Positions 1 to 64,000 of a stretch of DNA of 64,000 bases are shown here, in pieces. The notes below the pieces were generated by a model, which had not been told where the DNA came from, did no database searches, and saw only the letters and a list, made by a program, of their open reading frames with translations. The position numbers were made by a program, and so were the translations under genes. The DNA is from Macrostomum lignano (taxonomy: Eukaryota). Position 1 is the first letter of the stretch. The number at the start of each line of letters is the position of its first letter. The stretch lies in contig NIVC01002351.1 in the NCBI GenBank assembly GCA_002269645.1, positions 1-64,000 of the forward strand, given 5' to 3'.

Positions 1-105
1 AGACAGAACAGACAGAGACAGACACAGCAGAGACCAGACAGACAGACAGACAGACAGTAAGACAGACAGACAGGACAGACAGAGACAACACAGGCAGAGA
101 CAGAC

Positions 106-137
<32 letters not shown>

Positions 138-303
138 CAGACAGACAGACAGACAAGACAGACAGACAGACACTAACAGACAGACAGACAGACAGACAGA
201 CAGAAAGACAGACCAGGCAGACAGACAGAAGACAAAAGACAGACAGACACTAAGACAGACAGACAGACTAACAGACATACAGACAGACAGAGACAGACAG
301 ACA

Positions 304-391
<88 letters not shown>

Positions 392-434
392 AGACAGACA
401 CGACAGAGACAGACAGACAGAAAGACAACAGACG

Positions 435-499
<65 letters not shown>

Positions 500-501
500 C
501 A

Positions 502-578
<77 letters not shown>

Positions 579-582
579 CTAA

Positions 583-619
<37 letters not shown>

Positions 620-621
620 GC

Positions 622-689
<68 letters not shown>

Positions 690-708
690 TAACAGACAGA
701 CAGACTAA

Positions 709-768
<60 letters not shown>

Positions 769-805
769 CAGACAGAAAGACAGACAGACAGACAGACAGA
801 CACTA

Positions 806-882
<77 letters not shown>

Positions 883-902
883 GCAGAGACAGACAGACAG
901 AA

Positions 903-940
<38 letters not shown>

Positions 941-958
941 CAGAGACAGACAGACAGA

Positions 959-992
<34 letters not shown>

Positions 993-1010
993 CAGAGACA
1001 GACAGACAGA

Positions 1011-1093
<83 letters not shown>

Positions 1094-1095
1094 AC

Positions 1096-1165
<70 letters not shown>

Positions 1166-1166
1166 C

Positions 1167-1200
<34 letters not shown>

Positions 1201-1203
1201 CTA

Positions 1204-1292
<89 letters not shown>

Positions 1293-1463
1293 CACATACA
1301 GACAGACAGACAGACACTAAGACAGACACTAAGACAGACAGACAGACAGACAGACAGACACTAAGACAGACAGACAGACAGACAGACACACATACAGACA
1401 GACAGACAGACAGACACTAAGACAGACACTAAGACAGACAGACAGACAGACAGACAGACACTA

Positions 1464-1540
<77 letters not shown>

Positions 1541-1604
1541 TAGACAAACGACAGAAAGACAGACAGACAGACAGACAGACACTAAGACAGACAGACAGAC
1601 ACTA

Positions 1605-1643
<39 letters not shown>

Positions 1644-1680
1644 ACAGACAGACAGACAAGGCAGAGACAGACAGACAGAA

Positions 1681-1719
<39 letters not shown>

Positions 1720-1739
1720 GCAGAGACAGACAGACAGAA

Positions 1740-1778
<39 letters not shown>

Positions 1779-1860
1779 GCAGAGACAGACAGACAGAAAG
1801 ACAGACAGACAGACGGACAGACAGACAGACAGACAAACACGAAGACAGACGGACAATCTC
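1..1860. repeat. (AGAC)n microsatellite with recurrent ACTAAG/ACTAAC interruptions
   Basis: Read directly; explains the SVCL pseudo-ORFs. Confidence 0.97.
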
Positions 1861-2309
1861 GCTGCTGTATAGAGCCACACAGTTTCTAATCAACAGAAAA
1901 ATACACTTTTTTCAATAAGCGCCTATGCTGCTACTTAGACGCATTTTAAATAGTAGTATCCACACGCTCTGGTTATAAAGACAGGTGTCCATTTGAAGAA
2001 AAAATTTATTCTTTGCGGAATTAAAAAACGCCAATTAATCAAGTTGGATAATTTTGGTAATCCCTGACAGCACTGCCCCCTTCATGCCCGCAGATTCATT
2101 TGTCAATGTCAGATGAATAGTCATCTGTGCGCAGAGTCAGAACTCAGCGCGGCCTCTGACCGATACAGATAAATAATTTTATTGCTAGCTTTTTCACAAC
2201 ATTGCTAAAACAAGAGAACTGTTGGAGAGCAATGCACGCTTTCGAAGTCGGTGACTTTGAAGCTGTATTTTTGAATAAATTGAAAAGGAGCCATCTCATA
2301 TCCTTTGAG

Positions 2310-3150
2310 GAGAGACGCCATTTCATTTGAGAAGAGGCGCCATTTCATTTGAGGAGAGGCGCCATTTCAGTTGAAGAGATGCGCCATTTAATTTGAGGAG
2401 AGGTGCCATTTCATTTGAGAAGAGGCGCCATTTCAGTTGAAGAGATGCGCCATTTCATTTGAGAAGAGGCGCCATTTCAGTTGAGGAGAGGCACCATTTC
2501 ATTTGAGGAGAGGCGCCATTTCATTTGAGGAGAGGCGCCATTTCATTTGAGGAGAGGCGCCTTATCATTTGAGGAGAGGCGCCATTTCATTTGAGGAGAG
2601 GCGCCATTTCAGTTAAGGAGGATGCGCCATTTCATTTGAGGAGAGACGCCATTTCATTTGAGAAGAGGCGCCATTTCATTTGAGGAGAGGCGCCATTTCA
2701 GTTGAAGAGATGCGCCATTTCAGTTGAAGAGATGCGCCATTTAATTTGAGGAGAGGTGCCATTTCATTTGAGAAGAGGCGCCATTTCAGTTGAAGAGATG
2801 CGCCATTTCATTTGAGAAGAGGCGCCATTTCAGTTGAGGAGAGGCACCATTTCATTTGAGGAGAGGCGCCATTTCATTTGAGGAGAGGCGCCTTATCATT
2901 TGAGGAGAGGCGCCTTATCATTTGAGGAGAGGCGCCATTTCATTTGAGGAGAGGCGCCATTTCAGTTAAGGAGGATGCGCCATTTCATTTGAGGAGAGGC
3001 GCCATTTCAGTTAAGGAGGATGCGCCATTTCATTTGAGGAGAGGCGCCATTTCATTTGAGGAGAGGCGCCATTTCATTTGAGGAGAGGCGCCATTTCAGT
3101 TAAGGAGGATGCGCCATTTCATTTGAGGAGAGGCGCCATTTCATTTGAAG
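2310..3150. repeat. ~22-bp minisatellite (GAGGAGAGGCGCCATTTCATTT)
   Basis: Tandem copies read directly, with CAGTTGAAGAGATG variants. Confidence 0.95.
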
Positions 3151-3504
3151 GGCGCCAGTGCTGCAAGCAGATAATAAAGAGGCTCCATGCCGCAACAACA
3201 CCAGATCCCTTTGTCGAGCACCTCTTGGTCGGTTCCTGCCATGGGTTGGTTGAGAGCCGTGAGGGAGGCCAATGAGCAATAAATAATTAATGGGGCATAA
3301 ATGAAGCTGCAGTACTCAGTTTATCCACCGCGGGTTGGCGATCGCATATCATGCGGTTATTTGCGATATAAAATTTATTGATTAATTTTTACAACTTAAA
3401 AACAGAGCTATGAATAAAAATTTTTATCTAAATTAAAATTAGTGCATTTTACTACAATAGCCAGAACAATAATATTTTTCTTTTTATAATTAACAACCGC
3501 GCAG

Positions 3505-3745
3505 TGTGTGTCAGACAAACTGTCAGGAGTCTAATAGGAGTTTCTATAGGGTGTCAGACAAACTGTCACGAGTCTAATAGGAGTTTCTATAGGGTGTCAG
3601 ACAAACTGTCACGAGGCTAATAGGAGTTTCTATAGGGTGTCAGACAAAGTGTCAGAACTCTATTAGGAGTTTCTATAGGGTGTCAGACAAGCTGTCAGGA
3701 GTCTAATAGAAGTTTCTATAGGGTGTCAGACAAGCTGTCAGGAGA
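3505..3745. repeat. 43-bp tandem repeat, ~5.5 copies
   Basis: GGGTGTCAGACAAACTGTCACGAGTCTAATAGGAGTTTCTATA recurs at 3549, 3592 and onward. Confidence 0.93.
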
Positions 3746-4099
3746 CAGAAAGAGGTCGCAAGCACAAAAAGATAGGAAAGCATAGTACGAGCGTGGCTAA
3801 TAAGGAACACATGTATGTATGGTTAAAATTGCATTATGTATTATAATTGGATAAGAATAACAAACGCTTATAAGCTTTTCATTAGTCTAATAAACTGTTT
3901 AGAAAGTGCAATTCTTATAATTCTCAATAGCACATACATCAATTTAGCATTAGATTATAGTCGATGGCGGTAACGATGCCGCGTGACCAACATTGCTGAA
4001 GTCGACTTGGAATTTCAAATTTTCATCCAGATTCGGTGATGCAAGCTACATTATAGTCTTGAAAGTTCAGCCGGAAACTAATTTAATTTTAGTTTTGAC

Positions 4100-4425
4100 A
4101 GAAGCCTTTAAACAGGCCCAAAACGGCTCTTAAACAGCCCCGAGACAGCCCCAAAGCAGCCCCAAAACAGCCCTAAAAACGCCCCAAAACAGCCCCAAAG
4201 CAGCCCTAAAACAGCCCGAGACAGCCCCAAAACAGCCCTAAAACAGCCCCGAGACAGCCTTAAAACAGCCCTAAAACAGCCCGAGACGGCCCCAAAACAG
4301 CCCCGAGACAGCTCCAAAGCAGCCCTAAAACAGCCGCAAAACAGCCCCAAAGCAGCCCCAAAACAGCCCCAAAAAGTCCTAAACAGCCTCAAAGCAGCCC
4401 CAAAGCAGCCCCCAAAAGCCCCATT
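4100..4425. repeat. ~11-bp minisatellite (AAAACAGCCCC) just downstream of the iGluR stop codon
   Basis: Read directly. Confidence 0.9.
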
Positions 4426-4446
4426 TTCTGATCAAGGCTGAATCTC

Positions 4447-7400
4447 CTAATTAGATACATAATCCGCAGACTCCTGCGTCTGCCTCTTCAACACCTTAGT
4501 CCACAGCAGCTCCAGCAGCAGAATCAGAAGGCCCAAGCCGTAGAAGACGCAGGTAACGATGCAGCAACCACCGATGCCCTCGAAGTTGATGGGATCCGTG
4601 TCCGATATGGTCTCGTCTTTGCAGCCGTTGTCCTTCGACCAGTAGATGTCGAACCAGCGCTGGATTTGGCCGGACTCGTGCAGCTTCTGCAGGCTGGAAT
4701 TGATGAAGTACTTGTTTATAATGGAAATGTTTGCTGGTTTGATTGACTTTTCTTCTCGTCCATGTTGACAGTTACGCATTATTATTACGCATTAGTAATT
4801 CTCTTTTGGAAATTTGGATATTCTCTATGAGCCTCTGGTTCCAGGAAACGAAAGCCCCAGGCCTCGGATGCGTAAAGAACAGTGCTTGCAACCATGGCTG
4901 AACAAAAGAGATTGAGTTGTCGGTGCTCCATTGTTTCAAGGCCAGTTTATTTTCTTAGAATCAACTATGGGATATGGACCCTTCGTGTTTAGATTCAATC
5001 CCAGATATTTCCACTTATGAAATGATTCAACTGATTCAAACTGATTCAAACTGATTCAAACTCATTCAAATGATTCAATGAGTTGGCCCTGTTGCCTGTT
5101 GGGGTTGGAATGCTCTGTTGAAGTTTGCGTCACAACTGAGCAGCAGCATTCTTTTCTGTATTGTCGCGACTTTTTTAGTTATTTCTTCAGTTCACCTTCA
5201 CTTGTCTCTGTTTACTCTGTTTTTCTATCTCTCTCCGTCTCTCTGTCTAGTTCAATCTTGTTATTCTTATCTCTCACCCTCGCCGCCTTCTGATTGGCTC
5301 TCCATTCTTGCCTCTCCTTAGTCGCGCACTCCACTCCTCCTTTTATTATCTGCACTTGACCCCCCAGTCGTCTTATACGACGTATAGTCGTAAATATACC
5401 CGTTCGGTAATTATTTTTTTACATGTATGTTTATCTCCAGCTGGTGAATCTGATAGAATTCAGATATATTCCCAAGGCTTTTCAGTAGCTTCGCTAGGTC
5501 CTCACTGAATATGACCAGGTCATCGCTGTATAGCAAACAAACTTTTTACCAACTAATTCAGGATGAAAGTTTTGCTGTGGAATGATTCTTTATTTCGCTG
5601 AGAGGATCAATATACAGACAAAGCAGTAATGGTGAAAAGGGGAAGTTGCTATGGTAACTGTACCGTCAGACAAAAAATGGCTTAAAATTTTGCCTCCAAG
5701 CTTGCTCTATCTAAATCCAATATCCAATCTAAATCACGGACTTACTGAAAGTTAAACAAATTAGCATAGGGAGCATCTTCAGGAAACATAAAAGCGATTG
5801 TGCCAGTGTTGAACTGTTCGTTCGCTACGTAGTACTGGGTGCAGTTCTTCAGCGCTATTGCCAGTAAGGCAGAATAGTCCTCCACGCAAGCTTGGTCTGC
5901 TCTGGGTGGCTGAAAGACAGAAAGACAGAAAGAAAGGCTTGTTCACACCACTGTCATCAAGTGAGGTACGTTACTCATCTTTTGCATGCCCGTATTCAAC
6001 TATTGCCTGTGAAAACTTTACAAAATTAGATCAGTTTCGTTTTGAAACTGCACTGAAGTACATCCATCATTTGAACAACTTTCCCCTAGAGACATGTGTT
6101 GCGTTGCTAGGTGGTTTAAAATATTCTAAATACTCAAATTCAAAAGTTCATAAGGTTGTATGAATAAGATAAGCATTTGCTCACGAGAATATACATTTCA
6201 ACTGTGTTTTTGGGCAGAAGTGAAATTTATTTGTTTGAAGTTGCTAAGTTAAAGTCCGAGTCTTCCCTCTTACTTTCGCGAGGCTACACTACGTGTCAGA
6301 CTTTTAACCATAGACAAACTTCCTGCACGCAAACCTACGTTAGACGGGCAGCTTTCCACATCCGGGTCGTACAGCACTACTTGTTCGGCAAGCTGCTTGT
6401 AGACGCCAGACTGCGCGTTGCTCAACAAATCGAAAAGATTCGTTCCTCTGCGCACGTAGGGCGTCACCGCAGTTTGGGTAACCAGGTCGTCCAGCGTCTT
6501 GATCGGATATTTAGTAACGGTGACAGTCAGGAAAGACGTCAGAACTCCTGAAATACCGGTATACAAAAAACGGCCATGCAGATCAGCAGCAGAAGTTTCC
6601 TGTTCGGATGAACCAGATTTAAAACTTCCTTAGATTGTTTAACACTCTAACACTCTTTGAGGCAGAAATCTAGACAAAAGTGTTTGGCTTCAATGAATAT
6701 CCCTATAGTCCGTCAAGTATTAAAATTTTAGAAGGGCTTGATCTGCGGTGTTTTGTTTGAAGGCGAAGACATAAATACTCAGTTTTCATTAAGAAATTCG
6801 ACCTTACTGGCGTAAATTTTTAATAGCTATCATAGCTATCATTATACAAATTAGGGTCAAATTTGTGCACTTTTTAAGCAGCAGAAATATTGCATCGATA
6901 ATTAGCTACGCACTATGCTAATTATCTATGCTATGCTAACTACGCAGAGGAAAAAGAAGCAATCTTCAAGAGGTTTCATTTACCCGAGTAGATAGCATAG
7001 ATAATGACTATGAAGAACCACCAGGAAGCCAGTACGGCTCTGGCGGACATCGCAAACGGATAAAAGTCCTGGCCCTGCTGCAAGAAACTGCCGATGCAGC
7101 TCCACAGGTACTCCTTCAGCCACACCTCGTCGGCGACTGCATAGTCGGCACCCAGATTGAAGGCGGAGAACGGAGAGAAGAAGGCAAACAGCCAGGCGAT
7201 CAGCGAGCAGCCAACAATGGTGCCGATTATGGTGAGCCAAACCTTGTAGGTGAAAGGCATGAACAGGTTCCACAGGCGGGACTCGCGCTCCGGCTTCGGC
7301 ACCAGGATCCCGTTGGACTCTTGAAATAGGGCCGTTGAGTAGTCGATCACTCGGTCGCGAACGGCAGTCTTGGTGAAGGGCCCGGCTCCGATGTGCACCA

Positions 7401-10278
7401 TCTGTGACGTCGGGGAAACCGAGGAGCAGTGATAAAAGTATTGACAACCCATGGCTGTGGTACTGGCGTAGGAGTGTACTGGAGCCAGTCGACCCGAAGC
7501 CATCGAGTTACTACTAAGCACGCCCACACGTTGCTTTTTACATTAGGTCTGATTTTCAAGACTCGGTTTTAAGAATTTTTAAGACAACGATGTAGCAACT
7601 ATGCTGCAAATTCGAATGAATTACCCTCGTGACATAAAATGCCCAGCGGGATTTCGTGTCTAATACTTCGTGGCTAATATATTAATCTCCAATCCTAGTA
7701 TCATAGTATCATAGAGAGTCCTCAGTGACACTAGAGAACTCAAATCTAGGCTTGCGTAGGCCGATGCACCTCAGATTAAGGCTTAAAACCAGCGATCCGG
7801 CCTTCATGAGGTTTAGTCCATCTATTCGCTGTCCAACATTAGGTCTCACTTAGCTTTCAGAGACGTGAAGCAACGGATTGGGCTCGGATTTCTCACCCCT
7901 CGCTGCAGCTCGCCCACGCATCCGTTGTAGAACTCTGAGTCAGCCTGCGGCGAACCCCAGTTTCCATCGTCGGAGTCCTTTGTGATGAAGCTATATTGGT
8001 AAATACAAGTCATGCATGCAGTGTCTTTCTACGACGCACTTGCACTGCATATCCACTAGAACGAGAAAGCAAACACTTACCGAAAATCCAGTTTCTCTGC
8101 CAGGTAGCGAAGAATATCAACAGCCATACCGTTCAATATTACAGTCTTGTTGGAAAAAGTGCGATTGAAAATTGTCATAGGAGAACTCTAAAATGATTTG
8201 TAAAGCAGAAAATTTAAGTTGCTAGCTGCGATCCAAACCGTATTGAGTAATTTCAATTAAAAATTATTCATGCACCTCAGGAGAACAAGCCACTATTGTG
8301 TCGTTCTTAAACCCCATGAATGTGTTTGGAAAAACCAACTCGATATCTTTGTACCGAAACAGCAGCCGCATGTTTCCGGTTGATGCGTCAAATTTGACAG
8401 ACTTTATCATTAAATTTGGAGAGGTTCGAAGTTCATTGTAAGTGGCAACCAGTTCCAAGCCCTGCGAGCTGAAGTGCCGGCTAGAGCTATTGTATGAGAT
8501 GACACCGCGACTCGTGTCATAGTGGCTGATCTGCAGTGAGTGGGGAGCACAGTGTTAACAAATGGAACATCGCGCTTGTGAAGCACTCAAGAAAACACTG
8601 TTTCTATGTCCTGCTGATGTACAGGTAAATTTCCCATTAAACGTTCTGTACTGTACAACAGCTCTGTCAAAATTTCAAATATCAAATTTTCAAACTTTTA
8701 AGCATCGGCACCAGCAATAGGATATTTGCACCCGCTCACACTGATCAGTTTGTGAAGCACAGTCGATCCAAAGCTCCACCGCTGCATCGGGAAGCAGGTG
8801 GCGTTGCTAGGAGAGAATCCCGGATCCGTTAGAGAATCGTCCAGCGCCCTGGCCATGGCTTCCACAGCGTCAACGAAGCGAACGTCCATCTCCTGCGTTT
8901 TAGGGTTTCAGGTGTAAGTTTGTAAACAAACAAGAAACCTATTGATAAATTCACCCACTCCGGCAACAGAAGACTACAATCACAAACCTTAATCCGGTGC
9001 AGCTGACATCCGGGAAACACGTCCATCACTGCTGCTGAGCACTCCTTAAAGACGCCGCCTCTAAGCAGAGCTACATTCGCGTTTGTCGGCGTCGCGCTGA
9101 GCAGCTCCGCCTCGGACAGCCCGGTGTCCAGCAGCAGCCAGAAATAGTTCTGCTGCATCACGCCGGCTTCGCTGGCCAGGCTGAGCACGCTGAGCACATT
9201 GCGCGGACTGGCGAGCAGCAGCAGCTTGAACACCTTCTTTTTCACAATGCGTCTCAGGTGCTGCACCAGCTGGGGTGTCACCGATTCGTTGGCAGCCGTG
9301 TCCACCTGGAACGTCAGGCTGCTCACTCCGGCAACAGCGAGACCAGACTGCAGGCTCTGCAGCGACCTCATGCCTTTCAATGGGAAGTCAAGCGGCTGTA
9401 AAGAAACTGCAGTGTGACGTCAATCACAGGCATGAACTGTCACTCAACCAGGGAACTCACTCTGCTGCCTGTCAAACAGAATCGCCACGCTACTGACAAT
9501 GGAATCGGAAGTGACGGCTTGGACTGCCGCATCCAGCATGTCCGAAAGTCGGTGGCTGCCCACCACTGTGTGACCTGTTGAAGGAATCGGTGAATGGCTT
9601 CAGTGATGGTGCATCAAATGGCGAGATTTAAAAGTGCTGCCTGACCTTTCAGCAGTGGTTCGGCATCGCACAGGGCCGTCGGCAGGGCGATGAACGGCAG
9701 CTTGAGGGACTCGCTGAATGAGGCCAGCTGGTCCAGCAGAGAGCAGCAGCCCACACCAATTAGGCCTGATAAGCCGGGCTCTGAGCACACTGCATGTAGG
9801 GTGGCGGATTGCTTGGCTGCTCAATGATGCATAACTGAAACTGAAATAAACTTCCCAGGAAGACATCTTGTCAGTATCAAGACTGTGACAAAGCAAGTTG
9901 TCTGTTTCTGGCAGGGTGCAGCTTTATGTCCCGAGGTCAACCATTAGATACGTTTTTACCAGGCACAACCATTCTGTTTGTTACCGGTTGCACAGGTTTG
10001 TCACCTTTCAGACAGAAAACCACTCAAAGCCACTCACGAGTTTGCACTGCGAGCTGCGAGCTGCACCCGTCAACCGTCACGCGCACGAAGGACACCTCGT
10101 GATGAGGCAGGACTCGCCAGTTCGAGTTGATCCGCCTGGATGCCGCATTCTCAATCAGCGACTCGTTGATGAAGCCGTTCTGCACGACCAGTCCGATTTT
10201 GAAAGTCAGCGCAGATGAGGCGGACGCACAGATGAGGCAGCTGGCAACGAACTGGACCAGCGATCTTGAAGCAGCCAT
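4447..10278 (-). CDS. Ionotropic glutamate receptor family subunit (iGluR/IR-like, ATD-containing), 12 exons, ~854 aa
   Basis: Phase-consistent GT-AG exons: 10278-10038, 9789-9646, 9574-9461, 9406-8988, 8892-8740, 8530-8276, 8187-8081, 7990-7897, 7401-6984, 6547-6339, 5909-5746, 4693-4447 (2565 nt). Signal peptide MAASRSLVQFVASCLICASASSA; ATD (LCSEPGLSGLIGVG...LKLPFI); S1 (GMAVDILRYLAEKLDF, DGNWG, NGCVGEL, GPFTKTAVRDRVIDYS); M1 ending FSPF; pore loop SFLQQG; M3 SWWFFIVIIYAIYSGVLTSFLTV; S2 (IKTLDDL, CVEDYS, KLHESG); M4. The exon-10 donor is ambiguous (6339 vs 6309, same phase). Confidence 0.93.
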
Positions 10279-11624
10279 GGCTTTCTCGCTTGGTGCTTTA
10301 CCAGATAGGGCTACAGAGCTACAGATGCAAATGGGGGTGAATCAAGCTGGCTCAGGATGGAAGGGAGAAGATCCTGAAATAATATTTGCTAGTGCCTGCT
10401 GTCAGCCAATCGCAAAGCGCTACTTGAATTGCGGCTTGAAATTTACAGTAGTTTTATCATTTGAAAATTTATCATCAATTCACCGAATCCGTTCCTCCCG
10501 TGCAGCAGATAATTGAGTGGTCAGATGAGCATCTCATATAGCTCGTAAAATGCAGAGTTACGAGAGTAACGAGAACGCAAAAGCGCATAAATAGGCAGGC
10601 CTCCCCCTCACAGTTAAAACCTCATTACTCCGCACCACATACATTGGCAAGCCACTGAACGCGGCGGAGTAATGGACAAAACAACTACAATTTCGGGACA
10701 ACTGTAGAGAGTTATTAAACCATACCGTGATGCCCTACTTAAAGTAATATTCTAAGAAAGTCAATTTATTCTAGAATGAGTCATCTATTTTTAGGAATCA
10801 CGCGCAAACAGAGTGATTTTGAACCCCACGTGAGAGCAACATTGTTTGATCAAGGAATCGGTTTCCAACAGCTGTATTTGCTTCACCCCATTCACGAGTA
10901 TGGCAATGCTCAAACATACATAACAGCTCAATCAAGCATGAATGACCTAAGTAAATACCCAATTCCAAACCGGTTTTGCCCCAAAATTTTTCTATAAATA
11001 TAAGTAAAAATCCGAGTAAAAAATTCAGACTCAGAGCGGTCTCTAAGACTCCGAAGAAACAAAGAAAAAAAGACCAATCTCTGAGGGACCACACGTCCAA
11101 TTGGTAAGCGTTTACCGGATTCAGTTCTTTGATTGTTAGCGTTAATAAGTTGATTAATTGAGTTCACGAGAGCCCTTTGTTGTCGACACATTTGAGAAAA
11201 GCCTCCCTGTTTCCTAGGATGTATTCCTAGAGGATTTATTGATTTGAGCTATCCGTTACGTTTCCGACGTAACGAAGAAGACGCCCCTTCAGGAGGACCC
11301 ATTGCAGAAACCTAGAGAATTCAATTGTGCATTAAGGCGCACGTTTTATTGTTAATTCCGAGTTCGAGGACCGTAGCTCGTAAAGACTTCGGATTCGCTT
11401 TCGCTTTTGGTCGATCCACAGATAAAATCAACGACTCACAGAAACATTACCTCACCGCTGCCGAAACAAGAAGTCAAGAGCTACTAAAGGATCCGCTACA
11501 GTAAGAGATATTTGACTTTGCACATGCCGTGGCACTTGTTACCCATTGTCTAGAAGTGGGAGTTTTTGAGTGACTGATCACCACTCTTAAAATCTACACA
11601 ACGTTAGCAAAGAAACAGACACGT

Positions 11625-11860
<236 letters not shown>

Positions 11861-12249
11861 CACAGAAAAGAGGTGCCAATCAAAGGCAAAAGACGATTTT
11901 TGGTCATCTTTGTTAGAATTTTTTCAAAGTAAATTTAGCTGCGTTTATGTGCATTCGATAGAAATCCGGTCAAATCGCTGAACTTTTCCGTGGCATAAAA
12001 ATCAATAATTTTGTGGCTATTGATAGCAAACTTTACTAGCACTGCAGTTTAGTCTATAAAAGTCACTGCATAACGCTAACATTGAAAAAGTTATTTAACA
12101 GACAGATTCGCACACAAAAATCTTGATAGCATTGCCCACTCGCATTTCGAGTTAAACTGATAAAAAAAGTCTTCGGACTCAGGAATCATTTTGAAAACCG
12201 CATCTTTGCCTTCGGAGCAGCCTGCTCATTCCAGTTGGACTCCTCCACG

Positions 12250-12492
12250 ACTGACTGACTGACTTGAGTGAGTGGGTGACTGACTGACTGACTGACTGAC
12301 TGACTGACTTGAGTGAGTGGGTGACTGACTGACTGACTGACTGACTGACTGACTGACTGACTGACTGACTGACTGACTGACTGACTGACTGACTGACTGA
12401 CTGACTGACTGACTGACTGACTGACTGACTGACTGACTGACTGACTGACTGACTGACTGACTGACTGACTGACTGACTGACTGACCGACTGA
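12250..12492. repeat. (ACTG)n microsatellite
   Basis: Read directly. Confidence 0.95.
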
Positions 12493-12791
12493 AAGAGCCA
12501 GTGCCTCAAGAAAACATTGGAGAAGATATTTGAGAGCTTTTAAGCTAAGCATAATTTATTGTATTTACCTTTTTACTATAAGGTTTATAAAGAACCACTA
12601 GCTACTTAGTATTAAGGATCAATAAAATTTATACCGCGCTCGCTGTTATTAACCAACATAAATAAGTCTTTGCACAACATTTAACTGTAGTCACGGCTAC
12701 TATAAGCAGAGTAAATTGTGGTTAAACAGGTTGTCGATGCGCAAACAGTCTTTGTGGGAAAAAAATGGGAATCGATCGGAGAGAATGCAGG

Positions 12792-15700
12792 CTACAACTG
12801 GCTGTTGCCATGGTGACCAGCAGTATTTCTGCCGCCGCAGAGGCTGGCAAAGACGGCCAGCTGCTGCCAGAAGGCGGCCGCATCCTGCAGACAAACCGAT
12901 GCAGTTGAGGGCAATCCGAAGGCTGACGAAGCAGAGGGCATCGACAGTGTCGAATGAGGCGGCGGAGGCGGCGGCGGCGGAGGCGGTAGCGGAGGCGGCG
13001 GCAGAACGAACCGGGGCGGTGCGACAAACTAAAAGAATCGTGTACAACGTAATGTTTTGCGACGTTAGCTCACTGTCTTCAAGCATATGAAATGGTAAGT
13101 TTAAATCCGGATGCTTATAAACACTGCTCAGTCTACTCACCGGAAACCGCGGCAGAGGCACCACAGGCTTGGAGCCGTGGATCAGGGTGCAGCCTGGAAT
13201 TAAATGAAAGAAGAGCTGTGTTAGTTGCCATGGAGCGTCCGGTCTTCAATGGGAAGGTTGGGGGTTCGAATCTAGCAGCGGTTCGGTGTAATGATGTGAA
13301 ATATATATTTACGATGCTTATTTATACTACTATGCTTCGTTAGAGAAGTGAGAAGTAGCAAGTAAAGCGTATATAGTAATGTTAAAAGTTTCTGCATTTT
13401 TTCGATTATCAGCCAAACCGATATGTATCGAAAATTGTAAAAATTGCCTTCTTTGAACGAGCTTAGTGCATCACTGCCTCTAATAGAAGAATAATATTGC
13501 CAGCCAGGAAATTCAAACAAAAACGATTTGTTGTCATTAAAATCTCAAAAAAATATGATGCGTCAAATAATTATATACTGCACAAGCCTACTCTTCTACT
13601 AAAAGTAGAATAAAGGAATTCATATCATAGTAGAAATTAAACACCTAACCGATATGTATCGAAAAAATAATAACAAAGCGGAGAAAAACACTAACCCGGT
13701 AAATTAGCCAAGAGTCCAAGATCCTGCAGTCCGCTCGCATCGCTCCCGATCCCATCTTCGACGGCGTTGTCAAATTCGTTTCCCATCTCTTCGCTGTGGA
13801 AATTCTCTTCTTCCGTGGTGATTCCGGCTTGCTGTTGAAGCTCGGACGATTCGACGAGCTCCCGGTCGCCGCCGCCGAGATGCCTCTGGCAGTCGGTGGC
13901 ATTGGCGCTGTTGACCTGCTTGCGCCATCGGGCGCGCCTGTTGCTGAACCAGACCTGCACCTTGGACTCGGACAGCGCCACCGCCGTGGCGAGGGCCTCG
14001 CGCATGGCCAGGCTGGGGTAGTGCGTCTGCTGGAACGCCGCCTCCAGCGCGCGAACCTGCTGGTCGCTGAAAGTTGTCCGGCATCGGCGACCGCTGCCAG
14101 ATTTCTGCTGCTGCTGCTGCTGCTGATGCTGGCTGTTGATTGACAGCTCCGAGTTGTCCGGAGCTTCCAGGCTGGCGACAGCCGCCTCAGCATCGGACGG
14201 AGTTGTCGAAGTCACCAGCGAGTTTGCCGGCGGGCTGCCGTTTCTGCACTGTCGATTGGATGAAGCAACGGCTTCCACTGCCGGCACCTCTTCAGCTACG
14301 AGGCCATCGTTAGAGTCTTCGCATGCGGCGGTTGAAGAGGCCTGCTGATGCTGATGCTGCTGTCTGAGCTTCTTCTGCTGCGACTGCTGGCCAGCGTCTG
14401 CAGATGACGAGCTGTTCGAGTCTGCGAGAGCGCGAGGTTTCAAATGGCCCTGCCCGTTACCTTTGGCGATTGTAAGCGCTTTGAATGGGAGCGGCAGAGG
14501 CTACACAGAAGACACACAGAGGGACACAGAGGGCACACAGAAGGGCACACAAGAGGGACACACAGAGGGGCACACAGAAGGGCACACAGTGGGCACACAG
14601 AGGGACAGAGAGGACACACAGAGGGCAAAAAGAGGGCACACAGAGGGACACAGAGGGCACACAGAAAACATAGAGGGCACACAGAGGGCATAGAGGGGCA
14701 TGCAGAGGGCACACAGAGGGCACACAGAGGGCACACAGAGGGCACACAGAGGGCACACAGAGGGACACGGAGTACACACAGACGGCACACAGAGGGCACA
14801 CAGAGGGCACACAGAGGGCACACAGAGGGCACACAGAGGGCACACAGAGGGCACACAGAGGGCACACAGAGGGACACGGAGTACACACAGAGGGCAAACA
14901 GAGGGACACAGAGTACACACAGAGGGCACACAGAGGGCACACAGAGGGCACACAGAGGGCACACAGAGGGCACACAGAGGGCAAACAGAGGGACACAGAG
15001 TACACACAGAGGGCACACAGAGGGCACACAGAGGGCACACAGAGGGACACAGAGTACACACAGAGGGCACACAGAGGGCACACAGAGGGCACACAGAGGG
15101 CACACAGAGGCACACAGGGCACACAGAGGGACACAGAGTACACACAGAGGGCACACAGAGGGCACACAGAGGGCACACAGAGGGACACAGAGTACACACA
15201 GAGGGCACACAGAGGGCACACAGAGGGCACACAGAGGGCACACAGAGGCACACAGGGCACACAGAGGGACACAGAGTACACACAGAGGGCACACAGAGGA
15301 CACACAGAGGGCACACAGAGGGCACACAGAGGGCACACAGAGGCACACAGGGCACACAGAGGGACACAGAGGACACACAGAGGGCACACAGAGGGCACAG
15401 AGGGACACAGAGGACACACAGAGGGCACATTCGAACCCCTTCACAATGAAATTCCCGCCAAAATCTAGTGAACCACCTCCAACTTATTGCTACAGCAGAG
15501 AAGCCAAAAGAAAGTGTCAATTATTCATGGCAACTCGCCGCCCCATCTCAAGCTTCAATCAATCAGAGGACGGCTCTGCTACTCACACGCCTCACGAATC
15601 CGAGGACTGGCCTAGTTTCAGGCGGTAATCGCATACAAATAGGCATTAACTCAATGCGAGCGTGAGTGAGTCTAGATTAGCTACTTCGTATACGAATAGA

Positions 15701-18700
15701 TGAAACAGGTCGAACTCGGTATTTTTCGAATAGTTTCCTATCCCCCCAAAGAACACCGAAATCCCCAACGGCAGGTGATGCGACTATGGCAACAACAAGG
15801 GAAACAGGTACATAGAGTAGAGCATAGAGCCTGCATCCTTGTCCAGGTGGTCATATGGCCGCAGGTTTTTAACGCGTGATTGCGCACGGAGGCACAACTA
15901 AGCAGCAAGCGACATGTGTATCTAGCTGAGCATGTGGGCTGGCGGCACCTCAGTTCTCCCTCACTCAATATTCGCCGTCAGCACATGAAGCACACTGACA
16001 GGTTGGTGGAAGAAATAAATGACTTTGCATACAACTTTACAAGCCTAGTTGTTGGCTGTGTTCGGAGCCGCGGCAACTTTTAGTAGAGAATTAAGAATCA
16101 TTCAAGCAAGCGAACACAACTGACAAAATGCCGGTGTTCAGAGCGTGTTGTATATAAAAGTCAAGGCTGGACAAGCCTCTCTGTGGCCCAGCGGACAGAT
16201 GCACCCTGAGGGGTGTATTAGAATCCCAACTGAACGAGGGGAATATATCCCCAGGACAAGATATCTGTGAATAACGCCCATTTAATTGCAATTGATTTAT
16301 TTGAGTCCCCCGTGTGCTTCGTCCACTTTTTTCTCTCCTACTATAATGACTGATGAAGCGCCCGTGAGGCTGACTGACTTCATCGGAGGTGTCAAGCTCT
16401 TCTTCTGGGCACCGGCGCACAAAAAATAACGTCAGAGGAGTCAAGGCAGGGCAGGCAGTGCAGGAGGGCAGCTCAGCAAGTCAGCCAGCCATACATCACA
16501 CCATTCTGTTGTGGGCGGTGCCTCATGTCAAGGTCCGAACCATCAGCCTCTCATCTTCTCATTGCAGCCCCACCATAATAGCGCGATTGATGACGAGTTT
16601 GGAGGATGGTGGAGGGTCCGGCATGAATTTGACAGCCACTGCGCAGTCGCGCTTCTTAAAACGCATTAACAGATTTTCACCTGGCTGGCGAAAGTGTTTT
16701 TTTCTCTTTCATTTGATACTTCACTCCAACTATCTGAAACTCCTAAATTTCAGCTTAACTCTCTGAATCTAACCACTGATTCTCGAGTCTCCCTTATCCC
16801 TTTTCTTAATCCGACAAACCCTACCTATCTCCCTTATCTCAACCTTAAAAAACTCTACATCTCCCTTATCTTAACCTTAAAAAACTCTACATCTCCCTTA
16901 TCTCAATCTTAAGCAACTCTACATCTCCCTTATCTCAACCCTACATGTCCCTTATCTCAACCCTACATGTCCCTTATCTCAACCCTACATCTCCCTTATC
17001 TCAACCTTAAAAAACTCTACATCTCCCTTATCTCAATCTTAAGCAACTCTACATCTCCCTTATCTCAACCCTACATGTCCCTTATCTCAACCCTACATCT
17101 CCCTTATCTCAACCTTAAAAAACTCTACATCTCCCTTATCTCAACCCTACATGTCCCTTATCTCAACCCTACATCTCCCTTATCTCAACCTTAAAAAACT
17201 CTACATCTCCCTTATCTCAATCTTAAGCAACTCTACATCTCCCTTATCTCAACCCTACATCTCCCTTATCTCAACCTTAAAAAACTCTACATCTCCCTTA
17301 TCTCAATCTTAAGCAACTCTACATCTCCCTTATCTCAACCCTACATCTCCCTTATCTCAACCTTAAAAAACTCTACATCTCCCTTATCTCAATCTTTAAC
17401 AACTCTACATCTCCCTTATCTCAACCCTACATGTCCCTTATCTCAACCCTACATCTCCCTTATCTCAACTCTACATCTCCCTTATCTCAACCCTACATGT
17501 CCCTTATCTCAACCCTACATCTCCCTTATCTCAACCCTACATCTCCCTTATCTTAACCCCAGAAACCCAACATCTCCCAATCTCCCAATCCCCGCGTCCA
17601 GCCTCACCGCTGCGCCTCATCAACCGGCTGATGGCGGCCACGCTGGGTGCCGTCCGCTCGTCGCACAGCCCGCCAGCGACCAGACGAGCCCGAATCTCCC
17701 AGGCCGGCAGGCTGGGCTCCCGGGCCCGGATCGCTTGGATTCGCCGATCAACCGGTTCCGCCACGGCTCGCCGGTTGCCGCCGGTGACGCCGGGTGTCAC
17801 CGTGCCTGCCGTGCGCGGACAAGGTGCATGCACGGCTTTTACACATGTTTTTCTTCAGCTAAAACTTATACGCCTGAGATCTACTCACCTCTCAACAATG
17901 TGTCTTCTCTGCTCACTCTTTTCTCATTGTTTTGCATTCTATCCTTGAGATTTATACTCCTAGGCCCGCTCTCTACTTCTCATTTCTCTATTTCGCATGA
18001 CTGTCTCTTTCTCATGAATCTCTTGTCTCTTTCTCATGGATCTCTCGTCTCTTTCTCATCGATCTCTCGTCTCTTTCTCATCGATCTCTCGTCTCTTTTT
18101 CTCATGGATCTCTCGTCTCTTTCTCATCGATCTCTTATCTCTTTCTCATGGATCTCTCGTCTCTTTCTAACGGATCTCTCGTCTCTTTCTAACGGATCTC
18201 TCGTCTCTTTCTAACGGATCTCTCGTCTCTTTCTAACGGATCTCTCGTCTCTTTCTAACGGATCTCTCGTCTCTTTCTCATGGATCTCCCGTCTCTTTCT
18301 CATGGATCTCATCTCTCGTCTCTTTCTCATCGATCTCTTGTTTCTTTCTCATGGATCTCTTGTCTCTTTCTCATGGATCTCTTGTCTCTTTCTCATGGAT
18401 CTCTCGTCTCTTTTGCATGGATCGCTTCGTCTCTTTCTCATGGATCTCTCGTCTCTTTCTCATGGATCTCTCGTCTCTTTCTCACGGAACTCTCATATCT
18501 TTCTCAATCTTTTTCTAACTTAAGTAATCCGTCTAAATATAAATTGTATTATATCAAATACTTATTTTCAAAAGAAGCCTTACCTGTCTCCTGAAACCGT
18601 TGTAAGATCTTGCTCACGCATCCGTGACTGACCCGCAGTCGGCGGCTGATGTCGCAGGGCCGGACACCTTTGCCAGCCAGTTCGACAATCTGCACCCGGA

Positions 18701-21700
18701 CGTGGTGCGGCAGCGGCCGGCCGTTGATGAACACCCCGCCGAGCTGGTTGACCCGGCCTTGGCCTGCTAGGCGAACGCGTCAGAGAGCATGCGTGAATTT
18801 TTGTTTTTTAAAAATTTGTCGATTTTTTGTCCCTTGGTCTGCATTCCTGTCGTCTCTTGGTTGGCAGCCCCTGTCTCTTGGTTGGTGCCCCTGTCTCTTG
18901 GTGGGCGCCCCTGTCTCTTGGTGGGCGCTCCGTCTCTGGTTGGCGCCCCTTGTTGGGCGCCCCTGTCTCTGGTTGGCGCCCCTTGGTGGGCGCCCCTGTC
19001 TCTGGTTGGCGCCCGTTGTTGGGCGCCCCTGTCTCTGGTTGGCGCCCCTTATTATTTATTAGAGGCAGGGGGGTTGTGTGCACCCTGGCGCACTTTAAGC
19101 GACATAGGCACACAACCGGCGAGAGGCATTACTGCCCATTCCGCCGACTCCCCTGAGCAGGCATACAAGCGCGCGGATACGTTACGCAGGCACACACTCA
19201 CACAGGAGTGTACAGCGGCCCTAACTTTATCAATTGTTAGGCATGTACACTTCACTGCGCCTTGGGGGGTTGGCTCTCAAGGCCGTTAATTGCACAAGCG
19301 AGCCAAGCCGAAATTCCAATTCAGCCCCAAATTAATGTGGCTGCACTTGGAATCGAGCCTGGGTAGCGGCACACCAGAGCAGCTGCGCTACCGCTGGGCT
19401 ACGGCCCCCCGTTGGCGCCCCTTGGTGGGCGCCCCTGTCTCTGGTTGGCACCCCTTGGTGGGCGCCCCTGTCTATTGGTTGGCAACCCCTGTCTCTTGGT
19501 TGGCAACCCCTGTCTCTTGGTGGGCGCCCCTGTCTCTTGGTTGGCGCCTCTGTCTCTTGGTGGTCTCCCCTTGGTGGGCGCCGGTCTCTTGGTGGGCGTC
19601 CCTGTCTCTTGGTGGGCGCCCCTGTCTCTTGGTTGGTGCCTCTGTCTCTTGGTGGTCTCCCCTTGGTGGGCGCCGGTCTCTTGGTGGGCGTCCCTGTCTC
19701 TTGGTGGGCGCCCCTGTCTCTTGGTTGGCGCCTCTGTCTCTTGGTGGTCTCCCCTTGGTGGGCGCCCCCACCCCTGTCTTAGGCCGCTGGAGGTTAACGT
19801 CCAACAGGTGGCAAAAGTCGAACTTCTGTCATTCGCCGAGCTCTTTCATTTATAATTCGTTGTAGCGCAATTTTGTGGGGCCTTAGCCGCCTTATTTAGA
19901 TTCATCTAACAGCTTAAAATCATTGCTTTCGTGCAGCAGGCGACTTAGGCTTACGCACTGTCTGTTGCTACACCGATAGCATACGTGGTTTAAAGGCATC
20001 TTGGTATTGGTATAATAGCTAAACTGCTATAATTAACTTCATCAGTTCTAAATGATAAATGACTGACCAGGTGTATAGGAGGAGCTCAAAAACAAAAGCT
20101 TTGTTATTCTATACCTGGAATCACTGTATTGGCACTCCAACTATCTACTATCTAACATCGCTTGCTCACACTTGCCTGCTCACTGGCGCGGAAGCTGAAA
20201 TTATCCTCAAACAGAAATGATTTCAAAGTTGAAATATCCTCTTATATAATTGGCCTCGGGGTGTATATGGGAAGGTGTATGGCACCATGCACCAGCCCGC
20301 ATGCAAAAACTTGGCTAGACAGAGCATTCAAGCGAAGTGCAAAGGCTCCAATATAAGCCTATAATGCATGTATATGCCCAAGGGCGAAGATTAAACGGAA
20401 TCATTGTTAAGCCTATACACTATACAGCTCCATTGTAAATGACTTTGCCGAAATCTGAGAAGACAAAAGTCAACGATGCGCGCGCGTCAAGGAGATTTTT
20501 GCTCTGCGAATAACTTTAAAAAATTCGCGTCGAAAACCTTTTTTTATCTTCCAGGCAATGGAATCCCTGGTTAGCCGGGAAATAACCCAGGTGAGGTGAA
20601 AAATATCCAAGATAGAATCCCTGGCAACTGTAAAATAACCAAGATGGAACCCCTGTCACCCATATCTATCTACAGAAACCCCTATTGTCACCCATATCTA
20701 TCTACAGACAGAAACCCCTATTGTCACCCATATCTATCTACAGAAACCCCTATTGTCACCCATATCTATCTACAGACAGAAACCCCTATTGTCACCCATA
20801 TCTATCTACAGACAGAAACCCCTATTGTCACCCATATCTATCTACAGACAGAAACCCCTATTGTCACCCATATCTATCTACAGACAGAAACCCCTATTGT
20901 CACCCATATCTATCTACAGACAGAAACCCCTATTGTCACCCATATCTATCTACAGACAGAAACCCCTATTGTCACCCATATCTATCTACAGAAACCCCTA
21001 TTGTCACCCATATCTATCTATAGAAACCCCTGTCACCCATACCAATCTATAAGAACCCCTGTTGTCACCCACATCTATCTATAGGAACCCCTGTCACCCA
21101 TATCTATCTATAGGAACCCCTGTCACCCATATAGGAACCCCTGTCACCCATATCTATCTACAGACAGAAACCCCTATTGTCACCCATATCTATCTACAGA
21201 CAGAAACCCCTATTGTCACCCATATCTATCTACAGAAACCCCTATTGTCACCCATATCTATCTATAGAAACCCCTGTCACCCATATCTATCTATAGAAAC
21301 CCCTGTCACCCATACCAATCTATAAGAACCCCTGTTGTCACCCACATCTATCTATAGGAACCCCTGTCACCCATATCTATCTACAGAAACCCCTATTGTC
21401 ACCCATATCTATCTATAGAAACCCCTGTCACCCATACCAATCTATAAGAACCCCTGTTGTCACCCACATCTATCTATAGGAACCCCTGTCACCCATATCT
21501 ATCTATAGAAACCCCTGTCACCCATACCAATCTATAAGAACCCCTGTTGTCACCCACATCTATCTATAGGAACCCCTGTCACCCATATCTATCTATAGGA
21601 ACCCCTGTCACCCATATAGGAACCCCTGTCACCCATATCTATAAGAACCCCTGTCACCCATATCTATAAGAACCCCTGTCACCCATATCTATAAGAACCC

Positions 21701-23379
21701 CTGTCACCCATATCTAGCTATAGGAACCCCTGTCACCCATATCTATCTACAGAAACCCCTATTGTCACCCATATCTATCTATAGAAACCCCTGTCACCCA
21801 TACCAATCTATAAGAACCCCTGTTGTCACCCACATCTATCTATAGGAACCCCTGTCACCCATATCTATAGGAACCCCTGTCACCCATATCTATCTATAGG
21901 AACCCCTGTCACCCATATCTATAGGAACCCCTGTCACCCATATCTATAGGAACCCCTGTCACCCATATCTATAGGAACCCCTGTCACCGATATCTATCTA
22001 TAGGAACCCCTGTCACCCATATAGGAACCCCTGTCACCCATATCTATAGGAACCCCTGTCACCCATATCTATCTATAGGAACCCCTGTCACCCACATCTA
22101 TCTATGGGAACCCCTGTCACCCATATCTATCTACAGAAACCCCTATTGTCACCCATATCTATCTATAGAAACCCCTGTCACCCATACCAATCTATAAGAA
22201 CCCCTGTTGTCACCCACATCTATCTATAGGAACCCCTGTCACCCATATCTATAGGAACCCCTGTCACCCATATCTAGCTATAGGAACCCCTGTCACCCAT
22301 ATCTATCTATAAGAACCCCTGTTGTCACCCACATCTATCTATAGGAACCCCTGTCACCCATATCTATAGGAACCCCTGTCACCCATATCTATCTATAGGA
22401 ACCCCTGTCACCCACATCTATAGGAACCCCTGTCACCCATACCAATCTATAAGAACCCCTGTTGTCACCCACATCTATCTATAGGAACCCCTGTCACCCA
22501 TATCTATAGGAACCCCTGTCACCCATATCTAGCTATAGGAACCCCTGTCACCCATATCTATCTATAAGAACCCCTGTTGTCACCCACATCTATCTATAGG
22601 AACCCCTGTCACCCATATCTATAGGAACCCCTGTCACCCATATCTATAGGAACCCCTGTCACCCATATCTATCTATAGGAACCCCTGTCACCCATATCTA
22701 TAGGAACCCCTGTCACCCATATCTATAGGAACCCCTGTCACCCATATCTATCTATAGGAACCCCAGTCACCCACATCTATCTATAGGAACCCCTGTCACC
22801 CATATCTATAAGAACCCCTGTCACCCATATCTAGCTATAGGAACCCCTGTCACCCATATCTATTTATAGGAACCCCCTGTCACCCACATCTATCTATAGG
22901 AACCCCTGTCACCCATATCTATAAGAACCCCTGTCACCCATATCTATAAGAACCCCTGTCACCCATATCTATAGGAACCCCTGTCACCCATATCTATAAG
23001 AACCCCTGTCACCCATATCTATAGGAACCCCTGTCACCCATATCTATAAGAACCCCTGTCACCCATATCTATAAGAACCCCTGTCACCCATATCTATAGG
23101 AACCCCTGTCACCCATATCTATAAGAACCCCTGTCACCCATATCTAGCTATAGGAACCCCTGTCACCCATATCTATTTCCATATCTATTGGAAAAAACCT
23201 AGGTAATCCTTGTAAGGGTCCCTGTCGGTGACCTCTATATATATCACTTAAACTAATAGTAACTTACCGTCAAACATCATTGTCGGAAGCTGCGAGCGCC
23301 TTGCTGGCTGCTGCGACTGAGGCAGCGGTGGTGGCGGTGGCGGTGGCGCTTGAGGGTGTGACAGGAAATTGTCCATCAT
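12792..23379 (-). CDS. Pax3/7: Pax3/7-like paired-domain + paired-class (S50) homeodomain transcription factor, 6 exons, ~501 aa
   Basis: Exons 23379-23268 (MMDNFLSH...TMMFD G|GTAAGT), 18763-18584, 17805-17608, 14421-13696, 13193-13141, 13028-12792; all junction phases match (1506 nt). PAI: [19 protein letters not shown]...[10 protein letters not shown]; HD: RRCRTTF...THYP...[15 protein letters not shown]. The subfamily call rests on the GQGRVNQ and [14 protein letters not shown] motifs. Confidence 0.85.
13696..14421 (-). CDS. Pax3/7: Pax exon 4: Q/S-rich linker and homeodomain (HD at about 13920-14090)
   Basis: Acceptor CTCGCAG|AC; [11 protein letters not shown] with Ser50, typical of Pax homeodomains; donor CCGG|GTTAGT. 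Confidence 0.92.
14500..15428. repeat. 11-bp minisatellite (GAGGGCACACA) in Pax intron 3
   Basis: Read directly; source of the [19 protein letters not shown] pseudo-ORFs. Confidence 0.95.
16820..17555. repeat. ~20-bp minisatellite (CTACATCTCCCTTATCTCAAC) with longer composite units, Pax intron 3
   Basis: Read directly. Confidence 0.93.
17608..17805 (-). CDS. Pax3/7: Pax exon 3: paired-domain linker and RED subdomain
   Basis: [13 protein letters not shown]...[34 protein letters not shown]; acceptor GGCAG|GC, donor AGCG|GTGAGG. Confidence 0.9.
18000..18485. repeat. ~21-bp CT-rich minisatellite (TCTCGTCTCTTTCTCATGGA), Pax intron 2
   Basis: Read directly. Confidence 0.92.
18584..18763 (-). CDS. 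Pax3/7: Pax exon 2: paired-domain PAI subdomain
   Basis: [61 protein letters not shown]; phase-1 intron at ETG. Confidence 0.96.
18855..19050. repeat. ~21-bp GC-rich minisatellite (GGGCGCCCCTGTCTCTTGGT), block 1
   Basis: Read directly; same unit as 19410-19775. Confidence 0.88.
19410..19775. repeat. ~21-bp GC-rich minisatellite, block 2
   Basis: Read directly. Confidence 0.9.
20648..23180. repeat. 25-34-bp variable-unit minisatellite (AACCCCTGTCACCCATATCTATCTATAGG), Pax intron 1
   Basis: Read directly. Confidence 0.96.
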
Positions 23380-23549
23380 TTTCCTCTCCAACCGAAAAAA
23401 ACTTCCACTGATTAAAAGCGGCAAGCCTCAGTGCCGATGAGGGTTGGTCAACAGCTTGGCAATAAATAACTGCAGATTCCCAGTTATAAATTGCCTTCCA
23501 TTTGTCTTAAATACCAGAGTGGAAGGGGAGCAGGGCAGCGCTGTGAGCC

Positions 23550-23592
23550 AGCCAATGAAAAGTTGAGCAGATAAATGTGGCGGAACCAATCA
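23550..23592. promoter_or_regulatory. Pair of CCAAT (NF-Y-type) boxes upstream of the Pax start codon
   Basis: AGCCAATGA (CCAAT at 23552) and AACCAATCA (CCAAT at 23586), 34 bp apart, about 170-210 bp upstream of the ATG. Motif match only. Confidence 0.35.
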
Positions 23593-23964
23593 GACCGGAC
23601 TTGAATCAGCGCTTGAATCATTTGTAAATAGTGAGGGGGGGCATTCTTATCGCAATTCCCTTAATCTATGAAAGCCTGTCTGTCTCAGTGACTGTCGACT
23701 CGGAGGAACTGGAGTCGATTTCTCTTTGGGTATGGATCATTAGTTTCTCTTATTAGGGAGTCTTATCGCCTAGTAACTGTTACTGCTACATGCTTCACTG
23801 CCTCTCGCTTGTTCCAATCTGCTTGATTTATTTGCAGGAACAGCTAGTGGGTGGCAGGGAGATGGATTGGGTGCGGACGCGAACTGAGAGACCAGCCCAT
23901 CGAATTCAGCTTGTTTTTAACGGTCAAGACAGATGCTGAAGCTGAGAAATTGGATAATTAAAAT

Positions 23965-24745
<781 letters not shown>

Positions 24746-25609
24746 TGCATGCTGAGTATAGTTCACATCCATAAACCTCACTAATCAGCCAAAATGCAAG
24801 ATACAAGAGAATAAAAAGACAAAGTGAAAATATTGATGCTGGGTCTTAGCAGATCATGACGTCCCGAAATTCGATTCAGCCAGCCTCCCCTCCTCCTACA
24901 TCCCCTCAGCCGTCGCTCGTGCTAATTCGCAAAACCAGAGCAGCCTGGCGGGGGAGAGTAAAAATTCCTCACTATTAAAATTTGAAAATTTAAAACAGCC
25001 CCCCCCCCCCCTGCAGAGTCAGCCAGAGACTGCAGAATCCAAATGTATCCAAATTCCATGGCGTTATGAGCTGGGAGAGCAACAAGTTTTTTTTCTGCAA
25101 ACCGCCGCCAGGGGCTTTGCGTTTAGAGATGCGCAAGGGCGGCGGCGGTGGGTTTGGAGGAAATTTCGTATTTTTGATGAGGCTGACAGGTGGCGCTGCT
25201 CTTGGAGCGAGGAAAAAGTGACAGTTGCGCAGATTGGCAGCGGCGGCGACAGCCTCTGGCGCGGGTGTTGGGCAGACCCAGTTAGCAGATAAAATTTCCT
25301 ATTACATTATATAGGCCTATTAGGCCACTTAGACGGCCCGTTAAACCCGGGCCGTTAGCTTGCTGCAGGAGAAAGGTGCTCGCAACTGGAACATTATTCT
25401 GAAGGAATTTTAGGCCTATGCAGACTGATCCCCTTGAAGGACAACGGGCAATATAGAGAGCGGTATTGAGCTTGCCGCAGCTTGAACATAGCTCAGACAT
25501 GCCACTGCAGTCATGATGCATGCAGTTCATCTCTGATGATGGAGAAATCTGGCGCGATATTTTGAACAGAATTTTTGAAAGTTTGAAGTTTACGGAGGGT
25601 CTTTCAGAG

Positions 25610-28600
25610 TGGATTTACAGAGTGCTATTTTGGATTAACAGAACGCCATTTTGGATTTACAGAACGCCATTTTGGATTTACAGAGTGCCATTTTGGATTT
25701 ACAGAATGCCATTTTGGATTTACAGAACGCCATTTTGGATTTACAGAGTGCCATTTTGGATTTACAGAGTGCCATTTTGGATTTACAGAGTGCCATATTG
25801 GATTTACAGAGTGCCATTTTGGATTTACAGAGTGCCATTTTGGATTTACAGAGTGCCATTTTGGATTTACAGAGTGCCATTTTGGATTTACAGAGTGCCA
25901 TTTTGGATTTTCAGAGTGCCATATTGGATTTACAGAGTGCCATTTTGGATTTTCAGAGTGCCATTTTGTATTTACAGAGTGCCATTTTGGATTTACAGAG
26001 TGCCATTTTGGATTTACAGAGTGCCATTTTGATTGAATTTACAGAGTGCCATTTTGATTGGATTTACAGAGTGCCATTTTGATTGGATTTACAGAGTGCC
26101 ATTTTGGATTTACAGAGTGCCATTTTGATTGGATTTACAGAGTGCCATTTTGGATTTACAGAACGCCATTTTGGATTTACAGAGTACCATTTTGGATTTA
26201 CAGAGTGCCATTTTGGATTTACAGAGTGCCATATTGAATTTACAGAGTGCCATTTTGGATTTACAGAGTGCCATTTTGATTGGATTTACAAGTGCCATTT
26301 TGGATTTCAGAGTGCCATTTTGGATTTACAGAACGCCATTTTGGATTTACAGAACGCCATTTTGGATTTACAAAGTGCCATTTTGGATTTACAGAATGCC
26401 ATTTTGGATTTACAGAACGCCATTTTGGATTTAAAGAGTGCCATTTTGGATTTACAGAGTGCCATTTTGGATTTACAGAGTGCCATATTGGATTTACAGA
26501 GTGCCATTTTGGATTTACAGAGTGCCATTTTGGATTTACAGAGTGCCATTTTGGATTTACAGAGTGCCATTTTGGATTTTCAGAGTGCCATATTGGATTT
26601 ACAGAGTGCCATTTTGGATTTACAGAGTGCCATTTTGTATTTACAGAGTGCCATTTTGGATTTACAGAGTGCTATTTTGGATTTACACAACGCCATTTTG
26701 GATTTACAGAGTGCCATTTCGGATTTACAGAGTGCCATTTTCGATTTACAGAGTGCCATTTTCGATTTACAGAGTGCCATTTTGGGTTTACAGAGTGCCA
26801 TTTTGGATTTACAGAGTGCCTTTTTCGATTTACAGAACGCCATTTTGGATTTACAGAATGCCATATTGGATTTTCAGAGTGCCATTTTGGATTTCAGAGT
26901 GCCATTTTGGATTTACAGAACGCCATTTTGGATTTACAGAGTGCTATTTTGGATTTACAGAGTGCCATTTTGGATTTACAGAGTGCCATTTTGGATTTAC
27001 AGAGTGCCATTTTGGATTTACAGAGTGCCATTTTGATTGAATTTACAGAGTGCCATTTTGATTGGATTTACAGAGTGCCATTTTGATTGGATTTACAGAG
27101 TGCCATTTTGATTGGATTTACAGAGTGCTATTTTGGATTTACAGAGTGCCTTTTTTGATTTACAGAACGCCATTTTGGATTTACAGAATGCCATATTGGA
27201 TTTACAGAGTGCTATTTTGGATTTACAGAGTGCCTTTTTGGATTTTCAGAGTGCCATTTTGGATTTACAGAGTGCCTTTTTGGATTTACAGAACGCCATT
27301 TTGGATTTACAGAGTGCCATTTTGGATTTACAGAGTGCTATTTTGGATTTACAGAACGCCATTTTGGATTTACAGAACGCCATATTGGATTTACAGAGTG
27401 CTATTTTGGATTTACAGAGCGCCATTTTGGATTTACAGAGTGCCCTTTTGGATTTTCAGAGTGCCCTTTTGGATTTACAGAGTGCCCTTTTGGATTTTCA
27501 GAGTGCCATTTTGGATTTACAGAGTGCCCTTTTGGATTTTCAGAGTGCCATTTTGGATTTACAGAGTGCCCTTTTGGATTTTCAGAGTGCCATTTTGGAT
27601 TTTCAGAGTGCCATTTTGGATTTCAGAGTGCCATATTGAATTTACAGAGTGCCATTTTGGATTTCAGAGTGCCATTTTGGATTTACAGAACGCCATTTTG
27701 GATTTACAGAGTGCCATTTTGGATTTACAGAGTGCCATTTTGGATTTACAGAGTGCCATTTTGGATTTACAGAGTGCCATTTTGGATTTACAGAGTGCCA
27801 TATTGAATTTACAGAGTGCCATTTTGGATTTACAGAGTGCCATTTTGATTGGATTTACAGAGTGCCATTTTGGATTTCAGAGTGCCATTTTGGATTTACA
27901 GAACGCCATTTTGGATTTACAGAGTGCCATTTTGGATTTACAGAGTGCCATTTTGGATTTACAGAGTGCCATATTGAATTTACAGAGTGCCATTTTGGAT
28001 TTACAGAGTGCCATTTTGATTGAATTTACAGAGTGCCATTTTGATTGGATTTACAGAGTGCCATTTTGATTGGATTTACAGAGTGCCATTTTGGATTTAC
28101 AGAGTGCCATTTTGATTGGATTTACAGAGTGCCATTTTGGATTTACAGAGTGCCATTTTGGATTTACAGAGTGCCATATTGAATTTACAGAGTGCCATTT
28201 TGGATTTTCAGAGTGCCATTTTGGATTTACAGAGTGCCCTTTTGGATTTTCAGAGTGCCCTTTTGGATTTACAGAGTGCCCTTTTGGATTTTCAGAGTGC
28301 CATTTTGGATTTACAGAGTGCCATTTTGGATTTACAGAGTGCCATTTTGGATTTTCAGAGTGCCATTTTGGATTTACAGAGTGCCATATTGAATTTACAG
28401 AGTGCCATTTTGGATTTCAGAGTGCCATTTTGGATTTACAGAACGCCATTTTGGATTTACAGAGTGCCATTTATGATTTACAGAGTGCCATATTGAATTT
28501 ACAGAGTGCCATTTTGGATTTACAGAGTGCCATTTTGGATTTACAGAGTGTCATATTGAATTTACAGAGTGCCATTTTGGATTTACAGAGTGCCATTTTG

Positions 28601-28960
28601 GATTTACAGAGTGCCATTTTGGATTTACAGAGTGCCATTTTGGATTTACAGAGTGTCATTTTGATTGGATTTACAGAGCGCCATTTTGGATTTAAAGAGT
28701 GTCATTTTGGATTTACAGAGCGCCATTTTGGATTTACAGAGTGCCATATTGGATTTACAGAGTGCCATATTGAATTTACAGAGTGCCATTTTGGATTTAC
28801 AGAGTGCCATTTTGATTGAATTTACAGAGTGCCATTTTGATTGGATTTACAGAGTGCCATTTTGATTGGATTTACAGAGTGCCATTTTGGATTTACAGAG
28901 TGCCATTTTGATTGGATTTACAGAGTGCCATTCTGGATTTACAGAGTGCCATATTAATGG
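25610..28960. repeat. 21-bp satellite (TTTTGGATTTACAGAGTGCCA), ~3.35 kb
   Basis: Read directly; the unit length is a multiple of 3, giving LDLQSAI/FWIYRVP/FGFTECH pseudo-ORFs. Confidence 0.97.
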
Positions 28961-29399
28961 GATTTACTGAGCGTCACTTTGGAACTCTAGTATTCTTATT
29001 TTTTTGCATATCAATACTGCAAAAAAGATGCCAAATTTATTAGCAAGTCTTTACTACTCAGATCAGTAGTTTATAAGGAAAATTTAAAAGTTTCTCGGTA
29101 TAAAAATGAAGCTGAAACTAATTGAAGCACAAGAACAGAAGCAGATTTTATCAAAAAGCTGTAAAAATCAAATGCAGCAGGAAAGCAGTTGGACCACCTT
29201 CCAGCTCAAAAAATTCTTTGCATATTTTTATATTTTGAATAAACTATCGAAAGAAAACCATTAACAAAAAGGTGATAAAGCAAAAAAGAAAAGTTTCTAT
29301 AACAACTAGAAATATTGGGGAGGCAAGCTTAGGGTGAGACTTTGACATGCGATTGCAGAACGCGACTCTTATTAAATGATATTATCAAATCTGCCTGAA

Positions 29400-30010
29400 T
29401 AGTATGACTCTAATAGGGTGAGATTATCAAATTCGATTGAATAGAATGATTCTCATAGGGTGAGATTATCAAATCCGATTCGATGGATTGATTCTAATAG
29501 GGTGAGAATATCAGATCCGATTCGATGGATTGATTCTCATAGAGTGAGATTATCAAATCTAATTCGATTGATTGATCCTAATAGGGTGAGAATATCAGAT
29601 CCGATTCGATGGATTGATTCTCATAGAGTGAGATTATCAAATCTAATTCGATTGATTGATTCTCATAGGGTGAGATTATCAAATATGATTCGATGGATAG
29701 ATTCTCATAGAGTGAGATTATCAAATCTAATTCGATTGATTGATTCTCATAGGGTGAAATTATCAAATCCGATTCGATGAATTGATTCTAATAGGGTGAG
29801 ATTATCAAATCCGATTGAATGGAATGATTCTCAAAGGGTCAGATTATCAAATCCGATTGAATAGAACAAATTTCATAGGGTAAGATTATCAAATCCGATT
29901 CGATGGATTGATTCTCATAGGGTGAGATTTTCAAATCCGATTGAATAGAATGATTCTCTTAGGGTGAGATTCTCCCAAAAATTGAATGGTCGATTCTCAT
30001 AGATGAGACT
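29400..30010. repeat. 42-bp minisatellite (AGGGTGAGATTATCAAATCCGATTCGATGGATTGATTCTCAT)
   Basis: Read directly. Confidence 0.92.
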
Positions 30011-30121
30011 CTAATTGGAAACTGTTCTTCGGTTAAACCAATTAATTCTCAGGGGTCAAGAAAACGCAAAAAAATTCAAGACGAACTAAAGTCAGAACAG
30101 TAACCAGAACAAAAAACTGTC

Positions 30122-33100
30122 TCAATCAATATTAATAGGCGATTCTGGCACGCCGGATCCACTCGGCTCTGGCGAGCTTCCAGTTGACTGGCTGGCATCG
30201 AGATCCACTGGCGCTAATCGACGTCTGCCGAAACTTTTAAAATTGAAGCTTCGGGCCTGCGGTTTCGACTGCTTCTGCTGCTGTTGGTGCTGCTGCGGAC
30301 CGGACCCACAAGCAAACATTTCTGACTGAGCCAAACTGAACAGCTCCGATCGGCCGGCCGCAGCTGCACTAAGCAGGCCAGGCAGAGGCGTCGAGTGGCC
30401 AACGGACGAGGAAGCGGCCGACGTCCAAAAGCAGGGAGTCGATGGCGGCGGCGGTGGATCGACTGACTTCTTTAAACCCGGCAACGGCAGGTATGGACTA
30501 CGAATCAAGTTTTCTTTTAGCGCCAAAGGTAACACGGATGTTGGTTGGTTGCTAGGTCGGTTGCTTTCGCTGCTGAATACGGCGGAAGCGTCGACGACGA
30601 ACGAATTATTGTTGTCGATGCTGGAGACTTCGGAGAGCTTAAATAGCGGCTGCTGCTGCGGTGGTGGTTTTGCAGTTTCTGTGCCAGCCGAGGCATTGGA
30701 TAAAGAGAGCGAACTCAAGGACAACATCTGGCTAAACCGTGGAGCCTGCTGCTGTTCTTGTAGCTTACTTTTGTTGTTGACACCTTCGTCACCACATTGC
30801 TCTGTGAGATGTTCCTCGGCTGCAACTGGAGTTGGCGCCTGCGATGTGGCTCCTGGGGATTCAAGTTGATCGTTAAAGAAGTGCGGCTCAATATCGCCGG
30901 AGGGAACTTCTGCCATAGTTGACTGCGTGGACGATTTAGCTGCATCAGTCTGCGAGGTTGAAGACTCATTAACCGTTGCATCAGTCGACTTCTCAACTAG
31001 TTCATCTGGTGAAGTATCTCTTGAATAACTTGATCTCGGTACTGAAGCCTCACCAGTGTTCTTGCCTGATGGTTCAGCGTTTGAGTGTTTTGCGCGTAAC
31101 GACACTGAAGCCTCAGAGGCAGTTTGACCCGATGACTCAACGATTGAGTGATTTGATGTTGGTACCGAGTTTTCAGCTGTATTTTGGTCCGATGACTTAA
31201 CAGTTGGTTTATATGATGTCGGAATAGAGTTCTGGGATGTAGTATGGCTTGATGGCTCAGCAGTAGGCTGGTGTGATGACTCAACGGTTGAGCGTACCGA
31301 TGTCGGTACTGAAACTTTGGAAGAAGCATGGCTTGATGATTCAGCAGCAGACTGGTGTGATGACTCAACGGTTGAGCGTACCGATGTCGGTACTGAAACT
31401 TTTGAAGAAGCATGGCCTGACGACTCAACGGCTAAGCAGTCCGGTATCGTTACCTTGGCAGAAGTCTGGTTTGACGACTCAACGGTTGAGCACTCTGATG
31501 TCGGTACCGAAGCCTTGGCAGAATTTGGACGAGAAGAATCGACAACAGTCAATTCTTCTGTTGATTTTTTCAGCTCCGTGAACTGAATGGTTGACTTGGA
31601 GTTTGATTGTGCAGCAGAAGTTTCATTATGCGTCAGAGCATGGGAGCTGCTCAAAGTGGCCGATGAGGCGGTAAACTTTGACGCAGACAAATCAATCGCA
31701 CCCAGTTGCCGACACACTCGACTTCTATTGAATATGGGTGACTGCGGTACAGCATTGAAATCTGTGCTACCTGCTGCATTGTGCGTTGACGAGACTGCCG
31801 ACTGCCTGCACACGGTGGACTTTGAGTCACAAGTCTGTTCTGCTGCATATCTCACATACTCAACAGCTGGGGGAGGCATATCAGGTGCAGTTAATGGGTT
31901 TGCGTTGCTGCACAAAGCTTGGCTGCTCTTGTTAGCAGTGCAATTGGTACTAGCATTTTTCTTGACTTGCACCTCGGCTTCAGAAAATTCCTTCACTGTA
32001 TTAACAGGCGGCAAGACTCCCGTTGAATCTAGACCATTAGCAACTGCGAGTGTTAAAGTGCTGTAAGAATCCTCAAGAATTGGCGATGTAATATGCTCCT
32101 CATCCAGCTTCACTTTAGTATTTCGACCATGACAGCTCGATGCAGCGGATGTCTGCGACAGACTTCTCTTCCGACTAGTAGGCGCAACAGATAGCGTAGC
32201 GCTTTGTGACTCGCACGTGAACTCCTCATTTGGACTTCGAATCAAGTCAGTTGAGCCTCCTGTCTGAGAAAAACGAGCTGCATTTTTATCAGAATTCTGA
32301 GACAGTATCAGCTTTTCCAGAGTCTCATAGACAGAAGTAGTCGCGGGAGACTCAAATGACGGCTCTTTCAGAATCTTCTTGTCCAGAGTCTCGTAGACGG
32401 AGGCGTTCGCGGGAGACTTGAATGAAGAAGCTTTCTGAGTCTTCTTGTCCAGAGACTCGTAGGCAGAAGCATTCGCGGGAGACTCAAACGACGGCTCTTT
32501 CAGAATCTTCTTGTCCTGAGACTCGTAGGCAGAAGCATTCGCGGGAGACTCGAATGACGGCTCTTTCAGAATCTTCTTGTCCAGAGACTCGTAGGCAGAA
32601 GCGTTCGCAGGAGACACAAATGACGGCTCTTTCAGAATCTTCTTGTCCAGAGACTCGTAGGCAGAAGCATTCGCGGGAGACTCGAATGACGGCTCTTTCA
32701 GAATCTTCTTGTCCAGAGACTCGTAGGCAGAAGCATTCGCGGGAGACTCAAACGACGGCTCTTTCAGAATCTTCTTGTCCTGAGACTCGTAGGCAGAAGC
32801 ATTCGCGGGAGACTCGAATGACGGCTCTTTCAGAATCTTCTTGTCCAGAGACTCGTAGGCAGAAGCGTTCGCAGGAGACACAAATGACGGCTCTTTCAGA
32901 ATCTTCTTGTCCAGAGACTCGTAGGCAGAAGCATTCGCGGGAGACTCGAATGAAGAAGCTTTCTGAGTCTTCTTGTCCAGAGACTCGTAGACAGAAGCAT
33001 TCGCGGGAGACTCAAATGAAGAAGCTTTCTGAGTCTTCTTGTCCAGAGACTCGTAGACAGAAGCATTCGCGGGAGACTCAAATGAAGAAGCTTTCTGAGT

Positions 33101-36100
33101 CTTCTTGTCCAGAGACTCGTAGACGGAGGCACTTGCAGTAGACTTTAGCAGAGACTCTTTGTAAACTTTTCTGTCCAGAGACTCGTAGGCAGAAGCGTTC
33201 CCAGCAGACTCTGACGAAGACTCTTTCTGCATTTTGGCATTCAGAAGGCTATCAAGCCTCGTGGCCGGCGATCTAGCAAACATTGGAGTATCCGATCTTG
33301 AGAAGGCTGAAGAAGGCCTATCCGGTAGGCACTTGTCGATAGCTGGGAAAGCTTCATCAAGCGATTCGTTGGGAGCAGCGGTGGTGTCGGAGCTCGGTCC
33401 AGCAGCTGCCGGAGCTGCGCCACCCGGTGCCAAGGACTGCCAATAGGACGGAGCCTCGCTACGCAACCGATTCATCGTTGACATAATGGATTGGTATTTG
33501 CTGCTCAGAGTGTTCAGCTGGGCGGCGTAGGAGCTGCTTGGCACTGACTTCGGTGGCAATGGCTGGACGCGCGGCGACAGGGGTACAGGAGACGGCGGCG
33601 GAAATGGTGGCGACTGAGGCAGACGCGGTGGTCTTGAAGATTCATCAGTGATGAAGTTCTTGGCTACGGTGAACTTGACATTCGAGGAAGTGGTTACAGA
33701 TGATGTTGATTTAGCTGCTGTTGTTATTGCTTTTGTTTCTGCTGTTGCTGCTGTTGTTTCTGTTGTTGTTATTGTTGTTATTGTTGTTATTGTTGTTGCT
33801 GTTGTTGTTGTTTCTGCTGCGGCTGCTGATTGACTGCCAGTGTTCACAAGCTTGGCCAGATCCGGGAGGCGGCTGTGGATGTAGCGGGACTCCGATTCCT
33901 TTAGGCTGAGAGCTGGAAAACAAGGAATAAAAGTAGGAACTGCGTGGGCTTATTGTGTAAAAACTCTTAGTAATCATTATTATTAAATTCTGTGGGCTTC
34001 AAGACATCAGAGATATACTATGTAGATGTTAGATTGATATCAGATACATGTACACGCTAGATAGATATCAATGATATTAGACAAATGTTGGATAGACATG
34101 AAATATAAAATTTATAGATACTAATTGGACACAAAGTACGCTCCCATTAGATGTAAAAACAGTCTTACTAGCAAGCAGTTTGGCACCGTGAGCCGTCGCT
34201 TCAGTTTGGGTGCTGTCGTTCAACAGTAGCACCTGAAGTTGCAGGAGTCCAACGAATGCGAGCTTGCCTCGAGTCAGTTGCAGCTTCTCTGTTGCCATAG
34301 TAACACTCAGACCGATTAGTTCGGGCATTCGAAGCAATTCCCCGTCCGAGTTGATGATTTTGCTACAAATGAGAAATAATGAATTGCTGACATGAAGTTC
34401 ATAAAAGTTTTAATCTACACTGAGGTGGTACGAGTCAATTTGCCCCAGTCTCACTTGATGCAGTAGGCCTGAAACTCAATTGCTGCTTTGGCAATTGGCC
34501 AACAGAAATCTTTGCAAGCGGCTAGTCGAGTCAGCTGTTCCAGGGCGCCGGTGAACTGACCGAGGCCCTTGATGTAGGACACGATTGAAAAGCGAAAACT
34601 GAGGTACCTGCCGATGGCGGAGTCCTGCAGCTGCGGGTTGTTGAGGAGATCAAAACTTGACAAAGAACTTTTGTCGAGGTTCCGAAATCACGAAATCAAA
34701 TATCCTTCCCAGTTCTAAATCCCAACGCCGATTAGAAATCTCGATTTGAAATCCCAGAAATCAGCTTTATAGATTTTGAGGATGGATTAACTCATTGTAG
34801 ATAAACCTTAGCTATTCACGATGGAAATACATGTAAAATATAGAAATAAAGTTTTTACAAACAAAAAAGGTTCCAAAATCGATTATGACTTATCAAGGTC
34901 AACGAAAATATAATATAATAACTAATAAGGATGATAAAATATTTGATTACACCTGTCCTAATGGGCAGATGTGCAACCGACAGCTCAGCCGCAGCTATTG
35001 CGCGGCGCATCTGAAGGCTGCGTACGGCTGTTCAGTCCAAGGACTGGGGGGTCGCCACACACACCCTCAATTACCCCAGCTAATGCTGGCACCCATTTTA
35101 CAGCTGGGTGAACTGAAGCAATGCAGAGTTAAGTGTCTTGCTCAAGGACAATAATTGTTCCGAATGGGTCCAGAATCGAACCCCCGACCTTTCAGTCGCG
35201 AGTCCAAGGGGATATCGTCCTACAACCAGCACTGAGACAATTCTGCCCATTCCGCTACTCCTGAGCCAATAATGTACGGGCACGCACTCACAGGGTGTAA
35301 AGTGGCCCTGACTTTCTAAATGTCAGACATGAATGTGGCCACAAACCACGGTAACTATATATTATCTCCCATACACCCGCTGTCATTGCATCCCGCTCTC
35401 ACCTCATTAGCCATCCCGGCAACAGTGACTCCAGTAGCAATGGATTCTTTGCTGCCCTCCTGAAGCAGAGTCTCAGCGTATAGGCGCAACAGTATCGCCT
35501 GAAAGAATCGGTTCAATGGTTATTGAAAAATGCTTTCATTTTAAAATACTCAGTCTCTTTCATAGAGAGAGAGAGTGAGAGAGAGAGAGACAGTACCTTA
35601 TCGAAGCTGGCCATGCGCACTGAGGAGCTTTTTGCCAGATTAAATGCAACGCTGAGCCAGTGAATGGCGTCAGAAAATTTTCCATCTTGGAAGCGTTGCA
35701 GCCCGAAGCGGTAGAGCAGGCTGATAAATCGGAGCGACTGGTTTATTGGCAGGTTGGAGTAGATTTATAATAACGTAGGTTGGATTGTTAGATTGGTAGT
35801 TGGACACGTCGGTAGATAGTTAAGTAGTTTTATATTTAGGTATGTCGACAGTTTAACAAATTGGTTGCTGGGTAGTTTGGTAGTTGGGTAGGTTTGTTTT
35901 TGGGTAGGTTGGGTGCTAGGTAGGTTGGGTGCTAGATGGGTTGGTTGTTGGGTAGGTTGGGTGCTAGGTAGGTTGGGTGCTAGATGGGTTGGTTGTTGGG
36001 TAGGCTGGGTGCTAGGTAGGTTGGGTGCTAGGTAGGTTGGGTGCTAGATGGGTTGGTTGTTGGGTAGGCTGGGTGCTAGGTAGGTTGGGTGCTGGGTATT

Positions 36101-38091
36101 TTTGGGTAGGTTGGGTGTTGGTTAGGTTGGTTGTTGGGTATTGTTGAGTAGGTTGGGTGTTGGTTAGGTTGGTTGTTGGGTAGGTTATATTGGGTTATGT
36201 TAGGCTGGTTGTTGGCAGCATTGATAGATCTATGTTGGCAACTGTGTTGGGTAGATAAGCACTGCGTCAAGCGGTAGTCAGCCATTAACTTACGTGCATA
36301 TTGAGTTTAGCATCGCTAACTAAATCTAGCAGAAGATTCTCATAGTCCAACACCTTGTGATCTTTGTTCCTGCCGTCCATCTGGAAAGCATTAGTTTGAA
36401 ACCATAACTGTAATACTACGTCTATTAGAGTGCAATAGCGGTTAGGCTGTATGCTCGCGCACTTACAAACCAGATCTCTAACTGCATTTTAATCATAGTC
36501 AATGCTACTGAATTTGAAAAATGTCTCAAATCGACGTTTCCGCCGCTAAAGTACACCTTGGCCTCGTTGTAATAGGCCTTGGTGAAGCCCAGCACTCGCT
36601 GACAGTCGGCCGTACTGTTGTGGATAAGGAACAGGCTGCAAGTTTCCATGGCACACTGGAAGTTGGTACGTTTTTAAAAAGTAAAACTGATAAACAGGCG
36701 CGATTCTTGTCAATTGTAGAGACTAGTCTCTAATAAATAAAAGCATCATACCACGCAAAAGAACTTCATATCGCGGATGCGCTCGCTAAACGATGGTTCA
36801 ACAGACAGAAACAGTTCGAGCAAAAGGGCTTTGACTGTAAAAAAGAAGAGTTGGTGAAAGTCGAAAGTGCAATCGATAATACGAGTACAAATGTGAGCTT
36901 ATGATCGAGTTGGTTGAGGATCGAATGGCTGCTATAGAGGGGGCCGATTGAATGGCGGATAGAGGGGGCCGATTGAATGGCGGATAGAGGGGGCCGATTG
37001 AATGGCGGATAGACGGGGCCGATTGAATGGCGGATAGAGGGAGCCGATTGAATGGCGGATAGAGGGGGCGGATTGAATGGCGGATAGAGGGGGAGGATTG
37101 AATGGCGGATAGAGGGGGAGGATTGAATGGCGGATAGATGGGGTGGATTGAATGGCAGATAGAGGGGGCGGATTGAATGGCGGATAGAGGGGGCCGATTG
37201 AATGGCGGATAGAGGGGGCCGATTGAATGGCGGATAGAGGGGGCCGATTGAATGGCAGATAGAGGGGGCGGATTGAATGGCGGATAGAGGGGGCCGATTG
37301 AATGGCAGATAGAGGGGGCGGATTGAATGGCGGATAGAGGGGGAGGATTGAATGGCGGATAGAGGGGGCGGATTGAATGGCGGATAGAGGGGGCGGATTG
37401 AATGGCGGATAGAGGGGGCCGATTGAATGGCGGATAGAGGGGGCCGATTGAATGGCGGATAAAGGGGGCCGATTGAATAGCGGATAGAGGGGGCCGATTG
37501 AATGGCGGATAGAGGGGGCCGATTGAATGGCGGATAGAGGGGGCCGATTGAATGGCGGATAAAGGGGGCCGATTGAATGGCGGATAGAGGGGGCCGATTG
37601 AATGGCGGATAGAGGGGGCCGATTGAATGGCGGATAGAGGGGGCCGATTGAATGGCGGATAGAGGGGGCCGATTGAATGGCGGATATAGAAGGTGGATTG
37701 AATTGAGGAAACAAATAAATAGAAGGTGCAAGAATTCAAAGGCAGCATACATGCATCACCAACCTTCAAATAACGGCTTTCCCACACGCAGTCGTTTTCC
37801 GGAAGAGGTGGCAACAGAGTTCCACAAATTGCAGCATTGCTCCAGAATCTGCAAACGTTTTAGTTCGGTTCCGGTTGTTTTGGGAAATCCTACATCAAAT
37901 GATTAAAGCCTACGTAAAGCACAAATTGCATACCTGAAAACGATGTTCGCTCAGGTGCAAACCGGCCAATAATTGCCTGGAAATCAATCTTCGACAGCTG
38001 GTTATACTGTCAAAAAGATTTTGACGCCTGCAGAACGCTGCCTTGACGTCTTTGAGATGGTCTATTAAGGATTTGTAACGGTTTGGAAATT
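30122..38091 (-). CDS. TEX11: TEX11/ZIP4/SPO22-like N-terminal TPR module fused to a long Ser/Thr-rich repeat tail (~1670 aa)
   Basis: Phase-consistent exons 38091-37934, 37848-37764, 36834-36752, 36655-36467, 36380-36294, 35737-35597, 35498-35403, 34630-34455, 34362-34169, 33912-30122; possible first micro-exon 38362-38347 (MNAYT, weak). Collinear matches to human TEX11 as recalled: CCNLWNS~AVNLWNW; LLYRFG...FSDAIHWLSVAF~LCYNFG...YEESSFWLSQSY; ILLRLYA~KVLRLLA; GMANE~NLANK; KDFCWPIAK~LDFCLNIAK; RYIHSRL~NWLHNIL. Confidence 0.78.
32310..33200 (-). repeat. 66-bp coding tandem repeat (22 aa, SAYESLDKKILKEPSFESPANA), ~14-15 units
   Basis: Visible in the 1241-aa ORF; the frame stays open through all units. 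Confidence 0.93.
34905..35240 (-). mobile_element. tRNA-derived CORE-SINE in a TEX11-like intron
   Basis: Minus strand reads: tRNA-like head with B-box GGTTCGATTC (35182-35173), then GTCCTTGAGCAAGACACTTAAC...CAGTTCACCCAGCTGTAAAATGGG (35149-35092) resembling the MIR/CORE domain (ACCTTGGGCAAGTTACTTAAC...CATCTGTAAAATGGG), and an AT-rich (TATTA) tail. Confidence 0.75.
35885..36200. repeat. GT-rich ~13-bp minisatellite (TAGGTTGGGTGC) in an intron
   Basis: Read directly. Confidence 0.88.
36935..37690. repeat. 25-bp minisatellite (GAGGGGGCCGATTGAATGGCGGATA), ~30 copies, in an intron
   Basis: Read directly. Confidence 0.96.
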
Positions 38092-38493
38092 CTGTAATTC
38101 AAATCTAGTTTATTATCATGGTGTATTTTAACTTTATTCAAATCCTTAGCTGTTTAGATTACGTGCGTAATTATTCTAGGGTTTTAATGTTACGTATTTT
38201 GTTAATTTGGTTTCCGTTTCCAAGAAATGCGACTCATAATTTTAACATGTAAGTTCTAGTCTTTTTCTGTAAGCGTGTGGCAGCCTGGGACGTAGATCAA
38301 CCTAGCATGTACGTGAGATACAATAATTATAATCAGAGCCGATCACCAGTGTACGCATTCATACTAAGACAGTAAGATTTCTTATGCTCCGAGTATAGTA
38401 AATCGTCCAGGACTGACAGACGTATCTGCTGAACCATTGATATACGTTGCTAATACTCTCTCTTCGCTAGTAATATTAAATATACCGGACTCG

Positions 38494-39595
38494 TTACAGA
38501 TTGAGGAGAAATAAGTTAACAGAACAGCATAGCCTTTTGAAATTAAGGAGTCTGGAGGATGCATCCTTGAAATACGACCAAATCAGTTGTCAACATCTTA
38601 ATACACGACACTAGCTACCAGTGGTTGACACTCTTCTGGCAGTGTCAACAACTTACAAGCAACACTAGCAGTGGCTCGTCACTCTCTCCTGGCACAATGT
38701 CAAACAACTTACTAAGCAACACTACCAATGGCTCGTCACTCTCTCCTGACACAATGTCAAACAACTTACTAAGCAACACTACCAATGGCTCGTCACTCTC
38801 TCCTGACACAATGTCAAACAACTTACTAAGCAACACTATCAGTGGCTCGTCACTCTCTCCTGATACAATGTCAAACAACTTACTAAGCAACACTACCAAT
38901 GGCTCGTCACTCTCTCCTGACACAATGTCAAACAACTTACTAAGCAACACTATCAGTGGCTCGTCACTCTCTCCTGATACAATGTCAAACAACTTACTAA
39001 GCAACACTATCAGTGGCTCGTCACTCTCTCCTGACACAATGTCAAACAACTTACTAAGCAACACTACCAATGGCTCGTCCCTCTCTCCTGGCACAATGTC
39101 AAACAACTTACTAAGCAACACCAGCAGTGGCTCGTCACTCTCTCCTGGCACAATGTCGCTCACAGACGGCGCCATATATGATTCTGTGCATTGATAATCA
39201 CAGTCAGAAGTTGCGACACCAGTCGAGTCAATGTTGCCGGCACCTGTGTCAATATCGCTGTCGCTTTCATCGCTGTCCCTATTGTGGCTGGATGCCTGCG
39301 GCACCATTGGACTCCATTGAGTTTGATAGGCATCCTTAGAACTTCCGTTAGTTGAAATGAATCGCTTCTTTCTTGGCACGTTTACGTTTGCCTCAGATTC
39401 TTAAGATAAAAGGTAAGGGATGATTAATTATTTTTTTACTAAATGAGCACTTTATTTTTATCAGAGTTTAGAGGGTGTTTCAAATTTTATATAATATATA
39501 CATACCATCATCTAGACTTGATGACGTCAAGGATGATGGATTGGGACTTCCTGCACGCCTCATTGACACAACTTGGTCTATAGAGAATTGCTGTC
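38494..39595 (-). CDS. 3' part of an unidentified gene (acidic/Ser-rich, PRKKR NLS-like, 19-aa repeats); 5' end not found
   Basis: Phase-consistent exons 39595-39506 (TTGCAG|...|GTATGT), 39399-38657 (TCTTAAG|...|GTAAGT) and a possible terminal exon 38565-38494. No homology recognised. Confidence 0.5.
38650..39160. repeat. 57-bp tandem repeat, 9 units, open on both strands (DIVSGESDEPLIVLLSKLF on minus)
   Basis: ACTTAC recurs every 57 bp from 38651 to 39106. Confidence 0.95.
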
Positions 39596-42209
39596 CTGCA
39601 ATTAGAAACAAACTTTTTCTAAGAAGATTGGTGAATTTATTTTTTTATCTTAATAATCAATAAGTAACATAACAAAAAATAATATGTCTATCAATACATT
39701 TAATAACGAAATTAGCCCACTGCTTATTAATATGAAAAACTTGAATATAAACTCGTGACTTTAATAATCAAAATTATCATGCAAACTGCGCCAAGTTGTA
39801 GAGGGCTTCTGACTATACAAAATAAATTAAATTAGCTTGTAAATTAAAATGGGATAAATTAAAAAAATGTTTCTTGTCCCTACTTTTTGATCAATTCTAT
39901 TTACATGTAAGAGGTCAAGCATTTATCTTCAACTTAAAAGAAATGACATCGTTTTTTATTTTTTTATAATTTATAATTATATTTTTATCAATCATATTAT
40001 TTGTTAGCTGTCAGCCCAAGATTGCTATTGTAACTGATATGAATATATATTGACAAGTTTGTAAGTAAGCTATTGCAGATGCAAATAAAAATCAATAGTT
40101 AATAAAATATTTAGCTACTGATAGTTGTTCACATTTATTGTAACTTTTTGTTTTATAAATTATGAATCTTAAGAACATTTTTTGCTATAGCTAATAATTT
40201 CTAGTGTAGTATCATGAGTCCTGAAAGATTTTTTCATTATCTTGAGAAATTAAACATAGTATTCTGTTCTTTATAGTTCTTTAATAAAACCTAATAAATT
40301 AAACATAACTGACTCCAACTTATTCTAAATTTTCTAATGATTTTTTCTTTTCAACAACAACTACACCACTGCACTTGGTATTAAATTTTAGAACTGCTTA
40401 TTATTTTTCATATTTTTCATAAATTTCATTCTGGCAATGTCTTTAATTAAACGTGAAATTTATTTACATCTTTAACTAAAAAATTCTACGATTATGTTAT
40501 GTCACATATATTCTAAATATTTCTATAATTTCCTGAAAAGCTAGCAGTTTTTGATGAGCAGAACAAAAGTAAAACATATTTACACTTAGAAAAGAAGGCA
40601 GAGAAAATCAATGGAGTGTTCTGGAAATTAGCGAAAAATCGATCTAAGAATACTAAAATGAAATAAAGCTTAAACTAAATTTGAAAACAAAAGTTTCTGT
40701 CGAATGTATATATTTCACGATTATTTGTTACAGCATGTTGACTAATGCCGAAGTCAACGTGAGCTCACAGAGTAAGTCTCGACTCGAGTAGTCTGGCTGG
40801 CTACCAGTCTAGCAGCTTACAAGTGCGTGCGAAAACTTTTTAAAAATATTTAAACGTTAATTCCACTTAAACTAGGTAAAACAAAAATATATCAATTTAA
40901 GTACTCCCAGTTCGTTTGAAAGAATTATATGCTTTATATTTAAATATAAAACTACTAGATACTAAAAATTCTAAGGTAGAAACTTTTACATCAAATAAAC
41001 TATCAACACAGTTTCATGTACATGTGCGAATTAAAGCTGTGCTTTAAGAACTTAGTCATCCGATCCACTTACAGCTCTAATTTTTGGTTGTAGATAGCTA
41101 TTAGATATTTTAGCCGAGAACTCGTTGCCAAATATGTTTATTTCATTCTCTTTGCATTTCCAGAATCCTCTATGTACACTTTTGGATTTCTACATGTATA
41201 GCTTCCACATTTTTAACGAAAATATGAGAAACAATGTGAATAAGAAATAAGAAATATGTCAGAAATATAAGAAAAAGGTTATGCCAAAGTTTGCTGAATA
41301 GTTCAAATTAGCTACATGTGCTAACCCCCACACAGCTAGCGCTCGCGCCGTTGTAGAAAGCGCATCGCTTTCCGTTGGCGTGACTTTCGAAGACGCGCTC
41401 AGCCCTGATTGCTTAAAAGAGGCTGAAAAAGAGAAGAAAAATAAACAAAGCTGAGTAGGCAGAGAGCATTACATGTACAAGAATTAAAGTGGATATATTT
41501 TTATCGCAGCTATAATGGCATATACGAGCGTATGACGTACAATAAAAGCTATATGGACAGTTGCTGGGGAACCACCCAGTTCCCATCTGTGTACTTGAGA
41601 CTTGCTTCTGCACTCGGGTGCCCATGCAATGCAACCGCCTCTTTCTCAAACGCACTTCGTACTCTCTAGACCCGACAATAGGCATATAAGCTTGAAAACT
41701 TTGAGCCCGCACAATTGGCAGGTGTTGGGGCGCGCAAGGGCGGAGACACCTCGGGAAGACATGCGGCAGCAGCTGCGTTTGATGTGCACGGTACCCGCCT
41801 CTCCTCCCTCTCTTAGCCACCTCAGCCCTTCCTCTGTTACTCTGCCCCGCTTTTCTCTTGCTCAGCAACTGTCTTTCTCTACACTCTATCCTTCTCTCTC
41901 TCCTTTTCACCTTCCCTTCCCTGTCGGTCCCGTCAATGTGTACATCCGAGTACAGCTTTCTGGACCGTGACTCAATAGGGAGAGACGAAGTCGGAAGCAA
42001 GCGAGAGCAAAGCAGCAGCTCACTCTGTCCTAAACCTCCAACGCTCTATCTAGACTGGCCCAGCCTTGCCCTCTTTCTATATACTTTTCTTGCATAAGCG
42101 CAGCAGACACACTTAACGCTGAGCAGCCGGTCAATTGCCATATCTATATTCGCGGCTATAATAAACTATCCAATAAATAACTGCCCTACTGAAAGCTTGT
42201 TGGAATCTC

Positions 42210-42443
42210 ATGAGTGATAAGGCAGCGGCAGCAGCAGCAAAGGACAGCGCTAACAGTCAACAGGGTCAGGGCAACTCCGAAGCTAGGAACAGCGGCCAAG
42301 CAGACAAACACCGACGATCGTCAGCTGATCGGAGGAGCACCGCCTCCTCGCGAGACAGCAGTCGGGAGAGGCCGATGTGCCTCTACGACTGGCTCTTTTA
42401 CATCTGCTCGTGCAAGTGCTGCAAAAAGAATCGAGACGATTAA
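42210..42443 (+). CDS. 77-aa ORF with a Cys-rich C-terminus (YICSCKCCKK), in frame with the downstream 616-aa ORF
   Basis: ATG 42210, TAA 42441-42443, same frame as ATG 42465; TATA-like CTATAAT near 42156. Confidence 0.55.
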   Translation: MSDKAAAAAAKDSANSQQGQGNSEARNSGQADKHRRSSADRRSTASSRDSSRERPMCLYDWLFYICSCKCCKKNRDD

Positions 42444-42464
42444 AAGTTTAACAGGCAAGCTAAC

Positions 42465-44315
42465 ATGTTAAACGGACGCGGTCAACTGTCCTTATCGAGC
42501 CCTAAGCGTGACAGCTGGTCATCATCCGGTGATACCAGCTACTATGACGCCAGAGACCAACTCACTGGCGACGAGCTTGAAGCAGACGAAGCCAATGCTG
42601 GGAGATACAACGCGGCGCTAAGCGTAGTTGACACGTCGCGGGACTTACAAAATGCGCACGACAGAGCCACAGCCTATTACGACAACACAGCCTATCTCCA
42701 TGACAACGGTCCCGTAGCTACTAAGAGTCTAGCAAGCAGTGATGGCACTCTGAAAGGCACTTTCTACAAGAAGAAAAAGATGTTCCAACGAAACAAGAAG
42801 AACCAGTTACCAGCGCACCTGAGAGCTGAGACAAACATAGATTCTACAACAACCGGAGGGGAGGATGAAAGTGCCGCACCTGGCGTTGAAGTAGAAGAGA
42901 CTGACGACGACTTCGGTTTTAAATACCGGCCATCGATACCGCCGCCAAGGCCGCTGATTCAGTCTGCACCATCCGTTGGCCTGACTCTCGAAGACACGCT
43001 CAGCATGAAGCGATCGGACCGCCCAGCAACTGCCGCGCATCCAGTAGGCTTCCCTAACGGCGGCGCAGAGATCCGCAGCAGCGGAATCCTGCTGGAAACC
43101 AACATCGACTCCGAATTGGACGACAACTCTTCAATCCCGTCATCGTACTACCCTGATCAGATGAAGCGACCCGAACAACAGTCCCAGCAACAGCTACAAA
43201 GCTCTCACCATGACGGTCAACCGGGCATTTCTCAGCCATACGTTCGACCGCCTCCAGCCGTGGTGCCCATGGTGCCATTTCATTTCAACACCGCCGTTCG
43301 CGAAGAGGATGAGGATACAGATGCCACCGCGGCCGTGGAAGATGACGACGAAAACTCTTCTGGGACGACACCCGCCGGCTTCCACGAGGAGGTACCTCGA
43401 ATGGCATCAGGCAGCGGCTGGAGTCCATACTCTCCGGTGTCTCCAAGCGGAACCGTCATAGAAAACGGAGTGCCGCAGCACAAGTTTGCTCCGTCTCCTT
43501 TCAAATCGCCCGCGGCCACGTCAATGACCATATCGGCTCAGTCGCAGGCTGGCAGGAGTCCGCATCAGTACCCTGGCCCGGCGCCACCTCGGATGATGGC
43601 GCGGTTAGATACAGATTTTGAAGTGAGCTCAGACGAAATGGACTTCACAGAGACGACGCCGGGAGACATGGCTATTCTGGAGTATTCCAGAGCCTTGGAG
43701 GAGGCCGAGCGAATGCGCCACATCGCCGGTGGTAACTACGTATTCGCTAAGCCTCCAGCCTCGCAGTTGACCAACTCAGTGCCCGATTTCATCAATTACT
43801 CGGGTCGCTACGCGAGCAACATCACCGGCTCCGTGGGAATTCGGGCCAAGTCGATGAACACGCTCACAGCGTCGCGCAGCTCCCTGCACAGCAGCGGCGT
43901 CAGCGGCAAAGAACTACTGACGCCAGGCAGGGCCAGACGGGCCTCCCTGCGCAGGAGTCGCTTGGGTCTGGAGCCCGGCGGCGGCGTCTACACCATCCCG
44001 GTTTTTGACGACTCCAACCCGACTCTGGTGTCCGGCAACAGTCAAACTAACTTTGCAGGGCCGAGGCACTTGCCGGGAGAGTTCGACGAACCGACGGTAC
44101 CCGAGGTACAGCATCACGGACCAGTGCGGTCGAGCAAGCAGATGAGCTGCCTGGAACGATGCGACAATGTCTGCTGTCCGAACACGCCGCGTAGGCTACT
44201 GGTCCGGTATCTGCTCATTGCCGGCATCTGCGTCTGCTGCGTCCTGCTGGGTGTAGCGGTGGCGGTTATTGTCATCAGCACCAGGCCAAAGACGGATAAT
44301 ACCAGCGGCGCCTAG
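42465..44315 (+). CDS. Hypothetical disordered protein with a single C-terminal transmembrane helix (tail-anchored-like)
   Basis: Non-repetitive 616-aa ORF rich in S/P/E/D; C-terminal YLLIAGICVCCVLLGVAVAVIVIST preceded by a Cys cluster. Confidence 0.8.
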   Translation: MLNGRGQLSLSSPKRDSWSSSGDTSYYDARDQLTGDELEADEANAGRYNAALSVVDTSRDLQNAHDRATAYYDNTAYLHDNGPVATKSLASSDGTLKGTFYKKKKMFQRNKKNQLPAHLRAETNIDSTTTGGEDESAAPGVEVEETDDDFGFKYRPSIPPPRPLIQSAPSVGLTLEDTLSMKRSDRPATAAHPVGFPNGGAEIRSSGILLETNIDSELDDNSSIPSSYYPDQMKRPEQQSQQQLQSSHHDGQPGISQPYVRPPPAVVPMVPFHFNTAVREEDEDTDATAAVEDDDENSSGTTPAGFHEEVPRMASGSGWSPYSPVSPSGTVIENGVPQHKFAPSPFKSPAATSMTISAQSQAGRSPHQYPGPAPPRMMARLDTDFEVSSDEMDFTETTPGDMAILEYSRALEEAERMRHIAGGNYVFAKPPASQLTNSVPDFINYSGRYASNITGSVGIRAKSMNTLTASRSSLHSSGVSGKELLTPGRARRASLRRSRLGLEPGGGVYTIPVFDDSNPTLVSGNSQTNFAGPRHLPGEFDEPTVPEVQHHGPVRSSKQMSCLERCDNVCCPNTPRRLLVRYLLIAGICVCCVLLGVAVAVIVISTRPKTDNTSGA

Positions 44316-44931
44316 CGCTCTGCTGATCAATCAATCACTTGAAGTGTTTCCTTTCCATTTTGCGTGTCTGCAAGTAGCTCAAAATCCTGCAAAATGCATT
44401 AATATTGTTATTATATTACTGGCTGAGCAGTTAAAAGAGCACATGCTGATGAGCTCGCCGCAAAAAAAGTGTCAATGCTCTTCAAATTGAAGTTAAACGA
44501 CTGTCATTGTTACACGTAAAGACTTCTTCTTACCTGTGTCATTTTGCTGGCTTCAAAACAATTTCTGTGATGCATTGGAAATACTTCTTTTTACCTTACT
44601 TGGATAGCGTTGAAAGCTACCTTTTTGTTTATCTGTTTTGTACAGCTTCGCGTTTTTCCTGACCAAAAAGTAGCTCTTGTACTTTAAAACTGAGCGAAAT
44701 TTTTCATGACACGATCTTTTCGCTTTTGCTATTTTGTAGTTCATATGTCTACTCTTTGTTGCTTGTACTTTTTGTCAAATATTCCTGAAAATCTTATATC
44801 ATATATCTATTAATAGGATTTTAGCTCATTATTTACAAAAAGTTAGAATAGTTGTTTCAGCTTCCAAGGCAAAATATAATCAGAATCGTCTTTAATATTT
44901 GGGCTTAAAGTCTACCAATAGTTACATGTTC

Positions 44932-45062
44932 CTATCCTTCCTTCCTTCCTTCCTTCCTTCCTTCCTTCCTTCCTTACTTCCTTCCTTACTTCCGTCCTTC
45001 CTTCCTTCCTTCCTTCCTTCCTTCCTTCCTTCCTTCCTTCCTTCCTTCCTTCCTTCCTTCTT
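44932..45062. repeat. (TTCC)n microsatellite
   Basis: Read directly. Confidence 0.95.
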
Positions 45063-45849
45063 TTCCCCCATTCATCAAAATCTTCTTCCTCCAAACACTT
45101 CAACGGGTGACAGACTGTTAGTTACCGATTTTATCATCAAATTATTATTGAAATATTATCGTAATCGAATTGCAAAGTGAAGGGCAAATCTGTACATGGG
45201 AATAAAAGTTTTTGATAGTTGAATGCGCAGCTGCGACAGGAACTGTATTCGCCAGAGTTCAATAGAAAAGCATGCCAAAATATCGGAGATCAGGTTGTTA
45301 AAATCCGAAATTCATGAATAGTAAATGCTTATACTTACATGTAACAAGCAACAGTAAACATATTATATTTAGATAGTAGTTTGCAGCCAGACAATGCACC
45401 CTCTGACCTTTTGAGGAATTGGCTCTAATGAGTGTGAATTACACAATAATTCATTAACAAGACCAATCAGACAAAAATTTTGTTCATATCCTCACTGAGC
45501 AGAATTATTGCTCAAGTAGTTTTTGCATTGACAACTGCAGGAAAATATCGATATCTTCTTTTAAAATGAAACAAGATCAAATTCGTGAATGTATAGTCAA
45601 GCAAAGTAGCAAAGTGATGAGGACGACTTTTTGGGGCAGAGCTATAAGTCTGACCTCTGACACCATTCTGTGCATGTATATCGAAGCCAACAGATAAACT
45701 AGGGAGAATATTGCATATCAAGCATCAGTCGTCAGTCAAATTGATAAAGATGTCAATCAAGTTGATGATTCTACTCAAATCGGCACCCAGTGTAAAAATC
45801 AATTAAATCAAAGAGTCAAGACACTAAAAGTTCAGGACAAGCATGAGGC

Positions 45850-46735
45850 TCGGACACAGAAATCGGACACAGACACAGCAATCGGACACAGACACAGCAA
45901 TCGGACACAGACACAGCAATCGGACACAGACACAGCAATTGGACACAGACACAGCAATCGGACACAGACACAGGAATCGGACACAGACACAGGAATCGGA
46001 CACAGACACAGGAATCGGACACTAACACAGCAATTGGACACAGACACAGCAATCGGACACAGACACAGCAATCAGACACAGACACAGCAATCAGACACAG
46101 ACAAAGCTATCGGACACAGACACAGCAATCAGACACAGACACAGCAATCGGACACAGACGCAGCAATCGGACACAGACACAGCTATCGGACACAGACACA
46201 GCAATCGGACACAGACACAACAATCGGACACAGACACAGCAATCGGACACAGACACAGCAATCGGACACTAACACAGCAATCGGACACAGACACAGCAAT
46301 CGGACACAGACACAGCAATTGGGCACAGACACAGCAATCGGGCACAGACACAGCAATCGGACACAGACGCAGCAATCGGACACAGACACAGCAATCGGAC
46401 ACAGACACAGCAATCGGACACAGACACAGCAATCGGACACAGACACAGGAATCTAACACAGACACAACAATCGGACACAGACACAACAATCGGACACAGA
46501 CACAACAATCGGACACAGACACAACAATCGGACACAGACACAACAATCGGACACAGACACAGCAATCGGACACAGACACAGGAATCTAACACAGACACAA
46601 CAATCGGACACAGACACAACAATCGGACACAGACACAGCAATCGGACACAGACACAGGAATCTAACACAGACACAGCAATCGGACACAGACACAGCAATC
46701 GGACACAGACACAGGAATCTAACACAGACACAGGT
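45850..46735. repeat. 19-bp minisatellite (CGGACACAGACACAGCAAT)
   Basis: Read directly. Confidence 0.96.
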
Positions 46736-46894
46736 CATATTTTGCGACAAAACTATAGTAAGCATTGTTAAAATAAAAAATTCACAATTTTTGCTACGTC
46801 CTTCTTAATCCTTAATCCTACTGTAAGTAGTCTGTTGATTTTCATAGTAGTAGTATAAGATAATAAAATCTCCTAAAAAGATGCGAGTAAACAA

Positions 46895-53144
<6,250 letters not shown>

Positions 53145-53552
53145 CTGCAATGGAAAGATTAAATCTGTAATAATTCGAGTCTACGAGTCAGCTTCATCTT
53201 CATCGTTAGACACAACGACGGATTAATAGTGAAAATGCAGCTATGGTTATGAAAATATGCAGACAAAAGTATTTAAGTGCAGACGCACTCGCTCAGTCTA
53301 TATTTTAAAGGAAATTATACTCTTACTCCATTTCAAATTCCATAGAAATAAAAAGCTATTTGCTTCAGACTAGATCAAGGATATTAAGTAAAGGCCCTTT
53401 AAGTCCCACAAGGACTCTTGACTAAAATGAAGGGGTTACTGAGCACAGTAATAAGAGTAAACACTACATTTAGAGCTCATGAACCTAAGAACAGCATTTG
53501 GCATCACCCCAGCCAGGTGCAATGAGGTAGAAATAGGGTTTGTCTAAGCATG

Positions 53553-54680
<1,128 letters not shown>

Positions 54681-55164
54681 GCCAGCCTTAGCCAGTGCCA
54701 GTTTGTCACAGTTGGCCATAAATTTACCACCGCGGCTGCAGGGCAGTCTCCAGCCAGGGCCATAAAATGTGCACATTTTGCATAGCCGGCAGCTTCGCTC
54801 CGCAGCAAGTTGATGCAAAATATTTGATATGCCGCATTGGTGGGGGGGGGGGCGGCTCAGGACTCAACTGCCCCCCCCCCTGCTCAATAATGCCTAATAA
54901 GATATTCCGCTTCTGGCCCTCCCACTGCGCGATTCACCCAGTCGCTGATCAGGGCCGGCATCCTGTTTCAGCCGTGCCCTGAGCTCAGCCAAAGAGACTG
55001 CGGCACAGGAGCGGTCGGCGACTTCGCCCTTAACCGCGGGCTGTAAAATATTTAGGACTTCTCTGCTTTACGATCCGGCAAAATAAACTTGTGCTTTAAA
55101 CTGAATTGGGGCTGGCGTGGCTGACCGGACGATGCAGTCACTTTGTGTATAGCGCTGAACTACA

Positions 55165-55817
55165 CGTTCTCATTCTCATTCTCAGTCTCATTCTCATTCT
55201 CATTCTCATTTTCATTCTCATACTCATTCTCATTCTCATTCTCATTCTCATTCTCATTCTCATTCTCATTCTCATTCTCATTCTCATTCTCATTCTCATT
55301 CTCATTCTCATTCTCATTCTCATTCTCATTCTCATTCTCATTCTCAATCTCATTCTCATTCTCACTTTCATTCTCATTCTCATTTTCACTCTCATTCTCA
55401 TTCTCATTCTCATTCTCACTCTCATTTTCATTCTCATTTTCATTCTCATTTTCATTCTCATTCTCATTTTCACTGTTATTCTCACTCTCATTCTCATTCT
55501 CATTCTCATTCTCATTCTCATTCTCACTCTCATTTTCATTCTCACTCTCATTTTCATTCTCATTCTCACTCTCATTCTCACTCTCATTTTCATTCTCATT
55601 CTCATTCTCATTCTCATTCTCATTTTCATTCTCACTCTCATTCTCATTCTCATTCTCATTCTCATTCTCATTCTCATTCTCATTCTCATTCTCATTCTCA
55701 TTCTCATTCTCATTCTCGTTCTCATTCTCATTCTCATTCTCATTCTCATTCTCATTCTCATTCTCATTCTCATTCTCATTCTCATTCTCATTCTCATTCT
55801 CACTCTCATTCTCATTC
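55165..55817. repeat. (CTCATT)n hexamer array
   Basis: Read directly. Confidence 0.97.
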
Positions 55818-56514
55818 CTACCCCCCTGACAGCCCCAGCCTCACACGCAAGTTAACCAAGTTAGTGCCTCAGAAGCTCCCACACGTCGCCCCCTCAGTTT
55901 AGCAAGTAGTGGACCCGTGCAAATCCAGGCTAGCAGGCCTGCGCAAGGGCGAGAATAAAAATGCAAATCAAGGGACACAGCAGAAAATCAAGGCGGCAAC
56001 AAGCGGATGAAGAAGAAGACTTATGATGAAGTAAAAAGATTGCAGGACTCTACCAGTCTGCCCAGCTCCCCAATCAGCGGTGGACCGAGGTCAGAAAGTC
56101 AGCTAGTACCCTCGGCATCGAAGGGCTGAGAAACTCGGACAATTCCCCATGGACCTTCGGTTGACAAGCCGGGCCTCATCGGGTGACTGGCGAGCCCCCT
56201 GAGCAGCTGAGAAAGCCAGCAGCCTGCTTCAATCAGAGTCTCCTGGAAGAAGCAAAACGCACAATTAATTATGTGAGTGCGTTCTGTCGGGCTTCTAGGA
56301 CAGGGGGGGGGGGGTGACAGAACTGAGACTGAGACTTTGGCAACCGAATCCCATGGGCGTTTGAAAATTCGAATTTTGCTCTGAAAGTTGATAGCGAACT
56401 GAGCATCCTGTGCAGCTTTCACTTAGCACAGGAGTTTACAATTGCAGTCCATCATAATGCCTTTGCATGCACTTTTATGGTCTATTGTAATAACTCATTT
56501 TGTTTAAACTCTTC

Positions 56515-58050
56515 CTCACTGTCTCACTCCCTCACTCCCTCACGCCCTCACTCCCTCACTCCCTCACGCCCTCACTGCCTCACTCCCTCACTCCCTCACT
56601 CCCTCACTCCCTCACTCCCTCACTCCCTCACTCCCTCACTCCCTCACTCCCTCACTCCCTCACTCCCTCACTCCCTCACTCCCTCACTCCCTCACTCCCT
56701 CACTCCCTCACTCCCTCACTCCCTCACTCCCTCACTCCCTCACTCCCTCACTCCCTCACTCCCTCACTCCCTCACTCCCTCACTCCCTCACTCCCTCACT
56801 CTCTCACTACCTCATCACCTCACTCCCTCACTCCCTCACTCCCTCACTCCCTCACTCCCTCACTCCCTCACTCCCTTACTCCCTCACTCCCTCACTCCCT
56901 CACTCCCTCACTCTCTCACTACCTCATCACCTCACTCCCTCACTCCCTCACTCCCTCACTCCCTCACTCCCTCACTCCCTCACTCCCTCACTCCCTCACT
57001 CCCTCACTCCCTCACTCCCTCACTCCCTCACTCCCTCACTCCCTCACTCCCTCACTCCCTCACTCCCTCACTCCCTCACTCCCTCACTCCCTCACTCCCT
57101 CACTCCCTCACTCCCTCACTCCCTCACTCCCTCACTCCCTCACTCCCTCACTCCCTCACTCCCTCACTCCCTCACTCCCTCACTCCCTCACTCCCTCACG
57201 CCCTCACTCCCTCACTCCCTCACTCCCTCACTCCCTCACGCCCTCACTCCCTCACTCCCTCACTCCCTCACTCCCTCACTCCCCACGCCCTCACTCCCTC
57301 ACTCCCTCACTCCCTCACTCTCTCACTACCTCATCACCTCACTCCCTCACTCCCTCACTCCCTCACTCCCTCACTCCCTCACTCCCTCACTCCCTCACTC
57401 CCTCACTCCCTCACTCCCTCACTCTCTCACTACCTCATCACCTCACTCCCTCACTCTCTCACTACCTCATCACCTCACTCCCTCACTCCCTCACTCCCTC
57501 ACTCCCTCACTCCCTCACTCCCTCACTCCCTTACTCCCTCACTCCCTCACTCCCTCACTCCCTCACTCTCTCACTACCTCATCACCTCACTCCCTCACTC
57601 CCTCACTCCCTCACTCCCTCACTCCCTCACTCCCTCACTCCCTCACTCCCTCACTCCCTCACTCCCTCACTCCCTCACTCCCTCACTCCCTCACTCCCTC
57701 ACTCCCTCACTCCCTCACTCCCTCACTCCCTCACTCCCTCACTCCCTCACTCCCTCACTCCCTCACTCCCTCACTCCCTCACTCCCTCACTCCCTCACTC
57801 CCTCACTCCCTCACTCCCTCACTCCCTCACTCCCTCACTCCCTCACTCCCTCACTCCCTCACTCCCTCACTCCCTCACTCCCTCACTCCCTCTCTCCCTC
57901 ACTCCCTCACTCCCTCACTCCCTCACGCCCTCACTCCCTCACTCCCTCACTCCCTCACTCCCTCACTCCCTCACTCCCTCACTCTCTCACTACCTCACCA
58001 CCTCACTCCCTCACTCTCTCACTACCGCACCACCTCACTCCCTCACTCCT
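56515..58050. repeat. (CTCACTCC)n octamer array
   Basis: Read directly. Confidence 0.97.
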
Positions 58051-58759
58051 TGGTGCTTTGGCACGGCAGTCAGATACATTCATGCCACTTTCTCTTTGAC
58101 AAAAACATTTAGTTTTTTCGGCAAAATACTACAAATTCTAACACTACATGTATATATGGAACTGAATGACAGGAAAGAAAGGTTTTGTTGCTGAAAATTC
58201 CCTACATAGAAACTTATAAAAACCCGACTGTTCTATACATTAAAACCTGCCGGAGACTCTGAGCGCAAAAAATAGAGAGGAAAAACGCGTACAGACTTTA
58301 GTGTTAACCGGAGCGGTTAGACAAGGCTGAGCTGCCGGATTCTCAGTGTCATAAAAACTGAATGACAGACTGTCAGGGAACAGGAGCGCCTGGGGCTTAG
58401 CGGTTTGGTTATACCCGATTCTGCTGCCCGCCAAAACCCACCACGTCAACATGTGTGCTTCACTTTCCCACTCAAACATTCTCTCTGCATGGCAGTTGTC
58501 AGGAATAGCGAGAGCGATTACGCAACGTGCCAAGGGAGGTGTCTGGGGGGGGGGATTCGAGGTCACGGAGCTCTGAGCTCTAAACCCGCTGCTTTGCTTT
58601 TAACAGACAGGCAAAGCTGGCAAGTGTCCAACTTCATTAAGCTTGCTTGCCAGGCTCAGTTGAGCTTCTTTTGAAACAGTCGAATAGCTTTGAGAATACA
58701 AATCAACTTCATGGCTTATGAACAGGCTCTAAAACCTAGATCTTTTCTATCCGGATTGT

Positions 58760-59350
58760 AGATCTAGAGCTCCATGATTAAGAGGAGAATAGTGCCATTT
58801 ATCCAATCCAGATTGTAAATCTAGAGCTCCATGGCTAAGAGGATAATAGTGCCATATACCCAATCCAGATTGCAGATCTAGTGCTCCATGGCTAAGAGGA
58901 GAATAGTGCCATTTACCCAATCCAGATTGTAGATCTAGAGCTCCATGGCTAAGAGGAGAATAGTGCCATATGCCCAATCCAGATTGTAGATCTAGTGCTC
59001 CATGGCTAAGAGGATAAAAGTGCCATTTACCCAATCCAGATTGTAAATCTAGAGCTCCATGGCTAAGAGGAGAATAGTGCCATATGCCCAATCCAGATTG
59101 TAAATCTAGAGCTCCATGGCTAAGAGGATAAAAGTGCCATTTACCCAATCCAGATTGTAGATCTAGAGCTCCATGGCTAAGAGGAGAATAGTGCCATATG
59201 CCCAATCCAGATTGTAAATCTAGAGCTCCATGGCTAAGAGGAGAATAGTGCCATTTACCCAATCCAGATTGTAGATTTAGAGCTTCATGGCTAAGAGGAG
59301 AACAATGCCCTTTACTCAATCCAATTTTTAGATCTACAGCTCCATGGCTG
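58760..59350. repeat. 57-bp tandem repeat, ~10 units (minus frame open: WHYSPLSHGALDLQSGLGK)
   Basis: ATCCAGATTG recurs at 58806, 58863 and onward. Confidence 0.94.
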
Positions 59351-60072
59351 AGTGAACTAGGACCGCTCTTCCTCGTTTCCCTATCCAAATTCTACCTTTA
59401 AAACTCCGTAGCGCCCGGAGACAGTCTCATAATAACGATAACAACCTCGCAGTCTCCTCTCCATCTGTCGAATCAATCCTTTTTACGAAGCATTGAGACA
59501 GACATTTGCCAGTTGCCATCTGGCACAGTTCCTTCCACAGAAGATGGGAGCTTTGAAGAAATCGTGTTTGAGATTAACAGACAGCACGTATCTAACGGAG
59601 TAGCCAAGCGAGCCAGGGCCGACATCAAAGTGTTCCAAATCTAGAGATCTGGTGTACTAATCCAGCCAAATTCACCTATACGAATCTCTCTCGAATTTGC
59701 AACTCAATTTGGCGCGATTGGCTTAGAGAAGTACAACAAGTTTGACATTGTTGATGTTTGGTTTTGACCAAGACTAGCTACTGTTGGCGCAAGCTTGGGA
59801 TGTTTTGGCTGAGGATCGGAGCAAAGTGCCTTTGCCGCTTGTTGATGCGGTTAATTCAATGATAAGCACTTCTTAGTTATCTAGATCTAGTTTGCATGTC
59901 ATCTCTGCATCTACCAGGATGGACTTTACGAGCTAGAGCGCTTCAAAGGGTACTGCAGACCTGCAACTAACCTGTAATGTTGGTCAATTTATTATGTTAA
60001 GAATGTACTCTTGATCACAGCTCCTAGTTGACTGTCAAGAAGGAAAATTTGCGCCTTACTATGGCAAAAAGC

Positions 60073-61585
60073 ATAAGAATGAGAATGAGAGTGAGAATGA
60101 GAATGAGAATGAGAATGAGAATGAGAATGAGAATGAGAATGAGAGTGAGAATGAGAATGATATTGAGAACGAGAGTGAGAATGAGAATGAGAATGAGAAT
60201 GAGAATGAGAATGAGAATGAGAATGAGAATGAGAATGAGAATGAGAATGAGAGTGACAATGAGAATGAGAAGGAGAATGAGAGTGACAATGAGAATGAGA
60301 ATGAGAATGAGAATGAGAATGAGAGTGAGAATGAGAATGAGAATGAGAATGAGAATGAGAGTGAGAATTAGAATGACAGGAAAAGAGAATGAGAATGAGA
60401 ATGAGAATGAGAGTGAGAGTGACAATGAGAATGAAAATGAGAGTGAGAATGAGAATGAGAATGAGAATGAGAATGAGAGTGAGAATGAGAGTGAGAATGA
60501 GAGTGTGAATGAGATTGAGAGTGAGAATGAGAATGAGAGTGAGAATGAGAGTGAGAATGAGAATGAGATTGAGAATGAGAATGAGATTGAGAGTGAGAAT
60601 GAGAATGAGAGTGAGAATGAGATAGAGAATGAGAATGAGATTGAGAATGAGAATGAGAATGAGAGTGAGAATGAGAGTGAGAATGAGAGTGAGAATGAAA
60701 ATGAAAATGAGAGTGAGAATGAAAATGAGAGTGAGAATGAGAATGAGAATGAGAATGAGAATGAGAATGAGAATGAGAGTGAGAATAACAGTGAAAATGA
60801 GAATGAGAATGAAAATGAGAATGAAAATGAGAATGAAAATGAGAGTGAGAATGAGAATGAGAATGAGAATGAGAGTGAAAATGAGAATGAGAATGAAAGT
60901 GAGAATGAGAATGAGATTGAGAATGAGAATGAGAATGAGAATGAGAATGAGAATGAGAATGAGAATGAGAATGAGAATGAGAATGAGAATGAGAGTGAGA
61001 ATGAGAATGATATTGAGAACGAGAGTGAGAATGAGAATGAGAATGAGAATGAGAATGAGAATGAGAATGAGAATGAGAATGAGAATGAGAATGAGAATGA
61101 GAATGAGAGTGACAATGAGAATGAGAAGGAGAATGAGAGTGACAATGAGAATGAGAATGAGAATGAGAATGAGAATGAGAGTGAGAATGAGAATGAGAAT
61201 GAGAATGAGAATGAGAGTGAGAATTAGAATGACAGGAAAAGAGAATGAGAATGAGAATGAGAATGAGAGTGAGAGTGACAATGAGAATGAAAATGAGAGT
61301 GAGAATGAGAATGAGAATGAGAATGAGAATGAGAATGAGAATGAGAGTGAGAATGAGAGTGTGAATGAGATTGAGAGTGAGAATGAGAATGAGAGTGAGA
61401 ATGAGAGTGAGAATGAGAATGAGATTGAGAATGAGAATGAGATTGAGAGTGAGAATGAGAATGAGAGTGAGAATGAGATAGAGAATGAGAATGAGATTGA
61501 GAATGAGAATGAGAATGAGAGTGAGAATGAGAGTGTGAATGAGAATCAAAGTGAGAATGAGGATGAGAATGAGAATGAGAATGGG
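60073..61585. repeat. (GAGAAT)n hexamer array, inverted relative to 55165-55817, with an internal ~0.85-kb duplication
   Basis: Read directly. Confidence 0.96.
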
Positions 61586-62039
61586 GATAATAATGAGATC
61601 TAGCAAAAAATGATTATGGCTATAATTTGGGAGCAGTAAAGCATATTGCTGCATAAAACATCACAGGTAAAAGTCCATTTGTAGCTAAGCCAGTGAACTT
61701 CATTACAAAGAACACATCGCATTCAGAAGACCATCTTTGTGCTGTGGCAACACCTACGCAAATTTTCGCGGCTCAAGCTACCGGCCCTTCCTTGGTTTCA
61801 ATAAAAGTGTTCTCATGTAACAGTCTTTGAAAATACTAAGGCAAAATGGCTTTCCTATTTCCTTATTTTCCTTTCTACACTTGGAGATTAGATGAATTGT
61901 CAAGAGTAATCTTGTTAAATCTCGCCTTTCAAAGCGGAAAGTTCAACTGCTATCATTGACTGAACTTTCTTCTATACCCTACTGAATCTAAATGCGAACT
62001 TGATCAATAAGTAGAACCGGCTTAGAGATCTAACAAAGG

Positions 62040-63347
62040 TATCTAGATCTCTCAGAGGTAACTAGATCTCTCAGAGGTAACTAGATCTCTCAGAGGTAAC
62101 TAGATCTCTCAGAGGTAACTAGATCTCTCAGAGGTAACTAGATCTCTCAGAGGTAACTAGATCTCTCAGAGGTAACTAGATCTATCAGAGGTATCTTGAT
62201 CTCTCAGAGGTATCTTGATCTCTCAGAGGTATCTAGATCTATCAGAGGTAACTAGATCTATCAGAGGTAACTAGATCTATCAGAGGTATCTAGATCTATC
62301 AGAGGTAACTAGATCTATCAGAGGTAACTAGATCTATCAGAGGTAACTAGATCTCTCAGAGGTAACTAGATCTCTCAGAGGTAACTAGATCTCTCAGAGG
62401 TAACTAGATCTCTCAGAGGTAACTAGATCTCTCAGAGGTAACTAGATCTCTCAGAGGTAACTAGATCTATCAGAGGTATCTAGATCTATCAGAGGTAACT
62501 AGATCTCTCAGAGGTAACTAGATCTCTCAGAGGTAACTAGATCTCTCAGAGGTAACTAGATCTCTCAGAGGTAACTAGATCTCTCAGAGGTAACTAGATC
62601 TATCAGAGGTATCTAGATCTATCAGAGGTAACTAGATCTCTCAGAGGTAACTAGATCTCTCAGAGGTAACTACGAGCTAGATCTCTCAGAGGTAACTAGA
62701 TCTCTCAGAGGTAACTAGATCTCTCAGAGGTATCTTGATCTCTCAAAGGTAACTAGATCTCTCAGAGGTATCTAGATCTCTAAGAGGTGTCTCGATCTCT
62801 CAGAGGTATCTTGATCTCTCAGAGGTAACTAGATCTCTCAGAGATCTCGATTCTCAGAGGTATCTAGATCTATCAGAGGTATCTAGATTTATAAGAGGTA
62901 ACTAGATCTATCAGAGGTAACTAGATCTCTCAAAGGTAACTAGATCTATCAGAGGTATCTAGATCTCTCAGAGGTGTCTCGATCTCTCAGAGGTAACTAG
63001 ATCTAACAAAGGTATCTTGATCTCTCAGAGGTAACTAGATCTCTCAGAGGTATCTAGATCTCTCAGAGGTAACTAGATCTCTCGGAGGTATCTCGATCTC
63101 TCAGAGGTATCTAGATCTATCAGAGGTAACTAGATCTATCAGAGGTAACTAGATCTATCAGAGGTAACTAGATCTCTCAGAGGTAACTAGATCTATCAGA
63201 GGTATCTAAATCTTTCAGAGGTATCTAGATCTCTCAGAAGTAACTAGATCTATCAGAGGTATCTCGATCTATCAGAGGAATCTAGATCTCCCAAAGGTAT
63301 CTAGATCTCCCAGAGGTATCTAGATCTATCAGAGGTATCTAGATCTG
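62040..63347. repeat. 19-bp quasi-palindromic satellite (CTAGATCTCTCAGAGGTAA)
   Basis: CTAGATCT recurs at 62043, 62062, 62081 and onward. Confidence 0.96.
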
Positions 63348-63894
63348 TAGCATAAGGTGTATAACCGATATCTGAGTTGCCTCAGGATTTTCCAGCGAAG
63401 TTACCGAGTCACAAGAGGTCACAGGGGCATATGCACGCACAAGTATAGCAGGTCATGCTCGAAAATGCCCTTAACCCCTGAAAGCGTTTATCTATCACGC
63501 AAGCAATCCGAATAGAGGGTCAGCGCTACTCGCTACAATTAATTAACGACGCACTGGCCAAAAACTGAGCAGGTGTTCCGGGAGCAGCTTAGCGGCAGGG
63601 GGAATGCAATATAGATTCCTCTCTCCACGGGATCGGGGATGGAGAGATCACTTCCTTTTCATTTTTCTCTATTGCTTTTACTTTCTTGCATTGCAAAAAT
63701 TGCTTTTCATAGTCTTTTGGCACGATATCTGGTGGGGCTACTAAATCCAGTGCGTGACCACAAATCTGAGGCGGTTACGTAATAAGCTTTTGAATTTTGC
63801 ACAATGAGGCTTGCGCGGCTCAAGTGATTGTTGCGTCCTCTGCTCCTTGTGGCAACTTTTCTGATGCTGGTGACTTCCCTCATAGCCGGTGAAT

Positions 63895-64000
63895 GCTCAT
63901 TCTCATTCTCATTCTCATTCTCCTTCTCCTTCTCACTCTCATTCTCATTCTCACTCTCATTCTCATTCTCATTCTCCTTCTCACTCTCACTCTCATTCTC
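63895..64000. repeat. (CTCATT)n array running off the window end
   Basis: Read directly. Confidence 0.9.

What the first reader, a model, noticed from the sequence alone, without database searches (positions are those of the whole stretch)
30122..38362. Meiotic ZMM protein TEX11/ZIP4 truncated and fused to a ~1240-aa disordered repeat tail
Seen: nine small exons give about 400 aa collinear with the TEX11 N-terminal SPO22/TPR region, and similarity stops at YIHSRL (~LHNILW) early in the next exon. That 3.8-kb exon then continues stop-free as T/S/P/Q-rich sequence. No further TPR exons are visible before satellite DNA. Known: TEX11/Zip4 is a roughly 900-aa all-TPR scaffold coupling crossovers to the synaptonemal complex. 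Inference: a neofunctionalised paralogue or chimera lacking the C-terminal half, possibly a condensate-forming or dominant-modulating meiotic scaffold.
Basis: partly seen in the sequence, partly recalled or inferred. Interest (0 to 1): 0.8.

Follow-up and report, generated by a model that had tools for sequence, protein, structure and literature searches.

The report
Half a TEX11/ZIP4 plus disordered tail
A flatworm (Macrostomum lignano) gene, annotated only as a hypothetical protein, joins a domain resembling the first part of the meiotic crossover scaffold TEX11/ZIP4 to a 1263-residue unstructured tail and lacks the conserved C-terminal half; this is a real gene architecture, but whether it acts in meiosis is untested.

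Summary
The window is Macrostomum lignano scaffold NIVC01002351.1, positions 1-64000. The feature is the annotated gene BOX15_Mlig015105g5 (PAA58640.1, "hypothetical protein, partial").

The core observation holds:
- Small GT-AG exons encode a helical domain.
- The last of them splices in frame into a 3791-nt exon (33912-30122) that stays open for 1263 codons.
- My genomic model is 100% identical to the RNA-seq-derived GenBank protein, apart from 7 skipped 22-aa repeat units.

- Its first exon (38362) lies in an intron.
- The gene starts at 39563, with two more exons upstream.

TEX11 homology is real but weak:
- Pfam SPO22 is below threshold (18.1 against 27.5 bits).
- A tetrapod TEX11 HMM gives 27.9 bits (P about 3e-11; 2000 shuffles reach at most 6.9).
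- hhalign gives E 1e-4 for TEX11 residues 208-346.
- The three best six-frame hits in the whole window are collinear exons of this gene.

Nothing matches TEX11 beyond residue about 350. There is no C-terminal WN patch, and the tail is predicted to be coil.

All three subgenome copies share the architecture.

Still open: germline expression, any meiotic role, and whether a canonical TEX11 also exists. Verdict: a new variant of a known kind, of moderate interest.

The parts
39506..39563 (-). Exon 1. The first in-frame ATG is at 39563 (MRRAGSPNPSS...). The GenBank CDS is 5'-partial and opens at 39608.
   Evidence: The donor is GATG|gtatgt.
39112..39399 (-). Exon 2. It encodes an acidic, Ser-rich disordered N-terminus with PRKKRF. 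It ends at the first unit of the 57-bp minisatellite (donor TTA|gtaagt).
   Evidence: AF2 predicts coil for residues 1-116 of P0004.
38643..39157 (-). 57-bp minisatellite, 9.1 units. It repeats the last 38 nt of exon 2 plus the first 19 nt of intron 2, so eight units carry an in-frame TTA|GTAAGT donor. The reading frame stays open through all units.
   Evidence: The UniRef model P0001 reads through several units, whereas the GenBank models use the first donor.
37934..38061 (-). Exon 3 (NHLKDVKAAF...). The helical domain begins here.
37764..37848 (-). Exon 4. It carries ILEQCCNLWNS, which matches the TEX11 N-terminal motif EE..NLWNW. The invariant residues L61, W62 and N63 are conserved.
   Evidence: invariant columns; six-frame hit to HMM positions 43-68; hhalign alternative hit 53-67 <-> 158-172, E 0.08.
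36752..36834 (-). Exon 5.
36467..36655 (-). Exon 6.
36294..36380 (-). Exon 7.
35597..35737 (-). Exon 8 (SLRFISLLYRFGLQRFQDGKFSDAIHWLSVAFNLAK...). This is the best TEX11/SPO22-like segment. It keeps the invariant TEX11 residues Y211, G214, W229, L230 and S231.
   Evidence: Pfam SPO22 stretch.; the top six-frame hit of the window, 13 bits, HMM 206-269.
35403..35498 (-). Exon 9 (AILLRLYAETLL...MANE). It is part of the SPO22-like match.
34455..34630 (-). Exon 10 (...KDFCWPIAKAAIEF...). It is the end of the statistically supported TEX11 match. The donor is CATCAA|gtgaga.
   Evidence: six-frame hit to HMM 272-332.
34169..34362 (-). Exon 11. It encodes the last helices of the folded domain and has no significant TEX11 match.
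30122..33912 (-). Exon 12: 3791 nt, 1263 codons plus the TGA at 30124-30122. The first roughly 25 residues end the helical domain. The rest is a low-complexity S/A/T/P/E-rich tail with one predicted helix (SSYAAQLNTLSSKYQSIMSTMNRLRSE).
32312..33211 (-). Coding 66-bp minisatellite inside exon 12: 13.6 units of the 22-aa repeat ASAYESLDKKILKEPSFESPAN. Copy number differs between the three subgenome copies. The GenBank CDS skips 7 units.
31244..31427 (-). Coding 84-bp repeat inside exon 12: 2.2 units of the 28-aa unit SSHASSKVSVPTSVRSTVESSHQ...
   Evidence: translation.
36934..37686 (.). 25-bp satellite (30 units) filling most of intron 4.
35861..36186 (.). 16/48-bp minisatellite in intron 7.

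Best explanation
This is one expressed protein-coding gene of Macrostomum lignano: Mlig015105.g5, GenBank PAA58640.1, 12 exons, window 39563-30122 on the minus strand, 1771 aa from the genome.

The protein has three parts:
1. About 115 aa of acidic, Ser-rich disordered N-terminus with a PRKKRF basic patch.
2. About 415 aa of paired alpha-helices (roughly 20 helices, or 10 TPR-like hairpins). This part is a divergent homologue of the N-terminal part of the meiotic ZMM scaffold TEX11/ZIP4, covering the NLWN motif and the SPO22 region (TEX11 about 50-350).
3. A 1263-aa low-complexity tail encoded by a single exon. It contains an expandable 22-aa coding minisatellite.

The C-terminal half of TEX11/ZIP4 is absent from the protein and from the locus. 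That half includes its most conserved surface patch, the aromatic-Asn (WN) site that binds the synaptonemal-complex central-element proteins Ecm11/TEX12.

Shown here: gene structure, reading frame, transcript-based annotation, the same architecture in all three subgenome copies, TEX11 similarity, and absence of a C-terminal match.

Inferred, not shown: the protein acts as a TEX11-like adaptor. Its TPR surfaces would still engage some partners of the crossover machinery, although which TEX11 partners bind the N-terminal half is not mapped. It could not make the canonical WN-patch contact to the synaptonemal-complex centre. The long flexible, Ser/Thr-rich tail would instead supply multivalent or phospho-regulated contacts.

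No evidence here places the gene in the germline.
For: Gene and transcript evidence:
- Identity of the locus: the window is 100% identical to NIVC01002351.1, with the same coordinates.
- Exon model: all junctions are GT-AG and all phases are consistent.
- The model is 100% identical to PAA58640.1 over all 1617 aligned residues. The only difference is 154 aa (7 x 22) of repeat that GenBank skips.
- The GenBank annotation of this assembly derives from RNA-seq and transcriptome assemblies, with transcript boundaries cut at trans-splice and poly(A) evidence (PMC5730564).
- The other two copies carry the same exons and the same junction. The L003 copy has an intact 1297-codon open frame.
- The three copies fit the three subgenomes described for this assembly (PMC10733133).
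- The open frame is far beyond chance.

TEX11 homology:
- SPO22 is the best Pfam family, E 0.002, and no generic TPR family was listed at E<=1.
- hhalign against 14 tetrapod TEX11: E 1.1e-4, probability 56%, 132 columns.
- hmmsearch with that profile: 27.9 bits, P 2.9e-11. The maximum of 2000 shuffles is 6.9 bits and the reversed sequence scores -3.3.
- Among 1897 six-frame segments of the window, the three best hits are three collinear exons of this gene.
- Residues invariant across tetrapod TEX11 are conserved: L61 W62 N63, Y211 G214, W229 L230 S231, A279 N280, D321 C323.

Absence of the C-terminal half:
- No hit to HMM positions above 400 on either strand.
- The tail has no WN and only 2 Trp.
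- AF2 predicts coil for the tail apart from one 30-aa helix (mean pLDDT 32). The same single-sequence method gave about 20 helices for the N-terminal domain.
- On this strand, a Pax gene starts by about 18.8 kb, and the sequence between it and this gene is largely tandem repeats.
Against: - Pfam SPO22 is below its gathering score (18.1 against 27.5 bits) and covers only profile positions 35-127 of 274.
- The hhalign probability is only 56%.
- phmmer of the 844-aa copy against 1.84 billion representative proteins found no relative outside M. lignano. The homology therefore rests on a directed comparison with a shallow, tetrapod-only profile (Neff about 2).
- With that divergence, a C-terminal half as diverged as the N-terminal one might escape the six-frame scan. 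Its absence is better argued from the stop codon and the coil prediction than from the scan.
- No solved structure matched.
- Both AF2 models have low confidence (pLDDT 41 and 32).
- No expression, localisation or phenotype data were found.
- Purifying selection on the tail could not be tested.
- No AATAAA was seen in the roughly 150 nt read between the stop codon and the 42-bp satellite.
Confidence: 0.7

Rival explanations
1. The gene is a paralogue that coexists with a canonical full-length TEX11 elsewhere in the M. lignano genome. It then acts as a modulator or has drifted to another role, rather than being the animal's only ZIP4-type protein.
For: - Nothing here excludes it, because the genome outside this window and the two sister loci could not be searched.
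- The human-TEX11 search returned 690 hits, of which only the best 120 (all tetrapods) were shown.
Against: - phmmer with the 844-aa copy against 1.84 billion representatives found only this gene's own copies. Any canonical TEX11 in the M. lignano proteome would therefore have to be too diverged from this gene to detect, so it would not be a recent duplicate.
- The three copies present are subgenome copies with identical architecture.
Confidence: 0.3
2. The N-terminal domain is a lineage-specific helical-repeat domain, and its resemblance to TEX11 is generic TPR-like or convergent. The protein is then simply an orphan flatworm protein with a long disordered tail.
For: - The Pfam hit is below threshold.
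- The hhalign probability is 56%.
- There is no homologue in 1.84 billion representatives.
- The only PDB matches are designed consensus TPR proteins, at E 0.07.
Against: - The directed HMM score is 21 bits above the best of 2000 shuffles.
- SPO22, not a generic TPR family, is the only relevant Pfam match.
- The matches are collinear across separate exons.
- They coincide with residues invariant in tetrapod TEX11, including the NLWN motif, which lies outside the main aligned block.
Confidence: 0.15
3. The fusion is an annotation or assembly artefact. Two adjacent genes (a TEX11-like gene and a gene for a low-complexity protein), or a polycistronic precursor, were merged by short-read transcript assembly.
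For: - About 7% of assembled M. lignano transcripts are precursors that encode more than one protein (PMC5730564).
- The GenBank CDS is flagged partial and bridges the repeat array with an artificial gap.
- The first ATG within exon 12 lies about 145 codons in, so a separate product cannot be excluded.
Against: - There is no stop codon between the two parts, and the junction is a canonical in-frame cis-splice.
- The annotation pipeline cuts transcripts at trans-splice sites and did not cut here.
- The same junction and frame occur on three different scaffolds.
- The helical domain itself runs about 25 residues into exon 12.
Confidence: 0.07

Closest known systems
TEX11 / ZIP4 / Spo22 (ZMM scaffold of the Zip2-Zip4-Spo16 complex; Pfam SPO22 PF08631)
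   Same: - An N-terminal NLWN motif.
- A SPO22-like block (TEX11 about 206-346) that keeps many residues invariant in tetrapods.
- An all-helical, paired-helix (TPR-like) organisation, with the matches collinear across exons.
   Different: - Canonical proteins are about 900-950 aa, with about 21 TPRs over the whole length and a C-terminal helix. Their most conserved patch (the WN motif) binds Ecm11/TEX12 (PMC8763056).
- Here only about 10 hairpins are present. There is no match beyond TEX11 residue about 350 and no WN patch.
- 1263 aa of low-complexity sequence follow, and 115 disordered residues precede.
- Pfam's threshold is not reached.
TaZIP4-B2, the duplicated and diverged ZIP4 copy of polyploid wheat (PMC8065865, abstract only)
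   Same: A ZIP4-type gene in a recent polyploid, which is the setting in which a diverged ZIP4 copy is known to matter for meiosis.
   Different: - In wheat one extra copy diverged from otherwise canonical full-length ZIP4 genes.
- Here all three subgenome copies share the same unusual architecture, so the architecture predates or is independent of the polyploidy.
- No meiotic phenotype is known.
FANCD2 (the name UniRef gives the 280-aa fragment A0A1I8IUK2 of this gene family)
   Same: Nothing demonstrable.
   Different: - No FancD2 Pfam match was found for the fragment or for the N-terminal domain.
- No match was found to any PDB chain; FANCD2 structures are, to my knowledge, in the PDB.
- The name appears to be a mis-annotation.

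Membership tests
TEX11/ZIP4/Spo22 | Pfam SPO22 (PF08631) match at or above the gathering score | tested here: not met
   18.1 bits against a cut-off of 27.5, E 0.002. Only profile positions 35-127 of 274 are matched.
TEX11/ZIP4/Spo22 | Significant, specific sequence similarity to bona fide TEX11 in the SPO22 region | tested here: met
   - 27.9 bits, P 2.9e-11, against a 14-species tetrapod TEX11 HMM.
- 2000 shuffles reach at most 6.9 bits, and the three best six-frame hits of the window are collinear exons of this gene.
- hhalign E 1.1e-4, probability 56%.
TEX11/ZIP4/Spo22 | N-terminal (E-E)...N-L-W-N-W motif | tested here: met
   ILEQCCNLWNS in exon 4 keeps the invariant L61, W62 and N63 of alignment A1. 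The motif match alone is not significant (E 0.08).
TEX11/ZIP4/Spo22 | TPR array spanning the whole protein (about 21 repeats, about 900 aa) ending in a C-terminal helix (PMC8763056) | tested here: not met
   Helices are predicted only for about residues 119-546 of the 844-aa copy, roughly 20 helices. The remaining 1192 residues tested are predicted to be coil with one helix. Both models have low confidence.
TEX11/ZIP4/Spo22 | C-terminal conserved patch with the aromatic-Asn (WN) motif that binds Ecm11/TEX12 | tested here: not met
   No hit to HMM positions above 400 on either strand of the window. The tail has no WN dipeptide and only two Trp.
TEX11/ZIP4/Spo22 | Meiotic (germline) expression and membership of a ZZS complex with SHOC1/Zip2 and SPO16 | not testable with these tools
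   No paper text or held supplementary file mentions Mlig015105, or TEX11 in M. lignano.
FANCD2 | FancD2 Pfam domain, or similarity to solved FANCD2 chains | tested here: not met
   no match at E up to 10.
Canonical TPR proteins (Pfam TPR_1/2/12 and similar) | Match to a generic TPR repeat model | tested here: not met
   One search lists no TPR family at E<=1. PDB consensus-TPR designs match only at E 0.07.

The most novel reading that the evidence does not exclude
This gene is the only ZIP4/TEX11-type gene of Macrostomum lignano. The lineage has lost the C-terminal TPR half, including the WN patch that couples crossover sites to the synaptonemal-complex central element, and replaced it with a long, repeat-expandable disordered tail. 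Crossover-to-synapsis coupling in this flatworm would then be wired differently from yeast, plants and mammals, for example through multivalent tail contacts.
Probability: 0.2. Interest if true: 0.7.

Novelty: new variant of a known kind. Interest (0 to 1): 0.45.

Why it matters
TEX11/ZIP4 is described as the hub that links crossover designation to synaptonemal-complex assembly. Its C-terminal WN patch is reported to be its most conserved surface (PMC8763056).

An animal whose only recognisable TEX11-type protein keeps the N-terminal half and swaps the C-terminal half for 1263 residues of low-complexity sequence would be a natural separation-of-function allele. It would let one ask which ZIP4 functions need the synaptonemal-complex contact.

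M. lignano has an established transgenesis method (PMC5730564) and is a recent polyploid (PMC10733133).

On the practical side, the gene is currently a "hypothetical protein" in GenBank, and a fragment of it is named FANCD2 in UniRef. Both annotations can be improved.

If a canonical TEX11 turns up elsewhere in the genome, or the gene proves to be somatic, the finding reduces to a diverged orphan with a weak TPR relationship.

Tried and rejected
It lies in intron 2 and is absent from the RNA-based models.
- My own first boundaries for exons 3, 4 and 10: these broke the frame and were corrected by splice phase.
- FANCD2 identity suggested by the UniRef name of P0001: no Pfam or PDB support.
- Word-indexed homology searches with the spliced N-terminus and with the tail: only M. 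lignano's own proteins came back.
- Exhaustive phmmer of the 844-aa copy against 1.84 billion representatives: only self-hits, plus a bacterial HU-like protein that matches a Thr/Pro low-complexity stretch.
- PDB sequence search: only designed consensus TPRs, at E 0.07.
- AF2 single-sequence models: confidence was too low (pLDDT 41 and 32) to justify a fold search. I used them only for secondary-structure contrast.
- I did not build an AF2 alignment from TEX11 sequences, because it would bias the model towards TEX11.
- Ka/Ks on the tail: no power. From intron 5 to the stop codon the window and the L003 copy are essentially identical, introns included, and the L002 tail exon differs only inside the 66-bp repeat array. 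For the N-terminal exons dN/dS is about 0.17, but it rests on only 11 differences.
- Short-motif counts in the tail (SQ/TQ, SP/TP, RVxF, SIM, D-box): none exceeds the composition expectation.
- Search for C-terminal TEX11 exons elsewhere in the window, both strands: none found.
- Literature and supplement searches for Mlig015105, or for TEX11 in flatworms: nothing.
- tRNA and Rfam scans of the window: nothing.

Full report
**What the sequence is.**
A homology search with the translated big exon returned Macrostomum lignano proteins. Looking up the contig of the longest cluster member showed that the window is 100% identical to GenBank scaffold NIVC01002351.1 of assembly Mlig_3_7 (GCA_002269645.1), with window coordinates equal to record coordinates.

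The feature is the annotated gene BOX15_Mlig015105g5, product PAA58640.1, "hypothetical protein, partial", 1632 aa. The GenBank annotation of this assembly comes from genome-guided and de novo transcriptome assemblies. Transcript boundaries were set from trans-splicing and poly(A) evidence, and ORFs were called by TransDecoder (PMC5730564).

**Gene structure.**
I rebuilt the exons from the DNA by reading frame, GT-AG sites and splice phase. On the minus strand they are:

| Exon | Coordinates |
|---|---|
| 1 | 39563-39506 |
| 2 | 39399-39112 |
| 3 | 38061-37934 |
| 4 | 37848-37764 |
| 5 | 36834-36752 |
| 6 | 36655-36467 |
| 7 | 36380-36294 |
| 8 | 35737-35597 |
| 9 | 35498-35403 |
| 10 | 34630-34455 |
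| 11 | 34362-34169 |
| 12 | 33912-30122 |

This gives 1771 aa. The model is 100% identical to PAA58640.1 at every aligned position. The only differences are 15 extra residues upstream of the first Met in the partial GenBank CDS, and 154 residues (7 units of 22 aa) that GenBank skips inside a repeat array.

**The big exon.**
Exon 12 is open for 1263 codons.
- From base composition, the chance of no stop is about 10^-24.
- The other five frames carry 36-80 stops.
- Shuffled sequence never exceeds 253 codons.
- Composition is S 19%, A 11%, T 8%, P 8%, E 7%.
- It contains a 66-bp coding minisatellite (13.6 units of a 22-aa repeat) and an 84-bp repeat.
- Pfam finds nothing in it.
- A single-sequence AlphaFold2 model of 1192 of its residues is coil apart from one helix of about 30 residues (mean pLDDT 32).
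- The same method on the 844-aa copy predicted about 20 helices between residues 119 and 546, with pLDDT 45-64.

Both models have low confidence, so I use only this contrast.

**Is the N-terminal domain TEX11/ZIP4?**
The evidence is mixed in strength but consistent in direction.

Weak results:
- Pfam's best family is SPO22, but at 18.1 bits, below the 27.5-bit cut-off. No generic TPR family was listed at E<=1.
- An exhaustive phmmer search against 1.84 billion representatives found no relative outside M. lignano.
- The PDB gave only designed consensus TPRs at E 0.07.

Directed tests. I fetched real TEX11 sequences. The query was human TEX11 recalled from memory; the database's human entry matched it at 99%, and only database sequences were used afterwards. 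I aligned 14 tetrapod species.
- hhalign of that alignment against the flatworm protein gives E 1.1e-4, probability 56%, over 132 columns (TEX11 208-346).
- hmmsearch with the profile gives 27.9 bits, P 2.9e-11. The best of 2000 shuffles scores 6.9 bits and the reversed sequence -3.3.
- In a six-frame scan of all 1897 stop-free segments of the window, the three best hits are three exons of this gene in collinear order:

| Exon | TEX11 HMM positions |
|---|---|
| 4 | 43-68 |
| 8 | 206-269 |
| 10 | 272-332 |

- Residues invariant in tetrapod TEX11 are kept: NLWN; Y..G; WLS; AN; D.C.

I conclude that homology to the N-terminal part of TEX11 is probable (about 0.8). Formal Pfam membership is not met.

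**Is the C-terminal half missing?**
According to PMC8763056, Zip4/TEX11 has about 21 TPRs over its whole length. Its most conserved patch, the C-terminal aromatic-Asn (WN) motif, binds Ecm11 or TEX12.

Here:
- Nothing matches profile positions beyond about 350 on either strand of the 64-kb window.
- The tail has no WN and only two Trp.
- The tail is predicted to be coil.
- The CDS ends at a TGA at 30124-30122.
- Downstream on this strand the sequence is largely tandem repeats, followed by a Pax gene whose paired box is at 18779-17540 and whose homeobox lies in 14500-13694.

The six-frame scan has limited power at this divergence. The stop codon, the transcript-based model and the coil prediction carry more weight.

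**Other copies.**
Two further scaffolds carry the same gene (g4 on NIVC01002056, g6 on NIVC01000277), with the same exons and the same exon 11-12 junction.
- g4 has an intact 1297-codon open frame.
- g6 is cut by the scaffold end and has a net +65-nt difference inside the repeat array.

Three copies fit the three subgenomes reported for this assembly (PMC10733133). They are therefore copies of one gene, not diverged paralogues. The architecture is not a local misassembly.

**Selection.**
Between the window and g4, the N-terminal exons show 7 synonymous and 4 non-synonymous differences (dN/dS about 0.17). From intron 5 to the stop codon the two copies are essentially identical, introns included. 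Upstream introns and the flanks differ by 2-12%. The tail therefore offers no test of constraint. The identical block suggests gene conversion or assembly homogenisation.

**Mechanism.**
Shown: one transcript-supported ORF joins a TEX11-like helical domain to a long low-complexity tail and lacks the TEX11 C-terminal half.

Inferred from what is known of Zip4/TEX11 (PMC8763056, PMC5859969):
- The retained TPR surfaces could still bind some crossover-machinery partners.
- The canonical WN-patch contact to the synaptonemal-complex centre cannot be made.
- The tail could provide flexible, multivalent or phospho-regulated contacts.

The tail shows no enrichment of SQ/TQ or SP/TP sites, or of the other motifs tested. 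No expression data for the gene were found. The meiotic role is therefore a hypothesis.

**Rivals.**
- A paralogue alongside an undetected canonical TEX11 (about 0.3; this is compatible with the architecture but changes its significance).
- A lineage-specific helical protein with only generic resemblance (about 0.15).
- An annotation merge of two genes (about 0.07).

**Verdict.**
The gene is already in GenBank as a hypothetical protein. Its TEX11 relationship and its missing C-terminal half were not mentioned in any paper or held supplement that I could search. I rate it a new variant of a known kind, with interest 0.45.

Noticed in passing
window 38643-39157 (minus strand): A 57-bp minisatellite (9.1 units) duplicates the exon 2 / intron 2 boundary. 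Eight units carry a consensus donor TTA|GTAAGT, the unit length is 19 codons, and the frame stays open through all units. Use of a later donor would therefore add in-frame 19-aa repeats (ESDEPLxVLLSKLFDIVxG). The GenBank models use the first donor; the UniRef model A0A1I8IUK2 reads through several units.
   Followed up: partly
P0001 = UniRef A0A1I8IUK2 (matches window about 39563-37780): This 280-aa fragment of the gene family is named 'Fanconi anemia group D2 protein' in UniRef. No FancD2 Pfam hit and no PDB hit support the name. It looks like a mis-annotation.
   Followed up: yes
window 36750-30122 versus L003 11960-18667: From intron 5 to the stop codon, the window and the g4 subgenome copy are essentially identical: 2 mismatches in about 1950 intron bases, and none in the exon 12 sequence compared at both ends outside the repeat array. 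Upstream introns, the 5' flank and the 3' flank differ by 2-12%. This suggests recent gene conversion between subgenomes, or homogenisation during assembly or polishing.
   Followed up: partly
window 32312-33211; L002 about 3470-3700: The 66-bp coding minisatellite differs in copy number between the three copies (one extra unit in L003). In L002 the net difference is +65 nt, which breaks the frame. The GenBank CDS models bridge the array by skipping units (7 units in the window's own model), probably because short-read transcripts collapsed the repeat.
   Followed up: partly
window about 18779-13694 (minus strand): A Pax-type gene lies downstream on the same strand. Paired-box halves are at 18779-18552 (E 6e-33) and 17854-17540 (E 1.5e-14). 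A homeodomain (E 5e-22) lies within the open segment 14500-13694. Satellites sit in its introns.
   Followed up: partly
window about 9419-4450 (minus strand): Exons of an ionotropic-glutamate-receptor-like gene. The segment 7542-6979 hits Pfam Lig_chan at E 1e-14.
   Followed up: partly
window 42465-44315 (plus strand): A single-exon 616-aa ORF, annotated as a gene in GenBank with no Pfam family on record. It is Ser/Pro-rich, has a C-terminal hydrophobic stretch, and is transcribed divergently from the TEX11-like gene.
   Followed up: no
whole window, e.g. 1-1855, 20646-23176, 25610-28952, 53552-54680, 56514-58049, 60076-61598: Tandem repeats are unusually dense: 63 Tandem Repeats Finder rows, with micro- and minisatellites of period 4 to 183 bp. 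Many fill introns and intergenic DNA, and several keep long spurious open frames. The 21-bp satellite at 25610-28952 and the 42-bp one at 29404-29971 start just downstream of this gene's stop codon.
   Followed up: no
window about 35290-35150 (minus strand, intron 9): A stretch looks tRNA-derived (…GGTTCGATTCTGGACCC…), which might indicate a SINE. ARAGORN and Rfam report nothing there, so this is unverified.
   Followed up: partly
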